Shown one piece after another: positions 1 to 64,000 of a DNA stretch of 64,000 nucleotides (positions are counted from its first letter, which is position 1; every line of letters begins with the position of its first letter). The translations under genes were made by a program, and so were the position numbers. The notes under the pieces were generated by a model. That model did no database searches. It was not told where the DNA came from and worked only from the letters and a program-made list of their open reading frames with translations. The stretch lies in NCBI GenBank assembly GCA_044892525.1, contig CM097888.1, positions 69,812,001 to 69,876,000 of the forward strand, read 5' to 3'. The stretch comes from Schmidtea polychroa. Taxonomy: Eukaryota.

Positions 1-118
1 GCAGGATTGTATTATAGAATTTGGTAAGTATAATGCAACTTTTTCTATATTTTTGTTAAACATAAGTGTTATGATGTACGTTAGATATTTATTATTTGTA
101 TTATTTGCACCATTAGAT

Positions 119-1210
119 ATGACCGGAAGAAAAACAAAACGTTTATCTGGCGCACAATACAAAAAGCAGCGTTTAAATAAACTGAAATCAATGCAGAGTT
201 TGAAGAATTCGCTTTCAAAATATTTTGAAAATACACCAACAGCGTCGTCAAGCACACCTATAGAAATAGAAAATAATGTTACCATATCTGTTGACGATAA
301 TAAAAGTTCTAGCGATAGCGATGAGAATGAATATGAAATTTTTACAGAAATTCGGTCTGAAAATTCATCTGTTGGAAATTCATCTGACGAAAATTGTGAA
401 GCAAATATAATATTGGACGATCCAGTTATGTGGGCAAATAATATATCAAGTATTACCGCACGTAACCTTGTTGAAAGAGGACCGATTCAAATAAAAAATT
501 TCATATTTCCATTGTCAAGTGGGCGTAAATTTTCAAAAAAGTATTATTTAAGACAATTGCCGAACGGAGAAGAAACACAACGCGAATGGCTTGTGTATTC
601 AATTACTAAAAATTCTGTGTATTGTTTTTGCTGTAGGATATTTGATTTCAGTGATAAAAGCAGTCTATCCGATTCATCTGGTTTTTCTGATTGGCAACAT
701 TTATCGTTAACTTTGTCTCGACATGAAAAAAGTCAGTTTCATAATGAAAATATAAAAAAATGGATATTGTTAAATAAATCATTAAAAAATAATACTACAG
801 TTGATAGTGCGAACCAAAGACTATTACAAGCCGAACGAAAGTATTGGTATGAAGTAATTCAACGAATAATATCTATTATTCAATATCTTTCTAGGCAATG
901 CCTTGCCATAAGAGGAAAGTCAAATCAATTATATGCGAATAACAATGGAAACTTTTTGAAAGCAGTAGAAATGGTTGCCAGATTTGACCCTATTATGCAA
1001 GAGCATGTACAACGGATTGAAAAGTCTCGAAACAATTTGAAATATATGCCTCATTATTTGGGGGATAAAATACAAAACGAAATTATCAATATTATTAGCA
1101 CAAGTATTAAAAACGCTATATTAGATTTAATTAGAAAAGCAAAATTTCACAGGTCATCTTTTTGCGAAGTTGAAGATCTGACACTGTCAGATTTATTCAT
1201 TAAAATATAA
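119..1210 (+). mobile_element. hAT transposase, N-terminal half (ZMYM1-like/TTF zinc finger + DUF4371 type), 3'-truncated
   Basis: ORF 53-1210, likely ATG at 119 (MTGRK). Contains WLVYSITKNSVYCFCCRIF, GFSDWQHL..LSRHEKSQFH and LAIRG...NNGNFL..VEMVARFDP, typical of this hAT group. Similarity ends near KAKF (~1147). No TIR visible. Confidence 0.85.
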
Positions 1211-3860
1211 AATATTAAAATATTTTACAGTATTTCATGGTGGAGCATTATCTATATATATTATATACATATATATTATATATTATATCTATATATATTA
1301 TATACAAATTTGGAAAGAAGGAAGTTTCGAGCAAATTCAAACCCGAGAAATGATAATTACTGTAAAATTAAGCCAATAGCAGTCGCAGCAGTAATTTTGT
1401 GCTGAACTCTGCGTCCTGTAATAAATTGCATTAGTTTTGAATATATCAAACAAACTTGGCGACAAAGGATGACCTTGACAAATTATAAAATATTTCATTT
1501 CCTTTTTAAAATAAATTAAAATTGTGCTCATACCCATATCATATAATATCAACAAGTTACATTAAATGAATGAAACAGCAAGAAGCGAAAGCAATTTGTA
1601 GATCTTGAGACAAAAATGAAAATTAGTAACAGCCACGAGGCCAGAACATGAAGACCATTGAACATGATTATAGTGTGTTTATTATTCTAACATAGATTTA
1701 GAAAAAGCAATTTAAACATAAACAAAATATAAGTTTATAACGAAGATACAGCAGAAGAATTTCATACAAAAAAGGAAAAGTTCTTGATGATATAGTTCAA
1801 CAATTAAATACAAAAAGATGACGATGAGCTTTATAATTATTCAAGCGAAAGCACATAACATTTTTGAAACAATTTAGCAAGTACAGGTACACATAACCGC
1901 CAAGCGTTGACTCTTTAAAAAAGATACCTGAAAATTTATACATTTAAAGAGAGATTAGGATGATGTATTGTTTCAATGCCTGAACAGGTAGGACAACTTC
2001 GTTGTTAAGCTGAAGCCGAGCTAAGACTTAACTCACATGTAATATATGGAAGGAATATGTTAAATAAGGCATTTCATTTAACTTAACTAATTAACTAATT
2101 TAAATATTGTATATTAATTAATTTAGAATTTAATAAGTATGCTATGTAAACATTAATTGTAACAATGATTATATAATGAAGTGTCGGATGTTTCCTTGCT
2201 AAAGATATTGTTGGCGTAAAATAATCATCTTTTTTGAATATTGTGAATAATAATAAATATTTGAATAGTGAATTTTTATTTAATTTAAAAGGTAAACATT
2301 TCAGGGTTTCCAAATTATTTTAATTTGTTTGTTCTAGATTAGCACTCGGAATATTCCCCCTCTTTTATTGATCGATTGGGTCTCACTGCACTTTCGGTTT
2401 CCTTCAGCACTCGGGTTTCCCATGGGCTCGGGCTTTCCATTACAGATTAATTAATTTTAATTAATTTGTTTTTTCGCATTAACTTTCTCTGTGAACCCTT
2501 TATTAAATTTTCATTATGATATTTTTGGTTTTTGTACTAAGCCCAACAAATATATACTTAACAAATTTATTATAAATTCTTTTACTAATAATAAATACTA
2601 ATTAATACTAATTAATAAATACTAATCAAAAAGTTGATATTTTTACAAAAGTGCAACGCCAAATAAACGAAATGTTACGGCGCGATAAAAAAACAATAAA
2701 ACTACAAAGCAAATTACCGAACTAAATACATCAAAAAATATATGCAATACCTTTACTATTCAAAATAATCAGCCTACAAGATATCATAGACGAAATTTTA
2801 TCCAAAAATTCTTTTTTAGTATTTTAAAATAATTTTTTTATAGTTGTATGAGTTTTCCGAAAACAAAATAAAGCTAGTTAACAACCACGAAATAGTGTCG
2901 TAGAATAAAGATTATTGTAAATTTTGCATATATTAATTATCATTATTATTATTATTATTATTTTTTAATTATTATTATTATTAATTGTTATTGTTGTTGT
3001 TATATCATTATATTTATTTTTTGTCAATAGCAATTAAAAAATATTGTGAAGAAAACCATTGAAATACTGAAGATTTTTAGTTTCTCATAAATGTCAAAGT
3101 CAATCCAAGTAACGTAGAAAGTGTTGAAAACGTTGTCAATCAAAAGAACTCATTAAATCTCTGTAGCATGTTGCCGGCCGTGTGATGTGGTTCAGAAAAC
3201 TAATCATTTGTGCTAATAAAAGCAATCATTAATAGCTACCGTCATAAAGTCAATGCAGCGCATAGATTTAATGAGATATCTGTGAATTCTATTCCATAAT
3301 TGTTACTTGCACAAATCAATTCCGATTCCAGTAACACCAATTGACACTGGCGTCAATAAGAACACTTTCATTTAATACAATAGGCATCTCATTGGTGCTT
3401 TTGAGAGTCTGCGCAGCGCATCAGACACCAACTGTGATGATAACTGTTGTTCATTATTATAATCATTGTTCTCTACTGCCTAGTTTTATTTTATGATCAA
3501 TTTTCTTTGGAATGATTTTATCTGTTAAATTTTATGTGTTTTCGGTTTCTTAAATCTCAGCGTGATTCAAACAGGAATCAATTTGATGAGAAATCATTTG
3601 ATTAACAAATAACTATTTGAATAGCCCAAATGGCAGCAGCCAATAAAATATGAATGGAAATCAATAAATAATGCGGCACACACACGATAATAATAGTGAA
3701 TTAATTTCATTATGGTTATTATAATTATTTCATAGGCAGAAATTAATTTCTTAACCACAGATGATGAATACAATTTTATGATTTAGAGTAAAACATTATT
3801 GCTGTTTTATTTGCCAATAAATTTTTTCAATTGAATGATTTTTTATTTGAGACAGTGGAA

Positions 3861-4110
3861 NNNNNNNNNNNNNNNNNNNNNNNNNNNNNNNNNNNNNNNN
3901 NNNNNNNNNNNNNNNNNNNNNNNNNNNNNNNNNNNNNNNNNNNNNNNNNNNNNNNNNNNNNNNNNNNNNNNNNNNNNNNNNNNNNNNNNNNNNNNNNNNN
4001 NNNNNNNNNNNNNNNNNNNNNNNNNNNNNNNNNNNNNNNNNNNNNNNNNNNNNNNNNNNNNNNNNNNNNNNNNNNNNNNNNNNNNNNNNNNNNNNNNNNN
4101 NNNNNNNNNT
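3861..4110. other. Assembly gap (250 N)
   Basis: Run of N. Confidence 1.
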
Positions 4111-5122
4111 ACCAAGAAATCATCACTTTATACTATTATTATTATTATTATTATTATTATGAAGTTTAATTACCTAAAAATATTTAAATACAAATTGCTT
4201 GCCTAAACTGGTATTATTAAAACGACCAAATTAAATGGCGAATTAATTAATTTAATAATAATGATAATTATGCGTGTCAATACTAATTATACTTTTACTA
4301 TATAATAGTATTTGATACTTATAATACAATATATATTTTATTTATAAATTAGTTATTTAAATATCCCTAACAAATACAATGGACAGATTATTGAACACAG
4401 ACTGAAAAATTATTTCAGAAATGGATGGATAAATTATGGAAAAAGAGATTACAAATTCATCAAACGAAATATTTGCATCACAAATAATTAAAAAATGGTC
4501 GATGGACTGTCATGATAATTTGGAACTTTTAATGTAAATAAATATTTATTTAATCTCACACCTTCACACCGTGTTAGTTAAGTAAAAACATACAATTCAA
4601 TTTAAAATAATGCTTTTTTAAATACTATTTTAATATAAATTCTTAATTTTTTGTTGATTTTATTTAAAATATTTATTTCTACATTTTTGGTTAAAACCAA
4701 TTTTTAAATTATATTAATTACCCAAATTAGTGAGAAAATCATCTTGATCCATGAAATTCATATTTTAAAGAAAATTTATTGTCTAAAAATGTAGTGCCTG
4801 AAACATGCACATTTAATTTTATTAAGATTTTTTTAATTAATTAAAAGAAAATTATAGACGCATCATTGATGTAATAAACTCATCGTTGTTTAAATATTTA
4901 CATTATCTGGCCACCTTGTTTTTCAACTGATCAAAAGAAAAATAAAAATGTATTTAAAAATCTGTAATTGTAACAGTTTGTTGAACATCGTACCGCTTCA
5001 CCTCAACATCCAATGTATAATTTGTTAGGGTTCTTAAATTTAAAATTTCAAAAAAGTAAAAAGGCATATTGAAAATTCAAAATTAACAAATCATTGAATT
5101 AAAATTTGTAAAACACGTCAGA

Positions 5123-5789
5123 TGTAAAGGAGATGATGGGAAAGATCATAGCGAGAACGGATTCATCAGAATATGTTCAGAAATGGTCGAAATACCAGAA
5201 ATCATACAAAAACAGAAAATTGTTAATTAATTAAGGAAAACCTGAGTTAAGTAAACAGAAAGAAAAGTAAACAAAATGGATTCTGAAAAATCATTATCAT
5301 GACAGCATGAGTAATTGGAAAACGGGAAAAAGATTACCGCAAGAGGAACGCAGGGTGGGACAATTAATTATTTCTTTTGAAAGAGAAAGAGGAATAAGGC
5401 CGCAAAGGAAAACTTGTAAAAGGGAGCCGATCTAGTTCAAATACCATTAATCGATGCGATCATTTCAACTATATAATGGAGCTCAAATTCAGAAACAATC
5501 GGCATTTTGCCTCAGGTAGGGACGAAGAAATAGACAGTAGAGTTAGAGGAAAAATTAAAGATAGAAGATAAAGGAATCAAGTTAAATCAAAGGAGTAAAT
5601 GAAAGAGGTGATTATTGTTGCAGAACGTGCAGAACCAAAGCGGTAACAGTGAGATTTATTGAATAGTCAGTATAGACATTTTATTGCGATATTCGGAGTT
5701 TTGTAAATTGTAGATTATACGAATTTGATTATAAATATACATTGACTGTGGTTTATCTAATTATTTTTACAGAACACATGGAGTCAGAA
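5123..5789 (+). mobile_element. Possible orphan 5' LTR followed by a primer-binding site
   Basis: Ends ...TACAGAACA(CA) directly followed by TGGAGTCAGAA (5779-5789), a PBS-like sequence. The left boundary (TG at 5123) is a guess and no second LTR is seen. Confidence 0.35.
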
Positions 5790-6029
5790 ATACTGACGTT
5801 AATAATTATCTAATTAAAAAATCAACAAATTGCATCTTTGTTCTTCATATATTTGTGTTTTTGATGCTTCTAAAAAAATAGAGTGCATTTATTGATATAG
5901 CCAGTATATTGATATGTGCACTCCAGATGCTATAGGAATCCTCGACTCTCACAATTTTTTGTATGATAGGGTAAGTACTTTTTTTGGAAACTCCGAACCA
6001 TATTTTTTTTAAAATATTTTTTCTAATTA

Positions 6030-8300
6030 TTGATTATGCAACACTCTAAATTTATCAAGATTATCCGTCATAACCATACCACCCCGTCTATTAAGTACCA
6101 TTTGCGTTTATCATTAGCATTAGTTAGAGCCCTCTTATTATTTTTAATGCTAAAAAGTTGGTGGTTCTTTCTTGTTATAATAAATTGGGGGCACCGTATA
6201 AATTTCATTATTATTATAACAATTCAGATAGGACTAATGGGTTATTCCAGAATCTTTCATTGTGACCCTCTTTTCTTTCATACACCGATTACAACCCTTC
6301 ATACTATAGTATTTGTTTCTTAAAAATATTCATTCGTCATATCCAATTCCCTTGTTCTCATCTTTAAATTTCTCTATAACAGAGTCAAGGGATCTTGAAT
6401 ATAATGACTGTGTTGTCACATAATTAGAGGTATCTAATAAATTATCTCTTGTCATTGCTGGTAAAAGCGAATTTAATTTGCAATTTTTAATTTCCAATAA
6501 AAATGATATTTATTTTGCAATTATATTCTACACAATATTTTGCTAACTCAAATTATTTTTCAATAATTGAAAATCATTTTTATCAAGAGTATTTGTTGAC
6601 ACTGCCATAAGTTGTGTATTTGTGTCAATATAACTCTTGAATATAGAAGACCCTTTAAATTGATTTGCGCGATAAATTATAGTTACTTTTACCCCAATAT
6701 TTAAATTAAGTTGGAGAAGTCTCCAATGAAGAACATAGTTATTCTTGGGATAATGCGTGAGCATCAACTTCTTTGCTTTGGCGTATGAATCTTTTTAGCT
6801 GCAACTATAAAATCATCCAACTTATCATGAATAGATGCAGGTATTTCTACTTTAACGGTATAACCAAATGTGAGTAGATCTAATTTAACATTCATACAAA
6901 TTACCATCAAGTAGTTTTTGGCTCTGTGCCCAACCATACACGTTGTTAATATCTAATATATAGAGCAACTCTGTATTTACATCAGATTTTACATAATGTT
7001 TATTTACGAAGGTAATTCTCCGCGTATCCCTCCCTCAAAGAAATTAAAATTTTCCATATGTCTGGAATGCCTAGAAGTTTAAGGGTTTCAATCTGTTATG
7101 AGCTATTGATTTTTTCCTAAACAGTTGGAAATAAGCCGCAAGTAAAAAGGTATCTAATTTTAGATAAATCATCATGTAATCAAAAATTTTATTACAGTTA
7201 GTTTACCGCATATACATTGAGCCAAAGAATATTTCAGTAACACCATCCCAAATTGGTAGTAATTGGAGAGTTTCCTGAAGCACTTCAAGACTAGTAGAAA
7301 AATTGTATGGGAATATTCCCTTACTATTAAACGTTATTCCATGAAATTATCCACTAGTCAATGGTAATGATGTTAAACTATCTACCGCATTTTAAGGGGT
7401 CATTAATAAACAAACAAAAATTGATAAGTTTTATAGTTAATACATCGATTCTTGCAAGTAAACTTAAAATGTGTTCGCTAGTTATAGGAATACAATTAAT
7501 ATTCCAAGAATTGAATTTACTTAACTCAAATTTGAGATTATAATGAAGATCATGAAAAATAGCTGGTAAGACAAATCGAATTTTTGTGAAAAATTACAAT
7601 TTAAACAAACTGCACTGAAAAATATTCCGGGAAAATGATCATGATCCCTTACTGAATCAACAAATATTTTTTTAGACAAATGGCAAATTGTAGAAGATGA
7701 AAATTTTATTTGATTATTTCTATTAAATATAATTTTCTTTTTTATAATTCTTGTCGAAAAATCGGATAACTATTTCTTTACTGTAGGATAATTGTAAATA
7801 ATACCTGTTTGAAATAATATTATTTGTATGTCTGAATATCAAAAGTGTAATATTGTATTATTGATGCATGTGTGTATCTTGTTCAAAATACTTACAATAT
7901 AATTACTTCCTCCGGAAGAATAATCAGTCTTTTGATATTAATAAATTATATAACTCCAAAGTCTTCTAATATTTACCAATCAATTTATGTTCATGAAGAA
8001 ACTGATCGACACAATCTAATCATACAAAACTTTTATAAAATTTATCTACTGTTAAGTTATTTATGAAAATAAAACCACCTAAGATTGGTAAATGTTTTTG
8101 ATAATATTTTATATTTTTAGCCAAAATTACCTCAAAGTCAGCATAAATATCAAAAGGATGATATACAGTTTGTAAAACTAAGATATTTATCTTCAAGTAA
8201 TCCGAAGAGAGTGATTCCTAATTGATTATTGTAACAATATAACCATGACCAGTTAATCTGGTTATTTGCGAATAAATTGTTATTACAAAACACATGTATT
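6030..8300 (-). mobile_element. Degenerate Polinton/Maverick protein-primed DNA polymerase B
   Basis: Collinear minus-strand motifs with stops and frameshifts: PFDIYADFE (~8130), RDHDHFPGIFFSAVCLNCN (~7620), KGIFPY (~7315), FFEGGIRG (~7035), LDINNVYGWAQSQKL (~6940), KLMLTHYPKNNYVLHW...FKSYIDTNT...LLKNN (6543-6770), IEKFKDE...LRNKYYSMK (~6320-6380), KRALTNANDKR (~6120). Confidence 0.8.
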
Positions 8301-8513
8301 CAGTTTTATGTATGGACCATTTACTTCCTATTTAATTTACTTTAATTATTTTTTTATTTAATAAAGCAATACTATCTTCTAAGAAGGTATCACTCATGAG
8401 ACTAGCAGAATTTTAAATAACGAATGATTGAAATTCGTTGAATTTTTATTGAATTTTTATTGAACCCGTCTCGGTGTAACTTTATTTAATTCATTCATTA
8501 ATTGAGTTGGGAT

Positions 8514-8644
8514 CAGTGGCGTACGCAGGGGGGGGGGGTGGTTACTGGGGGTTTAACCCCCCACCCATGATTCCAACAACAATATAAAAAACTATAATTA
8601 ATAAATATATAAACTTAAAACAATTTAAGAAATATTCCGAATGC

Positions 8645-8684
<40 letters not shown>

Positions 8685-10085
8685 GCCCGACAAGAGGGGG
8701 GGGGGTTGATGGGGAAAATACCCGGGGCCTCGGAGAAAAAATCTATCATGATTTAAATCACTTGATTTTTTTATGAAAGAATCATGATTTCAATTTGTAG
8801 GAACTATGTTCCTCCTTTTGTAGTGCGTGTGTGTGGGGTACGTCTGGAGAGTGTCCGTTGCCAAGATTGCTTTCGGAACCCCCGTTGCGAAAAAGTCTAC
8901 ACGGCACAAACGCATCTTGCAGTAATGGTAAGCACATGTGGCAATCTTTTGTTTGTCAAGAGTCAAGTGCTTGCTATCACTAGTTTTTGACATTTTGAGC
9001 CTGTTTCATTATTTACAAACTCTATTATTATTTAACTTAAAGAAAAATTACAAACATTAATAGTGTAGTAAGTGTAGTTGTTTGATCAATGTGAAAATCT
9101 CCAGGAAGAAGCGGATAAAGTAATCGTGTTTGTGAACTAAGCCGAAAGTGAATAAGAAATTAACCTAAGCGTTGGGCTACAAAGCATTTCTTTACCGGTG
9201 CTGGAGTGCTGAAGTCTAATTTTCGATTATTAGTAATTAGCAGTCAATGGGAGACCGCCATCGACTCCGATATTCGCGACGTAGATGAATTAGAAATGAC
9301 ACCAAGTGACGAATTCAGAACAAATGTTTTCAATGTTTTCTTAGATTGTATTATTGGAAATATTGCAAGAAGATTTAATGCGGCTAAAGAAATTGATTCG
9401 TTATTTAATGTATTATGGTTATTTCATAACCTTAATGATGAAGAAATACAAAAGAAGTCCGAAAAATTACAAAAGGTATATGAAAATAATATTGACCATA
9501 ATCTTGGTGAAGAAATACTCCATTTAAAATCAATTTATGATGCCAATATACAAAACAAATCTCTGTCGCCCATTGAGTTACTAAACATCATTAAAAAAAT
9601 GAAACTGGATGTATTGTTTCCCAACATAATAATAGCAATAAGATTATTTTGTACGATCCCTGTAACCGTTGCTGAAGCAGAACGATCCTTTAGTGTTTTA
9701 AAAAGGATAAAAGATGTTTTGAGATCCACAATGTCACAACACCGATTGAATGATTTAGGAATGTTGTCGATTGAATCTGAAATGGCTAAGAAAATTGATT
9801 TTCAAGACGTAATTAATTTGTTTGCTAGGTGCAAGGTTCGGAAAGCAACATTCTAAAAAATAATTTGTTTTTTGTACTTTTTTTGTAATTTTAGTTGTAA
9901 ACGTTTTCATTTTTGTAAGAGAATTTTTGATGAATACATTGTTCCAATAACAATTAGGACATTTTTCGGTTTCCCGCTTCATTTATAAATAGCCCAAAGT
10001 CCGAGGGAAAAATTTTTTTTCACGCTCTTGGCAGGGGCCCCCACAAGAAGTATATCCCCGGGCCCCAAAAGTCCTCTCGGCGGCC

Positions 10086-10121
<36 letters not shown>

Positions 10122-10196
10122 CCCTCCCTCTATATACATAAAAATAATATATATAAACCCCCCCCCCCCAATGGATTCATCCTGCGTACGCGCCTG
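8514..10196. mobile_element. Non-autonomous hAT element (MITE, ~270 bp) interrupted by a nested hAT
   Basis: TIRs CAGTGGCGTACGCAGG (8514) and CCTGCGTACGCGCCTG (ends 10196). Perfect 8-bp TSD GTTGGGAT at 8506-8513 and 10197-10204. Confidence 0.9.
8682..10088 (+). mobile_element. Internally deleted hAT transposon carrying the C-terminal dimerisation domain
   Basis: TIRs CAGGCCCGACAAGAGG and CCTCTCGGCGGCCCTG (13/16 match), inserted in a (TA)n run with TATATATA on both sides. ORF 9206-9856 has LFPNIIIAIRLFCTIPVTVAEAERSFSVLKRIKDVLRSTMSQHRL. Confidence 0.9.
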
Positions 10197-10821
10197 GTTG
10201 GGATCGAAACTGTTTTCAAATTTATGGATGAAACATTCATTTTATTTTGTGCATGTTTTTTTTAAATCATAAGTTATTTCAGGTTCAAGTGAACCAACAT
10301 GTTGGTTAATAATGACTTCATTAGAAGTTGCGGCAATTGTATTATTATTATTATTAGTATTATTATTAATTATCAAAGAATTAATTATCAAAGGAATGAC
10401 CTCATCATCAGTCTGAAATAACGATAAAATCTTTTTTAATAAAAGGGTTTGGGAATTGGTAAATTAATTTTTCTTTAAAGTTATTTCATAGTTAAGCCAA
10501 CAAATTGCTGATTCCCTAAACTCGGAAAACTTATACGAGTCAATCAAAGCAGTTTGGTTAATTATGCATCACTTCTGTGTGCGCTTTGATTATTGATTGA
10601 ATTTACCTGTTAGAAGTCGCACACAGACGCGAGGCCATGTTTTGTGGGGGTTGTTGGAATGGTATGTTTTTTGATTTTATGATTAATTGGATTGATTTTT
10701 CTGGAAGTTTCAGATTTTTTGTTTTTTTTAAAGGAGGTTTTGGCGGAATTTTTTAAAATAAAGATTTTTTCTCAAGTTCTTTTTTTTATAATTTTGAATG
10801 TTATCACAAAAGAAAGAAATT

Positions 10822-11160
10822 ATGACAGAGACAGGGGATATGGTTTTAGAACTACTGCCGAAAGAGAAATTATTCGAGATATTAAAGCATAGCTTTCGTA
10901 TCTCGCTCTTGATTTTGAATACGAGCTTCCATATGGACAAATTATGACTATTGGAAATGAAAGATTCCGTTGTCCTGAATCAATGTTCCAACCATCTTTC
11001 TTGGGAATGGTAACTGTTGATATACATGAGACAACCTATAGCACCATGATGTTTATATTCGAAAGAATTTATATTCGATTACAGTGAGGAATCAACACAG
11101 TCACTCAAGAAAATAATCACCTACAAGCACTTCAACAATCGAAAAGTTATCGAAACCTAC
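10822..11160 (+). pseudogene. act: Actin pseudogene fragment (central/C-terminal part, no introns in this stretch)
   Basis: Translates [72 protein letters not shown]...IRKNLY, clearly actin. In-frame TAG at 10890-10892, a deletion of about 15 codons between DFE and YELP, and later frameshifts. Confidence 0.92.
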
Positions 11161-11189
11161 ACTATTCGAAAGAATTTATCATCATCATT

Positions 11190-13810
11190 TTTATCCCAAG
11201 TAGTATGGGAACTCTAGAACGCTCATCCTGGTGTATCGTAGTACACTGCTCTCCAATGTCACCATTTTTAACCGCGCTCTCAGATCATGTCGAAATCTCA
11301 CTCCTTTTCATCTATCAAAAATTGCCGATAAACTGGTCACAAGGTAACCTATCCGAAACGCATCTATTATCGCATCCATTTCGGACCCTTTACCACAGAA
11401 ACAAATATTTTCGTTAATAAAAGCTTTCGACGTGATACGTAATTCCTCCCAAAAATTTGGTACCCCCAAAGAACTACCAAATCAAATGCTTTTCCTGCTT
11501 TTACTTGTATTTTTTACAAGAAATTTCAATCTGACGCTAGAACATGTCACATCGGATGTTCATCGTCAAACTCCTCTTCAACTTTTAGGATTATCTCCAT
11601 TACCACAACCTCTTCGGTTTTAATGCACAAAAAATGACTTCCAGGTTGCACTTTCTTGAACAAATAAATCACAACACGACACAAACTATTACAACTCTCT
11701 CAAAAAAAGCTTCGCTGTCTGTCAACTATGGATTTTCAGGCAGCGTCTTTGCGATCCGTAACATATTTACTAACTTTTGACTCCAGCTCATGAATTCACT
11801 TTCCCGTCGATTCCGACTCATCATTTTCAATCCTTCCAAGCACGTTAAAAAACTGTCATTCACAATACCAACATTAAATTCAACGTTGCCTCACACTTTT
11901 CACATAGTAGACACGATCCACCAAACTTTTTCTGCGAAGAATCCATCATGGTGGACTGCAAAAATCGAGGTCTATCCACTATAAAACAACACATCACCTA
12001 TGAACTTACAAATTTCCCATCAAAGATAACGTCAATTTCAACGCAATCAACTCCAACGACACAACTCAACTCGATTCAATCCAATTATACGACTAAACGC
12101 GATCAACACATGTCGGACATCAACTAATTAGTTAATCCAAATACAATGGACGACATGATCAAAGAAATTTCAATCACATAACCAAACCTCATCACGAAAA
12201 ACGCAACTATACCACCTACAACTATATCAACTCACAATATCCACACATTTCCATGCAAAACACAACACAACCGAGCTAGATCTCTCTCACCGACCAAACT
12301 CGACGCAGTCAAAGTCTATAAAACACAGGCATTATACATCGTTCATCATCACCATGGGTCTCATCAATACAAGCAGTTGCAAAGAAAGACGGTTCACTCT
12401 GGTCTTGTGACGACTGCTGTCAACTGAATCAAGTGACTGTTCACGGCGCATACTCAATGCCACTTATCAAAGAGACGCTTTTCACAATCTACTATATTCT
12501 CAGCTATAGACCTCTCGAAAGCTTTATCATCAGTTTCCTATCCACATTGATGATGTTCCCAAACCATACAATTTTCAAATGGATGTTCATGCCTTTAAGG
12601 CCTCAGAAACACAACTTAGTCCTTACAATCTTCATGTACACAACTTTCCGTGCCGCTCTCTATGATTTCGCATACCTTGATGATATAATTATAGCGTTAC
12701 TTGATCGCGACAGCCATACTAAGGATTTGCACACGTTTCTCAACATCTTGAACCGTTATAATTTACAGATCAACGTAAATAAATGCAGTTTATTTTCAAA
12801 ATGCATCAGATTCCTCGGTCAGATACTCTCAAATGCGGTCTACGAGTCTTTCCCCGAACGACAACATAATCCGCAACTTCTACCTATTAACCACTGACAC
12901 ACAACTATCAAGTTCTTTGGACATGGTTAATTTCTGCTACAGATTCATTAAAAACGCGTACTACATAACGGCACCTCTTTCAGCAACGAACACAGGTAAA
13001 AAAACTCCGTGATTAAATAGTCTGACACGAAACATGAGACATTCGACAAAGTCAAGGACGTCATAGCTAAGATTAACACTCTTCACTACCCATGCAATGA
13101 CCTCCCATTTACTTTCACAACAGATACGTCCAATATCGCCACAAGTACAGTCCTTCATTAAATTAAAGACAATATTTCACTCCTAATAGAATATTTTCCA
13201 ATAAAACTTTCGTTAGCAGAGTCAAAGTACAGCGCATTTGACAGAGAATTACTTGCCATTTTCAGTCACAATTTAGAAGGAAGGAAATTAGCAATTTTCA
13301 CTGACCATTAGCCTCTCGTCGTCCTATTCTACACTCTTCGTTTCATAAAGAAGCATTCCTCACGATTCACAATCTACACCATCCAGGAATTAAGTCCACG
13401 TGCAATCATCTACGTCAAAATGTCACCTGGTTCTCATTAACTAAAGACGTAAAACAATGAATGTTTGAATGTGATGGGTGCCAACAACACAAAGTGAACA
13501 GACACACTATACCACTAATCAGTCCATTACCAACGGGTTTGAGATTCGACACACTCCACATTTACATAGTAGACAAACTCCCAGCAGACGACAGATTATG
13601 CTATATTCTGACAATGATTGACCAGAAAACACTCTGGTTTGATGTCGTTCCCATTCTTGACAACACCACACACTAGACATGACTTAGTATCCATCTGGTT
13701 TTCACGTTATGGAATTCCAAATGCAATCATCACAGACCAAGTTCGAATCGAACCTTTCTAATCATCTTACCACCAACCTCAACATCAAACATTTACGAAC
13801 CACCCCAAAC
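11190..13810 (+). mobile_element. Degenerate Ty3/Gypsy retrotransposon internal region
   Basis: Decayed RT (SSPW...KKDGS, FAYLDDIII at ~12670), RNase H (TTDTSNIATSTVL, KYSAFDRELLAIF, IFTDH*PL) and integrase (CQQHKVNRH...RFDTLHI, WFSRYGIPNAIITDQ) in Gypsy order, with many stops. No LTRs identified. Confidence 0.85.
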
Positions 13811-14142
13811 AAATATTTATTAAATTTTTATGATTGAGTATTTATTTTTTAATTTTTTTGAAAGTTGTTATTTAAATGTTATAGTTTCATGTTTCTTTCT
13901 TCAAGTGATACTGTATATTAATAATTTTAATGATTAAAATATATTTATAATTATAAAAAAATATAAATAATAACAAATAAAATCTCATTATTTTAAAACG
14001 TGAATTACTTGAATTTCATTATTTTCAATGTAAATTGTACAAATATGTTGCTGAGGATAGGAAAGGAGATTAGAAGTTATGAAAGTAAAAAGTTTGTATT
14101 TATTAATAAATATTATTATTATTATTCAAATAATTATAATTT

Positions 14143-14325
14143 AAATTCAAATTTTGAGTAAAACTCAAATTGAAATCCAAATCCAAATTCAAATCCAAAT
14201 TCAAATTTTGAGTAAAACTCAAATTCAAATTTAAATTCAAATTTTGAGTAAAACTCAAATTCAAATCCAAATTCAAATTCAAATTCAAATTTTGAGTAAA
14301 ACTCAAATTCAAGTTCAAATTCAAA
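14143..14325. repeat. Compound minisatellite: (AAATTC/AAATCC)n interleaved with four copies of TTTTGAGTAAAACTCAAA
   Basis: Read directly. Each 18-mer contains the inverted repeat TTTGAGT-AAA-ACTCAAA. Confidence 0.85.
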
Positions 14326-14968
14326 TTATGTGTTTCTAGATTTCGTTCTTATTATAGGGTCGAGCAATAAAGTTTTTTAAAGCAGATCTTGATTGTTGAT
14401 CTGAATGATCTGCAAAAAAACACATTTTGGCATCGATTAATACCAGTTCCTGTCAGTTGTAATAACTAAATTCGATCATAATATTCAAATTCAAATAGTG
14501 AAATGGGTTTAAAATAATGGATCATTTCGTCGGACTGCTCAGATTCCAAGCATCGGAAATTATAAAATAATTTAGTGGGTCGTGCGGTATTTAGTGTTCA
14601 ATTAAAGAAAGCGTTTATCAACTGTTAGATTAAAACAATAATTACTAAGTAGCTGAGCTCATCTGCGATTGATCTAGATATTGAAAATTGGTTTCACGGC
14701 TCATCAAGCACTCTGTCCAGCCGTAAATTCACATTATAATGAACTATAAATATATAATGATTAGTCAATTGTTCAAGATGATGTTTTTCTCACGTTATTA
14801 TTACTGACTAGTGTTGATATTACTGACTAATTATCTCATACTCAACGGTTAAATAGCTTAATAATTATTTGTTTTATTTAACCATGGGAATAGAAAAGAG
14901 AAAAAGAAAAGCAAAAAGAAATTTAAATTGTCAGATTTATTTATTTACAATTTGTAAAGTGGATAAAA

Positions 14969-17900
14969 TTATGAATCCATGTACGGTCGGAATGTGATTT
15001 CTGATTTCTTTATTGACGCAATATTAACGCAGGCATTCGACTGGGTGGGAAAAGTGGAAATCTGAGTTTCGTGTTGGTCTAAGTAACAACGTGATACCGG
15101 TGGAATCATGATTGTAGGGCATTCTACTGGACAATTGGGTTTAATGGCTGGAATGTGGGAAAAATTTGCAACACCATGATATGGCATTAATTTGTTCGTA
15201 CTCATAAAAGCGGCTAAAGCTGTTTCTGTGGAAATCGTTTCGAATTTCGACGAAGGTTGAGTTGGTGAATGACCAAATTGTGATGTGAAATTGTAATAAG
15301 CTCTAGCACTATCCAACAAATAGGAGTAAAGAAATGGATCTGAATCTGAAATATTTCGTGATCAATTAGAAGATATTATTATATTTATTATTATTATTAT
15401 TATTTAAAACAATAAAATGATAAATGCTGCTNNNNNNNNNNNNNNNNNNNNNNNNNNNNNNNNNNNNNNNNNNNNNNNNNNNNNNNNNNNNNNNNNNNNN
15501 NNNNNNNNNNNNNNNNNNNNNNNNNNNNNNNNNNNNNNNNNNNNNNNNNNNNNNNNNNNNNNNNNNNNNNNNNNNNNNNNNNNNNNNNNNNNNNNNNNNN
15601 NNNNNNNNNNNNNNNNNNNNNNNNNNNNNNNNNNNNNNNNNNNNNNNNNNNNNNNNNNNNNNNNNNNNNNNNNNNNNNNNNNNNNNNNNTTCTCAAAGAT
15701 CAAAATATTAACTAAAAATGCCAAAGACGTCTCTATTATAAATTGCTTTTCGAAAAAAATTAACTTTATTTATTGAACACTATAAAACCAAAATACTGGA
15801 GAATTACACAGAGTGCTGACAGGCAACTTTCTAGATTTTACGAATCCTTTACAATATTGACAAAGCCAGAATGTCACTACCTTAAAAATGTTATCCATTA
15901 TCTTAAATGTTTATTATTATTTTGAAATATTTTTTTCAAAACTACAAAAACCTAAGTTCCTATGATAATAATTATTAAATTGTTTATTGTTTTGTCATCG
16001 TCAGTTTTAACAAAAATAAAATATGAAAACATATTTCCATTTATCAAGAACAAATACCGGAAGGTCACCATTTGCAGTGTTCTACAGTCGCAAAATTTGA
16101 TTTTAACAAAGATAAATATAACTTAGAGATTTGGTATAGAATAAAATCCATTGAAGGCTTTCTAAATTTCACGTTTTAGTGAAAATTGTGAAGTTGGTTT
16201 TAGTTAACCATGAATAAATTTGGTCTATATTGACTAATGTTAGTCAATCTGCTAGATTTCTGTGGTCCATTAACCGTTTTGCTTTAATTAAAAAATTTTA
16301 CACACGAAATTGTGACTTCTGTACCTTTAAAAAGTTTTTGTAAATTCACATGTTCAAATTCGAAAACTTATACATGAGTTGAGTTAATTTCAATATAGCT
16401 AACTCTTCTTTCACAAAATCAAAACATTTGAATAAATCTTGGTCAGTAAATATACATAGTTTTCCTTAAGTTTTTACGAGTTGAAGAAAGTCTATGGTTA
16501 ACAATGTTTAATGAATGAATAAATGTATTTTTAATTTATATTTTATTTTTATAATTATTGGTTTACAATAATTCAAACATATTGCGTTTGCGAAATGACA
16601 AATATCTCAGTGAAATAGCAATAAATGGTATAATTCTGGTTACATGAATGTGACAAATGTGGAACAGTGGTGAAGAATGTAATGAAGAAATTGTGAGAAC
16701 TTTTTTAAGGAAAGCTTTTAAATACAGAATTATTCGGGCATAAGAAAAAACTATTTTTGACAAGGCTCTATTCATAATTTTCCTCAATGTGGGTGTTCTA
16801 ATGAACTAGGTGATAAACTAGAAAATGGTGAAGAGTATCTTCAATTAAACTTGCATTTGTCAATACAACAACCCGCAGAAGAACTCCAAATTCTACCAAA
16901 TACACTTCATCAAATGATTAAACAAGATTTCGGATCCACGTTCAGAAAACTGACAACGGTGCAATTTCTCAACGAGGGAGGTTATGGATTGGAAAAATAC
17001 GAATCAAGACCATGACCTCCACGAAGCTCTGATTTGACTTCAAGTGATAATGCACTACGATGTAATCTTAAATCGATATTCTTAAAATATTCTTAAATAA
17101 TTAACCAAAAAAGTCGTAGAGCTGAAACCAGATATAACCGCTGAATTACATCATTTTTCTTAAAAATTCCTGAGACGAAACGATTCGTGTAACTTCCAGC
17201 GAATGCATCTATACTTAATATACAGGATTATAATATGGCAATTGGATAATTTCTTGAATTAAACAATCGAGACACTATCAAAAGTGTTGGAAGACAAGGA
17301 AGTATAGGATATGGATAACAAAATTCACAGAAATTAGGAAATGAATATAAAAGTGGAGTTTGATATTACATAAATTTACAGAAAAAAAACAAGTCTTAGT
17401 AACAAATTACCGTATTTTAGCGCATATAACGCGCGCGGTATCTGATTACAATAAACAATAAAACCGATGGTAGGGTTACTGTCACATCATAAAAATATTT
17501 CCACTGGCAATGCCGCCACGTGTAAAATATAAATCATAAAGCGCGCACCCACAGATACCGCGCATTGGGGGTGCACGGTTTGTAAAAATGCGTATAACGC
17601 GCGCGTTATATGCGCTAAAATACGGTATTAGTGGTGACAAAAATTGATTTTATATGAAAATCTGAAGTGCCCAAATAAGTAGTCAAACCCCAAATGGACT
17701 TCCAAATTAAGTTTTTACTCCTGAACATGTTGATGTAGTCGAACTAGATTGAAATGATTAATCACTTTGGTGAAACCGTTACCACAGATATTTCCTTCCA
17801 GAAACCGAATGGTTTACAAGCAACTTTGTTAGGAAAACATCCAGGATTTATCATTCGAAAAGTAGTTATAGTCTTACATGATTGATCAAAAAGTTGGGCT

Positions 17901-18174
17901 AAAAAATAATGCTTCGTAGAAACTTCCAAAACTATTGAAATAAAATAATTTTGCAATGAAAAATTGTCATATTTTTCCACTACATTCTCTTGGTTGTGGC
18001 CCCTGCTATTCGATTATTACATTATAATATCGAATGTTAAATTAAAGTAAATTCATTTTAATAATACTTTCTTCAGTAAAAAATATTACATGGTTATCAA
18101 ATGCTTTATCGTTTCGAAAAAAAAAATTTTCAGTACAACAATATATAGATATTTAAAAAATATTCAAACAATAA

Positions 18175-18249
<75 letters not shown>

Positions 18250-19237
18250 TTCATTACTATTATCATTTCAAAGCTATAAAACTGAATTACTAAAAATTAA
18301 TTTCCCAATCATATAATTAGTAATTAAAGAAAACAAAAACAGTTTATAGAATCCAATAAGTTTTAATTAATTATATTTGAAAATTGCATTGAGTAGAAAT
18401 AAAGTCGTGAAATGAATTTTTATTTTCCCTATTTAATCAACAAATAATTGCAGATATTGCTCCTAAATTGGTGTTGCGTTTTCCCTTGCATATCAATCAC
18501 TACATAACTTGCAGGAACCTCGCCCAATTCATAATTAACGAGGCGAGCATAACTAACCACTTGTTACCTTAGTTCAGTTGGGTTTTATGACGGTCATAAC
18601 TTTTATTATTCGTTGATTGAATATTTATATTCTTATCAGCAACCCCTCCTCGAGTAATTATTAATACTACCAGATTTTCAGATAATAAAACCACCATTGT
18701 GAAAATCGTCCAAATTTCCCGCTAATTATATTTCTAACACTTAACTGAGTTGATCAATAATTATTTATTGTTATTATTTTTTTATTTTAATACGCTAAAC
18801 TAATTTCCTCACTTGCCAATATCTGCGGTATGTTTATAGTCGTCAGTTGGCGTTTTTCCTTCATTCGACGATTCTGAAACCACACCTGCGGAAAAAATAA
18901 TTCAACAGTCTGAGTAATTTAATCAATATATTTGTCCTACTTTAATGGTCGATTCTTTTAATCCCAATTCTTTGGCCAATTCCGTTCTTTTTAATCTTGA
19001 TAAATATTTTTCCCTTCTGAATTCTTGTTCTAACCTATTAATTTGATTTCTTGAATAATTTGTTCTATAGCGTTTCATTTGATCACTATTCTCATAAAAA
19101 TCAATTGAATGATTATCGCCGTGTTCGTCACCGGATGTCGACTTATTCATTTCGCCTGTTGAAAGATTATTTATTAATACTGACGAAAAAATTTTAAAAA
19201 GTAGTAACTTACTCAAATGATTAGAATTCATTTGCAT
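14969..19237 (-). CDS. evx: Even-skipped/Evx homeodomain transcription factor, 4 coding exons, ~229 aa
   Basis: Exons 19237-19213, 19155-18941, 18885-18813 and 15345-14969 total 690 nt, with GT-AG introns of 57, 55 and ~3470 nt and consistent phases. Homeodomain KRYRTNYSRNQINRLEQEFRREKYLSRLKRTELAKELGLKESTIK|VWFQNRRMKEKRQ, followed by the Evx-like DPFLYSYLL motif and C-terminal FRPY (cf. Eve FKPY Groucho motif). The first exon and start codon are least certain. Confidence 0.9.
15432..15690. other. Assembly gap (259 N) inside evx intron 3
   Basis: Run of N. Confidence 1.
16790..17200 (+). mobile_element. Tc1/mariner-type transposase remnant in evx intron 3
   Basis: VQFLNE..GRLWIGK...*PPRSSDLTSSD...NLKSIF resembles the WPPRSPDLTPLD motif around the third catalytic residue. 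Heavily decayed. Confidence 0.55.
17410..17625. mobile_element. Tc2/pogo-like MITE (216 bp)
   Basis: TIR CCGTATTTTAGCGCATATAACGCGCGCG matched by CGCGCGCGTTATATGCGCTAAAATACGG. TA duplication at 17408-17409 and 17626-17627. Confidence 0.9.
18174..18250. repeat. (ATT)n microsatellite
   Basis: Read directly. Similar tracts at ~21980-22040, ~23008-23095, ~34866-34942 and ~38147-38222. Confidence 0.95.
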
Positions 19238-19291
19238 TGTAATTTGGAAACAGTTGGTAATAACAATTATTGATTGAAATATGTTTTTATC

Positions 19292-19335
19292 GGCCAATCA
19301 ACTGAGTACTGATTCGCCGATGAATTTGATTGGTT
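19292..19335 (-). promoter_or_regulatory. Possible CCAAT boxes upstream of evx
   Basis: GGCCAATCA at 19292-19300 and GATTGGTT at ~19328, 55-95 nt upstream of the inferred ATG. Position only. Confidence 0.3.
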
Positions 19336-20089
19336 ATTTATTAGCAGCAAACGACAAAGATTATTGGTTCATATAACCGTAATTTTACACTGATTGAAAT
19401 TTCTCTGAACAAGTAAATGACATGATTTTCTATTTGTATATTAATTTAGTTTTTAATGAATTAAATATAATTTCATTGTAATTTCATTTGTAATGTTTTT
19501 CTTTAACAGTGGTTCCTAATCTTTTTGAAGTTACGAAGCATTTTTTATAATTAAAAAAAATTTGAGGAGCACCAAAATCACATAAAAATATGATTTAACA
19601 ATAAAATGTGTAAGAAAAGTGTTACAAAAAAAATTGGAAAAAATCATAAAAAGTTCTAATTCTCACAATTTTTTCAAGATATTGAAACTAGAATAAAGTA
19701 ATATTATTATAGACTACAGTAAAAACCTACAAAATGAAATTTACATTTTTGATTTCTAGGTAAATATTGAATATTATAGGAACAATATTTTTTACATCAA
19801 TATATTACTGAAATCAATATTAAGAAGTTTGTTGATTAAATTTCTTTGTTACTCTAGAGTTAATCAAACCTAAACAGGCATAATTGTTATGTGAGTATAG
19901 TGATCATGGGCGTCGACTCATTTTCTAAATAATAGAATACAAAATTTTTGAAATTTTAATTAAGACATTAAAACACACTTTCGGTCTAAAAAATTCATTT
20001 ATATAGTATGAATATCAAAGAAATAAATCTAAAACAAAATAATAAAATAAATAATAAAATCTGTCATTTATTTTTGTCTTCCTAAAAAT

Positions 20090-20330
20090 AAAAATTGTAA
20101 TCTTCTCGGTATCTCTGTAAAATTGATATGGAAGTGATCACAAATTCTTCGTTGCCATCAATTCTCTTTCTATGTAAACTCATCGTGCAAAAACCTGACA
20201 ATCATTCTTCTGACATGGTTGACCTTGTCTTTACTTTTTGTAATATGCTAAATGAGAGTTCCACCGTACATGTTGTGATGGGCAGAGTGAGGCCAATTTT
20301 AATAGCTTGAAAAATTACAGGATAAAATCT
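20090..20330 (-). mobile_element. hAT dimerisation-domain remnant
   Basis: Minus-strand AIKIGLTLPITTCTVELSFSILQKVKT-RSTMSEE*LSGFCTMSLH. Confidence 0.65.
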
Positions 20331-21980
20331 TTTAGCCTTATCTAATAAATCTAATTTTTGCGTGCGTTAGTTTGTTTTTAAATAATGTTAGCATGTGTAA
20401 TAAACCTGTTTCCAACATGAAAAATTTAGAAGTATCGATGTCTTAGTGTTGAATTTTATACATTACAATACTACTAACTATTTTTAAAATTAAATTAATT
20501 AAATCTAATGAGTATTATTTATGTTCCCGTAATAATGAGAAAAATACAAATTCGTTTAAATATTATATTATATTTAATAAACTAAAAGGTTTTTCACATA
20601 TTCACTGCTTCAAACATATTATTTAAATTATCAAATAATACATTTTTAGCTTCTAAAACCAGTTCAGCAAATTATCAGATTGGCGAAGATTATGAAATTC
20701 AAACCATTCAAGAAAATCCTATTAAATTCAAATTTATAGAATCAAATAGCATTAACGAAGATAAACATTTCAAGTTGCAACACTTCAATCATGTTATCGA
20801 CTTTTCCAATTTAGTTCATCCCAATCATCAATATTCACGAGTTTTGGATCCCAGAGACTAGAAACAACGAAATAATCATGCCGATAAAAAATAGTGAGGT
20901 TGATTAGTCAACTAGATTAAATATTTAATGTTGGAATTATTATACTTATGTTACTCAACAAACTTTAAATAATTTCCAATTTGACTTACCTTATACAAAT
21001 GATTATAAATTGATAAATAATTGAATTAAACCAGTGAGAATACTTGAATATATTTGGGAACAAACAATTAGTATAATCAAAATAATTAAACGTTATCAAT
21101 AATCACTTTATATCCTAAATTAGCAATATATATTATGAAAAAGAGCATAAAATAGACTGAACTACATTTAAGTGGTGAACCACATTCGTCTTCATAAACT
21201 GATGTCATCTAAGTGGTTAACGAGGAGCATGTAGAATCAGAGATAATTAATCAAGATTTGTTTGTTCCATTAATAAAAAATTCAAAATTATATATAGCCA
21301 AATAACAAATAAACAATAAATTTACAAAATAATACACCAAACCATCTGCAAATCATTGGTAATAAAAAATATTTAAAATTTTTTGTATACTGTCAACAAC
21401 AAAGGTTCCGAAAACAACAAATATCACAAAAGTCATAATTTTTAAATTTGACACAAATTAATATTATATCAATCTTTGTTTCCCATAATTTTTGTTGACC
21501 TCATCACATCATATCATTTGATTGTCATTTGCGTTTTTATCCGTGTCCTAGAGCACTCGTCAAAGTTCTAAATGCCACGAAGAGCCTAACTATTTTATTG
21601 CTTCATGATTGCTCCACAAGTGCGGCGTCATGCTGCTGATGAAGTGCGAATGACTTGGCAAAGATTTGACATATCATTAACTATCTTGCATTTATTTTGT
21701 GTTGCTCGCTTACAGGGCAATAATCCCCATCAGAGATGCAAATTATAACCTGATTTATATCTAATTTATTGTTATAACATTGTCGCTCACATGGCTGTAA
21801 CAAATTGTAGTATTTAGTAAGTTAATAATTGTTGATGTAAGACCATTTAATCGGAATTTAATGGTCTGTATTTATAACAGGGTTTTCAATAAACACTTCA
21901 CAATTTTTATGGCTTATTTTATGTTTGATTATATTTTTTCAACCGACACAATTAAAATTTTCATATTTTTTATTCAATTC

Positions 21981-22044
<64 letters not shown>

Positions 22045-23004
22045 TTTTCAAGAAATAATTAAATTACTTTAATTTAAATAAATATATTTTTTAGAAGTAA
22101 GAAATATTTTTAGATTCCGTTTAAACATATATAAACAAAGTAACGTACTTATTATTAAAATAAAATGTTAGATTTCATTTATTTTATCCAACCTCAAATA
22201 TGCGATTATATATATATATATATTATTAATAAATTCAAAATAAATAATTATATAAATTATTAATGATCCCAGCGATCTTTGATCCTACAAATCATTGATG
22301 GCAGTGACAGGACAATAAGTGGAATGACCACTAAAATTCGGCTTTTAAGTGATTTATTGTTTTATTATAATTATATTTCAAACCCGGAAAAAAATTATTC
22401 AAGAAATGATAAATGATGTTTATTTCCCATATCTGCTGCACTGTTAATAATTATGAGTTTCATCACCTATTTGCTGCTATGATTTTATTTTATTTTTCGT
22501 TGTTTTTAATGGGATAATTTGCATTTTAAATGAGAGATTCATTGATGGAGAGAATGAGTTAATTAACAGAAATCCAACGATGGGTTTCTGCCACAAGATC
22601 ATGCATAATTAACACTATCAACAGATCTGACAATTAATTGTTGAATAGATATTGCAACACTAATATAAATTTATACACAAATATAAATTGGATTTTTCCC
22701 CCCGTTTCATTAATTTCTGTTTAAAATATTATATTAGACTTGAAAATATTATTTGAAAACATTAATAATTGGCCATCTCAATCAACTGTGATTATTGTGG
22801 GTTAATAAACTCCTTATTGTTTTATCTGACCGAAAATTATCTGGAAACTTATTGCAATTAGCTTGATCGGGGATACACATGACAGAATTCATTATGACAG
22901 CCCTATATATGTATATTTGCCAGTGTCGAGATAAGCAGTCTGCCTGCCAGTGACTCAAAACGGTCATTTTTATTTCATGCAATTTCATATTGTTCATTTA
23001 TGCA

Positions 23005-23097
<93 letters not shown>

Positions 23098-24365
23098 ATA
23101 CTTGTATTAAAAATTAAATATATAATAAAATATTATTAAATATATTAAAAATGCATGTATTAAAAAAATAAACACTCTTTAAACGCTAAAATAACGTTGA
23201 AATAAAAAGCATCAAACGAATATACTTATAAAAACTGAGAATCAAATCAATATCGAAAAAATTATTGAAAATCCATTAAATAGTAAAATGACAACTTTAT
23301 CTGATCATGAAAATGACGCACTAAACTACGTATGTTATATATGAAAGAAGAAGAAAATCACAATAGGAAGGCCACTTGACCACCCAAAAATGTCTTATCG
23401 AAAACAACAAGGTTACCAGTAACTACTAATAGAAGGAGAATAAGCAGATCGAAACATTAAATGAGTAATAAAAAGACTACAAAGCATGAAAGGAACAATG
23501 ATCGGAAAATAATATAAATAATAAAAAAATATCATTTCAAGTAGATCGCGACTACAAAAAATTCGGAACCTATGACAATACTCGGTGATAAAGAGGAATA
23601 CATAAAAATATCCTACAAATTGATCCAAAAATAGTGTGAAGACAGCTACGATTCCTCGATGACAAGTACAAAGCAAAAGGTATAACAATTTTAAACTACA
23701 ACAGAAATTAGAAGAAGCAGAAGCCCTTTAAAATTCGAGTATGAAAACAAACTTACAATTCAACGAAAAATTTGAAAACGATGAGCATGAGAGAAAAATT
23801 CAATAATAGATGAGGTAAAGAAAGAAATATTATCGACAAATTTATTGTAAAGTTTATTATTATTATAATTATTATTATTAAGTGATGATTTCTTGGTAGC
23901 AGCATTTATTATTTAAAACAATAAAATGATAATTTAAGCCTTTTGTTGCAAATAATGTATTTAATGAAAAAATTTTCGACTATGAGATAGTCCTTCTCAA
24001 TCAGAAGGACTATCTTATAGTCAAAATTTTCTCAATATTACCATACTATAATAATTTTAAATTAGTCTAAATACATTTATAGTTAAAAAATGAAATTAAA
24101 AATAAGAATTTTATTAAATTACAAAATTTTTACGGACAAAATTCCAGCTTTATTTTGAAGTTAGAACGGTTATAATTTAAACAATACTAGCATTAGTTTA
24201 ATTGGTAACTTATACATATTTAGTTTTATCGGTAATCAAAAACCTAGTAAGCAGAATTAAGTAGTTTCAGTAACAGAGTTGGTTATAAACTCAAGGAAAT
24301 ATGTAGCCATAACATCATCGTAACTTAATAACCTAATTATGCCAAAAAGACACATCCTTCTAGAA

Positions 24366-24714
24366 CAGGGGTTCCCGAAGTGTGACCATCGAACTGTTGT
24401 TGTACGGCTCGTGAGATCGTAATTGTTAAAAATATTTTGTCTTTTAATCAAAAAAAGTTCAGTTTAAGGGAATTCAAATTTATTTATACTTTTGACTTCT
24501 AAAATTAATATAAAAACAAATTTCAAGCAATAAAAAATATAACTTCTCATTTAAGGCAGCATTTTTTTGTAAGACACTTCCAATAAATATTATAATATAT
24601 TATAACTCGGAAAAGTCTATTATTACATTTTAAAAAACATTGTTGTATGTTGGCCTTTAAAATATTTTGGAATTTAGAATGTAGCCCCCCTAAATAAAAT
24701 TTTGGGAACCTCTG
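24366..24714. mobile_element. hAT-Charlie-like MITE
   Basis: TIRs CAGGGGTTCCCGAA and TTTGGGAACCTCTG. Flanks TTCTAGAA and TTTTAGGA (6/8) match the Charlie NTCTAGAN target preference. Confidence 0.8.
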
Positions 24715-25380
24715 TTTTAGGAAATTCATTTTTAACAATTTGTTCTTTCTACTATCTAATTTTTTTAACCGTAGTATTTTTAAATATCTGTATTTCTACA
24801 TAATTTTTCTTTTCATTTTATTCTTTATGTTTTTTATGCGATATCTTTCTGAATTTTCCATTATATTCGTTCATGTTTCTATTATTTCTTTTCTTATTGT
24901 TTGGATTTTTTGATGTAGTGTTTTGAAATTTTAACTTAAAGTTCGAGCTGATTCATATGCAATGAATTGTCATGACATTGAAACAATTCCATAAAACCCT
25001 TATTTTTTGATCAACAGTACAATAAATAAATATATATTCATGTTATTTGAAATTTTTTATTTTCACAGGACTTATTGTAGCGCTTTTTGTATTAACATAA
25101 TGTAAAATTTTATTCATATTAAAGTCAATTAAAAATTAATTAACGAAAAGTCAAACAATTTGTTTAAATATTAGTCACTAGAGATTGACAAAATGAATTG
25201 AAATTTAAATTAAATGTTAAATGACGTTAATTAATATAATTAGCATTACACTTAATAAAATTAAATAGTTTATTTAATTTTAAAATTTCTAACAAAGAAT
25301 TATAATTATTCTAGCTTTTCCTAATTGTTTGGTTAAATAAATTATCGCTCCAACTATTATACAATATTTCACTTCGCTAG

Positions 25381-28300
25381 ATTATTGCCAATAGTGTATG
25401 GAAGATGGTCTCATTATGTTCAAATTGCTTGAAAAATAACAATCCACTAAATTTAGCAAATGATGTATCATCAACCTCTAGACCGTCTTTTGGAAACGAA
25501 GTGAGTTTATTTATATTTTCTCTATTATAAAATATGTAAATTTAGGATCCAATATCTAAAGCTCTTTTGAATTTACAGGTTATTTATTGTAAATTATATT
25601 TGTAAAGTTATTTTATTTTTTTATTAATCTTTAATTGCATATTTCTTTGTTTTCTTTATAGAATAGCTTGACGATTTTCAGTGACACATAAATTATGTTT
25701 TTTTATAAAGATTAGTAATAACATTATTCTGCTTATTGTATTAAAAAATAAAGTTAAGCTTTGCTTGTTTACATTTACTATAAAAATATTTTCATTAAAA
25801 GACAAGCTTTACCCGTGATTATAAGCCATTTGTTCAATTATCATCCAACCCTACAAAACTATAAGTAAATTAAGATTAAGGCCTTTATAATATATAATTT
25901 AAAATAAACTTGAAAAAGGCAGTGCCGAAAATTCGTGAGTATCAAAAAACATCGATATATTACTGATTTATAGTCTTCAAGCTCTCTTTAATAAATTCAA
26001 TAATAATAATATACATACAGTAAATACATACAAATTAAATTTGAGCAATCTTCATATAAATTATAAAGTTTTATTGGCTTTTTTTCCTAGCAACATTTGG
26101 CTTATTTTTCAGTATGCTTTTTTCCGGCATCCCTTTAGATCAGTAACCATAATAATTCTGAAAACAAGGTATTTCCTTATGATGTATTATTTTTTGTAAG
26201 TGAAATTAGGGACCATTCATATATTTATTGGGAAGGAAATGATGAATTTTAGGAATTTTAGTGTAATAGTGAATCCCCTACGTTTTTAGATTCTAGAGAT
26301 TGAGAAATATATGCATAACCTCTATGACCTATATGTGTGGTGCTATAACATGTAAATGTGCGTTTATATATGAGTAATTTATATTTGTTAAAAAGTAAAT
26401 TTGAATATAACATATCTAATGAATTGGAGAAACAAAGGAATATATATATATATATATATATGTTTTAAATGTTTTTTACATTATATATAAAGTAATGATT
26501 AAGATATGATATATTACTCACTAAAATGCCTTTATTTGACTCCTTTTATTGTTTTCTTTGAATTTAATATAATTTATTTATTAGAAAATGATATGAAAAA
26601 TATAGCTTTATGTTATTCTTCAATTTTTCATTAGTTGATGTAATGAAGTTAGTTCAAGAGACTAAAGTAACACAGTCATAGAAGGTTGGATGGAGTTTGT
26701 TAATTCCCTTATTTAAATATTTATTTGCACGCTGGTAGTGGTGGTGGGTTGTTGTAATCGAACCAGTCGGGGGCTTCTGCAATTGTTAACTTTTTTATAA
26801 AACACTAATTAATTCCGTCAAAGTTCCAATGGCCCTTTGTCGTCTTTGTGCATTCATCTGAATAATATCGAGAATGTGTTGGCAGTTGATTACCCCAACA
26901 GGCTAGACTACGATGCTTACGGCCTTTTTGATCCCACTTTTAGGAAATACATATCACCGTATGGACACAAAAGAATAGGACTGGCGATATTAAAAGTATT
27001 AACTTAACCCTGATTCCCTATTTTTAGCCCATAAACTCATATTTTTTAATATAAAATGACTATCAGTTTAACTTATTCTTGATCCATTTCAAACCATTCC
27101 TACTCTTATATAGCTCTTCAAACAACCTTACGGTGACTCTAAGTTGACCTTTCCCTCAAACTTTGACCTCTAATACGACTATTTTGATCATAAAATAACA
27201 ACTTCAAAGGAGACTTTTAAAAAGGCACTAGTTATTGTTTTAAGTGGGTTAAGAAATTCAATAGACTCAAATAATGTTTTTATTAAAAACTAGACTATGA
27301 ATCAGTAAAGACATCGATGTTTTTTTGATATTCACGAATTTTCGGCACTGCCTTTTGAAAATATTTTATTCAACATTGAAAATTTGTTTGAAAATTATAA
27401 AAATTTTTATTAAATAAATACTTGGAATTATGACGTTAGCTTTTGAACCTGATTTAAAAAATAATTTAGAATATGTGTTAGCAGCTTCTAATATGGTGAC
27501 CACGTCTATGGATTTCTTCATAAAGAAGCTATTTCCAAACGATTATCATTGAGGAGATGATGTTGAAACATTCATTAAAGAACGCGATAAATATTTTAAA
27601 GTGGTACAAATGCCTACTTCAAGACAAGAAGTGATGATCGAATTACTGATCGACAAACAGATCAGAGATGTATATACAGGAGTTAACCAATATATCAAAT
27701 GTTATAAGGAAAGATTGAGGAAGACATTCGTCAAGAAAACAAGTTTGGCAGAGGATTTATAATCTGCTATGTCTTATAGACAGACTAGTGAAGAGCCCGA
27801 TAAATATTTTACTATTATAGACGGGTTAGTCGATAAAATATGAGTTAAACAAAGAAAGTTTAATAGAATATCTGCTGGTACACTGTGCACCCGAGAAGAC
27901 TTTGAAACGAGAATTGTGTTTAAGTGACACCAAAGGAACAACGGAAGTGAAGAAAAAAATCAAGAAGTTACGTGAATCTCGTATAGTTGCAGAAGAAATC
28001 TATGCAGTGAGAGAAAGAAGGCCCGAACAGAATATAACAAGAAGTTACAGAGACGCAGTAACAAATCAAGCAAGAAATGTATCACCAGGATATAATAGCG
28101 AGCGGAGACCGAACAGAACTAAGAATGAATGCTGGAAATGTCACATAACAAAGAAGGTAGTTACATGTGGGAGACAAGGACATGTAAGAAGTCAGTGACC
28201 ACAGATGCAGAGAAAGGTAGTCGAATGTTATGCGTGTGGTACCCCGGGACACGTGAGAAGAGATTGTCAAAAATTAAGGTGTACGAGGTGTAGCTTCGGG

Positions 28301-31300
28301 GTCATAAAGAGGCAGATTGTTGCACAAATTTGAAGAAAATGAGATATCGGAAAATCAATAAGAATTTTGGTAGACAAAAAGAACGATACGATACGATACA
28401 AGGAATGGTTATCAAGGAACGAGAAAGGATACAAGACAAGCAGACAAGAGATACGTAGCATTCATAGACGAACCAAGTGATGAAAGAATAGAAGATAAAT
28501 ACAAGAATATCAAAATATCAACGCCCCGATAGAAGATGAGATAGTCGGGCAGTGTATTAAACAGCGATGCTGACTCCCAAATTATTTATGATTATAATAA
28601 AAGTAAAATATCATGTATTATAGAAAAAGATGTGAAAGATACAGAGGTAACGGAAGAGGAAAAAATGTAATAAGGAAAGTAAATAGATTCATAAAAAAGG
28701 ATTTTGCAGAAAAAAGAAAGAGAAAAAATACAAATAAAAAAAATTGAATAAGAAATTAGATGAATGGAAAAATGATATTATTAGTTATCGTAAAATGCAA
28801 GTGTAACTATTAGAATACAAGACCAGAGGATGGAATGCTTGCTCGATACAGGAGCTACAGTAAATGTCACGAGTTGGAGCAAATTTGAGAAACTTAAAAA
28901 TGTAGAACTAACAAAAACGACTGATACATTGAGATGTGCAAATAATAGTGTTTTAGAAACGAAAGGTAAAGCAATATTAGAAATAGGAATGAATGGCAGA
29001 AAAATAACGGTAAAGTTATACGATAGTAAGATATATGACTCTAGAGTTAATTGGTGGCATAGAGTTGCAAAAACAATTTGGTATACAACTAAAGTGGCCA
29101 GTAGAAGAGGTCGAGAAAACGAAGCAAGAGCATATATGCAGTATCGAAGCCAAATTTGGGAAGACAATAACGGAGCAAAGAAAACTTTAAAGATAAATAA
29201 CCCGATACTACTAAACATAAAAAAACAGAATCAAAATGTTTTTATGGCTGATAAATGGGACATTGCCTGCAATATTATCAAAAAGTGTAATTCGCCATGG
29301 AACACTCCATTAATATGCGTCTGGAAGAAAGAAAAGCTAGATATCAGATTATGCCTTGATTTCAGGCAATTAAACCTAGTAACAGAGAGAAAAGATATAT
29401 AGTCGCAATTATTGATCAATTTAGCAGATTTATCTCTCTGACTACTGTCGCTAAACATGATGAGGAAACGGTGAAGGAAACAATACTACAAAAATGGATT
29501 CTTAGATTTGGAGCACCAAAGGAAATTCACACAGATTGTGGAAAAGTATTTGAATCTAAGACGATGAAAGATTTTACAAAATCAATGGGAATTACACTAT
29601 GCTTTTCAAGTCCGTACCACCATAATACCAATGGTGTGATAGAACGTCAATTCAGGACAATAAGAGACTATTTAAATGCATCATTAAAAGAAAAAAGTAG
29701 AACAGATTGGGCAGAGATCATACCAAAGATTGAATTTACTATGAATGTAACATTTCAGAAATAAATTGGAAGAAGTCCCGCAGAAGTAATATTAGGAAGC
29801 AAATTAGCTCGAGAACAATTTCATAGTAGAGCGCCGATTTCACAAAAAGAAGATACACGAGAAACAACACAAAAAAAAGATCATTCAGTATTGGAGATGA
29901 GGTTCAGGTAAAAGTAGAAACAAGAACGAAAGACAAGGTAAGATACGAAGGGCCATTCAGAATAATGCAGAAGATCCATATCGCCGATATCTGCTACAAG
30001 ACCAAAGTGGGAAAATACTTCAAAGAAATGTTGAAAAGATGAAGAAAGTTCTTAAAGAAGGGAGATGTAAAGTGTTTTCAGCTGAGAATTAAATATTTCA
30101 ATGATTTATTAAGATAATTTTAAATGATAAACAATTAACCATTAAAATAATTTTTAAATTGAATATTTTAAATTGAAAAATTAAACAAGCTTTTTAAAAT
30201 AAGTTTTATTAGTAAATAATTTTTAAATAAATATATTTTAAATATCGAAATTTTAATAAATGGTTTTGAAAATATTTTATTCAACGTTGAAAATTATACA
30301 ATTTTTTATTAAATAAATACTTATGTCTAAAGATGTCAATTATCCGGACTTTCTGGTATCCGGATATCAAATAGCTTAAACATGAAATATCCGGATATCC
30401 GGATACTATTTGGATATTTGCCAATTCTGAAATTTAGAAAAAAAATCAAAATATTTTAGTTTTTAAGTTCATTTTATTTAATTCAAGAAAAAGAAAGTAT
30501 ATAATAATATAGTTTTATTATTTTTAATCATTATTAATTTATTATTCATTATTGAAATAATATTTCAAGAATACCAAAGCGTTCAACAATGGAAACTGAA
30601 GTCTACTTCTTAATTTTGTTGAAAATGTACCAGCCACCGAGAAAACTCTCTCACTGCTAGTGGAGGTTGGTTGAATCGTATTAAGAGCATTCAAAAGTTT
30701 TTCTAAGTTGTGAGTTAGTTTTCCATTGCCTTCAAGAAGTTTAAATTCTTTTTGTAAAGAGTCAAAATTATTTTTTTGAAATTTTGTTGGATTTTCACTG
30801 CTCATGGAAGCTATAGATTTTTTCAATTCCATAACCAATGTAATCGGTTCGCAAATTTCATCCTCAGATCCGGACGAAGACACATGATTTTCATCTTCTG
30901 GAATTGCATACAATCGACTCATTGTATCTTTTGCATAGGCATAGATTGCTGGTTTCGAAGCATATGTAATATCATCAAAATTATCATCTCGGGAGATTGA
31001 TGAATTTTGTAGAAATTTCATCAAAGATACTACTTCTTTATTTCTTCGTTTTAAAATTTCTGTTTTTAATGACGTCAACATTTCATTGCTCAAATCTGAA
31101 TCAATATCGTTTAATTTTTTAAACATAAATTTAAAAACACCTTCGCTAGATAAAAGTGTTGCTTGTTCGTTACTCAACTCTTTTACACCTAATTCAAGTG
31201 GTTTTAAGATATTTAACATATTTTCTAGGATTACGAAATTTTGTTCATTGTAATATTCTTTTTCCGTTCCTAATAAGTCAATCAATGATTGTTTAATACA

Positions 31301-34300
31301 TTTTTTTTAACTTTAGGAGTCGCTCAATCATAGGGACCAATGAGTTCCACCTGGTTTTGCAATCCAACAGTAAATGTAATTCTTTTTTTTCTTGTTCCAT
31401 AACATATTTTTGAAGAACATTTTTTCGAACAGCAGAAAATTTAAAAAATTTTATAAACAAAAATCTCTAAATGTAATGTTAGTGCACAGCCAACTCTGAT
31501 TATTATGTAAAATTCAAATTTTTGAAACGATAAAAATTTACTTTTTCGAAAATAAAATATCCGGATAATTGATTCAAAATATCCGGATTTCGAATTATCC
31601 GTAATTCAGAAAATATCCGGATAGCTCAAACCGATTATTATCCGGATTGCCATCCCTACTTATGTCGTTAGCTTTTGAACCTGATTTAAAAAATAATTCA
31701 GAATATGTGCTAGCAGCTTCTAATATAAACTATATAGATTGAATAATAAACGCGACGATTAAATTTAGGGAGATTTACTTATTCGCAGCTACTTTATAAC
31801 AAAAATGACAATACACTACAGGGGTGTTCGGTAGCATCCTGGTAGTCAACTCGGCAAATCAGAATTATAATCGCGATAAGTGTACTTGTTCCACAATTAA
31901 CGTTAATAGGAATATAGGTTGCTACTGAAATATAATAGGGATAAAAATGATAGCGATAACGAAAATGATAATAATATAAACAGGCCTAAATCGCGATATT
32001 AAAGATACTATTCTTTTCAGGGATAATAATTATAGTATGAATGGTGATAATAATAGCAACGGTCATAATAATAATAATGAGAGTAAATGACATAGTAATC
32101 GTATCAATGATAGTGTCTATAAATATGATAATGATCTTGTAGTCACAATAGTAAATAAAATGCTACATAACGAAAATATACTGATGTCAATGATACTGAA
32201 ATGATTGTCATAAAGATAATAAAAATCACTAGTAATAATATTCATAAGTGTCGAATTGATAGTTATTAGATTCACGAATGAGTGGCAAAGATAATATTAA
32301 TCATAACATAGAAAACACCATATGTAGTTTGTTATAGATCAGGCATCGAGTCATTGTCCTGGATCTCTAGATTTTCTTTCGTCGATACCGTGTATCCATC
32401 AGAAATCTCTGAGAGCACTGAATGTTCATAAAACTCGGAGTTTTTATTAATTAATTAAAACATAATTATACATTATTAAAGCATAAATAAAATCAAATGA
32501 ATGCCAACGTGTCGGGCTCTTGTTCATCCAGATTGTCATCCGTCCTATCTGATCCCGACAATCTTTGGGTCTCGTTGTCTCCATATTTCTGCCTTATTTC
32601 CTTTCGGTTGACTCGCTGGTGAATGAAGCCTATTGGTTTTGCATACTGACCCCACCAATACCATTCCTTTTAGCCATTTACTTTCTTGTAACATCACTTG
32701 AACGTATTTCAATTTTTTATGATAATATTAATAAAATCAAAAGTACCTAAATCGTTTAGGGCTAAAAAAATGTTTCATCGATATTAGCGTGCCCATATAG
32801 ATACTTCTAAAACATACATAAGGTCGATTGAAATTCATCGATAAAAAAATCACCCATCTAGAATTGCGTAGACGCCTTATGGAAACCTGACAAGTATTTG
32901 AAGGATCTCCAGAACATGTTCAAAAACAATTGAACCTATTCGAAAAATCATTACAGTGACTTCCGAATCTACCTAAGAGCTGGTGAACCTTGAAATGATC
33001 TCTCAATAACATATCAATGACCTCAAGATATTCGTATAATAATATCAAAACAATTTAAGTTCATTCTTAAAATACATGAGAAAATATTGGGTTCTATAAC
33101 TTGACGACTAATATTATTAGGAAACATTTGACCATATAATATATTTGGTTCAAAAGCTGTGAGCGAATTCAAAATTTCATTTGACTCTAAACTTCGATCA
33201 TAAAATATTTGATTCAGATTCTGTTAGCATATTCAGAAATTCATTTGATTCAAAAACATAAAGCATATCCAAAAATCATTTGATTCGAAAATTTGCGCAT
33301 ATCCTAAAAACTCTTAAATTCAAAATTAAAATTTATTATCAAAATTAGAGCATATCTTAGATATTGTTAGATAAAGTATTAAGACCGATCACAAATTTAA
33401 CCTGTAAATAAGAGAAAATATATTTCCTTAAACAATAATTATTCAATGTACAACTCATCAATTATCGGAGGTTATTCATATATTTTAAAGTGATGGCTTT
33501 CTGGTATCTGTGTATTCCGTGCCATAGTGACAATAGTCTTTTTAAGACTACTGTAAGGTTTGATAACAAGAATTCTGTATCACTTTTGACACAATATTAG
33601 TTTAGCTTTGCAATGATAAATTGTCTCGCCATTTATTATTAATTTTTAGGCTAAAATAAAGTTGCTGGAAGCTCAAAGGAATGAAACAAATATGCTCTTA
33701 TCTACCGACTTTTTATCAAGAAATAATAATGCAGAATCCAGTTTTCTATCTCCTTTATTGAAAGATTTAAAAAATGACTCCTATAACGATCTTTCAAAAT
33801 TCACCTCAAAAAATGAAGACATTCTGAGCAGAGAAATAAATGATATAGATTATAATATAGAAAAAGGTGCGTTGTTATATTTTTATTGACTGGAAGGTTT
33901 TATTTTTAATTATTCCTGGTCTAATAAGGTGGGTAGAAATTTTATTCCATCACGTCCAATAATTATTTTTCTTCTTATATTACTAGTTTAAGTACCCTCC
34001 AAAAATAATAATTATAATGTTAACAATAATATAAATAATAATAGAAGTAATAAATATATTTACCATATAATGATAACAATAATTGTGATAGTATGTGTAT
34101 AAACATATAACCATATATAAACACATATTATATAATAATTGCATAATATTTAGCCTCGCATTAATTTATAATCCGTCTCGTAAGTAATAATATTCATTTG
34201 TCCCTCTTACGCATATAGTGATCATCCACGTTGGTACTTACTACTATTACTACTGCAACTCTGGTTTCGATGTATCCAGTATGTTTCTCTATTCAAAATG

Positions 34301-34859
34301 ATGCCCGAAGAGACACTTTAAGTCTCTTCTATTGGATTTTGTTTTGGTTTGACTATGCAAAAATAGTAAAGTGGTTTACCGGACTTCTGTGGGGTGGAAA
34401 TAAAATAATAATAATTGCTAGGGATCAAAATACTTTCATTTTCTCTTATTAAAGCAAATGTTCTTGATCTTTGACCATTGAATAAATTAAATTTTGTACA
34501 GAATTAATTATATTAAAAATAATTATTGGATCATGATATATCATTGGAATGAAAGACTACTATCTTACTAGTGGATAATTTACAGGGCATCACTATATGT
34601 AAGAAATCAGAAATTATTATATTATCCTTAATAACTAATTTGTAATAATAATGGAACATTTCCTTTATTCTTTATCTTTAATATCGTTTGCATGGCCTTT
34701 ATTTAAAATTATAGATACATAAATTTTTTCTAGTGTTAATTGAAAGGTATAACAGGAGTTTATTAATGAATGCACAAAATAGAATAAAATAACTTCCATG
34801 TGGTCTGAATAGTAATATCAATTAAAAAAATGCTTGCTTACTGAATTTTATTATTATGA

Positions 34860-34945
<86 letters not shown>

Positions 34946-37900
34946 TAATCAAAAATCACCAACTAAGTATATTAAAATATAACATTATTATATATTTCGA
35001 CCTTGTAACAGTCTTCCTCAGACTAAGTCACAACTAAACGAAAATAATAATATTCAAACAAATTAATAACTAATAATCGTAATCAAACTGTATAAAAAAA
35101 TATTTTAATAAAATTTTGAAAAATATTTTTTTAATTAAAATAATAATAATAATAATAATAATAAATAGTTAAACATACATGGCAATGATTTAATTATAAG
35201 ATAACGCCAATCCAACATTCTTTTCACGATATATTTCGACAGTTTTCCTGTCATCATCATCCGTTCTCTTTTCTTGCACACCCTATGTGATGTTTCAACC
35301 CACCTATAGTGTATAGGAAGTTTATCATATGTAAGTGTTCGACTAAATTCATCAATCATGTTTAACTTGAAAAACTCTAATAATATAGTTGTACTATGCT
35401 TACGTAACACCTCCGCTTCGTTCCCTTCTTCAAACGTGATATGATTATCATTTTCCCGCTATTGTTTTCAGCGTTCTAATGGGGTTGGTGAAGCGAAGCG
35501 AACAGGGCCGGAGCCCCTAGTTTAATAAAAACATTTAATTATTTTTAAAAATTATAATTAAATTAATATATTATTTTTAAAATTTTAGCATTCAGAATTT
35601 AATTTAATAATTTAAAAAATTTTTTTAATTATTTAATTTAACACAACAATCAATACATACAAAAAAATATTATTTAAAAACATTTAAAATACAAGTATTC
35701 ACTGCATTCTGCACATTAATTTTCGGATTCAATGACTTTATCAACAACGCCTCACAAATCACATGTTCCCAGTAATTATCGAAATTTTTTAATAAAATTT
35801 TAAAATCAGACATACCTATTTTAATCTTACAGCCCTTATTGTGCTCACTAATATGGGTCAAAGCCTTCGGTCTATAATGTTCTCGAGCTGGAATACAGAG
35901 ATGACGGGAAGTCTCTCCAATGTATGTGGCATTACACCCATTACATGTAAACTGATAAACGAGATCGGAACACAATTCAACCGGAGTTTTTGACTTATTA
36001 ATAAACATATTGCGTAATTTCCATGAAGTTGACGCTATCCTATAGTTTAAATTTCCTAACTGCTTTCTTATCTTCACTTTATAATCCTTAAAACCTTCTG
36101 AGTACAGCAATACTAACACAAATTTAGGCTCATCATCCTTGCTCACACTATTTAATTTATTTTACTCATCAGACTGACACACCTCAACAACATCATACCC
36201 AGATTTTCTCAAACATGGATCCTTAGGATTTTTAATAAATTTGTCAACAATCTCTTTTACCATAATTAATAAAAGGGATTTTGAATATACGTTCTTCATT
36301 AACAATTCAACCAATTTGTCAACACTTTTTACTGAATTTTCAAAAGTAGAAGACAAAGACCATGAACGGTAAATCAACCCATTCATCATATTTCTTTTAT
36401 ATTTGAATTCACAAAAACTTTCGGATGAAATATAGAGACCAGTATCAGTTGGTTTTCTATAAATCTCTGTCTCATAGTGTTTCTCTTTGCGTTGTATTAA
36501 CAGATCCAAGAAAGCAAGTGATGATTTTTTTCTCCGTTTCACATGTGAATACAATGTTTTATGTAGACTATTCATATAATGCAAAAACGGATCAACATGC
36601 CTCTGATTTTCAAATATAAGAAAAATATCACATACCATTTATAAACAGTGGGTTTCATACATTGGAAGGATGCAATTTTCTTTTCTAAGCTTGCTAAAAA
36701 AATTGAAGCCATCGTTGGTCCTAAAGGAGGCACCATAGCAACTCCATCTATTTGTTGATACCATTCATTATTGTAAAGAAAATTGATTTTTGAAGTAGCA
36801 ATTACAAGAAGTTCACAAAATGCTCTTCCATCCAAAATATGATGTTCAGAAATGTTTTCATTCCATAACAGGCAACATAATTCAATTGTTTCAACCAATG
36901 GTACATTAGTAAACAGACTACAAACATCAAACCCATAGCTATTTGTTGATACAAAAAAAATATTAAATGTCTTTAAATAATAATTTTTTGTATATTGTTT
37001 GTATATTGATTGTTTGTTAAATTAAATAATTAATAAAATTTTTTAAATTATTAAATTAAATTCTGAATGATAAAATTTTAAAAATAATATTTAATTATAA
37101 TTTTTAAAAATAATTAAATGTTTTTATTAAATAAAAATGTTTTTTTATATAATTAATAAATTTGTTTAAAATCCTTAATTTATATAATTATTATATCCCA
37201 CCTGATGTTGACAGGAAAATTGTCGAAATATATCATGAAAAGAATGTTTGAATGGCGTTATCTTATAAATAATAATAATAATAATAATTGAACATGAAAT
37301 AATACTGGAAAATAATGACAATGAAAACTATAATGAGAGAAAAATTTAATAGCAGTTCAGCATTTTTTTTAATTTTAATTTAGTTATTTAATTTTTTAAA
37401 TGAAAGTTGTAAATCCAGGATTAATGCTTATTTCATACATACATTATTTATTAATTATGATTTGGAGAATTTTAAATAGTTATTAAAACTATAATTTATT
37501 TTTTTTAGATTTAGCACACGAGGCATTAAAATTAGCTGAAGAAAAATGTGAAAACCTAGAAAATCAATTATCAGCTTTGAAAAGATTATTTGTGAAAAGA
37601 GTTGTTGCTAAAGAAGACTCTGGTGTAATTGATTTTTCATAATATTATAATAGCTATTTATATTTTTTTATAGCTATTTTTTCACAATTAATCGACTCAA
37701 TATTGGTATTTATTTGACACATTTTTTTTATAAAGTTTTTTTTTAATTTCCACAAAGAATGTACCAAAAATCCGTGTTAAATAAATTAAAATATTGTTTT
37801 GTCTGAATTTTCCTAATTCTAATATATCTATTTAGTCTTTTAATTGTACGGAATCGGATGCCGAGAGTTCCAACCAACTATATGAGAAATCTGTCGAAAA

Positions 37901-38000
37901 GTTGATTTCGAACTCCGATTCCGGTATTATAATTACAACCAACGAAAACGACAGTAATAAAAATGTGATGAAGAAGAAAATTGGTGGAAATGTAACTAAA
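25381..38000 (+). CDS. Spliced host gene, coiled-coil protein resembling the Cep57/translokin N-terminal domain
   Basis: Phase-consistent exons: 25381-25500 (ATG 25405), 25546-25578, 33650-33866, then 37509 to either stop 37642 or donor after 37624, then 37836-38000. The joined peptide DPISKALLNLQ|AKIKLLEAQRNE and ALKLAEEKCENLENQLSALKRLF recall Cep57 ALKNLQEKIRRLELER and AETKCSLLEKQLEYMRRMV (comparison from memory). 3' end unresolved. Confidence 0.6.
25917..27353. mobile_element. Non-autonomous TIR DNA transposon (~1.44 kb), superfamily uncertain
   Basis: ~60-bp inverted repeats beginning AGGCAGTGCCGAAAATTCGTG at both ends. Flanks CTTGAAAA and TTTGAAAA. No ORF. Confidence 0.75.
27354..31725 (+). 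mobile_element. Internally deleted Ty3/Gypsy LTR retrotransposon
   Basis: The 5' LTR remnant 27354-27493 matches 30264-30327 plus 31659-31725. PBS TGGTGACC at 27494; gag with CCHC knuckles (~28130-28320); protease LLDTGATVNV (~28840); start of RT (SPWNTP..LCLDFRQLN) joined directly to integrase core (RFGAPKEIHTDCG); PPT AAAGAAGGGAGA before TG at 30066. Confidence 0.88.
30328..31658 (-). mobile_element. Ac/hobo-type hAT deletion derivative inserted in the Gypsy 3' LTR
   Basis: TIRs TAAAGATGTCAA and TTGCCATCCCTA; perfect TSD CTTATGTC (30320-30327, 31659-31666); clustered subterminal TATCCGGA repeats. Transposase C-terminus in ORF 30542-31285 (QPTSTSSERVFSVAG), with LLLDCKTRWNSL just upstream. 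Confidence 0.92.
34989..35021 (-). ncRNA. Minimal type I hammerhead ribozyme-like motif
   Basis: CTGAGGA-A-GAC-loop-GTC-GAAA-TATA-TA. Core intact, helix I weak. Confidence 0.55.
35225..35259 (-). ncRNA. Hammerhead-like motif in the Penelope terminal repeat (5' core truncated)
   Basis: TGATGA-T-GACAG-GAAAA-CTGTC-GAAA-TATA-TC-GTG. C3 and the helix I 5' strand are replaced by an adjacent insertion. Confidence 0.55.
35260..35520 (+). mobile_element. Helitron-like non-autonomous insertion
   Basis: Starts TC after A, ends with GC-rich GCGAAGCG...GGAGCCCCTAG before T. Absent from the inverted copy of the surrounding repeat. Confidence 0.5.
37198..37237 (+). ncRNA. Degenerate hammerhead motif in the inverted Penelope terminal repeat
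   Basis: CAC-CTGATGT-T-GACAG-GAAAA-TTGTC-GAAA-TATA-TC-ATG. A9 is mutated to T. Confidence 0.5.
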
Positions 38001-38146
38001 GTATGTATTATTTTTAATCATTAAAAATATCCTATCAGCTTTATTATAGATAGCTCATGAATAATTATTAAATGTTTATTTTGTGATATAATATATTATG
38101 CAGAGATAATCAAAATTGAATGGGTAACTGTAAAAATATAGAAATG

Positions 38147-38225
<79 letters not shown>

Positions 38226-38262
38226 TAAATATTTCGACAGACTCACTGTCATCGTCAGGTAG
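38226..38262 (-). ncRNA. Minimal type I hammerhead ribozyme-like motif abutting (TAA)n
   Basis: CTGACGA-T-GACAG-TGAGT-CTGTC-GAAATATTT-A. Intact core, perfect 5-bp helix II, self-complementary AAATATTT in place of helix III. Confidence 0.65.
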
Positions 38263-38891
38263 AATTGAAATTCAAACTAAATCAATCTAAATTGCTCTTT
38301 TTTAAACAAACTAATTCATTAATATTTTTAAATATCATTTTGCTAAAAATCATAAAATTCTATTTTCTCAATTCAAACTTTGATAAATTTTAAAAGTTTT
38401 AGAATTTTAAAACTTTCAAAATTAACAAAAGTTGATATCAATCAACATTTCAATAAATTTTTAACAAAATTGGGATTACTAATATTAATCAATTCCTTCA
38501 GTCGATAGCGATCAGGAACTTGAGAACGGAAATAATGTTCAGTCATCCCAACATATGACATAAATTTTCATAATCAAGATCCGAACACAATCTAAGTAGG
38601 ACTTGAAATCACCTTACAACATTGAATACACAACTTCTGGTTCAAAATCTTTACGCAAACTGTATAACGCTCCAAATTAAAATTATAAACCTAAACATAA
38701 AATTGTGTTTGCTGATATAAATCAATTCCCTCAGTTGACAGTTATCCAGAACTTGAGAATGGATGTGGCATGTATGTGGCATTGCAACCATGATATACAT
38801 ATTCATAACCAAGATCTGAATACAATCTAAGCCATAACCGAAATGGAATAACTTCACACTTTATATCACACAGCCAATTCAATCATTGATA

Positions 38892-41707
38892 CCCTAAAGT
38901 TTTGAATATAATACCCGGGTACTCAAATTGGTTATTTATACTCAGGTACACTATTGGGAACGTAACATATGTGTATATCTGCACAGTGAATGTATTATCT
39001 AAAATTAGAATAAAACAAATTATTATATAATTAACAAAAAAACTATATTATTAATTCAAAAAACAATAAGATTATGCATTAATAATAAAAAAACTGTAAA
39101 CATTTCCTGTTGCTCCAATGTCTGGTGTGTCAGGCATAATAATGTCATCATTTTTGGCTCCACCATATATTTCGAAGCGGTATGAGTAACCATAGCTATA
39201 GCACAAAACTTTACACCCCATTTATGGTGTTTATCTGGTTAAAACTGGCGTAAATGGTGAACCATTTTTGTTGAACACATTTGTTCATCAATTGATAACC
39301 GAGCATTTTTCGCTATAGAATCAAAGCGCTCAAGTAAAAAGTGTCGCAACTTTTCTAATTCGAAAAATGGGATCATATCCTGTCTCACCCTTTTTTATAC
39401 GATTTGATATATCGTTAAATGATAAATATTTTTTTATCTGCTCAAATCTACTTTTCGACATAGACTCCGGTATGTGACGAAACCCGAATTCACTCCAGTG
39501 ATCTTCTATATTTGGATAACAGAAAACTGACATAAAAATCAGAATTCCGTATTTATCAATTTTAAACTGGGTGTTTACGTTTTCTGCAATTGCAGCTCGC
39601 TGGGTTTCCGAACTTATCAATTCCAATAGATCTTCAGTAAAAAAATAATTAAAAAAATCCAACGGTGTTTGTAATTTCTCCACTTCAATGGTTAAATCTG
39701 TATTTCCTCTAAATGCAACTTCATTGACATGAAGCTGAATGTCTTTTTGACGCCATAATATTTCTTTAAACTCTTGCGATTCTTTGTCAATATTCACTAA
39801 ATTACCTCCAATGAATCCACCAGCTGATGGTATTATATGTGGTCCTGAATCCTCTATGTTTGGTAATGGTGATCGAGCTCTTTTCTTAGGCTTGAATGAT
39901 TTTTTTCCTTCTGGAACTGGAACTCCATCCTGTGACGTTGACATTGTGGTTTCTGTTGGTAGTTCCTGATGTTCTTGATCCTCGGTAGAGAGCAGAGATA
40001 CATCCAGTTCACCGACAGCGTCGATTTGACCAGTGTTAGCTTCAGGTTGATATTCTAGATTTTTAAAATCATCATCAAAATCAGATTCATTGTCGGTTTC
40101 CACTGAATTCATTAATTCTTCAATTTGTTTGTCAGTCATTAAAGACAAATTGTACTTTTTATTTTTATCAAATCCTGACATTTTCTGAAATAAAAAAATA
40201 TATAAAAATACATACAAAATAACAGTAAAACTATATAAAAATAAAATTTCACAATGGTGAAATATAAAGAATTTTTTTTGCCCTAACCACTAATACCGTC
40301 TGTAGACGGTGTTTACAAAATTTTCATTTTGAACACAAAAGAAAACAAAAAAAAGATAAAAATAGTAACTTTTCAGTACCAAAAAAACTGTTTTCTTTAT
40401 GAAAACATGTTTTCAACCAACGTAACATTAAATCTGTGGTCATCGACCACCCAAGCTAACACAAAGATCGATGTCTTTTGGTAAATTAACTTTTGGTATT
40501 TTTTTAATTCTTTTAGTATAATAAGAGTGTGCAGCAATTTTCCCGCAGCGGAGATGCACAGAACAACAGTGAAACGATTTTTATTATGTTCAGTATCCAA
40601 ACCATCAACTTGTTTTTCACCTTGGAAATGCAAAGTTTTATTATAAGACATGTCAAAATAACATGGAGTTTCATCCATATTGTAAATACCGTTTTTGGCA
40701 AATTTAATTGTTTTCATATTTACGGCTATTAAATAATTTTGAACTTTATTGAATAATTCAGTAGCCGTACAATTATCCTGTTGACTTTGGTGAGTTATTT
40801 TTCTCGAAGTAATCTTGTTTCTGCGACAAACATTTCGAAGCCATTTGCTGCTGTAATGAAATAACCCATTTTCTGGTGAGTCTGGAATGTTTTCTGAAAT
40901 TTTTTTTGCTTGTCTTCGAAGCTTATTATAATTAACAACAAGTTTTTTGGATCGCTGTTTTCTAAACCAGTCCACTAAAAGATTTTCAATTACGCGAAAT
41001 TTTGGCTTAGAACCTCCACCCAAAACTTTACTCTTGCTTCTTTTATTTATTAATCCAAGAAAATCATTCTCCAGACGTAACCATTTCCTGATTTGATTTC
41101 TTTGGTAACCAGTGTCTTTTTCTAAAATATGTAATGACTCTCCATTCTTTAATCGCGATACAAATTTGCAACTTGAGTTCAATTGTGATATTCTTCCTTT
41201 TCGATGACATGGCTGTATTAAAATAAAATGTTAAATAAAAAAAGAAAATTTCAAAACACTAATGACACCTACCTATACTGTGATAGGCCAAAAATATTAA
41301 TCTAATATATTTTTAAACTTTTTCGAAACTTTTTTTAATTGATATCAGATTTTAGATTTTTTGTTGTTTAGTTGTCAAATGAGAATTTGTTTATAATATT
41401 TGTTTATAATATTCAAAAATCGTTTTTATTTTCGGCCTCCTTGTCTATATTTACACTTGTCAAAATGATGTTTAACAAATATAAATGGATTTATTAATAG
41501 ATGAAATTTCACACCATTTTCATAATGGTTTTAGTAGTAGATAGAATAAAACTAGCATGAATCATAAATCCAATATGAAGTTTGAAATTAATTTCCAAAA
41601 AAAAATCCAATTACTGTACCCGGGGTACTGTATTTGAAGAAATGTTGCTATTAGTGTATCCGGGGTACTCTATTCGGGGGGGGGGTACTATATTCAGAAC
41701 TTTACGG
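38892..41707 (-). mobile_element. pogo/Tc2-like DNA transposon (HTH-CENPB + partial DDE_1), truncated, enclosing a piggyBac fragment
   Basis: TIRs CCCTAAAGTTTTGAATATAATACCC (38892) and GGGTACTATATTCAGAACTTTACGG (ends 41707), TA on both flanks. ATG 41210 with a frameshift into ORF 40397-41182 (YNMDETPCYFD, RFTVVLCISAAG). Confidence 0.85.
39100..40181 (-). mobile_element. piggyBac transposase, N-terminal half
   Basis: ATG 40181 after a TTTCAG acceptor. TPLDFFNYFFTEDLLELISSET, MSKSRFEQIKKYLSFND, DPIFRIR, then frameshifted SIDEQM and RFEIYGG. No TTAA-CCC terminus seen. Confidence 0.85.
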
Positions 41708-42015
41708 TAGTTTTTTCTTTCATTAATTTTCTACATCTATTGAAATGTTGTTTTTATTTCAACTTTTGTGAATTTTGAAAATTTTAAAACTTAGGATTTT
41801 TAAAAGTTTGAATTGAGAAAACAGAATTCTATGAATCGAAATCTATCTATGGGCGTAATGATAATGGAATCCCTAGATTTTTTTAATTATGACGATAATT
41901 AATCGAAAATAATTTTATCGCTTCGTTTGTTTGAATATAAATGTCACTGAATATTTTTACTCTAGAATTAATTAATTGAATAGTGCATATTATTGTGGAT
42001 TTTAAGTATGTAGTT

Positions 42016-42118
42016 TGGCTGTAGGTCAATATGTCAATTGGCTGTAGGTCAATATGTCAATTGGCTGTAGGTCAATTAAACGAAATTTGCTCGCCCCATA
42101 CGCCCCACTGGTCACTAG
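42016..42118 (+). repeat. 23-bp tandem repeat followed by a CTAG end, possibly a Helitron-type 3' terminus
   Basis: TGGCTGTAGGTCAATATGTCAAT x~2.6, then GC-rich CGCCCCATACGCCCCACTGGTCACTAG|T. Confidence 0.35.
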
Positions 42119-42149
42119 TGTTAAAAACCTTTAGTGTAGGTTAATAAGA

Positions 42150-44620
42150 CCATCAATTAATAGTTCTTTAATATCCCTAGTATCCAGACATTTAAAGCTG
42201 GTTCATTTAAATCATTTTCAGATGTCATTACATGATTATTTTCGTTAATATTTGTAACCATATCTATTATTTCATCCTCGTTTAATTCACCATCAATTAA
42301 TAATTCTTCAATATCTCTAGTATCCAGGCATTCAAAACCTTCTTCTAACTGATGTGCTAAATCAACAATTTGAATGATTTATTGTTGTGGTTGGCGTAGT
42401 CCTTTCTGGTAATTTGGCAATAGTTGCACCACTTTTCAATTGATCATCTATTTTGTCTATTTCAATTAATATTTTACCTTGTTCAACTTCTGATTTTAAG
42501 TTACAGGTTTGCAAAAGATCTGATTTGTTCTTGAATAAATTAGACATTGCATTGAAGAAATTTTGTTCGATTTTCTCTAAAACATTTCCAATATAATTCA
42601 TTTTAGAATCGGAATCCGTGAGTGACGTAAAATTTCTTCCATCGAATTCGACTTTAATTTTTTTACATAATTTATTTACTATAATTCGGCAATTATGACC
42701 ATTTATTAATAATGCAGCAAAATGCAAGTTATCATTTCCAAAGTTCTCTACATTGAGATATTTTAGAGAATCCATGCATTCGAATGAATCTTTGGAATAA
42801 CAATAAGAATTTTTAGCTAGCGAAAAACAACCCAATTGAGGTTTTTGCATATCGTTTATTTTACTCATAAAAATATTCTGATGAATAAGTCAAATTGCAG
42901 GTAAAGATATTTTTAATTTAATTTACAAAGTTTTTAATTTGAATTACAAAAATTTACAGATCTGAGTAAAACAAAAATATATATATAATAGAAACTACAT
43001 AAAAAATGTAAATATAATCAGACCAGGTAAACATATTCAACAGGCATTTCTCATTTACAAAATGTCCGATTATTTCTAAAGATTTTACAGCCTGCCGATT
43101 TGTCCATGAACCATTTTGACCATTGTCATTCGCATACAATATTTGAGGAAATGTATATCCTTTGCCGTTCTGATCCTTTTTTGCATTATCACCTTGATCA
43201 GAATTTGTAAAGACGTGTGGTGGTTTGATAAAAAGATCTTTTCGGGTTCATATTATTGTTAGGATTTGTTCCGTATTTCGCGAATTGTAATGGATGAGGG
43301 TGTTGGTCTATGAAAGCCAACACTAAAACTATTGGGAGCCGAATACAGTTTATCTTGATAATGATAACATGGCATCGAATTTGCTTTACTCGCCTGAGAT
43401 TGATTAATAGAGCCTGATTGATAAGTAGAAGTATTAGCTGATCGCACGAATTTTGATTGACTGTAATTGTGTTCTGCTTGGTCCTTATTCGCTGGTGACC
43501 GCGCATTTATAGATATAATATAATATAATATAATATAGTATAATAGGTATATAGATATTGTTAAGGCCGTGTAACGGCTCACTACATTTATTCCTCAATT
43601 GTTGCTACAGTATTACATTCTGCTAAAATATCGGACCATATATTTTTTTCCAGCATGACTTTAAAGTTGAATGTCTTATTTGTTTTGATGCCACTGCCGC
43701 AAGTAAAATTTTTCCAAACTTCAGTTAATGTTAGATTTATTTTCATCTAATTTGCCTAGTGTTTTAAGAGACTCTTTGATGTAGTGAGTTTTGAATGTTG
43801 CAACTATTCCCTGATTCAGCGGTTGAATTAAGGAATTTGTATTTGGTGGTAAAAAGACAACCAATACGTTTGTATGATGCAAATTTTGTGGATGGCCAGG
43901 AGCATTATCTATTAACAACAGTGCATTGAATTGAAGCTTCTTTTCTCTGCTTCTGGAACGAAATAATTGTAAAACCAATCAGTAAAAATTGTGGCAGTAA
44001 GCCATGCTTTTTTATTGACCATTCAATGAACTGGAAGATTATTCATGTCTATTCCTTTCATTGCACGTGGTTTAGGAGCTCGGTGAATAACTAATGGTTT
44101 CATTATACGATCACCAGGTGCTTTACTACAAAATAGAAATGTTACGATTTCTTTCGCTACTTTAAATCCACTTGCAATTTTCTCTGCTTTAACTGAGTTA
44201 GTTTTGCTTGGCATTTTTTTCCAGAACATTCAATATTTGATTAGGAACATATGATCCTTCTGTAATGATTTTTGAAAGTTCTTGTATAAATTTTTTGGTG
44301 GATTCATCAACAGTAGACGCAATTTCACCTTTGATTTTAAGACTATGTAATGCATATCTCTTTTTGGAATTCTCAAACCATCATTTAATACTAGACAAAT
44401 GTTTTTTTATTATTTTCAGATCTCGTAGCTTGATTTTTTTCCTTTATTTTGTTAAAAATTCTAACAGCTTTATGCTTTATTAGGTTATTATCAATAGGAA
44501 TACTTTTTTGGTTATCTTTATCCCCGTCCCCATGATTCCCGTGGCCTCATCTTTTTTGTATAATGAAAACTTACAACTTATTATAGATTCAGAAGCCACA
44601 CTACTTCTAATATCTTCCTC
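42150..44620 (-). mobile_element. Degenerate Tigger/jerky-type transposase, split by a solo LTR
   Basis: WFENSKKRYALHSLKIKGEIAS, KKAWLTATIFTDWF, ALLLIDNAPGHP, FLPPNTNSLIQPLNQGIV. The C-terminal IVDLAHQLEEGFECLDTRDIEELL resumes below 42383. Confidence 0.85.
42383..43586. mobile_element. Solo LTR (1204 bp) containing an ORF
   Basis: Begins TGTTGTG and ends CACTACA. 5-bp TSD TTTAT at 42378-42382 and 43587-43591. Interrupts the Tigger coding sequence. Confidence 0.85.
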
Positions 44621-46250
44621 ATTTTTTTAATAGTGCGTATGGTAGATTAATTCATTCCAAAACTTCTAGCCAATGATGTGCAAGGTATTATTATGTCAGA
44701 TAACGAAATTTTAGAGTCGAAGGTTGATTTAAACATGTATTATCCAGCCTTGTTTATCACAAAGATTCAGCATCAGGTTTCTAACATAAATCCAAATATT
44801 TCAAATTTAGAAAAGATTCTAAACGAACCACGTATATTAAAAAATATATATTTGTGTTAAATTGGGTAAGAGGAAATATTAAGTATTCATGACGATAAAT
44901 AATAGATAAAATTTGACAGATTCAAAACATTAAAATCTATGAACACCAGATAGCAATAAATCACTAAATCACTAAAAAGCACGGAATTTTCAAAGTACAA
45001 TTAAGGTTGGTCTCCTTGGTCTTGGGATTTTCAATACAACTTTCAATTATCTCTAAAAAAGCATGAAATTTTCTAATTAAATTAAGGTCGGTCTCCTTGG
45101 TCTCAGGATATTTTCAATAGAAAAAGGCGGTCTTCAATAAAAAAGCATTGTAATTTAAGGTCTCGTGATATTTTCAATAGAAAATACTCCAAAATAACAC
45201 ATTCAATTATCAGTGAATTATCAAAATCATATTTTAAAAGGAAAAACAAATTTATCATTTATCATATTTCTTGAGAAAAAAAATCTATTTACACATTACG
45301 AGTAGAATAATAACAATTCAATTTGTTGTTATATTGATATTGATATTCGGTCTTCACCTCTATAAAAACAACATCTTATAAATAGACAAAATTTGATAAA
45401 ATTCGGAAACGTTTCTAAAGAAAGAAAATAGATTTGCAAGACATCAGAAACGAGATATCGTTAATAAATGCAAAATATATAGACGACTAATTATCGAAGT
45501 AACTCCATGTTAAAAGCGTAGCTAAGGGTAGGAGACAGGCGCTCCATGGTATTAGATCAGTGGGTGCTAAAATGGACTGAAATTTAGATAATGTATTGTC
45601 ACTTTTATACCCTTTTTCTTGATGTTTTGTTATTTAAGATCTCATCATTGTGATAAAGCCTGTGATAAATGATGATTGATGACTTAATTTAATTTTAGTA
45701 TAAACCAAGGCTATAAGAAATTAGATGTTATATTTCAATTTGCCATTATTGTGCAGCATGCGACGGAACATGAAATATGAAATCCGTCGATGACTATGTG
45801 CAGGATAAACTTGGAAATATATAAAGGCTACAAAATTATCCACATAACAATATTTCAAACAATAATGATTTTTAGAGTTGGAGCAAAAATATAAATATTG
45901 TCCCCTGGCGTCACATACCCTTCCATGATGAGAACTAAGTCGTTTTATTTCATTCATTCATTTGATAACCGAAGGCATAAGACAAAGTAAAATTAACAAT
46001 ATGAATGATACATTGTCAACACAAAATTTATTAAAAAGCTTGACTATGAATCAATAAATATATTAATGTTTTTAATATATTTACTGATTCATTGTCAAGC
46101 TTTTTTATAAATACAATGGAAAAGAAGTCAGTGATGAAATTTGAATAAATAACCTAAAATAAGTCCAATATTAAAACTGTTTTTTAAACTTATATTCGAT
46201 TATACACAAATCCATCGATTTACGCGGTAGATACGCTCCAAGAAACTAAC

Positions 46251-46362
46251 GCGCAAATCGAGACTTCAAATTCATACAAAAATGATAGATAGGTTCCAGA
46301 AAATAAAAATATGCGTAAATCGAGACTTCGAGTTCATATAAAGTAAGGGGATAGGTTCCAGT
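46251..46362. repeat. Two diverged ~62-bp tandem units (AAATCGAGACTTC...GATAGGTTCCAG)
   Basis: Read directly. Confidence 0.6.
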
Positions 46363-47130
46363 AAGTCGCGTAAAACGAGGCATTAAAAAATACATGAAGA
46401 AAACAAAATGCATAGTAAATTAATTGAATAGTTTTCAAATGTACATACTTTTTAATATTTATTTAAATTATATTACACCTAATTCCGAAATTTAGTAACT
46501 TCTGTAATCTAAAAAAATCAATAAATTTATAGTATAGGAACACACAAACATACCTGTGTGTAGTGTTGCGGGTACACTACTCGGATGACCCTTTTCTAGT
46601 GCAGCTTTAGTCTAGAGGATGAATGCCCACCTTGATTTCGCCCATCATTTATTTGGTCATCGCCGAGCGGGACCCGTACATAACCTACACTCCAGCATAG
46701 CACCCGTGAATTGCTTCACGTTGGAACTGTGCTATGCCGGCGAGACGCCAGTAAGCAGGTGAGCCAGCTCCTTCGGACTACTCCTTACTGAGGCCTCGAC
46801 TTCCCAACCCTGACTGCCGATAGAAGGACTTACGTCTACTCATTCCGTCGCCCCTCGCAATAATTCTAGCTGAGTTTACCAACTGACTAATGCTCCTCAT
46901 AATTTTATGACTCTCAATGCCATTTACCAATTTCAACTCAACTGTCTTAAGGTGAGCACAAAGAAAAAACGTATGCAGACAAAAATGGTTTATTATTAAG
47001 GTTATCACACAAATATATCTAACACCTATACAATAAAATTCCCGACAACAGGAAAAGAGACAAAGGTAAAAATGTTATCAGACAATGTTCGGGCCATTTC
47101 AGAGAACGAAGACTTTTTACGGAGAAATTC

Positions 47131-47880
47131 TCATTTCTCCCACTCCGAGTCTGCCAATAGATCTTCCAAATCGAAAAACTCAGAGGCATTTTCCTCCCAG
47201 GTAACACCAGCGGCGGAGATGATTCGCCCTGAGATCACTGATGCTAAATCGATTGCTGCAGGAGGGTTGATGACTTTGATTGGATGATCCGACGATCGCG
47301 GGTTCTGTTTGGCGGTTACGCGTTCCCGCTGTTTCTTTTTGCGTTCGGCTCTCGATAATTGCCGACGCTTTGGTTTCGATGCCGTTGGATTGGTCGGGGG
47401 TGCTGCGGAGGTGGATGCTATCGCAGGTAGCACGTTACTGGTTCCGGTAAAGATGATTTCTGGTTCTTTAGGTGAGAGCTCGGTCTCTACGCACCCATGG
47501 CAAGGCTTTCCGACTGGAGAAGAAGACCCGCCCGAGATATCATGATGCGCTGGGAAGAGATTACCGGCTTCATTACTTGGGATCTTCGCGATCTTCCTTG
47601 TAATTGCTGCCTGGACGTATAATTTGTGCAGCGCCTCCGACTGCTCTTTTATCAGGCTCCTCTGCGCCCGACTCTCGGAAATCAACGCGTCTCTACAGTG
47701 CTCGCTTCGGTGCAGCTTCTTCTGAGCCTCCTTCATCTGGGTGGGACTGAACCATGTCCCCTCTAACTCATCTATCTTTCTTTTGTGCTTTCCGATCTGG
47801 GCCTGGAGCTCCTTGATAATTGAATTCTTGTCGGAGCAAGAAAAACAAGGTCGAAGAACGGTCTTGGAATTTGGCAACAT
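47131..47880 (-). CDS. 249-aa accessory protein: CxxC, coiled coil, CxxC, basic NLS-like patch, acidic-aromatic tail
   Basis: Intact ORF preceded by a strong acceptor TTATTCTCATTTTCCATTTTTTCCACAG, 8 nt before ATG. No family recognised. Confidence 0.6.
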   Translation of the reverse strand: MLPNSKTVLRPCFSCSDKNSIIKELQAQIGKHKRKIDELEGTWFSPTQMKEAQKKLHRSEHCRDALISESRAQRSLIKEQSEALHKLYVQAAITRKIAKIPSNEAGNLFPAHHDISGGSSSPVGKPCHGCVETELSPKEPEIIFTGTSNVLPAIASTSAAPPTNPTASKPKRRQLSRAERKKKQRERVTAKQNPRSSDHPIKVINPPAAIDLASVISGRIISAAGVTWEENASEFFDLEDLLADSEWEK

Positions 47881-50800
47881 TTGAGTGACTGTGGAAAAAA
47901 TGGAAAATGAGAATAATTAAATCGACGTGAGTGTCACCATCTAACCACATTCCGACTTTACTGATCATAGACAAAGATATGGGTTTACTAGTCAAGACAA
48001 GTTCTACTGTACGATGGATCCTCATACCTTTTGGATCTTTAATTGTAAGAGGATAAATCGATCAAACCAAATTTCGTACAAGGAAAGGAAGGTATTACCA
48101 TTTGTGAGAGAAATTCTAGGTCGATGAAAATGATTATTTAGTTAATCCGCTTGCAATCATTATCTCACGTTTACTGAGAGTCGAATTAAATTGTTGACTT
48201 TTCCCCCCGAACGAGTGATTTTGATGAGTGCATCATATACTGGGGTCGAGTGACTATCTATGGAAAAAGGGGTCCATAATGTCCGTTGATCAGTTCCTAC
48301 CGGATAAACGGAAAGTTATTTAATTTTTTAATTATTTATTCATTCTCTCTAATTACTCACATATGTGTTTTACCTGGTTTAAATAATATTCGATATTAAT
48401 ACTAATGATAATTATGTCAAAAATTGAAATAATTTCTGTGCCATTCATGCTAAGATAATAAAGAGAGAATAATCATAATTATGATCGGGTTTGGCATTAA
48501 AAATTATTGTCTTTATGATAACCGAGCACGGTATCAATGTGAGCTAGAAGCCGACCATTCCTGCTAGGTAGATAAGGAAATGTCAGCCCGGTGGTTGACT
48601 ATTAATCCGGAGCGGTGAAATCCGATACCTGTCGGTAGTTTAATTAGTTAATAGAAATTCCATCTGGTATGTTCAGTCTGATTTTACATGAGTAGGGACG
48701 GGTGTGACTTTACCCACTGCGCTTGGCTACTGTGTATGTCTGCAACTGGTGACGCATGCAAGGTGCGCTTTCACACACTTAATTATGCTACAAATGTATG
48801 TGTTCAATGTTTGCATGATGGCATTTCTCAGAATTTTATCTACCGCGAAATCGCTCACAGTTCTACTGCATATGATGATGATTTACTAATTCTCACCGGA
48901 TTATTGGAAAAATTATAATTATCTGTATTGCAAATGTTGGATATAGCTTGCTCCAAGGGTGGATTTTTCGTCTTTAATTCCTCAAGCCTAGTTTATCAAT
49001 CTACTCTCTAAGTGCTGGAGGATTTTTTCTATCTCTGCTGGATTGCCAACCTCATGTAATACTGGAATTTTGTATTTAACAAGATTATCGGCTAACTTGA
49101 AGAAATATATTTTCTTGGTTCGAATTGGTTGCATTTTTCATTGTTAAATTAGTTGATGCCAATAGTTTATGTAATTAGGATAATTAATTGTATGTAAATT
49201 CTTTTATATATAATTCTAAAAATTTATGATAGAGAATCATTTTATGTAATTTAAACGTTCATTTGGAACAAACTCGTTTTATGCAATTCTGAATCACTTT
49301 TTGGATTAAATCATTTTACATGGTTCTACCATTTATTCACAAGCAGTCATTTCGAGTAATCCTAATACTTATCTGAAGCCATCTACTTTGAACTCCCTTG
49401 CAACTATGTCTTTAAGAGAACTTTTAGATGAACGGAATAACAGTTCAGAAGGTCATAGGCTAAAAATTAGTCGGAACAGATTCTGAGTGAAAAATATGAA
49501 CCTCGAAGATATGTCACAGATAGCCTCACTAAGGTTTGAACAATTCTTGACGCACAACTTACATTGATGATGGAGAAAATTTTCTTAGCAAAAACGACAT
49601 TCAAAAACGATAGTGTGACACCCTCAATCACTGCGCGAATACATCAAAATTCTCCGATTCCCTTATTACATATCTTTGTTTTCAATCACTACATGACTAT
49701 CAATTTTCTGCCACCATTTACCTATAGATTTTAGTCGCACCTTCAGCAATTGGACCCGTGAAGAAGCCTTCACATTTCGGCCCAATCTAGCTGCGTGATT
49801 GAAATACCCTATGTCCACCGGTGGAGCTCCCGAAGGCACCTCACACCATGACATAGAGTATCTCAACGCCACGTTTCTCGCAAAATTGAATAGTCTCCAA
49901 TAATAATTCATAAAAATTGATTCGTAAAAGATCAATAATTCTTAACGAGCAAATCATTTATTATTAAGCAAATTATTAATTTAAATAAAGCATTCTAAAA
50001 TCAAACGAAAAGAAAAACCATTTTTCAAATTAAAAATATAATTAAACTATACGCATTACTTAAAAATTCAAAATAAGCAATCAAAAATCCTTATCGAATG
50101 ATTGATACTAGTATGGGCTGAGTCGAAAAGGGTACTATGTCAAATCAGTTAATGCTTGAATATCGTCTAGTTCTGTAAAAATCTCTTGAATCTTGGAATT
50201 GTCCTCGTGAGTTATCGTGCGTTAGTTGCTGGAGTTCTGTTCTGTCGTAGAATAGATTTACCTATTGAGGTGGTTTGATTAACAGTAGTTGTTATGTTTT
50301 TAATGCCTGCTTATATATTAATTTTTTGTTTGCGCGGACCAATTAGAATTGAGTACCGCTTAATTTTATTAATTTAATTTATTTTCCTTGTTTTTGAGTT
50401 ATTTCTTCTTATTTTCTTTATTAAAATTATGTTTTTATTTATTTTCCTTAATTTTCTTATTATTTACTATATTTTACGTTGTTTTCCGCCATTCTATTGT
50501 CCTATTTTAATTTTTTCTCATCTTTATATTTTTTGTTTTAATTCCTATTTTCTAATTATTGTTTTTCTTATGTTTTATTCTATTTTATTTGTCAATTTAT
50601 TTGTTTTTATTTTTTATTTTATTTTAGTTAAGTTTGCCCTAATTTCCCAACTACCCTTCGACTCAGCCCAACAAATCACTCGGGGACCCATCAAAATTGC
50701 GTCCCGCAATTGCATAGTTATCTTACTTCATGCATTCATAAAAAGGATATATCGAAACAATTATACTACAATAACAAAAACAATTTTATTCTAAGATATA

Positions 50801-50906
50801 GGTCAAAACAAGACCAAGCAAGTATCACTTAAGGTGATAGTTTGTATATACAATAAAAGTTTCTACATATGATAACACCAATGTTTGAGTTAGAGTCTAT
50901 GAACTG

Positions 50907-51566
50907 CTAACCATTTGATGCTTCTGCTGACGGTTGTTGGTTGGTTTGGGTATTGGTGTTGAGATAGGTCTGATTGTTAGAATTCGGCTGGATTGGTTGG
51001 TTACTCGGGATTCGAGGTCGGAATGGGGTTGGGTTAAGATTTGTCAGTGGCACTTCTTGAGGATTTCTGTTCGAGATTACTCTTATTGATGTCGAGATTC
51101 TGCATCTATTTCTAACTTCGTAGATCTTCATGAGTATTGGTAGACATAGGAGGAGGGTTTCTGCGATCACCACATATATGAGATAATGGGTGTCATTGAT
51201 TTCGGGAGGTGTTTTTGGTTTTTCTACAAGATTTTCAAAATTCTCTTGTTGCATTTGTTGTTCCAACTGGTCGAATTGTTGAATTTGTTCGAGGATTTGT
51301 TTGTTTATCATTTTACAAATGGGATTCTTTTTACACATTGTTTGGATGTTGTTGATGTGTGATCGGGTTGATTGAATGGTTTGGATGATATGGATTTTTA
51401 CTGTCATAGGGTATGTGCATTGGCCGGATTCTTGTTTAGGTTCTTGATTTTGATTTCGGTAATCTCGTACGATTTTCGGTTGGGCGTTTACTTGTTTGTT
51501 CTCCATCAGAATCATCAATACCGTTATTGTTATCATCATCTCGCCTCGCATGATACTATTATACAT
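50907..51566 (-). CDS. Predicted type I membrane protein (signal peptide, small ectodomain with Cys, one TM, Pro/Gln/Asn-rich tail)
   Basis: Hydrophobic MMITITVLMILM...VNA/QP, MCKKNPIC, TM YLIYVVIAETLLLCLPILM. Start could be 51551 or 51539. Confidence 0.7.
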   Translation of the reverse strand: MYNSIMRGEMMITITVLMILMENKQVNAQPKIVRDYRNQNQEPKQESGQCTYPMTVKIHIIQTIQSTRSHINNIQTMCKKNPICKMINKQILEQIQQFDQLEQQMQQENFENLVEKPKTPPEINDTHYLIYVVIAETLLLCLPILMKIYEVRNRCRISTSIRVISNRNPQEVPLTNLNPTPFRPRIPSNQPIQPNSNNQTYLNTNTQTNQQPSAEASNG

Positions 51567-51607
51567 TCATTATGGTTTATTTACAATTGGTTTTAGTGAC
51601 CCCTAAT

Positions 51608-52372
51608 TTAATGATTCTGGTTTGGGTTATTTTCGGCGATTCTCATCAGGGTGGATTCCGCTTTAATAACTCTGTGTCTTAACTCGGGCAGCATTTCCAA
51701 CTGTCTGTTCTTTTCACGGGCCTCCCTTTTCATGTGCCTTATCTCCTTTTTCAGCCTTCTAATTTCTTCCCGTTTTTTGTCGAGGTTCCTTTTTAGTTCG
51801 ATTTGTAGGAAATCTTGTTCGTTTTCCTGCGAAAGGTTTCGTTGTTGTTGTTGTTGTTGTTGTTTTCTCTCGATCTCTTGGTATTTGCGAATCCATTTCT
51901 TCATTTCCTCACTTTCTCGTTGTTTTTCCTCCAATTGTCGATTTAATTTATTTATAGTTATTTGGTGTTCTTTCGCCTTGGTTTTCCAATAATCCTGGAT
52001 TACTTCTTCTGCCTTGAAGCTTGCCCTCTCTTGCCATAGTTCCTCTGCAATCTTTTCCCAGTTTCTTCCTCGTGTTCGTTGTTCTTGCAACCATTCATTC
52101 TTCTCTTCCGCTTCCCTCTTTATTTCTCCTAACACTTCGCACTCCTTCTTTAGTATTTTAATCATTTTTCGGTCTTCTATATATTTGTTTATTAGTCGCT
52201 CGTTTTCGTCCTTCTCTTCCCGTAACTTGGCCTTTAACGTTTGTGTTTCTGTTGTTTCTGCCTCAATCTCTCCCTCTTCTACGTCGCTCGTAATTTCTAT
52301 TATTTCCTCGATTTTCATATCTGTAATATGTACAGTTAATGGTGCGCTATAGTGCGACTTATACATATACAT
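51608..52372 (-). CDS. Coiled-coil accessory protein (E/K/R/Q-rich)
   Basis: Intact 254-codon ORF with heptad-like charged composition. Likely start 52318 (MKIEE). Confidence 0.7.
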   Translation of the reverse strand: MYMYKSHYSAPLTVHITDMKIEEIIEITSDVEEGEIEAETTETQTLKAKLREEKDENERLINKYIEDRKMIKILKKECEVLGEIKREAEEKNEWLQEQRTRGRNWEKIAEELWQERASFKAEEVIQDYWKTKAKEHQITINKLNRQLEEKQRESEEMKKWIRKYQEIERKQQQQQQQRNLSQENEQDFLQIELKRNLDKKREEIRRLKKEIRHMKREAREKNRQLEMLPELRHRVIKAESTLMRIAENNPNQNH

Positions 52373-52503
52373 TTATATAAAATTTTAATAGTTCGGGTTA
52401 CAGTCCCTTGAATACTTTTACAATACTTTAATTTTTTTTTTTTTTTTTTTTTTTTTGTTTGGGATATACGTCCCGATTTTTGTCTTTATCTTTTTATTCA
52501 CCC

Positions 52504-53559
52504 TTATACGAAGGTTTCCTCCTGTCCCACATAACCTTCGTCACTATCGACCGCTGGATGCAACTGTATCGCAATAGGGTCATAGGGTAGGTAATATTGG
52601 GGGATTTGAGCTCTCAATTCATTAACTTCATCTCTTAGAGCTCGAGTGATATTCAGCTCTTCGTCGAGCAGATAAGTGAGATACCTTGTCTCTTCGTCTT
52701 TCGCCTCTACTTGTCTATCTAAGGCCTTGATTTTCTCGTCGCCCTTCCATTTTTCAATTTCTATTTCCAAGTTTTTGATATTTTCGGTATACATTTTCCT
52801 CTCGTTTTCTAATTTTCTGTTTTTTCCCGCTAGGACCATGTTTCTTTGTTCTAACGATCCTTGTAGTCCATTAAGGTCTCTTTTCATCTCTTCGACCTGA
52901 TTTACTAATTCCACAACCCGTCCTGCTTGCTGGGTTATCATCTCTTCCATTGCAGCATTCTCGTGCTCTCTTATGTCGCATTTTATTGCCAAATGTCGTT
53001 CAAACTCCATAGCCTTCATCTGCCATGTTTGGCTTCGGGCGGCGACCTTTTTCAACCGTTTCAGTTCTTCCTTTATTATTAAATTTTCCTCCCATTTACC
53101 CTGTTCGCTCTCATATCCGAGTCTCATGGGCAATTCTTTCATCTCTTTTTTCATTTCATTGCTTTGTCTTTTCCATTTTCTCGCTTCTGCCACTAAGTGC
53201 ATCATTTTCCTTCCTTCTATTTGCTTTTCCGCTTCGCGCTTGGTGTTCTCATCGGTAAGTCTCTTTCTCGCTTCCTGCACTAGCTGCTTTAAGTAGTGGC
53301 TGTGCGCTTCTTGGCGGGTATTTTCTAGTGACGCCCATTTTGATGCTCTTTTGCATGCTTCTGCTTCCGCTCTTAAGTTGTGTATTAACCATTGGTATTG
53401 ACTATTCTCATCCTCTCTAGCTTCTTCGATGTGATTTCGGGTGAGATTAGTTAGTTGGAACATTACTTTGTTCCATTTTTTGTTATGTTCTCGGGGAATT
53501 TGTGTCTTGTTGACATTGGTTGGGACTATCGCAGTTTCGGTTAGTTTCTCTTGTGTCAT
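52504..53559 (-). CDS. Coiled-coil accessory protein, 351 aa
   Basis: Intact ORF, long charged helical segments, acidic C-terminus (DSDEGY). Confidence 0.75.
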   Translation of the reverse strand: MTQEKLTETAIVPTNVNKTQIPREHNKKWNKVMFQLTNLTRNHIEEAREDENSQYQWLIHNLRAEAEACKRASKWASLENTRQEAHSHYLKQLVQEARKRLTDENTKREAEKQIEGRKMMHLVAEARKWKRQSNEMKKEMKELPMRLGYESEQGKWEENLIIKEELKRLKKVAARSQTWQMKAMEFERHLAIKCDIREHENAAMEEMITQQAGRVVELVNQVEEMKRDLNGLQGSLEQRNMVLAGKNRKLENERKMYTENIKNLEIEIEKWKGDEKIKALDRQVEAKDEETRYLTYLLDEELNITRALRDEVNELRAQIPQYYLPYDPIAIQLHPAVDSDEGYVGQEETFV

Positions 53560-53753
53560 CTCTAAATCATAGACATCGATTAAGCTTTTTATTATGAAAA
53601 AGGAATTTATTCATTATTTGCTGTTTCTTTGGAAATTTTCGCATCATTTTTGGGTTTACGTATTTAGGGTTTTTCATACTATTATTATATAATATTTTAT
53701 TGGTTATATACACCGATATATACAGATTATTATATACAACATTATTCGATCGT

Positions 53754-55142
53754 TTACTCCGTTCTGCCCTTCTCCTCTTTCCTTACGGTCATCTTGATAT
53801 ACACCGTGCCATTTCTTGCCATATCTTCTACTTTTTGTTGTAGGATGAACGTAGGTGCTCCTGTTGCTGATCCTTCTTCTTCCGTAGGTCTCTGGTAACA
53901 CATTTGGTTTCCAGTTGTCTTGAAGCTTTGTTCGTGGATGTTTCGGTCATTCATTAGTGCAATATCGATTTTCGCCTGGAACGGCCACTCTATTATTTCG
54001 TCGTATTCTCCTTTACATAACAGAAAGAAAATCGAAAAGTGTGTGTCTAATCCGGTTCCGTCCCCGTTGGGATATATCTTCATTTTCATTTTGTACCCAT
54101 TTTTCCAAGAATGGAATGCAGGACTTGTTATTCTTGTCTCTTCTCCGGTTTTTGCTTTTCGTATTCTTTCCTTTACTCCCGTAATCTTCCATATGTAGGG
54201 TGCTGTTGGGGTTATCTCATTTAGATTTATTTCCCGTATTTTCTGATGTAGCTCCTTGGCCTGATTATTACTGATTTCTATTCGGTTTATTTGCATCTTT
54301 ATGTTTGCTCGGGCTTCTTCGAACGCTTCCCTTTCTTCTAGTAGTTCTTTGACTAACACTTTCAACGATGCTATCTCTATCTCCATTTGTTTTACTTTCT
54401 CCTCGCTTTCTTGTAACGCAGTCGACCACATTTCTGCGTGGGTTGAAGCATTTTCTACTAAATGATGTGGTAACTCCCCTCGGTGTAGTAGTTTCTGACA
54501 ACCCCATTTGCCTAGTACGCATGTCATTCTTTTCTTTTCACATTCCCTTAGATGCTGTGCCACCTTCATTATTTCCCCTTGGTTACATCCGTTTGGGCAT
54601 TCCCCACTGAACTCTGCACATACTCTCTCCTCTTGGACATTGTGATGTTTGAGGGTGAGATTTTTCCACGTATCTATTTCTCCACAGTGTTCACATCTTT
54701 CTAATCTCTCCTCACACTGCCTTTGATGCTCTTTTTCTTCGCTTGCTCGAATGGTTTTATGGCACCTTTCACACTGGCCAATTCTGTACATACATTCTCC
54801 CATATGTTGTACTACCTTCCATATTACTCCTTTCCATTCGCATGGGGCATTTTTGCATCCCAGGTTGGTGTTTAACATGTCTTTCACTGCGGCTTTATCC
54901 TCGTTAGTGTCTTCTAAACTCGATATTAGTGTCTCTTTACACACCGGGCACCTCTGTGGTCTATTCTTTATTGCTTCACTGATACATTCTTTACATACTC
55001 TGCATCCACATTGGGTTTGGTGGGGTTCTTTTAGTAACTTTTCACAGATTCCGCACATAACATGTTTGTGTATTCTGATCGTTGTAGATTTTCGGACTTG
55101 CTCGACAATCTCTCTGAACTCTTCTCTTTGTCGTTTATCCAT
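53754..55142 (-). CDS. TRAF-family protein (RING, TRAF Zn fingers, coiled coil, MATH/TRAF-C), intronless, 462 aa
   Basis: RING CGICEKLLKEPHQTQCGCRVCKEC...CPVC; Zn fingers CKNAPCEWKG..H...C and CEHC...H; MATH PYIWKITG...SPAFHSWKNGYKMKMKIYPNGDGTGLDTHFSIFFLLCKGEYDEIIEWPF. Confidence 0.95.
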   Translation of the reverse strand: MDKRQREEFREIVEQVRKSTTIRIHKHVMCGICEKLLKEPHQTQCGCRVCKECISEAIKNRPQRCPVCKETLISSLEDTNEDKAAVKDMLNTNLGCKNAPCEWKGVIWKVVQHMGECMYRIGQCERCHKTIRASEEKEHQRQCEERLERCEHCGEIDTWKNLTLKHHNVQEERVCAEFSGECPNGCNQGEIMKVAQHLRECEKKRMTCVLGKWGCQKLLHRGELPHHLVENASTHAEMWSTALQESEEKVKQMEIEIASLKVLVKELLEEREAFEEARANIKMQINRIEISNNQAKELHQKIREINLNEITPTAPYIWKITGVKERIRKAKTGEETRITSPAFHSWKNGYKMKMKIYPNGDGTGLDTHFSIFFLLCKGEYDEIIEWPFQAKIDIALMNDRNIHEQSFKTTGNQMCYQRPTEEEGSATGAPTFILQQKVEDMARNGTVYIKMTVRKEEKGRTE

Positions 55143-55227
55143 TCTATAATTATATGTACATATAGTTCTTATCGATACAGGTTCGATATTTTATTTACAG
55201 TTATTTACATTTTAAGCTAGGTTTGGT

Positions 55228-55587
55228 TTAGGGTTCGGAAGAGTCGGCTTCGTGTCCGCTCTCCTCTCTATTCATTAACCATTCCGACCAGTCTTCTATT
55301 TCTGTCTGTTCTGCTTCCTCCATCATTCTGTTTAGTTCAATTTCCTGTCTACGGCTATATTGGGTTATCCTCTCTATCTCTCTTTGCATTTGTTCGATTT
55401 TCAACCTCTGGTCTTCAATTATCTTCAAATAACTAAATCCTCTATTCATACTCTCGATTAGGTTTCTGTGCATCGTCAATCCTTGTTCTTGCAAATTGGA
55501 CACTAATTGTGCTAATACGGCACATTGTTGCTTCCATAATTCTTCAGTTACTGTATTGTGGTTCATTTCGTTATTTCCTTGATCCAT
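55228..55587 (-). CDS. Small coiled-coil accessory protein (~119 aa)
   Basis: The track ORF starts at TTG 55611; first ATG is 55587 (MDQGNN). Acidic tail resembles that of the 351-aa ORF (EADSSEP vs DSDEG). Confidence 0.6.
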   Translation of the reverse strand: MDQGNNEMNHNTVTEELWKQQCAVLAQLVSNLQEQGLTMHRNLIESMNRGFSYLKIIEDQRLKIEQMQREIERITQYSRRQEIELNRMMEEAEQTEIEDWSEWLMNREESGHEADSSEP

Positions 55588-55880
55588 TCTTAATTTATAT
55601 ACACTTTTCAACTCTTATTTAAAGTTAATTTTATTTTATGGTTCCCGTTATTGTATAATATTAATACCGCGCTTATATAAAGATATAGTACTGTTATATA
55701 CATAAGATATACTTACTTTTTACAATTATATACAGTCATATTCCTTTCTATATACGTGAGTTTGGAGGGCGCTGAGCGTTCCAGGCCTCCACCCACTGTT
55801 CCTGTTTGATAACACTTGGTCGTTTCACTCGATGTTGGAAATTTCTGATTCGGGTCATCTCTAATTCTCCGCGATGTCGT

Positions 55881-58800
55881 TTATCTTTGATTATTTTTAT
55901 TGTCGCCCCCCGTTATGATTAGGAAGGCCCCTGTTATTATTATCCCACTGATCCACATCATCTGCTTCACGCTTATATTCTCTGGTTTCTCCTTGTTCGT
56001 TAATGTTGATATCGCTTCTATACCTTTCTCGTTTCCTCTTTTGCCATTTCCTTTCATCATTTCCCGTATTCTTGCTATTTCCTCGTTCATACCCTCCTTT
56101 GCCATCTTTTGTATTTTTTCCATCTCTTCCTCCGAAACATAGTTGTCCTGAGCTTCCTCGCCGGTTTTCTTGTGCTTTCCTCCTTCGTTCTTTTCGTCGT
56201 GGTTTTTTCTTTTCTTTCCTCTTTTCCCTGGGTATCGTCGGCATTCTCTTTTTGATTCATTCCTCCAGATACAAACCGTGTATTCTTTCGGCGGCTGCTG
56301 CTGCGTCACATATTGATGGCATCTCTCACCTGGTCCTAATCTTGAAATACAGACTTTGTGCTCTCTTCTAGGTTGGAGCTGCGTTATTACTATTTCACCA
56401 CCTTTTCCTAGGTGTACCTCTTTTCCTTTAACGTTCGTTATTCTCTTCCCGTCTCGATTTCGGTATGCTTCTTGTATTCTTACTTCTGTTATTGGTTCTG
56501 TGTCCTCATTTATCAGTACTAGTTTCTGATACGCTCTAGACATGCATCTTCCTAGTATGCACCTTTCCTTTAAGTCCCATTCTTCCTTTAAATCCCACTG
56601 CTGCTCTTGTGCTTGCTTTTTCTTTTCTTGTTTTAGTTCATCCTCTTTGCTATCTTGATTCTCCGCTTCTTTGGTTTCTTTTATCGTTCTCGTCCCTCCA
56701 TGAGCTGTTACTAACTCTATCATGGTAAGCATAATTATCATTAATATCATATTTGTCTCTATTTCTTTGTTAGTGAAAGGTAGGCATACCCTCTGTTTTC
56801 CATTATTCGGTTTTTCCTCCTCTTTGGTCTTGGTTCCCGGGCTGTTTCCCTCTCTTTTCGTATCCAAATCCTTGTTTTCCGGTTTATCCTCTTCCGGTTC
56901 TCTTTTCCCTTTATCCTCTTTTCGGCCTTTTCCGTCATTGTCATCGTGTTTATCTCCCCCGCTGTCGTTTAAAATGTCGTCCTCGACATTTATATCGTTC
57001 AATAATCTGCGATATGCTGTTAGCACTCTGTTTCTTGCTAATTTTGCTTCGAATTCAAACTCTTTTCTACCCGTTGCAGCATGTCTCTTTCTATTCCATT
57101 CTTTAACTAACTCTCTCAATTGCATACGACGATGTTTCCCAATTCGTTGTTGCTCGTTCTGATTTTGCGTGAATTTTAGGTCTTCTCTATTTAATACTAT
57201 TAAAATAATTTTAGGCGTCCCCCCTTTAGTTAGGGTATTCTTTACCATCGCATTTTCTCCGTTTTCGTAGAATTCGTTTACATTTATCGCATATTTATTA
57301 TTTTGTGGTACCTTCCATGTTAATAATAATTTCATTGCTTCTAGATTTTTCCGTACCGTATTCCATTGAAATTGAGATGTGTTTTTGCACATATTCTCAA
57401 CTTCTTCTTTTGTCGCATTTTTGCAAATAAATCTGATCATTTCTAAGTTTGGCTGTATGGTTGCCCAGTCCAATGTGGAGTTCCCTTCGTTTGATTTTTC
57501 GTCTAGTCTCGATCCTGATTGATGTAAGATGTGGAGTGTTTTTGGGTGTATTTTCGTTATAGCTGCATACATCATGGCGGTTTCACCTTGTTCATTTTTC
57601 GTGTTGGTTTCCTCACCCATCTCCCCAAGGATTCTCATGATCGTTATTGCTCTATTCTCTTTTGCAGCTAGTATTGCTTGTTGTAGAGGTGTTCTGGAAT
57701 CCTTTGTTACCATCGTAAATGCTCGAGGCAAGAAGGTTTTGATTTTCCCGATATCTAAACCCGTGGTTTGATCTCTTGCGTATGTGTGTACGGCTTTTAT
57801 TATTTTGGACAATATTATTTCGTCTGGCAGCTCTAGCATTTCCTCAAAGAACACTTCTTTTGCTTTGCGTATTATTGCCTCTTGATCTATACTCATTGAT
57901 TTGGTTTCGATGACGTTGTTTGTGACCGTTTGGTTCGTTGTTGACTTTGATTCCCTTGATTTCTCATACCTTATTTTCGTTTTCTTTCCGTTTGGATTAT
58001 TGATTCGTTCCTCTGCTGTAAGTATTTGGATAATATCCAGGTAATTCTCGCGGATGTTATTCATTGTGTCCATCATATATAACACACTTACCGTTTCCCA
58101 ATATTTATTTCGTACTTGGTTAGTAAATTGGAATATTGATTTTTCGAATGTGTCGATTCGCTTTTTTGCTAACTGTTCATCTTTATGATTTGTGAATTTT
58201 ATCCCTCGTTCTAGTAATTGATTCGGAATTTCGAATAAATGATGTCCTTTCATAGCTTCTCTCATCAGCGTGTTCTCTCCTCTCGTGAACGCTTCGTTTA
58301 CGTTGATCATATAATCGTTTTGAATTGGATTTCTCCATGTAATTAATATTCCGGTAATTGTTGTCAGTTTCTCTTTGATCGCTGTTAATAATCCATCATA
58401 CATGTTTCCGACTTCTCGATTGTCCTCATATGATAGTAGTTCCATCAACGACGTGAACGCCTCGGTACTTTTCCCTTCGATAGCATGATGTAGAGCGTTT
58501 TTCCGCTCGTGGTCTTGTGTAGTTATTTTCGATCCAGTATCGAGTAATGCGGTTATAATGTCTTTTGTTTTGCCTCTGTTTGCGGCTATCATTAATGGTG
58601 TGTAACCTTGGTTGTTTGTTTGTTCTGTTGATCGCTTGCAGTCGTGAAATGCTTCTATTGTTTCTAGTATTTGCTCGTTGTTACCTACTTTCATGAGTTT
58701 GTGTAATGGTGTGTCTCCGTAATGATCTGTTATTGTAAATAATATTGGCCATTGGCTTTTGACTACTCGCAATAATGGGTGTGTCCTTTCTCTATTTGCA

Positions 58801-61800
58801 TAGTTCTCGATCATCGTCAATAATCCTCCTAATATTTCGAAATCTAATCGATCTTTTGCCCATCCAGGTATTTTAATTTTTACCTCTTTTACAATCTTTT
58901 CCGCTTCTGATGGTTGGATACCCAATCGTCCGGTGATCGGTTCTGCGAGTTGTTGCATCATGTTCATTCTGTAGGTTTGCGAACGTGTGGTTAATGTACG
59001 GCCCTCTGGTTGACTAGTGGCTGTTTTTGGAATTGATTTGCATCGTGCTACGTTTACGTATATTGGCCTGGTAAATGGGTTATTTACCAATTTCACTCTT
59101 ACATTGGTTTCGCCTACGAATAAGATCTCATATGGTCCTTTTCCGTTGCGTTGTAACTTTTTTGTGGTTCCTGGAATTAATTCCGGGGTTTCTATCATTA
59201 CCCAATCACCTGTTTGAAACGTATGTTGCTTCACGTTTTTCTTTCGATCGTGTAAATCTTTATAACTTTCCTGGTAGAACTTGATATTTAATCCCGCAGT
59301 TTCCCAAATCTCCTGCATTCTTTCCTTGAATTTCGTAACATAATCGTCGATCTCCATATACTGCGATATCGGTGGTTGGTATTCCAGGTCCATTGGCATA
59401 TTACATTCTCTTCCGTACATTAATTTGAATGGGCTCATTTTCGTTGATGCGTGAATCGACATTCTGTACGCCATAAGACATAGGTTTATATATTCGTCCC
59501 AATCTCGTTGGTGACGGTCAACGTAGTTTGATAACATTTGTATAAGTGTTCCATTAAATCTTTCCGTCATCCCATTGGTTTGGGGGTGGTATGGAGATGT
59601 TCTTAGTTTTGCTATTTTGAAGTAATTTGTTACTTCGCTCATTATCTCACTCATAAAATTAGTTCCCTGATCGGTTAATATCTGTTTTGGTGTTCCATAT
59701 CGGCAACATATCTCTTCTACCAGAATTTTTGCGATTGTTTTAGCTTTTTGGTCTGGCATCGCGAATGCTTCTGGAAATTTCGTAAGAAAGTCGGTAATCA
59801 CTAAAATATAAACGTTTCCTCTATCCGATTCCGGTAATGGACCAACTACGTCCATTGATATCATCGTCATCGGCTCTATTGGTACGGGCATTGGCGTTAA
59901 AGGCGCTTTCCATTTTGATCCAGTATTTTTCCTGGTCGCACAAGTTAGGCAATTTTTTACCCATTCGGTTACATCTTCAGTTAACGTAGGCCAAAAATAT
60001 TTCTGTTTCATTCTTGCTAACGTCTTTTTCGATGACATATGTCCTCCCAATCTCCCATCGTGATATTGCGTTAGTAACTCTTTTCGTCGGTTTTCCGGTA
60101 TACACATTAATCGTTTTTCCCCATCCATTATCAGCAACCAATCTTTCTCTATAATATATCGGTGTCGGTGTTTATCCATATGTTCTTTTAATTTTTGGTC
60201 TTTCGCATATACATCTGTCTTTCCGGTTTTTACATAATCGATAATTTGTTTTAATTCCGCGTCCTCTTGTTGGTTCTTTCGCAATTGACAGAAATCTAGG
60301 TCTTCTGCTACCATTAGGCATATGCGTTGCATTTCTGAATCCACCAAATCTGGAAAAATAAATCTTGACATACAATCGGCGTTGGCATTTGCTCTTCCCG
60401 CTTTGAATTTTATAAATGGGGAGTATTCTTGCAATTGCATGGCCCATCTCATCAGTCTACTGGACGCTTCTTTATGTTGCCCTAACCACACTAATGGTTG
60501 ATGATCTGTGGTTATACATATCTCATGTCCCCATAGTAAATATCGGAAGTGTTTGATAGCTTGTATTATAGCCAATGCTTCTCGTTCTGTTACCGAATAG
60601 TTCTTTTCGTGCTTTTTGAATGTTCGACTGTAATACCCGATTACTCTCTCTTTTCCTTCATCGTCTAATTGTCCCAGAATCGCGCCTGCCGCGTACCCGC
60701 TTGCATCCGTTGCCAATAGAAATGGCTTCTTAAAATCTGGGTGTACTAGGATAGGTGCTTCGATTAGTTTATCTCTCAGCGTTTCAAACGCCTCTTGTTG
60801 TTCCTTCCCCCAAATGAACGAAATGTCCTTCTTTACTAATTCCTGGATTGGTTTTGCAATTTCTGCATAATTTTTTATAAATTTGCGATAGTATCCGCAT
60901 AATCCTAGAAATTCCTGAACTTGGGTGACAGTTTTCGGTGCTGGACATGTTTTTATTTTCTCAATGTTTCTTGGATCTGGCTCCTTTCCTTTAGCTGACA
61001 CTATGTGTCCTAAAAACGTGACTTTTTCCTTTGCCCAATCGCATTTTGATGGTTTGAGTTTGAGTTTCCACTGTCTTAATCTAATAAATACGTTTCGGAT
61101 ATCTTCCAGATGTTGTTCAAATGTCGCTGAATAGATTAGTAAATCATCAATATATACCATACATTGTTTGATTCCATGAGTGACAAAGTTCATACACCGT
61201 TGAAATGATGCTGGTGCGTTGGTCAGTCCGAATAGCATTTTCCTGAATTGATATAGATCTCGTCCCAACGTGAAAGCTGTTTTCTCTTTGTCCTCATCTT
61301 TGACTTTAATCTGCCAGTATCCACTTTTTAGATCTAAAGAAGTAAAATATGCTGCCCCTTGCAACATCAATAACATCTCATTGATGTCCGGCAATGGATA
61401 GGTATCTCTCTTGGTTACTGCGTTTAACTTCCGATAATCGATACAGAATCGTTGGGTGCCATCTTTCTTTTTTACCATGACCACTGGGAATTGCCAGGGT
61501 GAGCAACTTGGTTCGATTACTTTTGCGTCTAGCATCTTTTGTACTTCTGCTTCGGCTATTTCTTTTTGCATTTCTGCTAGCTTGTATGGTCTTAATGCAA
61601 TTGGAGTTTCATCTATGAGGGGTATTGCATGTAGGGTAACATCGCATGTACCCAAATCTAAATCTGAGATGGCGAATATATCTTTATATTCTACCAACAA
61701 TCGGTGCAATTTTTTCTTTTCATCATTCGTCAACAACATACTATCTATTGTCCATAATTCATCATCTTTGATCATCTCGTTGGTCACTTTCGGTAATTCT

Positions 61801-64000
61801 ATGTCCATCATTGGGGTCAATCTTCCCAATTTTTCGTTCTCATAAATGATTTTGTCTTCCTCTTCGAAATTCGTGATGTTGAGCGGTATCACTCCTTCTT
61901 GGTTTATTGTGATTATTTCCCTTGCGAGTGGTAACTCTCGTCGCTTTTCAAATGACTTGCTTGGTTCAAAGATAACTTCTCCTTCCATACCCGTATCCAC
62001 TTTTATCTGACAAATCATCTGCGATTTTGCTGGTACTATTATTTTTTCTGGACATCTGATTACTGCATTCATTTTGCATATTCTACCGGTTTTGTCTTTT
62101 AAACACATGGTGGTTAAGTCAATTACGACTTCTTTTAACAATTCTGGCATCAAATCCGTTCCGATTATGCATGGTACGCTAAGTTTTGGTATTACTGCCA
62201 AATACGTTTCAATTTCGTTGTCCTGGTATCTCAAAGTAGTCCACCATCTTCCGACCACGTCCACTGTTTCTTTACTACATGCTATGATGTGAATTGTTGT
62301 TGATTCGATATCTTTCCAGTGTTTACTGGGGATTTGATTAATCGCTATCGCTGATACATTAGCTCCGGTGTCTATCATAGCATTGGTTTCTTTACCATTG
62401 ATTTGAATCATAACTGTTACTGCTGGACCTCCAGGTAGACTCATTGCTGCTATTGTTCTTACGTCATCTGCTTGATCTACACTTTTGGTACGTCGTGTTG
62501 GCATATAATGCATACCGGGTTGACTCGGTAATTGCGGATACATATTTTGTGTCATGGTCAAAGCTGCTTGTGGTCCCACGATATCCGGTGGTATGTAGCT
62601 TCCATTGGCGATCCAGGTATTTGTCTTTTCCTTTTCCCAATATGGTGCCGTTTCCATTGGTTTTTCGTTTGGGTTTCTGTTTGGATATAGACATTTATCG
62701 TTCCCGTTATCGTCGTCGTCACTATCGCTGTTAGATGATTGGCTTCTAAATCGGTTCAAGAATTTTGGCTTATTCTTTTTCAATTGTCGTCTTGTTGCTT
62801 CATCGTACATTACTTTCCGGAATCGTCTGCCTACTTCTTCGTCGGTTCCTTTAATCTTTGTTAATATTTTAATCAATTGCTTTATCCGATGAATGTCTTT
62901 TGAGTGACCATGTAATACCATGGTTTTAGCTAAAAATGGTAGAAAGCCTACTATCATTTTCCAATTTACTTTCTTTTCTCGCTTGTATATATCAAAACAC
63001 GCTAACATTTGTGTTAGTTTTACTCTGACTATCTGAATTATGAGTATGATCCCTAATATCCCGGCCATCATTTGTCCAAAAACTAAGAATCTTCCCCACA
63101 TTGCTTTCATCATGTTCGATGTGGCTTGTTGAAAATGGTCTGGTGATAGTAGCAGCTCGTAATTCGGGCCTGATTGATAATTTGTTCCCCCCGTTATTGT
63201 AACCATATTTGACAAAATGGATTCTCGTCTGGCTGGGAAGAGTACGTTAAGTCGTGCTGTTTCTAGATCTTCTGGGGAATACATACCACCGTTTGACACG
63301 TCTATAGGTTTGAAATCCAGCTCTGTGGCGAGTTCTATTAATCCAAATTTCTTGGGCTCCTCGGATATGGTTTTTCCCGGTAACATCATCCATTTCCCAT
63401 CGGGTCTTTCATACAAAGGTCCGTATGCATTAGAACAGTTAAAGAGATTTGGGTAGAAACCCACTGGATTCATAATTCTAGTGACTGGTTGGACGAATCG
63501 ATTTTGTCCTTTATAACGGATTTCTAATTCATTTGCACATCTCTTTTCGGGTAGTATGGATTTTTCTGGCATTCGTGCATACGTCTTGGTACACTGGTAT
63601 GTGTACATCACTTCTCCTACCATTCTACCAAAATGTCCATCTGGTAATGGGAGTGATGGCATTGTGTTATCTGGGTGTGTTATCGCAATAGCTAACTTGG
63701 TTTTCAGTATTTCTTTATTCAATGAACAATCGTTTTGTATCAGATCGTAATATACTTTTTGCAAGGTCGTTTGTCCACGGTGAAATAGAAAATCCATTTT
63801 ATTATTTGCATATAAGTATAGTTTTACGTCCTCCGTTGCTATCTTTCCCACTGCTCTATCGATTATTTGTCTCGACATATAGATACCAGCGTAATTGGTT
63901 TTATATACTATACTGTCACATTTGGTGGTTTCTTTCTCTTTGATAAATCTCATACCTAGATCTGGATCGTCTGTGATTAATGCTGTTGGTGTCTTCTGCG
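55881..64000 (-). CDS. Polyprotein >2700 aa: chuvirus-like glycoprotein-TM-protease-RT-RNase H-integrase-2x ankyrin module-membrane tail; 5' end outside window
   Basis: The frame stays open upstream of ATG 63953 (QKTPTALITDDPDLG). G-like GEVMYTYQC..CANEL..FVQPVTRI..C..GKW; TM 63027-63089; DTG 62364-62372; YIDD 61143-61154; ATDASG ~60700; HHCC ~59937-60070; DVVGP, TDQG, ERFN integrase core; GPY ~59135; ankyrins DTPLH, GYTPLMIAA, KNALHHA. Confidence 0.95.
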   Translation of the reverse strand, partial: QKTPTALITDDPDLGMRFIKEKETTKCDSIVYKTNYAGIYMSRQIIDRAVGKIATEDVKLYLYANNKMDFLFHRGQTTLQKVYYDLIQNDCSLNKEILKTKLAIAITHPDNTMPSLPLPDGHFGRMVGEVMYTYQCTKTYARMPEKSILPEKRCANELEIRYKGQNRFVQPVTRIMNPVGFYPNLFNCSNAYGPLYERPDGKWMMLPGKTISEEPKKFGLIELATELDFKPIDVSNGGMYSPEDLETARLNVLFPARRESILSNMVTITGGTNYQSGPNYELLLSPDHFQQATSNMMKAMWGRFLVFGQMMAGILGIILIIQIVRVKLTQMLACFDIYKREKKVNWKMIVGFLPFLAKTMVLHGHSKDIHRIKQLIKILTKIKGTDEEVGRRFRKVMYDEATRRQLKKNKPKFLNRFRSQSSNSDSDDDDNGNDKCLYPNRNPNEKPMETAPYWEKEKTNTWIANGSYIPPDIVGPQAALTMTQNMYPQLPSQPGMHYMPTRRTKSVDQADDVRTIAAMSLPGGPAVTVMIQINGKETNAMIDTGANVSAIAINQIPSKHWKDIESTTIHIIACSKETVDVVGRWWTTLRYQDNEIETYLAVIPKLSVPCIIGTDLMPELLKEVVIDLTTMCLKDKTGRICKMNAVIRCPEKIIVPAKSQMICQIKVDTGMEGEVIFEPSKSFEKRRELPLAREIITINQEGVIPLNITNFEEEDKIIYENEKLGRLTPMMDIELPKVTNEMIKDDELWTIDSMLLTNDEKKKLHRLLVEYKDIFAISDLDLGTCDVTLHAIPLIDETPIALRPYKLAEMQKEIAEAEVQKMLDAKVIEPSCSPWQFPVVMVKKKDGTQRFCIDYRKLNAVTKRDTYPLPDINEMLLMLQGAAYFTSLDLKSGYWQIKVKDEDKEKTAFTLGRDLYQFRKMLFGLTNAPASFQRCMNFVTHGIKQCMVYIDDLLIYSATFEQHLEDIRNVFIRLRQWKLKLKPSKCDWAKEKVTFLGHIVSAKGKEPDPRNIEKIKTCPAPKTVTQVQEFLGLCGYYRKFIKNYAEIAKPIQELVKKDISFIWGKEQQEAFETLRDKLIEAPILVHPDFKKPFLLATDASGYAAGAILGQLDDEGKERVIGYYSRTFKKHEKNYSVTEREALAIIQAIKHFRYLLWGHEICITTDHQPLVWLGQHKEASSRLMRWAMQLQEYSPFIKFKAGRANANADCMSRFIFPDLVDSEMQRICLMVAEDLDFCQLRKNQQEDAELKQIIDYVKTGKTDVYAKDQKLKEHMDKHRHRYIIEKDWLLIMDGEKRLMCIPENRRKELLTQYHDGRLGGHMSSKKTLARMKQKYFWPTLTEDVTEWVKNCLTCATRKNTGSKWKAPLTPMPVPIEPMTMISMDVVGPLPESDRGNVYILVITDFLTKFPEAFAMPDQKAKTIAKILVEEICCRYGTPKQILTDQGTNFMSEIMSEVTNYFKIAKLRTSPYHPQTNGMTERFNGTLIQMLSNYVDRHQRDWDEYINLCLMAYRMSIHASTKMSPFKLMYGRECNMPMDLEYQPPISQYMEIDDYVTKFKERMQEIWETAGLNIKFYQESYKDLHDRKKNVKQHTFQTGDWVMIETPELIPGTTKKLQRNGKGPYEILFVGETNVRVKLVNNPFTRPIYVNVARCKSIPKTATSQPEGRTLTTRSQTYRMNMMQQLAEPITGRLGIQPSEAEKIVKEVKIKIPGWAKDRLDFEILGGLLTMIENYANRERTHPLLRVVKSQWPILFTITDHYGDTPLHKLMKVGNNEQILETIEAFHDCKRSTEQTNNQGYTPLMIAANRGKTKDIITALLDTGSKITTQDHERKNALHHAIEGKSTEAFTSLMELLSYEDNREVGNMYDGLLTAIKEKLTTITGILITWRNPIQNDYMINVNEAFTRGENTLMREAMKGHHLFEIPNQLLERGIKFTNHKDEQLAKKRIDTFEKSIFQFTNQVRNKYWETVSVLYMMDTMNNIRENYLDIIQILTAEERINNPNGKKTKIRYEKSRESKSTTNQTVTNNVIETKSMSIDQEAIIRKAKEVFFEEMLELPDEIILSKIIKAVHTYARDQTTGLDIGKIKTFLPRAFTMVTKDSRTPLQQAILAAKENRAITIMRILGEMGEETNTKNEQGETAMMYAAITKIHPKTLHILHQSGSRLDEKSNEGNSTLDWATIQPNLEMIRFICKNATKEEVENMCKNTSQFQWNTVRKNLEAMKLLLTWKVPQNNKYAINVNEFYENGENAMVKNTLTKGGTPKIILIVLNREDLKFTQNQNEQQRIGKHRRMQLRELVKEWNRKRHAATGRKEFEFEAKLARNRVLTAYRRLLNDINVEDDILNDSGGDKHDDNDGKGRKEDKGKREPEEDKPENKDLDTKREGNSPGTKTKEEEKPNNGKQRVCLPFTNKEIETNMILMIIMLTMIELVTAHGGTRTIKETKEAENQDSKEDELKQEKKKQAQEQQWDLKEEWDLKERCILGRCMSRAYQKLVLINEDTEPITEVRIQEAYRNRDGKRITNVKGKEVHLGKGGEIVITQLQPRREHKVCISRLGPGERCHQYVTQQQPPKEYTVCIWRNESKRECRRYPGKRGKKRKNHDEKNEGGKHKKTGEEAQDNYVSEEEMEKIQKMAKEGMNEEIARIREMMKGNGKRGNEKGIEAISTLTNKEKPENISVKQMMWISGIIITGAFLIITGGDNKNNQR

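Follow-up and report, generated by a model that had tools for sequence, protein, structure and literature searches.

The minus-strand coding stretch that closes the window, by which we mean the whole 64,000 nucleotides of Schmidtea polychroa DNA analysed here, belongs to a broken copy of a Burro-type Ty3/Gypsy element, of which it forms the 3' part. The best overall explanation, to which we assign a probability of about 0.7, is a recently mobile element whose polyprotein includes env and which carries, as a fixed cassette, accessory genes that are likely expressed by splicing. Since the Burro family type is known, this headline is not new; the worth of the analysis lies in testable detail, namely which genes the cassette holds, how well they are conserved, and a concrete model of their expression in Burro.

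Table 1. Positions of features in the window
Feature	Position	Strand	Remarks
Polyprotein, 3' part	55881..63998	-	2705 aa frame, open at 5' side; frameshifted near its end
G (C-half)	62982-63959	-	within polyprotein
Protease	62139-62414	-	within polyprotein
RT	60999-61475	-	within polyprotein
RNase H	60423-60812	-	within polyprotein
Integrase	59583-60101	-	within polyprotein
Ankyrin	57429-58679	-	within polyprotein
Twelve TGTA[ACT]ATA motifs	50852..55734	-	Pumilio-site-like; motif scan
119-aa ORF	55228..55587	-	no Pfam match; homolog in sister family
TRAF, 462 aa	53754..55142	-	full-length: RING, zinc fingers, coiled coil, MATH; intronless
351-aa ORF	52504..53559	-	coiled-coil-like; no Pfam match
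254-aa ORF	51608..52372	-	coiled-coil-like; start probably Met19
219-aa membrane protein	50907..51566	-	fast-evolving; hydrophobic N-terminus, helical ectodomain, one TM segment
40-nt element	50674..50713	-	at expected polypurine tract site; covarying hairpin, loop can pair downstream
3' LTR	46564..50673	-	4110 bp, TG...CA ends; two further identical LTRs beyond window
249-aa ORF inside LTR	47131..47880	-	CxxC, two long helices, basic stretch, acidic tail; acceptor-like site before start
Splice-donor-like GTAAG	46828..46833	-	28/28 family LTRs, 6/6 satellites
Two stem-loops near LTR 3' end	46693..46796	-	compensatory changes
Target-site duplication, 4-bp	46560..46563		twin flanks third LTR ~39 kb past window end

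Extent, age and integrity of the element

The element unit measures 30,396 bp, with an interior of 22.2 kb and LTRs of 4.1 kb, and 15 of the 16 family copies with both ends resolved are 29.7-30.8 kb long. Its boundary, formerly placed at 46559, was corrected to 46564. The PR-RT-RH-IN order, the TG...CA LTRs, the target-site duplication and the tRNA primer site are those of Ty3/Gypsy. All 16 copies with both ends resolved have a 4-bp duplication, which the integrase would make. The primer-binding site matches, over 18 nt, the 3' end of host tRNA-Pro plus CCA (the tRNA was found with a looser search pattern, a stricter first one having given nothing), and minus-strand synthesis would be primed by this tRNA. 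The element is giant and retrovirus-like, as the original prediction held. Its supposed youth is borne out as well: the locus is a tandem pair with three LTRs, among which there are 0 differences across 4110 bp, and LTR pairs of other family copies are 99.3-100% alike. The tandem units are 99.955% alike and have their frameshifts in common; unequal recombination between LTRs, following insertion, is the likely origin of the pair, an assembly duplication at this locus being a less probable one.

Seven same-strand ORFs (2705, 119, 462, 351, 254, 219 and 249 aa, all minus, 47131-63998) were recovered as predicted, and all other frames of the window are 402 aa or shorter. They sum to about 13.1 kb, not to the 17.4 kb of coding DNA that had been claimed; 46564-50673 is LTR. 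Nor is the copy "apparently intact". Relative to an unbroken natural copy, the polyprotein has one frameshift inside the window, near 55,900, and beyond the window end there are two more within about 1 kb and one stop about 3.2 kb out; its open frame has 2932 aa versus 4732 aa in many copies. Full-length polyprotein is present in 9 of 25 sampled copies and broken in 16.

Unbroken copies encode a single polyprotein of about 4,600 aa (4617-4626 aa counted from the first Met), arranged Gag-G-protease-RT-RNase H-integrase-ankyrin, with Gag (PF03732), CCHC (PF00098), env (PF24664), then RVP and RVT_1 all in one frame. Gag lies beyond the window, as supposed, and G, which is of the Monjiviricetes (chuvirus-like) type and had been assigned to the 3' cassette, is in frame upstream of the protease. 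The predicted ankyrin is present too, inside the polyprotein frame. The env region shows dN/dS of 0.02-0.03, that is, strong purifying selection. The ankyrin domain is followed by a hydrophobic segment, a domain without assignment and a TM segment; searches of Atlas and PDB gave no match to the C-terminal domain. Pfam similarities to Bcl-2 (E 0.044-0.057 in two of three sequences, at the expected place before env) and to ubiquitin (E 0.015-0.05; Burro is described with a ubiquitin/SUMO-like motif) are weak and below the cut-off. A Pfam search of the 130-aa stretch between protease and RT gave no hit; the published call of a dUTPase-like domain at this place was made by HHpred. The product of unbroken copies would be one polyprotein threaded through the ER membrane at its internal hydrophobic segments and then cut into Gag, G and Pol parts.

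The accessory cassette and its relatives

It might be argued that the genes downstream of pol stand there by chance, or are captured host genes decaying beside it, and both the broken state of the window copy and that of most sampled polyproteins would suit such a view. However, the six downstream genes follow pol in the same order in 27 of 27 other copies, each accessory ORF is full-length in 20-24 of the 25 sampled copies (counts that are not independent, because family copies are related to one another), and accessory dN/dS is 0.06-0.49 where dS is measurable, which indicates purifying selection. Moreover, a sister family has a homologous cassette at about 24-37% identity. We therefore regard both readings as refuted; linkage of the accessory ORFs to pol stands as predicted. 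Synonymous sites are near saturation between subfamilies, with the frames nonetheless open. Positive selection as the cause of the fast accessory divergence found no support, as dS rises along with dN; mosaic exchange fits better.

A TRAF and a membrane protein had been predicted among the cargo, and the 462-aa RING+MATH protein and the 219-aa protein with its transmembrane segment agree with this. The structure model of the latter was unusable (pLDDT 43). For the LTR-encoded 249-aa ORF the homology search gave no database relative, Atlas matches reached 0.84 at most, and the model (pLDDT 61) contained helices only; by composition only, the protein may be termed transactivator-like. An upstream accessory ORF of the family encodes a 161-aa RING protein. 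To go by domain names, the TRAF, RING, ankyrin and BCL2-like products may dampen cell-death and immune signalling of the cell that expresses them.

Burro1/GYPSM1 and Burro2-4 of Schmidtea mediterranea reportedly go back to Jurka 2007 and Grohme 2018. The guess that the element might be a Burro proved right, since its domain order and size fit the layout published for planarian Burro in the excerpts of PMC6431247 used here. These excerpts describe an env that lies between gag and pol in the same frame, accessory ORFs, and ankyrin, MATH_TRAF_C, BIR, BCL2-like and Smc-like motifs, and propose that Burro interferes with the apoptosis and ubiquitin systems of its host. The cargo was thus not undescribed, as had been believed: accessory ORFs, ankyrin and MATH_TRAF_C were already reported, and the possibility of an already known family, which the prediction itself had named, largely applies. 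By the same published description, the element shares with Burro1-4 its LTRs and a total length above 30 kb (the interior reaching at most 25 kb), one ORF of 4,600-4,900 aa with Gag, CCHC knuckles and, as weak candidates, ubiquitin-like and BCL2-like stretches, a mononegavirus-like env that separates gag from the protease within this frame, RT-RH-IN, ankyrin, TRAF (MATH_TRAF_C) and RING cargo, and accessory ORFs; its 4617-4626 aa were judged to agree with a stated polyprotein size of about 4,900-5,100 aa, retrotrans_gag and CCHC knuckles first. In contrast, Burro1 is described with MATH inside ORF1 and with BIR, both absent from the scanned proteins of this family, and its motif list fits better a 35-kb sister family in the same genome, which has the same cassette plus a BIR-RING gene, and MATH inside the polyprotein (five candidates; t3, not a whole element, was left out of counts). 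A Burro-like element of Dugesia tigrina in the same excerpts likewise has MATH_TRAF_C in an accessory ORF outside the polyprotein; there, however, this ORF lies upstream, whereas here TRAF follows pol and the RING protein occupies the upstream ORF.

Gene order and fusion-protein class are also those of GAG-ENV-POL errantiviruses with HSV/gB-type env, of which the parts of PMC13524379 considered list six for S. mediterranea. The env of Smed_errantivirus_5 seems closest, roughly half identical as judged by eye; LTR, PBS and accessory genes of the six are not given in the passages and supplement rows examined, and the words "Burro" and "ankyrin" are absent from the main text. As for TRAF, the expansion of this gene family reported in planarians (PMC6109357) may be inflated by hundreds of intronless TRAF genes residing in such elements.

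Expression of the accessory genes

Complex retroviruses (foamy, lenti, MMTV) carry accessory genes 3' of pol, one of them inside the LTR. The present element shares this arrangement with them and with foamy-like fish ERVs, as the latter appear in the excerpts of PMC6431247, and alternative splicing of accessory genes is the working model adopted here too; unlike complex retroviruses, it has a Ty3/Gypsy pol, a chuvirus-like G inside the polyprotein and no polypurine tract. Splicing is likelier here than a single polycistronic message, the "operon" of the original prediction being the less probable reading. Each accessory gene would likely receive a short LTR leader, joined by splicing to an acceptor that precedes the gene. 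Acceptor-like sites lie directly before most accessory starts: YAG occurs within 12 nt of the first Met in 13/13 (RING), 10/11 (TRAF), 18/19 (351-aa) and 21/23 (LTR ORF) distinct contexts, compared with 24-40% of non-coding ATGs, and in the sister family such a site lies within 4 nt in 6/7 and 6/6 starts versus 7/114. The test fails at the first Met of the 119-aa (3/14, mostly AAG), 254-aa (3/13) and 219-aa (3/14) ORFs, two of which pass only under a lenient rule allowing a later Met; the 219-aa protein may indeed start at one. At the corresponding position the sister family lacks the donor-like GTAAG, which may therefore be kept for RNA structure. Among the records listed as carrying the cassette there was none of RNA. 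Four contig sets (three presumed to be RNA, the fourth of unknown kind) had no splice-type ends at the 15 joints listed, of 44, which has no bearing on splicing.

The TGTA[ACT]ATA motifs start at 55734, 55702, 55603, 55209, 55199, 55160, 53738, 53724, 53712, 52334, 51585 and 50852, with no further occurrence on the minus strand within 46500-64000. The spacers hold 10 such Pumilio-type UGUAHAUA motifs versus 0.5 expected; counts of 10, 7, 9 and 7 stand against 0.5-0.6 expected, each reached in 0/500 shuffles. Host Pumilio may bind these spacer motifs and tune the accessory RNAs.

TGTA is also a CFIm polyadenylation element, and the motifs could accordingly belong to a true operon, resolved by spliced-leader trans-splicing by the host with cleavage and polyadenylation between genes. 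Acceptors immediately before ATG would suit it, as would spacers of 41-293 nt, below the 300-nt operon threshold used for flatworms in the passages of PMC12582326 considered, which also report trans-splicing in planarians. We nevertheless consider an operon improbable: enrichment concerns the full 8-mer, a cis donor candidate is present in the LTR, and spacer AATAAA is not enriched (7 versus 5.5; reached by 170/500 shuffles), for which reason a poly(A) signal after each gene was rejected. Somewhat less probable still are internal AT-rich promoters of the genes' own, the motifs being TATA- or forkhead-like DNA sites and AG before ATG a start context. Such promoters would draw on TGTATATA and TGTAAATA, which we take to be look-alikes of TATA and forkhead sites, and on the position of some motifs 10-20 nt before ATG. 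Yet many motifs directly follow stop codons, neither LTR nor leader contains the motif (two copies counted), and all three H variants occur, in line with the PUF consensus UGUANAUA given in the part of PMC5855632 consulted.

Structured RNA signals and the Gag-only satellite

A polypurine tract, proposed as a check, does not adjoin the 3' LTR: in all 22 copies whose 3' LTR start is resolved, the last 20 nt before it contain 10-11 purines, and the longest purine run within 400 nt is 5-9. The 40-nt element at this site, which appears pseudoknot-like from its sequence, may stand in for the tract. To our knowledge a purine tract is close to universal among LTR elements, and a structured replacement common to three families would thus, if confirmed, represent a new priming mode. 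An Rfam search of 46400-51000 gave one chance match only.

Acceptor-like sites, Pumilio-type motifs, the tract-replacing hairpin or pseudoknot-like element and a Gag-only satellite had no counterpart in the literature searched (Grohme 2018 and Repbase lay outside it). It is tempting, if speculative and on balance doubtful, to combine them into a picture of complex invertebrate retroviruses with pseudoknot plus-strand priming, seven spliced accessory genes controlled by Pumilio, a regulator of stem cells, and a Gag-only satellite, as abundant as its host element, that copies just these RNA signals. The satellite is abundant and has the same short terminal signals as the element family, and the LTR stem-loops, likely leader-RNA signals, are kept with compensatory changes in the element family, the sister family and the satellite.

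A broken tandem copy of a known element type

The minus-strand element of the window is a broken tandem copy of a real, young Burro-type family. Its seven same-strand ORFs were recovered as originally predicted, and no other frame longer than 402 aa is present in the 64-kb window. The long frame matched Pfam models of a Monjiviricetes fusion protein (G), protease, reverse transcriptase (RT), RNase H, integrase and ankyrin; the 462-aa ORF combines RING and MATH, its best solved relatives being TRAF1-3, and the remaining five of the seven ORFs gave no Pfam match above cut-off. Reading the anatomy from the window and 50 kb of neighbouring DNA revealed the arrangement LTR-interior-LTR-interior-LTR, with a unit of 30,396 bp, three identical LTRs of 4110 bp and a single 4-bp duplication at the outer ends of the array. 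The primer site, beginning 7 nt from the LTR, is an 18-nt match to the end of host tRNA-Pro with CCA. The LTRs, duplication and primer site proposed as a check were all found, and the identity of the LTRs agrees with the claimed youth of the lineage.

The description of the element as apparently intact, with no premature stops, did not hold. Relative to an unbroken natural copy, one frameshift lies in the window and two just past its end, and unit 1 bears an additional stop farther upstream. The frameshifts are common to both units, which fits duplication after insertion; 8 substitutions and one gap separate the two interiors. Four pairs of RT matches 26.2-26.4 kb apart, with equal open-frame lengths within each pair, occurred among 150 scored. 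At 16 amino-acid positions the window copy is unlike all five unbroken copies compared (two at the frameshift, one in a conserved RT motif).

Unbroken copies carry a 161-aa RING ORF 5' of a polyprotein of 4617-4626 aa, ordered as Gag, CCHC knuckles, ubiquitin-like and BCL2-like stretches (weak), G, Pol and ankyrin. About 105 Met-less codons are open ahead of the gag ATG here and in other copies; conservation begins at an invariant ATC-ACG-GAT in 6/6 copies, and 34 of 45 codons are identical, 3 synonymous and 8 non-synonymous. An ACG start or an RNA element is possible. Host tRNA-Pro genes form a tandem array of 475-bp period; their pattern has 1577 matches genome-wide, the first 100 listed all lying in this array.

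Coordinates of features in the window, in the adjoining DNA beyond its end (L001) and on one contig of the same genome (C1)
Feature	Sequence	Position
piggyBac-like transposase fragment (PF13843)	window	39330-40181
Seven ORFs, minus strand	window	47131-63998
Sharp depth peak at LTR start	window	50481-50744
Loose run of A, + strand	window	50744
25-nt poly(A) run, spacer of 351- and 254-aa genes	window	52390-52420 region
Frameshift	window	near 55,900
Open stretch ahead of gag	L001	~5.6-5.9 kb past window end
74-bp tandem repeat between RING gene and gag, also in two satellite copies	L001	6956-7476
Host tRNA-Pro array	C1	from 130.90 Mb
Satellite copies fetched (n=6)	C1	5.73, 5.99, 12.42, 28.01, 56.39, 77.26 Mb

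Section 7 of PMC6431247 ascribes to Burro such a polyprotein and env position, together with ankyrin, MATH, BIR and BCL2, and a set of accessory ORFs; the window family is alike in polyprotein, env position, ankyrin, MATH and accessory ORFs. The suspicion of a Burro element was therefore justified, while the cargo, thought to be undescribed in this combination, already has its ankyrin, MATH and accessory ORFs in that section; the type is known, and this family is another member. The match also points to a planarian as host. Excerpts of other papers catalogue six GAG-ENV-POL elements of S. mediterranea (PMC13524379) and report de-repression of BURRO1 upon smedwi-2 knockdown (PMC8532177); excerpts of PMC6109357, PMC11410931, PMC12582326, PMC13238120 and PMC12440569 were also compared. 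No earlier description of how the cassette is laid out, of the motifs in its spacers, of the lack of a polypurine tract or of the satellite was found in the portions of literature searched, a scope outside which lay Grohme 2018 with its supplements and Repbase, and within which no query joined Burro with these exact features.

Linkage of the accessory genes

Of the 150 best RT matches, every sixth was sampled (25 copies, biased to RT-similar ones), and two were added for their long frame. The six 3' ORFs kept their order in 27/27 copies, which bears out the predicted linkage to pol. The 5' RING gene is missing from three of the 27 and integrase-ankyrin from one, and in three only 27-44% of the length of the 219-aa gene aligns. 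All 16 copies with both ends resolved have the 4-bp duplication. The polyprotein is full length in 9/25 sampled copies, each accessory ORF in 20-24 and all eight ORFs together in 6. The dN/dS values, proposed earlier as a measure of conservation along with copy counts, were 0.02-0.03 for env and 0.06-0.49, where measurable, for accessory ORFs, one copy being compared with four. Between copies that are 97-98% alike in pol, the LTRs often align just partly, at 65-78%, which indicates exchange of LTR types between lineages.

A 35-kb sister family was reached through a weak LTR-ORF match (5 candidates fetched, 4 whole elements). Its LTRs are 4.9 kb long, and its 4684-aa polyprotein has MATH inside. 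The 119-aa, TRAF, 351-aa, 254-aa and LTR genes all have homologs in its 3' cassette, which also includes a BIR-RING gene and, at the position of the 219-aa gene, one of 328 aa. The LTR of this family contains a second small ORF (~122 aa). Among public metagenome proteins best matching env, nearly all unnamed, G precedes protease in frame in 9 of 12 scanned. One unnamed polyprotein of 4844 aa from a metagenome (P0152) comprises G, six protease-like stretches, RT, integrase and ankyrin.

Predicted RNA signals

What makes the family interesting is the putative RNA signals and the satellite, for both of which the support comes from sequence. The accessory genes would be expressed by splicing, given GTAAG near the LTR end and acceptor-like YAG ahead of starts. 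GTAAG occurs in 28/28 LTRs of the main family and is absent from the matching place in the sister family. Counting distinct contexts, YAG is found 12 nt or less from the first Met in 13/13 RING, 10/11 TRAF, 18/19 351-aa and 21/23 LTR ORFs, compared with 24-40% for non-coding ATGs; the 119-aa (3/14), 254-aa (3/13) and 219-aa (3/14) ORFs failed, the latter two passing if a later Met is used. In the sister family, YAG was found within 4 nt of 6/7 and 6/6 starts vs 7/114, the LTR ORF and the second copy's broken membrane gene being left out. A hairpin after GTAAG pairs in 97% of cells, with double changes at 10 of 18 pairs, its structure being derived from the same alignment of related rows on which it was scored.

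The motif TGTA[ACT]ATA occurs 10, 7, 9 and 7 times in spacers vs 0.5-0.6 in dinucleotide shuffles; spacers were not enriched in the opposite-strand motif, nor in AATAAA relative to such shuffles. According to an excerpt of PMC5855632, UGUANAUA is the PUF consensus and planarian stem cells need a Pumilio. The poly(A) run in the window varies in length among copies, and a similar run occupies the matching spacer of the sister family. The depth peak and A run come from one run, guessed to be RNA, and could represent antisense transcription or else a copy variant.

The polypurine tract, listed among the checks in the original prediction, was absent from 22/22 copies examined. Immediately 5' of the LTR lies a 6-7-bp stem (1161 occurrences in the genome), with a 5-nt loop able to pair with a 5-mer farther downstream. 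Base four of the loop covaries with its partner (as A-U in the main family and satellite, as G-C in a subfamily and as U-G in the sister family), which amounts to three variants and not to statistical proof. The loop pair is broken in 1 of 36 junctions, and in one further copy that the junction pattern missed.

The Gag-only satellite

The LTR-primer junction has 616 exact matches, and the 3' junction 769. For 81 of 100 listed C1 primer junctions, those within range of the 3'-junction list, interiors measured 20-23.5 kb in 28 cases, 10-14.5 kb in 38 and another size in 4; 11 had none. The short, abundant satellite is ~15.6 kb long, with LTRs of 1.55-1.65 kb. All six copies fetched have the satellite-type LTR end and lack pol, and four carry an unbroken 760-aa Gag-only ORF, satellite Gag being ~33-37% identical to that of the 30.4-kb helper. 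The two elements share LTR ends, primer site and spacer, GTAAG, both hairpins and a 40-nt pre-LTR element, and in two of the six satellites also the tandem-repeat stretch. One satellite tandem array consists of at least 5 units.

Follow-up and report, generated by a model that had tools for sequence, protein, structure and literature searches.

How does a giant planarian retroelement express five open reading frames that lie in a row behind its polyprotein? The question is raised by the minus strand of the window, a 64,000-nucleotide stretch of the Schmidtea polychroa genome. Domain order and cargo assign the region to the 3′ portion of a giant gypsy element of the Burro type, which extends past the window. 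Burro elements are further characterised by a Gag with CCHC knuckles, BIR/BCL2 motifs, a total length >30 kb and paired LTRs. In the polyprotein frame, a PF24664 fusion glycoprotein match (14-339) precedes protease (529-620), reverse transcriptase (RT; 842-1000), RNase H (1063-1192) and integrase (1300-1472) matches, and ankyrin repeats and TRAF/MATH cargo are also present. Polyprotein length varies between copies at 55905, so the stop may sit elsewhere in other copies. The polyprotein and the five downstream ORFs (A-E) are as follows.

55881 to 64000, minus strand: polyprotein ORF, 3′ portion, continuing beyond the window
55228 to 55587, minus strand: ORF A, 119 aa, no Pfam match
53754 to 55142, minus strand: ORF B, a 462-aa TRAF protein with RING, Cys/His-rich region and MATH
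52504 to 53559, minus strand: ORF C, 351 aa, coiled-coil-like by composition
51608 to 52318, minus strand: ORF D, 236 aa from 52318 (254 aa from 52372), coiled-coil-like
50907 to 51551, minus strand: ORF E, 214 aa (219 aa from 51566)

Excerpts of the published description of the planarian giant gypsy Burro/GYPSM1 likewise place an Env-like fusion glycoprotein ahead of PR-RT-RH-IN in the same frame, with ankyrins and a TRAF/MATH gene (PMC6431247). In the D. tigrina element of the same excerpts the TRAF also occupies a separate accessory ORF, but is described upstream (PMC6431247). Unlike Burro/GYPSM1, the element studied here has the TRAF and four further ORFs in a tight same-strand row downstream of the polyprotein. 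The excerpts, which also mention fish foamy-like ERVs, describe neither an expression route for the accessory ORFs nor Pumilio sites (PMC6431247). Burro elements are a prominent, piRNA-repressed fraction of planarian genomes, and their RNA increases on piwi depletion. A recent study has reportedly dealt with an anti-apoptotic Burro1 gene. RT matches at 80 metagenome loci were 29-47% identical to the element; at these loci A-E, the more distant ORF F (below) and the fusion domain had no match. No DNA related to the TRAF was found in viral or metagenome contigs, and a homologue search with ORF C found none. ORF E is hydrophobic at its N-terminus and in one further stretch, which, judged by eye, suggests a membrane protein; Atlas matches for E and F were all below 0.9.

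Spacers of 293, 85, 194, 185 and 56 nt precede A to E, respectively. The analysis supports A-E as genes in an operon-like row, each requiring either a 5′ end of its own or initiation from within. Copy variation, taken from contigs of four runs of one study (4 of 12 listed runs matching, none recorded as RNA; two merely guessed to be RNA), indicates purifying selection on the ORFs, best on A and B: among the 40 variant places listed of about 1700, 11 of the 12 segregating variants in A-D fall at third codon positions, as do all three listed for A.

The initial annotation saw the AG before each start as splice-acceptor-like and suggested a possible polycistron, resolved by alternative or spliced-leader (SL) trans-splicing. 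All six AG-to-ATG contexts that it described, at A-E and at F, are present on the minus strand. An AG within the 4 nt before an ATG is common, at 154 of 421 minus-strand ATGs between 46500 and 64000 (37%), and a YAG is rarer (45 of the 347 ATGs at 50900 and above). Four of the five A-E starts (B-E) have a YAG (P ~0.001), which falls to two of five (P ~0.13) if D and E, whose starts are downstream choices, begin at their first open in-frame ATGs (52372/52366 for D, 51566 for E). The flatworm trans-splice hexamer YTNYAG occurs at two of the six sites (B and D; not A, C, E or F) and at only four of the 347 ATGs, B and D being two of these. The pyrimidine share from −22 to −3 is 0.40, 0.50, 0.60, 0.55, 0.35 and 0.85 for A to F, against 0.70 in the one host acceptor examined; no pyrimidine tract lies upstream of A-E, and only F is host-like. 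In each spacer the AG is 3′ of every upstream ATG. A purine occupies −3 at each of the A-E starts, and start-codon context may therefore account for some of the AG signal. The terminal AUG of flatworm spliced leaders would not be in frame with the ORF at any of the six sites (chance 0.09). Of the initial reading, the operon-like row and the B and D hexamers hold up; an AATAAA count at background (below), the lack of pyrimidine tracts at A-E and the out-of-frame leader AUG speak against it. From sequence alone, the chances that these AGs are used as acceptors appear even; splicing in cis is by itself doubtful, and use by the leader more so.

A much stronger signal than these features, absent from the initial annotation, is a Pumilio-type motif, UGUAHAUA, in the spacers.

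55588 to 55880, minus strand: spacer A, 293 nt; UGUAHAUA at 55734, 55702 and 55603; AATAAA at 55635; AAG at 55589
55143 to 55227, minus strand: spacer B, 85 nt; UGUAHAUA at 55209, 55199 (overlapping AATAAA at 55195) and 55160; TTATAG ending at 55144
53560 to 53753, minus strand: spacer C, 194 nt; UGUAHAUA at 53738, 53724 and 53712, near-motif at 53575; AATAAA at 53701, 53611 and 53593; seven upstream ATGs; TAG ending at 53562
52319 to 52503, minus strand: spacer D, 185 nt; AATAAA at 52498, TATA at 52379, UGUAHAUA at 52334; TTACAG ending at 52321
51552 to 51607, minus strand: spacer E, 56 nt; UGUAHAUA at 51585 overlapping AATAAA at 51581, near-motif at 51565; TAG ending at 51556
50785 to 50852, minus strand: stretch past E; UGUAHAUA at 50852, AATAAA at 50790, then GT-rich

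The motif, found after looking and in one copy of the element, occurs 11 times on the sense strand of 813 nt of spacer (0.47 on average in shuffles, none of 2000 attaining 11). Its reverse complement occurs there once, the seven ORFs (13.0 kb) hold none, the flank holds 0.20 per kb per strand, and the 80 metagenome RT loci hold at most 2 per 300 nt. UGUAHAUA ranks first when every gapped 8-mer is compared, and in none of 500 shuffles of the spacers does the top pattern attain 11. Position 5 differs between copies (T 7, A 3, C 2) and the others are fixed; the Pumilio response element (PRE) consensus, UGUANAUA, is likewise variable at position 5 (PMC11182014). Exact copies stand at −16, −18 and −16 upstream of the A, B and D starts, and two-mismatch near-copies at −16 and −14 upstream of C and E (P = 0.004 under random placement). 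A-E thus share a cassette, UGUAHAUA or a near-copy at −14 to −18 and then an AG 1-4 nt from the AUG; in a loose form, defined post hoc, it fits 22 of 2357 window ATGs, all five A-E starts included.

We consider it likely that UGUAHAUA is a site for a PUF protein. As in known PREs, the consensus is matched exactly in the sense orientation of non-coding sequence, in excess of background and up to three times per 30-60 nt (PMC11182014). Unlike typical PREs, three exact copies of these putative sites lie directly before the next start codon, not clearly within a 3′ UTR. Planarian Pumilio is required in stem cells (PMC3552358), and the motif suggests a regulatory connection between the element and this host protein. 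A study of S. mediterranea, a species different from or unconfirmed for this DNA, led us to reject CFIm/UGUA as a feature of host poly(A) sites in general: those of S. mediterranea have neither an upstream UGUA nor an enriched octamer (PMC5068929).

The initial annotation also placed ORF F in the array. F begins 3026 nt past E, outside the <300-bp spacing of A-E, and is better treated as a separate, cis-type case, with the following features.

46559 to 50714, minus strand: probable 3′ LTR, ending ACTACA at 46559 and starting at ~50714 or 49693
50256 to 50317, minus strand: putative TATA box (50317), short first exon and donor TAG/GTAAAT, 56 nt downstream of the box, with the intron starting at 50261
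47889 to 47908, minus strand: acceptor of F, pyrimidine-rich
47131 to 47880, minus strand: ORF F, 249 aa, followed by AATAAA at 46994 and a T-rich stretch
55709 to 55716, minus strand: donor-like GTAAGTAT, a full match to the U1 intron-side consensus

Copy joints fall near the LTR bounds (46560/46562 and 50716). ORF F probably lies inside the 3′ LTR, and on balance it would be a gene of its own, containing a cis intron of 2.4 kb (50261-47889). No homologue of F was found, and the UGUAHAUA cassette is absent. None of its five variants is at a third codon position; they are mostly private to this copy and uninformative on selection.

We tentatively favour, for A-E, expression resembling that of complex retroviruses, with spliced subgenomic mRNAs, weak acceptors and Pumilio control. 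A long primary RNA would be spliced onto the weak AGs; each splice would remove every upstream AUG and give the ORF its own 5′ end, and the weakness of the acceptors would spare sufficient unspliced genome RNA. The donor would most likely be in cis, either TAG/GTAAAT past TATA 50317, in its 5′ LTR copy, or GTAAGTAT at 55716, the sole copy on the element's minus strand (two occur in 46.4 kb of flank, both strands). The 50261 donor would be present in the 5′ LTR only if the LTR begins near 50714, not 49693. The spacers would double as 3′ UTRs, where a host PUF protein at the Pumilio sites would repress or destabilise genome and subgenomic RNAs. A point against splicing is that the motifs at −14 to −18 would be removed from the gene's own mRNA, and a plain 3′-UTR role leaves their placement unexplained.

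In complex retroviruses and foamy viruses, accessory ORFs follow the structural genes, ahead of the 3′ LTR, and use weak acceptors, a cap-site donor and, optionally, an internal promoter. The element resembles them, as read from its letters, in accessory ORF placement, weak putative acceptors, a candidate donor near the cap and a possible internal promoter; unlike them, it has a gypsy-type polymerase and five non-overlapping ORFs, and its AT-rich spacers each carry AATAAA and PUF-type motifs. The spacer signals hint at separate, host-regulated messages for A-E.

Rather unlikely, by our estimate, is that starts of transcription driven by TATA boxes in the spacers, for every gene or at least for A and D, yield RNAs each ending at the next AATAAA. 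Compact DNA viruses and the foamy-virus internal promoter have a similar layout. The best candidate is the following.

55673 to 55679, minus strand: TATA box TATATAAG, candidate internal promoter of A, resembling the box at 50317

It also resembles the TATA box of another LTR-like repeat near 43511. The coordinates first given for AATAAA and TATATAA are the last bases of real hexamers and boxes, the hexamers beginning as listed for the spacers and the boxes at 55679 and 52379. TATATAA is enriched in the spacers (8 against 1.36; 0 of 2000 shuffles), the boxes of A and D are credible and no ATG intervenes from the expected start site to either ORF, and the AG of A is the weakest (AAG only). Five of the eight boxes, however, are part of UGUAUAUA copies inside the UGUAHAUA motif, so the motif may have a role in DNA. 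Spacers B and E contain no TATAWAW, and the nearest relatives of the TRAF begin at the same Met, so the motif at −18 cannot be the TATA box of B. Five ATGs, all upstream of the AG, lie between the last box of C (53691, plus ~30 nt) and its start. The planarian Initiator matrix (TTTGTTTAAATA; three cells filled by subtraction) scores at most 2.0 of 13.0 in the spacers, though just 10-40% of host promoters have an Initiator.

Operon-like processing, with cleavage after each AATAAA and trans-splicing of the host leader to the next AG, is unlikely. The row matches flatworm SL operons in its same-strand genes <300 bp apart, its UUNYAG-like acceptors at B and D (C and E are one base off) and AATAAA before AG (PMC12582326, PMC8629364). 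Spacers of 56-293 nt fit the 300-bp threshold and 99-bp median intercistronic distance of S. mansoni (PMC12582326) and the 100-bp peak in Macrostomum (PMC8629364). Partial leaders adjoining LTR/LINE elements may derive from trans-spliced retroelement RNA. At least one AATAAA lies in each of the five spacers (chance ~0.02), but the total is at background (7 against 5.85 expected; 716 of 2000 shuffles reach 7). The leader AUG frame and the lack of a hexamer at A also count against this reading. Unlike known operons, the row lies within a retroelement whose genome RNA must remain uncut, three of five acceptors lack the hexamer, and an extra motif lies near the acceptor, where parasitic flatworms have no other reported motif within 50 nt. 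Upstream stand unpaired cis donor candidates (50261, 49721 and 55716; the window does not include the 5′ LTR), and cis donors, where present, win over the leader (PMC4558846). Our best guess puts cis splicing slightly ahead of the spliced leader for these AGs. Decidedly unlikely is the elaboration that the host leader cuts a five-gene retroelement operon, with Pumilio sites in each spacer and next to each acceptor, and that Pumilio chooses between genome and accessory RNA, or is soaked up by twelve sites; our literature search found no SL-resolved genes inside a retroelement and no PUF control of retroelement acceptors.

Quite improbable, in our view, is translation of the five ORFs from a single polycistronic RNA, whether by reinitiation or through internal initiation; the −14 to −18 cassette, perhaps with a PUF protein bound to it, would then work at the start codon. 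The motif-AUG distance (14-18 nt) is slightly less variable than motif-AG (10-17 nt), and the purine at −3 fits. Against this, PUF proteins are described as repressors, the upstream ORFs are long and the spacers contain short uORFs. A structured IRES finds no support, as folding of the spacers is not better than that of shuffles (z −2.7 to +1.7, only D below −2).

A reading in which the AGs stand there by coincidence and the spacers are simply AT-rich 3′ ends that came with captured cDNAs is very improbable: the 37% background of AGs and an A25 run (52456-52432) as a fossil tail, beginning 37 nt past AATAAA 52498, fit it, but the fixed motif position before the starts is left unexplained, and the S. 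mediterranea poly(A) sites argue against it (PMC5068929).

Among the joints listed (15 of 130, all from run contigs), none ends at a candidate AG. Three observations in the runs were discarded: an X6 contig unspliced across spacer E as RNA evidence, since X6 depth tracks the DNA repeat profile; a coverage gap at 48201-49400 in X5 and X6, both from one study, within the proposed F intron; and a loose A run at 50744 in X5 as a poly(A) tail, since it belongs to the other strand, coincides with an A run in the genome and has no AATAAA. At the D acceptor, most aligned copies have T in place of C at the Y position, keeping the YAG.

From about 50900 to the window edge, A is strongly enriched on the minus strand of this AT-rich eukaryotic window. 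An ORF of at least 2705 aa lies on that strand, with five shorter accessory ORFs (A–E) downstream of it. Pfam domains of the long frame are viral fusion glycoprotein, protease, RT, RNase H, integrase and ankyrins; ORF B contains RING and MATH domains. This layout agrees with that of the planarian Burro elements, as described in excerpts of PMC6431247. The kind of element is known, its accessory-gene array is apparently undescribed, and its regulatory motif is statistically strong. The arrangement was not found in the portions covered of the Burro, Pumilio-element/retrotransposon or leader/LTR-accessory-gene literature (including PMC8532177 and PMC3192847); the original Burro and planarian SL3 papers lay outside this scope and may bear on novelty. 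The polyprotein extends ~1000 aa beyond the integrase (57100-58700, minus strand); this part contains two ankyrin blocks and, towards its end, hydrophobic stretches. At 55905, near the end of the frame, many aligned contigs differ from the window in length; copies may therefore differ in where the stop lies and in how long spacer A is.

The spacers preceding ORFs A–E, 813 nt in all, contain 11 copies of TGTA[ACT]ATA, and one further copy follows E. Dinucleotide shuffles of the spacers averaged 0.47 copies, and none of 2000 reached 11. As the motif had come out of inspection, we ranked all gapped 8-mers in the spacers, and it came first; the best pattern in 500 shuffled spacer sets had at most 9 copies (at most 6 where G or C was required), and matched flank sets held at most three. 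It does not occur in the seven ORFs (13.0 kb) or in the 4.1 kb between 50700 and 46559. Both strands of the 46.4-kb flank together hold 18 copies, and the spacers contain a single copy of the motif's reverse complement. Only the fifth base varies (T, A or C). The Pumilio element is given as UGUANAUA in the part of PMC11182014 consulted, and the fixed bases with a variable fifth make the spacer motif probably this element, a putative PUF site. This strongest of the spacer signals was missing from the list drawn up in the initial annotation. The planarian Initiator was rejected as its identity, the two not being the same (PMC10558129, Table S3, in part). S. mediterranea poly(A) sites, in the sections seen of PMC5068929, have neither an upstream UGUA nor an enriched octamer.

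Nine copies overlap AATAAA or sit between it and a stop codon. Exact copies also lie 16, 18 and 16 nt ahead of the A, B and D start codons (P=0.004 for three such copies if placed at random), and copies with two mismatches precede those of C and E by 16 and 14 nt. With exact or near copies 14-18 nt before all five starts, a common motif-AG-ATG cassette emerges. When this cassette is defined loosely and post hoc, 22 of the window's 2357 ATGs fit it, the five starts among them. The PUF reading is largely independent of how A–E are expressed, since the spacers are 3′ UTR of the genome RNA and of the upstream ORFs. For the copies at -14 to -18, a role in gating initiation or the use of the acceptor is possible. 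In planarians, pumilio RNAi has an effect on neoblasts (PMC3552358, in part).

Long upstream ORFs exclude plain scanning, so A–E must either have 5′ ends of their own or be initiated internally. It had been proposed that the row may be a polycistron resolved by alternative or spliced-leader trans-splicing at the AGs before each ATG. Each spacer has an AG downstream of every upstream ATG (seven of them in spacer C), which, with no usable TATA box, favors splicing for B, C and E. We consider the idea plausible and put use of these AGs as acceptors at about even chances, with cis-splicing a tentative first choice. Its candidate donors are 55716 and, provided the 5′ LTR carries a copy, 50261; an available cis donor outcompetes the spliced leader (SL), according to the part of PMC4558846 seen. 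Internal promoters are possible, slightly less so than cis-splicing: A and D fit them as well as or better than splicing, but B, C and E have no usable TATA box. A shade less probable still is an operon with SL trans-splicing, in which cleavage at each AATAAA would part donor from acceptor; the spacer lengths match normal flatworm operon spacing (PMC12582326 and PMC8629364, in part). Internal translation of A–E is unlikely. Overall, a mixture of routes is likely.

Every AG, AATAAA and TATA feature of the initial annotation is present, but the majority are weak. AATAAA occurs at about the background rate (seven seen vs 5.85 expected), and 154 of 421 ATGs (37%) have an AG within 4 nt. YAG within 4 nt before an ATG is rarer (45 of 347) and holds for B–E, though in D and E the frame is already open at ATGs farther upstream. 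The flatworm trans-splice acceptor hexamer, UUNYAG (PMC12582326) or alternatively YTNCAG (PMC8629364) in the excerpts available, is found at B and D but at no other start. At the Y position of the D acceptor, T replaces C in 94-100% of contig depth in three runs, leaving the hexamer intact; this is weak support, because such transitions are the commonest change. Pyrimidine content before the ATG is 0.35-0.60 for A–E and 0.85 for the sixth ORF, F, compared with 0.70 at the only host acceptor found, that of a homeobox gene near 18886. This gene fragment (18640-19237, minus strand) has a short intron within the homeodomain, with its acceptor end at 18886. Flatworm leaders terminate in AUG (PMC12582326, PMC8629364, both in part); at none of the six sites would such an AUG be in frame (chance 0.09), which counts against SL trans-splicing.

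Copy variants, the best-supported 40 of about 1700 places and not a random sample, include 19 in A–D and none in E. They were read from contigs of runs none of which is registered as RNA. Among the 12 segregating in A–D (under 80% of depth in sequencing run X1), 11 fall at third codon positions (P=5e-5; A 3/3, B 6/6, C 1/1, D 1/2), as do two of the seven private to the window copy. From the bias of the segregating variants, A–D are real genes. The start of ORF B is fixed by its three closest TRAF relatives, whose starting Met lies within one residue of its own. Two TRAF relatives, among 10 proteins looked up, come from the planarian Dendrocoelum lacteum, which makes a flatworm the probable host. 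The N-terminal stretch of one relative resembles an integrase C-terminus, which points to an integrase-TRAF fusion, in that order, in a different LTR element. A run of 25 A at 52432-52456 (minus strand), 37 nt past the AATAAA that trails ORF C, is possibly the fossil poly(A) tail of a captured polyadenylated RNA. One contig of run X5, from the same study as X1, departs from the window immediately past that AATAAA.

ORF F, 3026 nt past E and without the motif, is a separate case and does not belong to the short-spacer row in which it had been placed. No homologue was found, and its variants gave no selection signal in either direction. The features around it are:
50317, TATA box
50261, intron start of a donor-like TAG/GTAAAT
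47131-47880, minus strand, ORF F
46994, AATAAA with a T-rich stretch downstream
46559, ACTACA, probably the element end, placed here because contigs of the flanking repeat diverge at 46560-46562
Read most simply, F lies within the 3′ LTR and is preceded by a short first exon and a 2.4-kb cis intron. Where this LTR starts is uncertain, with two indications: copies diverge upstream of 50716, and a 7-base inverted match to the element end lies at 49693. Short inverted arms (AATAG...CTATT; 50251-50266, minus strand) flank the donor, and a second, identical TAG/GTAAAT lies at 49721. The A-rich minus strand at 50340-50625 has high X5 contig depth. Plus-strand Initiator-matrix matches occur at 50428, 50532, 50558 and 50600, for which composition alone is a possible cause.

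The element is apparently inserted in a high-copy repeat (46474-46560), whose end at 46474 is marked by 64 loose-ended X1 contigs. At 43480-43586 (minus strand), another LTR-like start (TGTAGTG...), its TATA box followed by GCGCGG, is inserted in a Tigger/pogo-like remnant (family assigned by eye). A tandem array of 6/18-nt units occupies 14114-14359.

Follow-up and report, generated by a model that had tools for sequence, protein, structure and literature searches.

Among described genetic elements, the closest counterparts of the locus reported here are the Burro/GYPSM1 elements, giant Gypsy-like elements of planarians that carry RING(AIR1), Smc-like coiled-coil, MATH_TRAF_C, BIR, BCL2-like and ankyrin domains (PMC6431247). 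It has been suggested that these elements possibly meddle with apoptosis and ubiquitination (PMC6431247). Several Burro families, from two planarian genera, possess MATH_TRAF_C, encoded either within ORF1 or by an accessory ORF (PMC6431247), and this distribution implies that the cargo has been retained for a long time. One member, BURRO1, is transcribed, is enriched in the intestine and is restrained by SMEDWI-2 (PMC8532177). For the planarian S. mediterranea, 99-282 MATH/TRAF transcripts have been reported. Viruses also make use of such proteins, as illustrated by ISKNV ORF111L, which binds TRADD and drives caspase-8 apoptosis (PMC3352826).

We have analysed a 64-kb stretch of DNA, called the window throughout, in which a TRAF gene lies close behind a long retroelement polyprotein. 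We consider it about 80% probable that this ORF belongs, as an accessory gene, to a giant Ty3/Gypsy element of the Burro type that resembles an endogenous retrovirus and resides in a planarian-type genome, where the Burro assignment is made by published description and domain architecture and not by sequence identity to Burro1-4/GYPSM1. The original prediction, made from the sequence of the same DNA, was right about the locus itself but overstated its novelty, given that RING/MATH_TRAF_C cargo of Burro/GYPSM1 had already been published (PMC6431247).

A complete TRAF gene in one open reading frame

The region 53754-55142 encodes a complete and structurally intact TRAF with a RING, five zinc fingers, a coiled coil and a MATH domain (Table 1), and these coordinates are exact, with the stop codon counted in. 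The gene had been described as complete, intronless and contained in one exon, and this description holds, since the locus is a single uninterrupted ORF of 462 codons in which all four domain parts were found. It cannot be taken for a chance reading frame, because the stop-free run at this position extends over 478 codons, compared with a maximum of 283 among 200 composition-preserving shuffles, and because the probability of 462 open codons arising from the base composition is about 2e-15.

Table 1. Features of the retrovirus-like element and its accessory genes in the window
Feature	Position	Strand	Details
Polyprotein ORF	55881-64000, open to window edge	minus	At least 2705 codons, without stop or frameshift; order: env-like domain, PR, RT, RNase H, IN, ankyrin repeats, hydrophobic C-terminal tail
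Fusion glycoprotein, Monjiviricetes (rhabdovirus-G-type), C-terminal half	62982-63941	minus	E 1.5e-41
Retroviral aspartyl protease (PR)	62139-62414	minus	RVP, E 5e-10
Reverse transcriptase (RT)	60999-61475	minus	RVT_1, E 5e-34
RNase H	60423-60812	minus	RT_RNaseH, E 4e-39
Integrase (IN): zinc-binding, catalytic core, C-terminal module	59028-60101	minus	Integrase_H2C2, E 8e-21; rve, E 2e-12
Ankyrin repeats after IN, two blocks	57318-58733	minus	Ank_2, E 3.5e-17
Accessory ORF 1	55228-55611	minus	127 aa from TTG start; first ATG 55587; coiled-coil-like
TRAF gene (accessory ORF 2)	53754-55142	minus	462 aa, ATG start
RING of TRAF gene	54939-55055	minus	Pfam match at aa 30-68
Five TRAF-type zinc fingers of TRAF gene	54438-54857	minus	
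Coiled coil of TRAF gene	54228-54449	minus	
MATH/TRAF-C of TRAF gene	53778-54197	minus	
TGTATATA, three copies in 34 nt	53705-53738	minus	Directly 3' of TRAF stop codon
Accessory ORF 3	52504-53559	minus	351 aa, coiled-coil-rich
AATAAA (52493-52498), then 36 nt, then A25 (52432-52456)	52432-52498	minus	
Accessory ORF 4	51608-52372	minus	254 aa, coiled-coil-rich
Accessory ORF 5	50907-51566	minus	219 aa, hydrophobic segments
Non-coding tail of element	46550-50906	minus	Lower bound uncertain, from GC fall near 46.5 kb only

The individual domains were examined by profile, alignment and structural comparison. The RING matches the Pfam model zf-C3HC4 with 22.2 bits against a curated cutoff of 21, and its eight zinc ligands fall in columns that are near-invariant in 64 homologues, with Cys instead of His as the fourth ligand of the window TRAF. 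The zinc fingers are five C..C..H..C units whose ligands likewise occupy near-invariant columns of the 64 homologues, while the zf-TRAF model of Pfam was not reported for the ORF at E <= 0.01. MATH/TRAF-C is recognized at aa 316-453 (Pfam TRAF-mep_MATH, E 1.8e-25), and the window TRAF has kept all the near-invariant zinc ligands together with the core residues of MATH. A sequence search of the PDB relates aa 22-159 to RING and zinc-finger structures of TRAF6/TRAF5 (E 2e-14) and also recovers TRAF1, TRAF2 and TRAF3 through their TRAF domains (E about 3e-27). The AlphaFold2 model, with a mean pLDDT of 92.7, displays the RING, five beta-beta-alpha zinc fingers, a long helix at aa 232-305 and a beta-sandwich at aa 316-455, and the top PDB matches of this model in Foldseek are TRAF domains (E about 4e-18, target TM-scores of 0.7-0.8).

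The polyprotein and its likeness to Burro elements

The domains from PR to IN are arranged in Ty3/Gypsy order. The fusion glycoprotein match (aa 5-324 of the polyprotein ORF) is in frame with PR, and the frame remains open to position 63998. Only profile positions 264-579 of 653 are covered, and therefore the N-terminal half of this protein lies beyond the window. Judging from these sequence features, the element is more than a plain Gypsy and resembles an endogenous retrovirus with an in-frame viral fusion glycoprotein. The C-terminal module of IN, at aa 1605-1642, gives a weak SH3_Tf2-1 match, and the ankyrin blocks are found at about aa 1741-1851 and aa 2079-2212. The fully open state of the polyprotein speaks for an element that is young or active and not a fossil. 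The visible part of the element comprises about 13.1 kb of coding sequence plus a tail of up to 4.4 kb, and the window ends inside env. Burro elements as described exceed 30 kb in length, have long LTRs and encode, upstream of env, a gag with CCHC knuckles together with SUMO-like and BCL2-like modules.

The features shared with Burro elements are numerous. The pol domains follow the Ty3/Gypsy order, a mononegavirus-like fusion glycoprotein precedes PR in the same frame, and IN is followed by ankyrin repeats. Accessory ORFs are present, as are RING(AIR1), coiled-coil(Smc) and MATH_TRAF_C modules, and the surrounding genome is AT-rich and of planarian type. RING(AIR1), Smc and MATH_TRAF_C taken together are the appearance that a whole TRAF has in a domain search. 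There are also differences. Burro1 holds MATH_TRAF_C within its 4873-aa ORF1, between gag and env, whereas the window TRAF is a separate ORF downstream of pol and the ankyrin repeats. Burro1 also has a BIR and, between PR and RT, a dUTPase-like domain, neither of which was detected in the visible part of the window element: aa 600-830 of the polyprotein gave no Pfam match at E <= 1, and the 2690 aa of polyprotein seen yielded no BIR. BCL2 domains, sought in the visible part of the element, were not found either. The dUTPase and BIR have been described for particular Burro families and may not define the group as a whole. A Burro-like element from Dugesia (Girardia) tigrina is more similar to the window in that its MATH_TRAF_C resides in an accessory ORF and not in ORF1 (PMC6431247), but that accessory ORF is upstream of ORF1, whereas the window TRAF is downstream and is the second of five. 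The accessory-ORF location in D. tigrina shows that the MATH_TRAF_C module moves between polyprotein and stand-alone positions.

More distant relatives of the backbone were collected as 85 related env-pol loci, made up of four long ENA contigs (L001-L004), 80 metagenome loci (L005-L084) and one IMG/VR locus. The nearest pol relatives found are metagenome contigs with 42-54% identity. When 84 of these loci (L001-L084, 631 kb) were searched with the accessory ORFs, the TRAF included, as tblastn queries, no TRAF was revealed. By tblastn, the window element and these loci have in common only the env, IN-tail and ankyrin parts, with the fusion glycoprotein domain present in seven. Different cargo is borne by the related loci, including an RNase_T exonuclease and a SUMO-like protein. 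Given that none of the 84 tested loci has a TRAF, this gene is not universal in the backbone.

Accessory ORFs, spacers and the 3' tail

The five accessory ORFs are closely spaced and all are on the strand of the polyprotein. Accessory ORFs 1, 3, 4 and 5 produced no Pfam match at the curated cutoff. Its hydrophobic segments suggest that accessory ORF 5 is possibly a small membrane protein. The TGTATATA cluster behind the TRAF is situated 146-179 nt upstream of accessory ORF 3, and similar motifs are present behind the pol stop (55596-55734) and at 50845-50852. The window contains 16 copies of TGTATATA versus 6.1 expected, and seven of the ten minus-strand copies are in or beside these spacers. 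TATA-like TGTATATA clusters and AATAAA signals in spacers are the sole hints as to how the downstream ORFs are expressed.

Immediately after the stop codon of accessory ORF 3 there is an AATAAA, and the A25 that follows it is the only run of at least 14 A in the 64-kb window (0.3 expected). From its sequence, this arrangement is like the 3' end of a processed mRNA placed inside the element. The non-coding tail may include a polypurine region and a 3' LTR, and it contains an inverted repeat (50115-50127 / 50657-50669) flanking an A-rich stretch of about 530 nt. A GC-rich ORF of 249 aa at 47131-47880, also in the tail, has a composition unlike that of the element and may be foreign to it. Neither this ORF nor accessory ORF 3 has a match in the PDB. 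Direct repeats sought as LTRs were not found in the window, which contains no second LTR copy, and the other LTR would lie outside it.

The TRAF gene as part of the element

The gene had been placed 0.7 kb downstream of the polyprotein, and the measured gap is 739 nt, from the pol stop at 55881 to the TRAF ATG at 55142. The coiled-coil ORF between polyprotein and TRAF, accessory ORF 1, has the same composition as the element and takes up 384 nt of the gap. There is no room for an LTR between pol and the TRAF. At third codon positions the TRAF (GC3 0.40, A3 0.45, T3 0.15) agrees with the polyprotein (GC3 0.36-0.39, A3 0.43-0.46, T3 0.15-0.20), whereas the other transposable-element ORFs of the window differ clearly from both (GC3 0.23-0.31, T3 0.27-0.37). 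The three ORFs downstream of the TRAF are on the same strand and have the same A-rich, T-poor third positions, and a plateau of GC and AT-skew is continuous from 64000 to about 50400. The shared strand, the short spacers, the common third-position composition and the lack of space for an LTR agree with the original prediction that the TRAF is carried inside a Gypsy-type retroelement. We also considered a second, tandem element to which the TRAF would belong as an upstream accessory ORF; this was ruled out, with no LTR room before the gene and no gag after it.

Relatives and origin of the TRAF

Exact-sequence look-ups of the TRAF and two neighbouring ORFs returned no record, and a word-index protein search with the TRAF returned one match. 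An exhaustive HMMER search of 1.84 billion cluster representatives yielded 6043 matches, among which the best identity is 40%. Within the public sets searched, no second copy of the element or of the TRAF was found. Among named TRAFs, those of Dendrocoelum lacteum and Dugesia japonica are nearest. These cellular planarian proteins (D. lacteum TRAF-2/-4/-5, D. japonica TRAF-2-like A) share both the four-part architecture and the Cys-for-His RING, but they are only 29-35% identical to the window TRAF, which differs further in being intronless, element-like in composition and embedded in an element. The Cys-for-His ligand (CGC) is present in all four planarian-type TRAFs aligned for this position (two named D. 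lacteum proteins and two unnamed UniParc entries), whereas a fish TRAF has CGH. In an NJ tree the window TRAF branches next to planarian clades, with weak support. The closest relatives (P0018, P0023 and P0001) have no recognizable MATH domain.

Viral proteins also resemble the window TRAF, and the top matches in a viral library searched with Foldseek are TRAFs of megalocytiviruses and Klosneuvirinae. Like the window protein, the ORF111L-type vTRAFs of megalocytiviruses and the Klosneuvirinae proteins have a host-derived TRAF fold, which is used, or presumed to be used, to disturb TNFR/TRADD/caspase signalling. However, they belong to large DNA viruses and not to retroelements, only 12-26% of their aligned residues are identical to the window TRAF, and several of them are about 200-370 aa long compared with 462 aa. 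We would interpret this resemblance as one of mode of action, not of family membership.

When the TRAF matches were scanned with a profile HMM of alignment A1, one public protein, P0010, proved to combine a TRAF with the C-terminal module of an integrase in a single frame (hhalign probability 97%, hmmsearch E 5e-14). The TRAF part of P0010 is conserved and TRAF3-like, with a MATH identity of 55-59% to vertebrate TRAF3, and for this reason we treat the protein as a hint and no longer as independent proof of element-borne TRAFs. Its sequence may represent a chimeric gene model.

The proposal that the element captured a TRAF mRNA is plausible, but the locus does not bear it out directly: there is no poly(A) trace 3' of the TRAF, and the composition of the gene is fully assimilated. 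The sole footprint in the element that resembles a processed mRNA is behind accessory ORF 3 and not behind the TRAF. If there was a capture it must be old, because the TRAF is at most 40% identical to every known TRAF. We believe that the window TRAF descends from a flatworm TRAF that was acquired in the distant past, probably by way of an RNA intermediate. The retention of all zinc ligands and the MATH core at this level of identity suggests that the gene has been kept by selection.

Alternative explanations

It is very improbable, in our judgement, that the TRAF is no part of the element at all but an ordinary host gene without introns, or a retrogene, beside a truncated retroelement. Planarians do have numerous TRAF genes (PMC6109357), the search for LTRs in the window found none, and the 3' end of the element is set only by composition. 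Against this, the start of the TRAF is only 739 nt from the pol stop, and 384 nt of that distance is an ORF of the same composition. Three further same-strand ORFs with A-rich, T-poor third positions follow the gene, the GC/AT-skew plateau is unbroken from 64000 to about 50400, and the other ORFs of the window are clearly different in composition. A reading with somewhat more in its favour, which we still regard as unlikely, is that the TRAF is a neutral passenger, captured by chance, useless to the element and intact because this copy inserted recently. Cargo varies among related elements, the lack of a recognizable MATH in P0018, P0023 and P0001 is as expected of decaying copies, and no further copies of the gene were found in the public sets searched. 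A recent and useless capture is difficult to reconcile, however, with a protein whose identity to known TRAFs does not exceed 40% and which nevertheless preserves all near-invariant zinc ligands, the MATH core and a confident fold, or with a composition fully assimilated to that of the element. Several Burro families, in two planarian genera, have MATH_TRAF_C, and the long retention that this implies tells against a passenger as well.

The gene could also be a domesticated remnant, such that the TRAF, perhaps with neighbouring ORFs, has been co-opted as a host immune or regeneration TRAF while the element itself is immobile. Planarian TRAF homologues are wound-induced and functionally important (PMC7586133), and P0010 is a conserved TRAF3-like protein that bears an integrase tail. 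This P0010 fusion might reflect a chimeric gene model, though, and the adjoining polyprotein of at least 2705 codons is fully open, as expected of a young or active element. The TRAF locus furthermore lacks both introns and a host-like composition, and we give the domestication scenario very little credence. An accessory gene of a Burro-type element is thus the reading that we prefer.

Proposed function of the TRAF

The protein would probably act as a modulator in the manner of viruses, with host TRAF, NF-kB or cell-death signalling as its likely target. The coiled coil and the MATH domain would join host TRAF trimers or compete with them, and would do the same at receptor and adaptor tails, while the predicted activity of the RING would be to ubiquitinate the partners. 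The protein would in this manner bias TNFR/TLR-type NF-kB/JNK and cell-death signalling in cells that express the element. It would act with the ankyrin repeats present here, and with the BIR and BCL2-like modules reported for related elements. Whether the effect might be pro-survival, pro-death or that of a decoy is a matter of guesswork. Candidate routes for expression of the downstream ORFs would be subgenomic, spliced or trans-spliced RNAs, or internal promoters.

Implications for planarian TRAF genes

The core phenomenon is already published, and the locus adds a variant arrangement, not a new principle. What is new here, modestly, is a stand-alone TRAF gene downstream of pol that is at most 40% identical to proteins in the public sets searched. 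A broader possibility, which we put forward tentatively and think somewhat doubtful, is that a sizeable share of the planarian TRAF/MATH expansion is TRAF cargo that has been multiplied and dispersed by Burro-type endogenous retroviruses, with the stand-alone TRAFs forming an evolving family of viral immunomodulators that exchanges with host paralogues. Transposon cargo was not considered in two papers on this expansion (PMC6109357, PMC7586133), and some caution is appropriate when members of the gene family are counted. The locus itself is a clean, fully open retrovirus-like element with a whole innate-immunity adaptor gene, ankyrin repeats and accessory ORFs, and it offers a natural example of host signalling genes that have been acquired and retained by an invertebrate endogenous retrovirus.

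An intact TRAF gene behind the polyprotein of a Burro-type element

The original prediction described a TRAF with RING, zinc fingers, coiled coil and MATH domain intact in one ORF, and Pfam, PDB comparisons, an alignment of 64 homologues and AlphaFold2 agree with this description. Pfam places the RING at residues 30-68 and the MATH/TRAF-C domain at residues 316-453 (E 1.8e-25), and PDB sequence searches return the TRAF domains of human TRAF1, TRAF2 and TRAF3 (E ~3e-27) and, for residues 22-159, the RING/zinc-finger region of TRAF6 and TRAF5 (E 2e-14). Near-invariant columns of the alignment fall on the RING ligands, on the C..C..H..C ligands of five zinc fingers and on the MATH core, and the window TRAF carries the family residue at all of them. 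The AlphaFold2 model based on this alignment (mean pLDDT 92.7) combines the RING with five beta-beta-alpha fingers, a single long helix (residues 232-305) and a beta-sandwich (residues 316-455), and its closest PDB neighbours are TRAF domains. The frame stays open for 478 codons, compared with a maximum of 283 among 200 shuffles, and base composition gives 462 open codons a chance probability of about 2e-15. The architecture is that of an intact adaptor and E3 ligase, and the element that carries it is virus-like.

Upstream on the same strand is a polyprotein ORF of at least 2705 codons that runs off the window edge without a stop. It encodes, in order, the C-terminal half of a fusion glycoprotein, the retroviral domains protease, reverse transcriptase, RNase H and integrase, and two ankyrin-repeat blocks. 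Glycoprotein and pol domains share one reading frame, an arrangement that is known for Burro elements but unusual nonetheless. Beyond the polyprotein stop are five accessory ORFs separated by spacers of 41-270 nt, and all long open frames are on the strand of the element. The 739-nt gap from the end of pol to the TRAF start codon contains another ORF, which leaves no space there for an LTR.

Base composition carries the same signal. A GC content of ~0.39 with strong A-over-T skew continues unbroken from position 64000 to ~50400, and the remaining window has a GC content of ~0.25-0.31. At third codon positions, the TRAF (GC3 0.40, A3 0.45, T3 0.15) resembles the polyprotein (GC3 0.36-0.39, A3 0.43-0.46, T3 0.15-0.20), and the hAT, piggyBac and Tc5-type ORFs of the window have GC3 values of 0.23-0.31 and T3 values of 0.27-0.37. 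Given strand, spacing, the GC and skew plateau and third-position composition, the TRAF belongs to the element and has resided there long enough to acquire its composition. The proposal that this gene is retroelement cargo is therefore borne out.

Features of the element and of the remaining window
Feature	Position	Strand	Remarks
Fusion glycoprotein domain, C-terminal half	62982-64000	-	Monjiviricetes-type (rhabdovirus-G-like), E 1.5e-41; first in polyprotein order
Polyprotein tail	55884-55960	-	Hydrophobic, transmembrane-like; ends a few residues short of the stop
Polyprotein stop codon	55881	-	
Accessory ORF 1		-	127 aa; coiled-coil
Accessory ORF 2	53754-55142	-	462 aa; TRAF
Accessory ORF 3		-	351 aa
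Accessory ORF 4		-	254 aa
Accessory ORF 5		-	219 aa; hydrophobic segments
TGTATATA clusters	55596-55734, 53705-53738, 50845-50852	-	Spacers after the pol, TRAF and last-ORF stops
AATAAA, 36 nt, A25	52432-52498 (A25, 52432-52456)	-	Directly after the stop of the 351-aa ORF
Inverted repeat	50115-50127 / 50657-50669		Exact over 13 nt; ~19-21 nt with flanking matches
249-aa ORF	47131-47880	-	GC 0.51, GC3 0.56
Mosaic ORFs	9206-9856, 30542-31285, 39330-40217, 40397-41182, 12433-12897		
Homeodomain-encoding exon (n=1)	18923-19297		

Just beyond the last accessory ORF, the inverted repeat flanks ~530 nt of extremely A-rich sequence. A small nested insertion is one candidate explanation and a long-range stem close to the polypurine region is another; the fold z-score is only -1.6. 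Farther on, in the presumed LTR/tail region, the 249-aa ORF is unlike both element and host DNA in composition, has no matches in Pfam or PDB, and may derive from a different inserted sequence. Elsewhere in the window, hAT, piggyBac-type (DDE_Tnp_1_7) and Tc5/pogo-type transposase ORFs form a mosaic together with a reverse-transcriptase fragment. The AT-richness of the surrounding host DNA, like the piggyBac and Tc5-type transposase ORFs, is consistent with a Schmidtea-like genome.

Relatives of the TRAF and of the polyprotein

Neither exact look-ups nor homology searches of the protein collections covered turned up a second copy of the window TRAF. Across 1.84 billion cluster representatives, searched exhaustively, 6043 TRAF-like proteins were recovered, none above 40% identity. 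Among named proteins, the closest come from planarians (Dendrocoelum lacteum TRAF-2/-4/-5 and Dugesia japonica TRAF-2-like A; 29-35% identity). A Cys replaces the usual RING His in the window TRAF and in four aligned planarian-type TRAFs (two named D. lacteum proteins and two UniParc entries), and the sole fish TRAF of the alignment retains the His. A neighbour-joining tree groups the window TRAF with the UniParc relatives P0005, P0018 and P0023 beside planarian clades, at a weak support of 39-46%. Together with P0001, P0018 and P0023 form a small family (52-70% mutual identity) with a common N-terminal start position and no recognisable MATH domain, features that would suit decaying repeated copies.

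One further relative, P0010 (UniParc UPI00060351E8), opens with a Burro-like integrase C-terminal module (hhalign probability 97%, E 7e-11; hmmsearch E 5e-14), and the same frame then encodes a complete TRAF. Pol-like sequence was absent from the other 163 TRAF matches screened. Because this TRAF is TRAF3-like and well conserved, P0010 may be a chimeric gene model rather than an element-TRAF fusion, and we count it as a hint only.

Relatives of the pol region, at 42-54% identity, are present in ENA and JGI metagenome contigs and have the same env-PR-RT-RH-IN(-ankyrin) backbone. Their downstream ORFs differ, including RNase_T-type exonuclease and SUMO-like proteins, and tblastn detected no TRAF in 631 kb of these contigs (L001-L084). 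The accessory cargo is thus modular, and the TRAF lineage-specific. In the architecturally close relatives L001-L004 (ENA sample ERZ25039515) and L005-L012, env is in frame with pol and some loci have ankyrin repeats; in some metagenome contigs the polyprotein is divided among several called genes. A DNA_pol_B_2 gene is located near the element in L001, and fragmented bacterial-type ABC-transporter genes adjoin it in L002, which may be a chimeric assembly.

Origin, retention and proposed function of the TRAF

It had also been proposed that the TRAF was captured as an mRNA. Its intronless state fits this proposal, but the expected poly(A)-like remnant was not found after the TRAF stop codon, and both the divergence of the protein and its assimilated composition indicate that any capture was ancient. 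An apparent footprint of this kind occurs behind the next ORF (351 aa), where AATAAA and A25 resemble the 3' end of a polyadenylated mRNA that was retro-copied and fixed in the element. The A25 tract is the sole run of at least 14 A residues in this AT-rich 64-kb window, where 0.3 would be expected. This speaks for uptake through RNA as a process of the element, but for the gene next to the TRAF.

That the TRAF is a neutral passenger seems improbable, given that it has diverged greatly yet fully retains its fold and ligands. We consider it less probable still that an adjacent host gene has been mistaken for cargo, as spacing, strand and composition all speak against this. A similarly slim chance attaches to the locus being a domesticated remnant, because the polyprotein is fully open.

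By analogy with established TRAF biology and viral precedents, the element-encoded protein would associate or compete with host TRAF trimers and their receptor/adaptor tails and would ubiquitinate partners, and NF-kB/JNK and cell-death decisions would shift in element-expressing cells, whether in a pro-survival, pro-death or decoy-like manner. It would act beside the ankyrin repeats of its own element and the BIR/BCL2-like modules that related elements are reported to carry. TRAFs of viral genomes are found in megalocytiviruses and Klosneuvirinae, which provide the top viral-library matches of the model (Foldseek), and in ISKNV the ORF111L TRAF is a TRADD-binding protein that triggers apoptosis through caspase-8 (PMC3352826). 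BURRO1 is transcribed, intestine-enriched and SMEDWI-2-repressed (PMC8532177).

The motif TGTATATA occurs 16 times in the window (6.1 expected), with 7 of the 10 minus-strand copies in or beside the spacers behind the pol, TRAF and last accessory ORF, three of them inside 34 nt after the TRAF. AATAAA signals are also present in these spacers, and the combination could represent candidate TATA-like internal promoters with poly(A) signals, or sites for RNA-binding proteins.

Relation to published Burro elements

The architecture matches, point by point, the published description of Burro/GYPSM1, giant Gypsy-like LTR elements of planarians, including the Ty3/Gypsy pol order, the ankyrin repeats, the accessory ORFs and a fusion glycoprotein in frame between an upstream part and PR. 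Arkhipova and Yushenova (PMC6431247), reviewing Jurka (2007) and Grohme et al. (2018), list AIR1 (RING), Smc (coiled coil), MATH_TRAF_C, BIR, ankyrin and BCL2-like motifs, as well as an env in frame between gag and pol that matches mononegavirus glycoproteins. In a Dugesia tigrina relative, MATH_TRAF_C comes from an accessory ORF rather than ORF1 (PMC6431247). Since RING, Smc-like coiled coil and MATH_TRAF_C are what a whole TRAF yields in a domain search, a Burro-borne TRAF is in effect already on record, and the same authors already proposed that these elements meddle with apoptosis and ubiquitination. The dUTPase reported between PR and RT of Burro1 was not found in the window element, nor was the BIR domain in its visible part; the Burro gag, SUMO-like and BCL2-like modules and 5' LTR would fall outside the window.

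The phenomenon was already described in publications of 2007, 2018 and 2019, and our addition is modest. It consists of a complete stand-alone TRAF gene downstream of pol, rather than inside or upstream of ORF1 as in earlier reports; a protein strongly divergent from all known TRAFs; and compositional evidence of long residence in the element. The broader idea of the original prediction, not addressed in PMC6109357 or PMC7586133, is that element cargo accounts for part of the TRAF/MATH expansion in planarians. We regard this as possible but rather doubtful, and it would be moderately interesting if true.

Follow-up and report, generated by a model that had tools for sequence, protein, structure and literature searches.

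A tandemly duplicated ankyrin module behind the integrase of a giant Burro-type retrotransposon of Schmidtea polychroa

What does an LTR retrotransposon gain from ankyrin repeats fused in frame behind its integrase, and what are two copies of them for? The question is raised by a 64,000-nucleotide stretch of the Schmidtea polychroa genome (contig CM097888.1, positions 69,812,001 to 69,876,000; the window), in which the minus-strand frame at 55881-63998 stays open from env through protease (PR), RT, RNase H (RH) and integrase (IN) to the end of both ankyrin blocks. A first-pass annotation, made from the letters alone, saw in these blocks a duplicated 340-aa module serving either as an integration tether or as a protease-released effector. 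All features given below lie on the minus strand.

The element is a giant, recently spread, env-carrying LTR retrotransposon of the Burro type, assigned by its architecture and by description rather than by a Burro consensus sequence. In full it measures 30,396 bp (~30.4 kb) in gag-env-pol order, with LTRs of 4110 bp each, and has the Ty3/gypsy (Metaviridae) traits of TG..CA LTR ends, a target-site duplication and the PR-RT-RH-IN order. The 3′ LTR (46564..50673; 4110 bp, ends TG...CA) contains a 261-aa open frame. The target-site duplication, of 4 bp, flanks a tandem pair of elements that are 99.97% identical, a pair which may be an assembly artefact. The polyprotein of ~4,700 aa starts with Gag (Retrotrans_gag and zf-CCHC in Pfam), and the 4732-aa frame accounts for 59 of the 150 scored copies (hand count); in the window's own copy it is broken upstream. 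Env lies in frame between gag and protease (PF24664, E 6e-42). Its C-terminal half, a Monjiviricetes-type fusion protein with a transmembrane segment (TM), is followed by protease (RVP, E 5e-10), spacer, RT (RVT_1, E 5e-34) and RNase H (RT_RNaseH, E 4e-39) at 60423..63998, in frame with the integrase. The latter (58971..60311, Pfam, borders approximate) comprises a zinc finger (Integrase_H2C2, E 8e-21), the core (rve, E 2e-12), the GPY motif at 59138, an SH3-like end (SH3_Tf2-1, weak at E 0.012) and a basic TRSQT tail; Pfam scans of the integrase/ankyrin region detect no chromodomain family. Downstream, the ORF list and Pfam give a block of accessory ORFs (50907..55614) of 128 aa, TRAF, 368 aa, 254 aa and 219 aa. 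The intronless TRAF ORF (53754..55190), with RING (E 9e-5) and MATH (TRAF-mep_MATH, E 2e-25), provides the only significant Pfam family in the block, and the ORFs of 368 and 254 aa are coiled-coil-like in composition. A sequencing run, with the RNA type only guessed, covers 29 of 30 bins, mostly at 90-95% identity.

Past the GPY motif the frame indeed runs on into ankyrin repeats. Module A (58002..58910; Ank_2 E 3e-16) opens with N-terminal helices, continues with ankyrin repeats, three of them canonical and the others degenerate, and closes with a C-terminal helical extension; module B (56973..57869; Ank_2 E 1e-8) lies 340 aa downstream. Canonical ankyrin, counting the degenerate repeats, takes up only ~95 aa per module, and the structure model of A is confident for residues ~10-175 only. 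Module B is followed by an acidic, charged low-complexity linker (56793..56972, from sequence), similar to one in a sister family described below. The motif pairs cited for a 1020-nt tandem offset are exactly 340 aa apart (DTPLH at aa 1762 and RTPLQ at 2102, GYTPLMIAA at 1798 and GETAMMYAA at 2138, TWRNP at 1887 and TWKVP at 2227, GENTL at 1907 and GENAM at 2247), at coordinates that were right to about 10 nt. The 340 aa hold as the period; the aligned part is shorter, ~245 aa between A and B and ~300 aa with the sister module.

The two modules share 60 of 234 aligned residues (26%; BLASTP E 9e-14), and their alignment score is 168 versus 41±7 in 1000 shuffles (maximum 76). Offset 340 tops all 680 ungapped diagonals (146; next 60), and nucleotide identity along the 1020 diagonal is 42% versus 28.5±2% at other in-frame offsets. 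Resemblance of a merely generic ankyrin kind is surpassed as well, with 168 against the best score of 148 that A or B reaches with 263 ankyrin-rich proteins. The signal specific to A and B sits in the C-terminal third (101 versus best 65); the canonical core alone is unspecific (A versus B 58, a score which 263 of 263 control proteins reach against A), and so is the N-terminal part (score 36). Hence, an ankyrin module has been duplicated in tandem and in frame behind the integrase. An assembly artefact as the source of the module pair is ruled out by hundreds of candidate copies.

Both modules have also been kept. From GPY to the end of module B, 35 of 38 distinct fetched copies are stop-free, a set chosen as best matches and biased toward intact ones; copies stopping after the integrase are thus the exception in it. 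Among copies within the family pN/pS is 0.11 in module A and 0.15 in module B (Fisher p about 1e-9), with 9 non-synonymous versus 22 synonymous variants and 16 versus 27 in the two modules. Both are under purifying selection, in line with the earlier proposal of duplication and selection. The second module might have been a neutral passenger, retained only because translation must run through it to the C-terminal membrane protein, given that A and B each share more with the sister module (30% identity) than with one another (21-26%) and that the sister manages with one. However, the linker between the modules shows no such depletion of amino-acid changes (pN/pS 0.49, p 0.39), and since the strong deficit is confined to the modules, selection for an open frame alone is insufficient. 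This largely refutes the passenger, which we regard as very improbable.

We next compare the region behind the integrase in relatives. The sister family shares its genome with the window's family; it has a 4791-aa frame with MATH, a BIR-RING ORF and a single module that shows 30% identity to each of A and B. Its enzymes are 87% (RT) and 77% (IN) identical to those of the window's family, whereas modules and TRAF are only ~30% identical between the two. The sister module resembles A more in its N-terminal part and B more in its C-terminal part, a pattern predicted both by a gain in the window's family and by a collapse in the sister, so that the direction cannot be fixed. In a third family of the same genome a signal peptide directly follows the integrase and no module is present. 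Ankyrin Pfam families are absent from all 23 outside relatives recovered by an integrase-plus-module search (proteins up to 4734 aa), a module profile matches 2 of the searched tails (>30 aa) among 26 relatives, and further Burro-like families reached via seven intronless-looking TRAF loci have no module. Relatives P0266, P0267 and P0270 carry a second protease-like stretch at this position, as judged by eye; the tree of relatives is a quick IQ-TREE run. As the third family and relatives do without the module, the integrase works without it. The place of the modules, between the integrase and a C-terminal membrane unit, is a variable slot, which relatives leave empty or use for other cargo.

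This membrane unit (55881..56750, by hydropathy) consists of a signal-peptide-like segment (56700-56750), an ectodomain and a TM (55911-55961). In the window copy the frame is broken just past the TM and ends 44 codons short of 17 of 18 other fetched copies. The same layout recurs in the sister and third families and in P0267, P0269 and P0270. The ectodomain has no Pfam family and no usable Atlas match, and its single-sequence model reaches pLDDT 47. By eye, it bears a putative resemblance to fibronectin III.

The modules lie immediately ahead of an internal signal peptide and of the second membrane protein that all three families here possess, a position that fits a structural role within the element. 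Released or membrane-anchored, the double module could be an adaptor that, while particles assemble, joins the capsid or pre-integration complex to membranes, to Env or to the C-terminal glycoprotein, and coming from one polyprotein it would be made 1:1 with Gag and Env. On the other hand, the module is missing from relatives built on the same gag-env-pol-glycoprotein plan, and the modules diverge far faster than the enzymes. We hold an adaptor to be rather unlikely.

The border between integrase and module A carries a predicted site of the element protease, RMNMM (58956..58970), of a motif class common to four Gag sites. The pattern [IM]N[MIV]M occurs five times in the polyprotein versus 0.18 expected. 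RMNMM is conserved in 49 of 50 loci; it ranks first of 1180 positions after training on Gag and enzyme borders and falls outside the top 8 of 1180 after enzyme-only training. A second predicted site, RVCLP (56778..56792), lies ahead of the signal peptide and ranks second of 1180 with enzyme-border training and fifth with Gag and enzyme training. A stricter border pattern is found 11 times versus 2.3±1.5 in shuffled sequence (0 of 1000 shuffles as high), after the Gag domains, after PR, at RH/IN, at IN/ANK and ahead of the last signal peptide; a loose one is unenriched (20 versus 14.5±3.8; 92 of 1000 shuffles), and the patterns were picked post hoc from the sequence itself. The sister has RIFML at the equivalent border (rank 6 of 881 with enzyme borders, 3 with Gag training) and RICMM just past its in-frame MATH; stricter patterns are borderline there (5 versus 2.15, 52 of 1000; 2 versus 0.3, 40 of 1000), and its polyprotein lacks [IM]N[MIV]M.

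Together with the variable slot, this border motif favours a host-binding protein released by the protease over an integration tether. Of the two functions put forward in the first-pass annotation, the released effector is better supported, by the linker motif and by the variability of the slot in relatives; the tether gains no support here. Modules that stay on the integrase and tether integration to chromatin like a chromodomain would agree with the in-frame fusion directly past the GPY/SH3-like domain, and the histone-reading ankyrin domains of BARD1 and SLF1 are among tied fold matches. Against this, the border motif lies in the very IN/ANK linker, and, unless cleavage occurs at the second site, an integrase still joined to the modules would have a signal peptide at its end. 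Moreover, the host flanks (22 from 30 loci, with two identical pairs; 20 distinct) are AT-rich, with no tRNA gene within 1.5 kb and one repeat-sharing pair; chromatin state is outside their scope. A tether seems unlikely to us.

We lean, by a modest degree, towards a Burro-type cargo slot with a doubled module that is likely cut off the integrase by the element protease and likely acts as a cytosolic binder of host signalling or cell-death factors. The protease would cut RMNMM at the end of the integrase and probably also RVCLP ahead of the signal peptide, giving a double-module product of ~725 aa; with RVCLP left uncut, the product would be ER-anchored via the signal segment. The target would be a host protein, as is presumed for the other cargo, which is TRAF and the IAP-type RING in the window's family but BIR and MATH in the sister. 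Two diverged copies may widen or retune the binding. The rapid divergence of modules and TRAF between the families, set beside the constraint on the modules within the family, agrees with this reading, though loose constraint on a scaffold could also produce it.

Which host protein this might be is not indicated by homology. Two homologue searches, PDB sequences and the Atlas return generic ankyrins and no specific homologue of the module, and the best 150 matches listed from 1.84 billion representatives all cover ankyrin cores only. Viral contigs give one weak match, nothing specific, and Pfam detects no F-box or SOCS-box family in the modules. The C-terminus of p100/NF-κB2 heads the fold matches (Z 12.0, rmsd 3.6, 138 aligned), tied with designed and other ankyrins; among viral folds the ASFV IκB-like protein ranks third, likewise tied with other ankyrins, and the Foldseek PDB list consists of generic ankyrins. 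An IκB-like inhibitor is an ankyrin array related to IκB/NF-κB that binds a Rel dimer and stops its nuclear entry. In the host, the PF00554 search for Rel has no match and is uninformative, and PF16179 finds a single gene, which we take to be NFAT-like; nothing within ~50 kb of it matches the module specifically.

At present these results are an anatomical refinement, read from sequence. Burro1 is abundant, active and piRNA-controlled in planarians, according to the portion of PMC8532177 consulted, and if such elements do release signalling inhibitors, a major genome parasite of a regeneration model would be linked to both immunity and cell death. The surprise is lowered by the ankyrin, TRAF/MATH and BIR cargo and in-frame env already published for planarian Burro elements (PMC6431247), where ankyrin appears, in the text seen, as a domain label only; the first-pass annotation did not identify these traits as known Burro features. 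What is new here is that zero, one and two modules occur among families of a single genome, along with the candidate cleavage sites and the membrane unit behind the slot; these lead to testable predictions of product sizes, location and partners.

Burro1/GYPSM1 and Burro-like dugesiid elements (Jurka 2007; Grohme 2018) exceed 30 kb and encode one polyprotein of ~4,700-5,100 aa, with ubiquitin-like, BCL2-like and dUTPase-like domains by HHpred (PMC6431247, as far as its text goes). The present element likewise exceeds 30 kb and has multi-kb LTRs and a high copy number; Gag with its zinc knuckles comes first, env follows gag and precedes the protease, and the cargo comprises ankyrin repeats along with TRAF/MATH and IAP-type domains. 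Its ubiquitin-like match is weak (Pfam E 0.007, below cut-off), and BCL2 and dUTPase have no Pfam match in either its family or the sister family. Unlike Burro1/GYPSM1 as described there, the window's family has no MATH in the polyprotein (none in its pre-env frames, where the sister has one) and no BIR, only an IAP-type RING ORF (of 309 BIR candidates, none of the 150 scored is at the window's place); its TRAF is a downstream accessory ORF and its module is doubled. That description fits the sister family, with its 4791-aa frame, MATH, BIR-RING ORF and single module, better. The text seen of PMC6431247 mentions no tandem modules, no placement after the integrase and no second membrane protein, though published figures of Burro-2/3/4 could show a double ankyrin box; the retroelement literature searched, so far as its text was available, holds no description of a duplicated ankyrin module.

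GAG-ENV-POL errantiviruses with an HSV/gB-type Env occur in Platyhelminthes, among them six from Schmidtea whose coding spans measure 14.5-18 kb (PMC13524379). The gag-env-pol order is common to both, and the Env rows of Smed_errantivirus_1, 2 and 4 resemble the window Env by eye; exact Env peptides of the window's family have no match there. The main text of that paper contains "ankyrin", "Burro" and "TRAF" 0 times, and seven of its supplements contain "ankyrin" 0 times. In chromoviruses a chromodomain follows the integrase (PMC13524379, in part), likewise an extra C-terminal domain. Here, in contrast, there is no chromodomain, and the extension is ~1,000 aa long, with a predicted cleavage site ahead and a membrane-protein unit at its end. 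The polyprotein of the planarian secretory cell nidovirus includes an ankyrin domain, for which the sections seen of PMC6211748 propose the role of an IκB mimic. The virus belongs to another group, the host homologues of the domain are Rel-ankyrin proteins, and unrelated viral ankyrins match the module practically as well as this domain does (E 1e-3 to 1e-2).

In a bolder version, to which we give little credence, these are enveloped elements with a swappable, protease-flanked slot adjoining an undescribed second membrane glycoprotein, in which an arms race would have doubled and retuned a host-derived IκB-like module. Together with the TRAF and IAP-type cargo this module would make up a set of tools against immunity and death comparable to that of large DNA viruses, convergent with the nidovirus ankyrin. 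Viral IκB mimics include the ASFV IκB-like protein and the polydnavirus vankyrins, beside which stand the poxvirus ANK/F-box proteins. A short parasite-borne ankyrin array is common to them and to the element; unlike in these mimics, the modules here are embedded in a retroelement polyprotein.

In the open frame at 55881-63998 on the minus strand (2705 codons), the C-terminal half of a fusion protein of the Monjiviricetes type is followed by protease, RT, RNase H, integrase and then two ankyrin blocks, module A (58002..58910, minus) and module B (56973..57869, minus). The first-pass annotation had placed paired motifs of these blocks at an exact offset, and the spacing is indeed exactly 340 aa. 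Its reading of the pair as a duplication requires likeness beyond generic ankyrin similarity, and this is found. They are 26% identical with an alignment score of 168 (41±7 for 1000 shuffles), and the best score of any of 263 ankyrin-rich proteins against either module is 148. The C-terminal third alone gives 101 for A-B and 65 for the best control; the canonical repeats alone and the N-terminal part alone are non-specific by the same control. In the structure model of module A, confidence is limited to the first ~175 residues, which form an ankyrin array. The top fold match is p100/NF-κB2 for solved structures (Z 12.0) and the planarian nidovirus ankyrin for viral folds (E 7e-4), though each is tied with other hits, and Foldseek against the PDB returns generic ankyrin matches. 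Searches of the host genome recovered no NF-κB gene for comparison with the module.

The module pair is genuine and under selection. Over 20 copies pN/pS is 0.11 in A and 0.15 in B, in keeping with the selection proposed for both, next to 0.03 in the integrase and 0.49, not significant, in the A-B linker. At such values it is very improbable that the second copy is a neutral passenger. The path from GPY to the end of module B is readable in 35 of 38 distinct fetched places, which are best matches and thus biased to intact copies; in this set most are open past the integrase, as the first-pass reading requires. The family is young and large: a DNA search gave 360 candidate copies (40 of the 40 scored are 98-100% identical), and a protein search gave 999 candidates, of which 150 were scored at 91-100%, three with a stop in module A and 59, by hand count, within a 4732-aa frame. 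The window copy is interrupted upstream of Env and just past the last TM.

The element unit spans 30,396 bp with LTRs of 4110 bp. An LTR-internal-LTR-internal-LTR array extends from window position 46564 to 69915243 of contig G000:C4, with three near-identical LTRs (first and third 100%), two units 99.97% alike and a single flanking 4-bp target duplication; it is either a dimer in tandem or a duplication made by the assembly. The part upstream of the open frame holds Gag with zinc knuckles, a weak ubiquitin-like match, the Env start and, upstream of gag, an IAP-type RING ORF without BIR (minus strand, 8041-8544 of locus L021), separated from gag by a 74-bp tandem repeat (L021:6956-7476). Five accessory ORFs, TRAF among them, follow the polyprotein. 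No Pfam family was found for a 261-aa open frame within the LTR (47131-47916, minus). At L110, L113 and six further loci the primer-binding site, which presumably resembles tRNA-Pro, lies several bases off the LTR end. Remnants of hAT, piggyBac-like, Tc5/pogo and other retroelements occur at window 2-1210, 9164-9856, 12322-12897, 28794-29402, 30542-31306 and 39330-41230. Large clusters of host MATH/TRAF exons lie at ~105-124 Mb and 3-5 Mb of contig G000:C2, in agreement with the large number of planarian TRAFs.

A sister family in the same genome (RT 87%, integrase 77% identical) has a 4791-aa polyprotein frame with MATH inside and one ankyrin module. This is 30% identical to A and 30% to B, more than A is to B (21-26%), and the unit common to all three in an alignment is ~300 aa. 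The three sequences fit either history, duplication in the window family or collapse in the sister. Sister MATH occurs both in the polyprotein and in the TRAF accessory ORF, and a BIR-RING ORF is also present (L090:2-9901, L139). In a third env-bearing family (RT 49% identical) the integrase leads directly to the signal peptide, with zero modules. A quick tree built from 26 RT-RH-IN sequences, all retained, pairs the window element with the sister (support 100) within an eight-member clade, also with support 100. The suggested survey for integrase-ankyrin fusions, run over the tails above 30 aa of these 26 sequences with a module profile, found the module in the window family and the sister only. 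In the outside relatives P0266, P0267 and P0270 an extra aspartic-protease-like stretch with DTG/DSG motifs, read by eye, takes the ankyrin position after the integrase; P0266 and P0267 have another before the usual protease. Because contents differ among relatives, we regard the post-integrase stretch as a variable slot for 0, 1 or 2 ankyrin modules or other cargo.

Behind the slot, the polyprotein of all three families ends in a hydrophobic signal-like segment, ectodomain, TM and tail (window 55881-56750, minus; sister L090:3290-4846; third family L085:3751-4953), as it does in P0267, P0269 and P0270. This second membrane protein has no Pfam family and no mention in the available parts of published descriptions of such elements. 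With it as neighbor, the modules might serve as an assembly or membrane adaptor, which we consider unlikely.

Retroelement proteases cleave at recurring hydrophobic border motifs. In this polyprotein a five-residue motif is found repeatedly at borders between domains: it follows the Gag domains and the protease, stands at RH/IN (RICLM) and in the linker from integrase to module A (RMNMM), and precedes the final signal peptide (RVCLP). With patterns picked post hoc on a sequence already seen, the stricter one is found 11 times where 2.3 would be expected, and [IM]N[MIV]M five times where 0.18 would be, four in Gag and the fifth in the linker; a loose pattern is not enriched in the window element. 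RMNMM ranks first of 1180 positions when scored with Gag and enzyme borders and falls outside the top 8 with enzyme borders alone. The sister has RIFML at the matching place and RICMM right after its in-frame MATH, with borderline enrichment (52 and 40 of 1000 shuffles).

On balance, we suggest that the module pair is a protease-released effector binding a host protein. Judged from these motifs, release from the integrase is likely: the element protease would cut at RMNMM, freeing a product of ~725 aa, soluble if RVCLP is also cut and ER-anchored if it is not. A host target is inferred because of the accompanying cargo (TRAF and IAP-type RING; BIR/MATH in the sister), and because constraint is strong within the family yet divergence between families is fast. 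Modules kept on the integrase as an integration tether, the other role first proposed, seem quite unlikely; 20 distinct insertion flanks hold no tRNA genes and almost no common repeat, which says nothing of chromatin bias.

According to the available text of Arkhipova and Yushenova (PMC6431247), planarian Burro/GYPSM1 elements exceed 30 kb, have a 4,873-aa ORF1 in which gag and pol flank an in-frame env, and carry MATH/TRAF, BIR, BCL2-like and ankyrin motifs; interference with host apoptosis and ubiquitination was already proposed there. Ankyrin cargo in such elements is thus on record. It is absent from the accessible part of the account by Chary and Hayashi (PMC13524379), who tabulate six Schmidtea gag-env-pol elements. 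The nidovirus ankyrin was proposed as an IκB mimic in the portion at hand of Saberi et al. (PMC6211748). As these elements are described in the text available, the window element shares with the broad Burro-like group the length above 30 kb with multi-kb LTRs, the single polyprotein beginning with Gag, the in-frame env, and the ankyrin and TRAF/MATH cargo; however, without in-frame MATH and with BIR not found, it does not fit Burro1 proper, whose description fits the sister family. This architecture, together with the resemblance of its Env, points to a planarian host. New, as far as our searches of this partly accessible literature reach, are the tandem duplication of the module, the series of families with 0, 1 and 2 copies, the candidate sites of cleavage and the second membrane protein.

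What the first reader, a model, noticed from the sequence alone, without database searches (positions are those of the whole stretch)
62300..64000. Chuvirus-type fusion glycoprotein fused in frame upstream of the Gypsy protease (env before pol)
Seen: the first ~310 visible residues have the Cys and motif spacing C..VY.TNY; GEV.Y.YQC; C.NEL; F..P.TRI; C...Y...G.W; G.Y..FP.R and end in a TM helix (63027-63089). An acidic/Pro linker then leads, with no stop or frameshift, into the DTG protease. Known: this pattern matches Chuviridae/Monjiviricetes class III (gB-like) glycoproteins, which some BEL/Pao elements in insects (Anakin) have captured; env in LTR elements normally lies after integrase. 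Inference: G-TM-PR-RT-RH-IN in one chain would tether Pol to the inner face of the membrane carrying the fusogen until protease release, an unusual way to build an enveloped, possibly cell-to-cell infectious retroelement.
Basis: partly seen in the sequence, partly recalled or inferred. Interest (0 to 1): 0.93.

Follow-up and report, generated by a model that had tools for sequence, protein, structure and literature searches.

The report
Burro-like retroelement with in-frame envelope gene
The window's last 13 kb belong to a giant Gypsy-type endogenous retrovirus whose chuvirus-like fusion glycoprotein really is fused in frame ahead of the protease, but this env-before-pol design has already been described for planarian "Burro" elements and other invertebrate Gypsy elements.

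Summary
A minus-strand ORF runs without a stop from the window edge (64000) to 55881, at least 2705 codons. Its first ~340 residues match Pfam Monjiviricetes_fusion (E 6e-42, profile positions 258-579 of 653). A transmembrane helix follows at 62994-63095, then a linker, then PR-RT-RNaseH-IN of Ty3/Gypsy type, ankyrin repeats and a charged tail.

An AlphaFold model of the glycoprotein part (pLDDT 87) matches only herpesvirus gB among solved structures. Among viral models it matches chuvirus and mivirus glycoproteins best.

The in-frame join is not an accident of this copy. At least seven relatives with 38-48% identity carry G-PR-RT-RH-IN in one protein. Five of them, a pol-only fragment and the window element form a clade with 100/100 bootstrap support on RT-RH-IN. 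In twelve of fourteen relatives holding the start of the domain, a hydrophobic stretch sits at that start, so the polyprotein is probably threaded through the membrane.

The design is published: Burro elements (Arkhipova and Yushenova 2019), GAG-ENV-POL errantiviruses of flatworms, nematodes and bryozoans (Chary and Hayashi 2026), and nematode elements (Sacco 2022). I rate it a new member of a known kind, of moderate interest. Host, gag, LTRs and the N-terminal half of the glycoprotein lie outside the window.

The parts
55881..64000 (-). Visible part of the polyprotein ORF (at least 2705 codons). It is open at the window end and its stop codon is at 55881-55883.
   Evidence: no stop in 2705 codons, against 277 and 123 stops in the other two frames of the same strand.
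63096..63998 (-). C-terminal ~55% of the ectodomain of a Monjiviricetes/chuvirus-type class III (gB-like) fusion glycoprotein, aa 1-301. The model shows a long central helix, a beta-rich crown domain and a membrane-proximal helix.
   Evidence: Pfam PF24664, E 6e-42. AF2 pLDDT 86.9. Foldseek PDB top 50 are all herpesvirus gB. BFVD top hits are chuvirus and mivirus G, E down to 2e-16. 13 of 13 family-conserved residues are present.
62994..63095 (-). Transmembrane anchor of the glycoprotein (aa 302-335), the presumed stop-transfer segment.
   Evidence: Kyte-Doolittle maximum 2.27; helix 286-343 in the model.
62670..62993 (-). Cytoplasmic tail of the glycoprotein, still alignable to the family profile (aa 336-443, up to profile position 649 of 665).
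   Evidence: hmmsearch with the profile built from alignment A1.
62415..62669 (-). Linker between the end of the glycoprotein homology and the protease (aa 444-528). It carries a late-domain-like Y-P-x-L motif at 62529-62540.
   Evidence: No Pfam hit. Motif count against shuffles; this is a lead only.
62139..62414 (-). Retroviral-type aspartic protease (aa 529-620, D-T-G at aa 543).
   Evidence: Pfam RVP, E 5.5e-10.
61476..62138 (-). PR-RT spacer (aa 621-841). It is conserved among relatives at 28-30% identity and its fold is unknown.
   Evidence: Alignment A2. No dUTPase or other Pfam or PDB match, except that the RT N-terminus matches foamy-virus PR-RT.
60423..61475 (-). Reverse transcriptase (aa 842-1000, Y-x-D-D at aa 949) and Ty3/Gypsy-type RNase H (aa 1063-1192).
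   Evidence: Pfam RVT_1 5e-34, RT_RNaseH 4e-39, RT_RNaseH_2 3e-37.
59079..60101 (-). Integrase: H2C2 zinc domain (aa 1300-1358), catalytic core (aa 1375-1472) and a weak SH3-like C-terminal domain.
   Evidence: Pfam Integrase_H2C2 8e-21 and rve 2e-12; weak SH3_Tf2-1 and MLVIN_C.
57429..58679 (-). Two blocks of ankyrin repeats inside the polyprotein, after the integrase (aa ~1774-1853 and ~2096-2190).
   Evidence: Pfam Ank_2 4e-17, Ank_4, Ank_5.
55905..56762 (-). C-terminal module of the polyprotein: hydrophobic segment (aa 2413-2436), then 240 charged residues with 6 Cys, then a hydrophobic segment (aa 2677-2698) 7 residues before the stop.
   Evidence: The same pair of hydrophobic segments after IN recurs in six relatives. 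No sequence similarity. Single-sequence AF2 gave pLDDT 48.
53754..55142 (-). Accessory ORF of 462 aa: TRAF-like protein with an N-terminal RING and a C-terminal MATH domain.
   Evidence: Pfam TRAF-mep_MATH 2e-25, MATH_2 1e-24, zf-C3HC4 1e-4.
52432..53559 (-). Accessory ORF of 351 aa (52504-53559, no family match). Its stop is followed by AATAAA (52493-52498) and a ~30-nt poly(A) tract (52432-52463).
51608..52372 (-). Accessory ORF of 254 aa, Glu/Lys-rich and probably coiled coil.
   Evidence: (weak Fib_alpha, 0.002).
50907..51566 (-). Accessory ORF of 219 aa: hydrophobic N-terminus, one internal TM segment (aa ~128-148) and a Pro/Asn/Gln-rich tail. It looks like a small membrane protein. The A-rich coding-strand bias ends just below it.

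Best explanation
Window 50.9-64.0 kb (minus strand) is the 3' two-thirds of a giant, apparently intact Ty3/Gypsy-type endogenous retrovirus of the Burro-like kind, sitting in an AT-rich, transposon-dense animal genome.

A complete glycoprotein gene of the chuvirus/Monjiviricetes family, a class III gB-like fusogen, lies inside the polyprotein reading frame directly upstream of the protease. The order is (gag and other parts, off-window) - signal - G ectodomain - TM - tail and linker - PR - RT - RNase H - IN - ankyrin - C-terminal membrane module.

Proposed mechanism:
1. The polyprotein is translated as one chain.
2. An internal signal sequence at the start of G sends the ectodomain into the ER lumen.
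3. The TM helix at 62994-63095 stops transfer, so PR-RT-RH-IN stay on the cytosolic face, anchored to the membrane that carries the fusogen.
4. Signal peptidase on the lumenal side and the element's own protease on the cytosolic side then free the parts, much as in flavivirus polyproteins.
5. The result would be enveloped particles able to pass between cells.

Shown here: the homology, the fold, the uninterrupted frame, the conservation of the arrangement in a well-supported Pol clade, and the hydrophobic segments. Inferred: membrane topology, processing, budding and transfer.
For: Continuity and domain order.

Glycoprotein identity:
- Pfam E 6e-42.
- 683 homologues, of which the ~650-aa ones are viral G proteins at 20-29% identity.
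- The family profile hits only gB in the PDB.
- The AF2 model has pLDDT 86.9.
- Foldseek top 50 PDB hits are all gB, and PRV gB domain IV alone gives TM 0.51.
- BFVD top hits are Tacheng tick virus 4, a mivirus and chu-related G proteins.

Conservation of the fusion:
- Monjiviricetes_fusion, then PR, RT, RH and IN in one protein in P0003, P0008, P0018, P0021, P0152, P0154 and P0158.
- zf-CCHC or Retrotrans_gag upstream of G in the same protein in P0006 and P0013.
- The clade {window, P0152, P0158, P0154, P0003, P0008, P0159} has 100/100 NJ bootstrap on 789 RT-RH-IN columns.

Topology: a hydrophobic stretch sits at the start of the G domain in 12 of the 14 relatives that hold it, with 130-1350 residues preceding it. 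A TM follows ~560 aa later in most of them.

Element type: relative L001 has 98%-identical direct repeats 20.15 kb apart, so it is a giant LTR element.

Catalytic motifs of PR, RT and IN are present.

Literature: the same design is described for Burro (PMC6431247) and for GAG-ENV-POL errantiviruses (PMC13524379).
Against: - The N-terminal ~45% of the glycoprotein (fusion loops, signal), gag, the PBS and both LTRs are not in the window, so this copy cannot be shown to be complete or to be an LTR element.
- Signal-peptide and TM calls rest on hydropathy only.
- No transcript, protein or particle data are available.
- A spliced or otherwise separate env mRNA cannot be excluded.
- The host is not identified.
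- The dUTPase-like domain reported between PR and RT in Burro was not detected.
- The closest relatives are only 42-50% identical in Pol, so assignment to a named Burro family is open.
Confidence: 0.8

Rival explanations
1. Chance juxtaposition. An endogenous chuvirus glycoprotein fragment (a non-retroviral EVE), or a nested insertion or misassembly, happens to abut a Gypsy pol in frame in this one copy, with no functional link.
For: Chuvirus G-derived EVEs are common in arthropod genomes (PMC10084718 and PMC7642597). The window shows only one copy and no LTRs.
Against: The same G-to-PR in-frame order recurs in at least seven proteins that are only 38-48% identical to the window's in G and 42-44% in Pol. 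Five of these, with the window element, form a 100%-bootstrap Pol clade. The ORF has 2705 codons without a stop. Base composition is uniform across the junction.
Confidence: 0.03
2. The frame is continuous, but Env and Pol are made separately, from a spliced or internally initiated subgenomic mRNA or by co-translational cleavage only. Pol would then never be tethered to the membrane through G in any functional sense.
For: Retroviruses and errantiviruses normally express env from a spliced mRNA (general knowledge). In relatives L001 and L002, gag is a separate upstream ORF, so expression is not strictly one chain. Nothing in the sequence alone excludes splice sites.
Against: With env upstream of pol in one frame, removing env by splicing is not needed to make Pol. 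Making Env alone would need a stop that is absent. Keeping the frame open across a poorly conserved 90-880-aa linker in nine elements suggests that read-through translation is selected.
Confidence: 0.12
3. Domesticated or decaying copy. The locus is a host-co-opted fusogen or pol gene, or a dead relic, no longer part of a mobile element.
For: Only one copy is visible. The LTRs cannot be seen. Host-like genes (TRAF-like, ankyrin) are attached.
Against: All enzymatic motifs are intact, and 8.1 kb plus four downstream same-strand ORFs are open. Co-opted genes usually keep one domain and lose the rest. Burro elements carrying the same kinds of host-like domains are reported as abundant and transcribed transposons (PMC6431247; PMC8532177).
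Confidence: 0.05

Closest known systems
Burro / GYPSM1 giant Gypsy-like LTR retrotransposons of dugesiid planarians (Grohme et al. 2018; Jurka 2007; Arkhipova and Yushenova 2019, PMC6431247)
   Same: - A giant polyprotein ORF.
- An env homologue with hits to mononegavirus fusion glycoproteins, placed in frame directly before PR.
- Gypsy-type PR-RT-RH-IN.
- Ankyrin repeats and MATH/TRAF and RING-type host-like domains.
- Accessory ORFs that can alternatively be subdomains of the polyprotein.
- An AT-rich host genome.
   Different: - Here the TRAF-like protein is a separate ORF downstream of pol. It is inside ORF1 upstream of env in S. mediterranea Burro1, and an upstream ORF in the D. tigrina element.
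- No dUTPase-like match between PR and RT.
- Identity to the Burro consensus sequences could not be measured, because Repbase is not on hand.
- The host is unknown.
GAG-ENV-POL Ty3/gypsy 'errantiviruses' with HSV/gB-type ENV in Platyhelminthes, Nematoda and Bryozoa (Chary and Hayashi, eLife 2026, PMC13524379; Sacco et al. 2022, J Gen Virol 103:1739, cited there)
   Same: A gB-like class III Env lies between gag and pol of a Ty3/Gypsy element, with an RNA-virus-type glycoprotein captured by a metavirus.
   Different: Those reports describe ENV and POL as neighbouring ORFs, with gaps of up to 2 kb allowed. They searched only for elements with LTRs 5-14 kb apart. The element here fuses the two in one frame and belongs to a much larger class; relative L001 has LTRs 20 kb apart.
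Anakin (mosquito BEL/Pao element with a captured chuvirus glycoprotein; Dezordi et al. 2020, PMC7642597)
   Same: The same glycoprotein family was captured by an LTR retroelement.
   Different: Anakin's Pol is BEL/Pao, whereas here it is Ty3/Gypsy. No BEL/Pao-specific Pfam families are found. The host lineage is different. The position of env in Anakin was not checked here.
Atlas virus and related nematode belpaoviruses (Merchant et al. 2022, PMC9094657)
   Same: A single uninterrupted Gag-Pol-Env polyprotein of 2828 aa carries an RNA-virus-derived fusogen with a C-terminal TM. It is a precedent for Env translated in one chain with Pol.
   Different: Env is last in the chain and is a class II phlebovirus Gn-Gc type in a BEL/Pao backbone. 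Pol is therefore not downstream of the Env anchor.
Chuviridae/Jingchuvirales and other Monjiviricetes glycoproteins; herpesvirus gB
   Same: Family membership by Pfam and by fold: a central helix, a crown domain, a membrane-proximal region and a TM.
   Different: Viral G proteins are free-standing ~650-aa proteins with an N-terminal signal and their own stop. Identity is only 20-29% to viral G and 10-14% to gB.

Membership tests
Monjiviricetes_fusion (PF24664) / class III gB-like fusion glycoprotein | Significant match to the family profile | tested here: met
   143.8 bits against a cut-off of 27, E 6e-42, profile positions 258-579 of 653; 683 homologues.
Monjiviricetes_fusion (PF24664) / class III gB-like fusion glycoprotein | Family-conserved Cys, Gly, Pro and Trp positions retained | tested here: met
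   13 of 13 invariant or at least 90% conserved columns of the 91-sequence alignment are present in the visible part.
Monjiviricetes_fusion (PF24664) / class III gB-like fusion glycoprotein | Class III fold: central helix (domain III), crown (domain IV), C-terminal arm, TM anchor | tested here: met
   AF2 pLDDT 86.9. Foldseek PDB top 50 are all gB, E ~1e-4, prob ~1. Whole-chain TM scores are low (~0.3), but gB domain IV alone gives 0.51. BFVD chuvirus G gives TM ~0.5. TM anchor.
Monjiviricetes_fusion (PF24664) / class III gB-like fusion glycoprotein | Fusion domain with fusion loops (domains I-II) and a signal sequence | not testable with these tools
   These lie beyond the window end (profile positions 1-257). 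Relatives hold the full domain, with a hydrophobic stretch at its start.
Ty3/Gypsy (Metaviridae) LTR retrotransposon | Order PR-RT-RNase H-IN with Gypsy-type RNase H and an H2C2 integrase | tested here: met
   Pfam RVP, RVT_1, RT_RNaseH, RT_RNaseH_2, Integrase_H2C2 and rve in that order. The best Pol hits carry Ty3/Gypsy-type domain sets.
Ty3/Gypsy (Metaviridae) LTR retrotransposon | Long terminal repeats, PBS and PPT | not testable with these tools
   The 5' end is off-window and there is no internal repeat in the window. Relative L001 has 98%-identical repeats of at least 650 nt, 20.15 kb apart.
Ty3/Gypsy (Metaviridae) LTR retrotransposon | Gag with capsid and CCHC knuckle | not testable with these tools
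   Off-window. Relatives have zf-CCHC or Retrotrans_gag upstream, in the same protein or in a separate ORF.
Burro-like giant planarian Gypsy elements | Env homologue in frame between the upstream part of the polyprotein and PR | tested here: met
   definition from PMC6431247.
Burro-like giant planarian Gypsy elements | Giant polyprotein with host-like domains (ankyrin, MATH/TRAF, RING and others) and accessory ORFs | tested here: met
   The ORF has at least 2705 aa with ankyrin after IN. A TRAF-like RING+MATH ORF and three further ORFs lie downstream.
Burro-like giant planarian Gypsy elements | dUTPase-like domain between PR and RT | tested here: inconclusive
   A 220-aa conserved spacer exists, but there is no dUTPase match in Pfam at E up to 1 or in a PDB profile search. 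Its fold was not modelled.
Burro-like giant planarian Gypsy elements | Sequence identity to Burro1-4/GYPSM1; dugesiid planarian host | not testable with these tools
   No Repbase or planarian genome is on hand. Background GC of 24-32% fits the more than 70% A/T reported for S. mediterranea (PMC11410931). The protein searches found nothing above 50% identity and no named flatworm hit.
Anakin-type BEL/Pao elements with chuvirus G | BEL/Pao-type Pol | tested here: not met
   Pol carries Ty3/Gypsy Pfam families and no BEL/Pao family, and it clusters with Gypsy Pol proteins.

The most novel reading that the evidence does not exclude
The whole Pol clade may be obligately membrane-assembled.
- An internal signal, the G ectodomain and a stop-transfer TM would thread a Gag-Env-Pol chain through the ER membrane.
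- A late-domain-like motif in the cytosolic linker would recruit the budding machinery.
- Pol would reach the particle by being anchored to Env rather than fused to Gag.
- A second signal-ectodomain-anchor module at the very C-terminus would add another membrane protein at the place where errantiviruses normally carry env.

As far as the papers I read show, none of these points (internal signal, linker motif, C-terminal module) has been described.
Probability: 0.25. Interest if true: 0.6.

Novelty: new member of a known kind. Interest (0 to 1): 0.33.

Why it matters
It gives one more apparently intact example that retroelements have repeatedly taken fusogens from negative-strand RNA viruses. 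It also shows that one lineage wired the fusogen into the polyprotein ahead of the enzymes. These elements make up a sizeable share of planarian genomes and are expressed in somatic tissues (PMC8532177). How such a chain is threaded, cut and assembled is therefore a real open question about how enveloped retroelements are built. The comparative points gathered here make that question more concrete: the internal hydrophobic stretch at the start of G, the conserved open frame across a variable linker, and the recurring C-terminal hydrophobic pair. The basic architecture itself is not new.

Tried and rejected
- Self-comparison of 50-64 kb against the rest of the window found no repeat, so no LTR could be delimited.
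- Rfam found nothing in the window.
- The bacterial promoter/terminator scan of 46-51 kb is irrelevant to a eukaryotic element and gave background counts.
- Host identification failed. The Pol search gave only generic Gypsy hits of at most 50% identity. The TRAF-like ORF gave one unnamed hit. The G search restricted to long proteins gave three unnamed ENA proteins.
- The dUTPase test of the PR-RT spacer gave no Pfam hit. A four-sequence profile against the PDB hit only the RT N-terminus of foamy-virus PR-RT.
- Alignment A3, of the spacer against whole polyproteins, looked misaligned and was discarded.
- BLASTP of the post-integrase 1044 aa against seven relatives gave no hit. The window's accessory ORFs have no similarity in loci L001-L003.
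- A single-sequence AF2 model of the C-terminal module had pLDDT 48, so no fold search was run.
- The wider clade of all G-bearing elements including P0018 is not supported (22/100). This agrees with the published statement that GAG-ENV-POL elements are not monophyletic.
- Grohme et al. 2018 could not be read because it is not held. No supplements of PMC13524379 are held.

1. While thinking about the cytoplasmic tail I looked at the consensus line that the alignment tool printed for A1. Nothing in this report rests on it.
2. The three late-domain motif patterns used were typed from general knowledge, not from a tool.
3. It is not used here.

The motif count is therefore offered as a lead only.

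Full report
**1. What is there**

The minus strand carries one reading frame that is open from the window edge (frame starts at 63998) to a stop at 55881-55883. That is 2705 codons with no stop. The other two frames of the same strand contain 277 and 123 stops.

The 15 codons upstream of the first Met align with the glycoprotein of relatives. The ORF therefore continues beyond the window.

Coding-strand A-richness (AT skew -0.15 to -0.56 on the plus strand) and GC of 35-42% set the stretch ~51.0-64.0 kb apart from a background of 24-32% GC.

**2. Domain map (numbering from 63998)**

| Feature | Residues | Evidence |
|---|---|---|
| Monjiviricetes_fusion PF24664 | aa 14-339 | E 6e-42, 143.8 bits vs cut-off 27, profile 258-579 of 653 |
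| RVP protease | 529-620 | D-T-G at 543 |
| RVT_1 | 842-1000 | Y-x-D-D at 949 |
| RT_RNaseH | 1088-1192 | |
| Integrase_H2C2 | 1300-1358 | |
| rve | 1375-1472 | |
| Ankyrin repeats | ~1774-1853 and ~2096-2190 | |
| Lys/Glu-rich tail | to the stop | |

- The only strong hydrophobic stretch in the first 2400 residues is aa 302-335, nt 62994-63095.
- A profile built from 91 family members aligns the window protein up to aa 443, profile position 649 of 665. Essentially the whole viral cytoplasmic tail is present before an ~85-aa linker to the protease.
- All 13 invariant or nearly invariant family residues in the visible part are kept.

**3. Fold**

- An AlphaFold2 model of aa 1-345 with that alignment has mean pLDDT 86.9. 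It shows a 48-residue central helix, a beta-rich domain, membrane-proximal helices and the TM helix.
- Against solved structures, the top 50 Foldseek matches are all herpesvirus gB (E ~1e-4, probability ~1).
- Whole-chain TM scores are low (~0.3), as expected for half of a multi-domain protein. Isolated gB domain IV gives 0.51.
- The family profile also hits only gB by sequence in the PDB (E ~1e-3).
- Against viral models the best matches are the glycoproteins of Tacheng tick virus 4, a mivirus, and chu-, qin- and xinmo-related viruses (E down to 2e-16, TM ~0.5). Rhabdo-like, Borna and gB proteins come further down.
- The class III, chuvirus-type assignment holds for the visible half. The fusion domain itself is off-window.

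**4. Is the in-frame join real and selected?**

A full HMMER scan of 1.84 billion representatives with aa 1-345 gave 683 hits.

- The ~650-aa hits, at 20-29% identity, have the size of free-standing viral G proteins.
- The best hits, at 33-48% identity, are mostly long. Eleven of the top 21 exceed 1200 aa, with the G region internal.

Pfam shows Monjiviricetes_fusion followed by one to three protease copies, RT, RNase H and integrase within one protein in P0003, P0008, P0018, P0021, P0152, P0154 (4844 aa) and P0158 (4029 aa). A CCHC knuckle (P0006) or Retrotrans_gag (P0013) lies upstream of G in the same protein.

These proteins are only 42-44% identical to the window's Pol. In a neighbour-joining tree of 789 RT-RH-IN columns and 49 Gypsy Pol sequences, the window element groups with P0152, P0158, P0154, P0003, P0008 and the pol-only fragment P0159, with 100/100 bootstrap support. 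P0018 falls outside.

The arrangement is therefore an old, maintained trait of a lineage, not an artefact of this copy.

Relative L001 carries 98%-identical direct repeats 20.15 kb apart, that is, LTRs of a giant element. L001 and L002 have a separate gag-like ORF just upstream. All three fetched loci have accessory ORFs downstream, for example RNase_T-like.

**5. How it most likely works**

In 12 of the 14 long relatives that hold the beginning of the G domain, a hydrophobic stretch sits exactly at that beginning, although 130-1350 residues precede it. In most of them a TM follows ~560 residues later.

This is the signature of an internal signal followed by a stop-transfer anchor.

- The upstream part and PR-RT-RH-IN would lie in the cytosol.
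- The G ectodomain would lie in the lumen, as in flavivirus-type polyproteins.
- Release would need signal peptidase on one side and the element's protease on the other.

It is inferred, not shown.

The TM-to-PR linker varies from 90 to 880 residues yet stays open in nine elements. Seven of the nine contain at least one late-domain-like motif, where 0.02-0.25 per motif type would be expected by chance in each linker. The window's motif is at 62529-62540. The patterns came from general knowledge, so this is a lead only.

**6. Comparison with what is known**

- Arkhipova and Yushenova (2019, PMC6431247) annotated the planarian Burro/GYPSM1 elements. These have a 4873-aa ORF1 with Gag, MATH_TRAF, SUMO-like and BCL2-like parts. 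[quoted passage not shown] - Chary and Hayashi (eLife 2026, PMC13524379) report that Ty3/gypsy errantiviruses of Platyhelminthes, Nematoda and Bryozoa carry only gB-type ENV, arranged GAG-ENV-POL. They also find chuvirus-like glycoproteins next to gypsy POL in arthropods. They cite Sacco et al. 2022 for nematode elements.
- Atlas virus is a precedent for a single Gag-Pol-Env chain (PMC9094657).
The window's Pol is Gypsy type, not BEL/Pao.

The window element shares the defining Burro features that can be tested: the in-frame env before PR, the giant ORF, the ankyrin repeats, and a TRAF-like RING+MATH protein.

It differs in three ways:
- The TRAF-like protein is a separate ORF downstream of pol.
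- No dUTPase-like match is detectable.
- Nothing above 50% identity exists in the protein collections searched.

Identity to the Burro reference sequences, and the host species, could not be tested. The AT-rich, hAT/piggyBac/Tc5-littered background is compatible with a planarian genome (PMC11410931) but proves nothing.

**7. Verdict**

- The kind is already published, so I file this as a new member of a known kind, possibly a copy of an already catalogued Burro family.
- Interest is moderate, and it rests on the mechanistic details noted in sections 5 and 8.

**8. Also seen**

- A pair of hydrophobic segments in the post-integrase extension, which recurs across relatives.
- A processed-mRNA signature (AATAAA plus poly(A)) inside the element.
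- A small membrane-protein ORF.
- Unrelated old Gypsy fragments.

**9. Slips**

I looked at a tool-printed consensus line while thinking. None of these supports a conclusion here.

No gene of the element in the window is broken.

Noticed in passing
window 55905-56762 (-); relatives P0003, P0008, P0018, P0152, P0154, P0158: The polyprotein ends with hydrophobic segment, then 240 charged residues with 6 Cys, then a second hydrophobic segment 7 residues before the stop. A comparable pair of hydrophobic segments after the integrase recurs in six relatives, although the sequences are not alignable. It looks like a second signal-ectodomain-anchor module at the position where errantiviruses usually carry env.
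   Followed up: partly
window 52432-52506 (-): The stop codon of the 351-aa accessory ORF is followed within 6 nt by AATAAA, and 30 nt later by a ~30-nt poly(A) tract encoded in the DNA. This is the mark of a processed host mRNA captured into the element. The A-rich same-strand ORFs continue beyond it.
   Followed up: partly
window 53754-55142 (-): An intronless TRAF-like ORF (RING plus MATH, 462 aa) lies inside the element, downstream of pol. Burro elements are reported to carry MATH_TRAF either inside ORF1 or as an upstream ORF. The only database hit is one unnamed protein at 37% identity.
   Followed up: partly
window 50907-51566 (-): The last same-strand ORF (219 aa) has a hydrophobic N-terminus, one internal TM segment and a Pro/Asn/Gln-rich tail. 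It looks like a small membrane protein. It has no family match.
   Followed up: no
window 62529-62540 (-) and the TM-to-PR linkers of relatives: Late-domain-like short motifs occur in the cytosolic linker of 7 of 9 elements, against 0.02-0.25 per motif type expected by chance in each. The patterns came from general knowledge, so this is only a lead.
   Followed up: partly
relatives P0003, P0006, P0013, P0154: Several relatives carry two or three protease domains in tandem between G and RT. The window element has one by Pfam, plus a second D-T-G tripeptide at aa 668 in the spacer that relatives do not share.
   Followed up: no
window 12310-13431 (+), 29262-29845 (+): Weak (24-28% identity) RT/RNase H-like and integrase-like fragments of other, unrelated LTR elements.
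   Followed up: no
window 9206-9856 (+), 30542-31285 (-), 39330-40217 (-), 40397-41182 (-): Remnants of DNA transposons: two hAT dimerisation domains, one piggyBac-type DDE_Tnp_1_7 and one Tc5/pogo HTH. The neighbourhood is a transposon graveyard. Two N runs lie at 3861-4109 and 15432-15689.
   Followed up: no
window 46500-48000: A GC-rich island (44-47%) holds a 249-aa minus-strand ORF (47131-47880) with no family match. It lies between the element's last ORF and the AT-rich background, and could be part of the element's 3' region or LTR, or something else.
   Followed up: no
P0008 (HBK71150.1): A 2627-aa G-PR-RT-RH-IN polyprotein of this clade is deposited as a hypothetical protein of a Flavobacteriaceae metagenome-assembled genome. 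That is almost certainly a mis-binned eukaryotic contig.
   Followed up: no
L001 20304-21005: The giant relative in L001 carries two small ORFs with prolyl 4-hydroxylase alpha N-terminal domains between its pol and its 3' LTR. This is another apparent host-gene capture.
   Followed up: no
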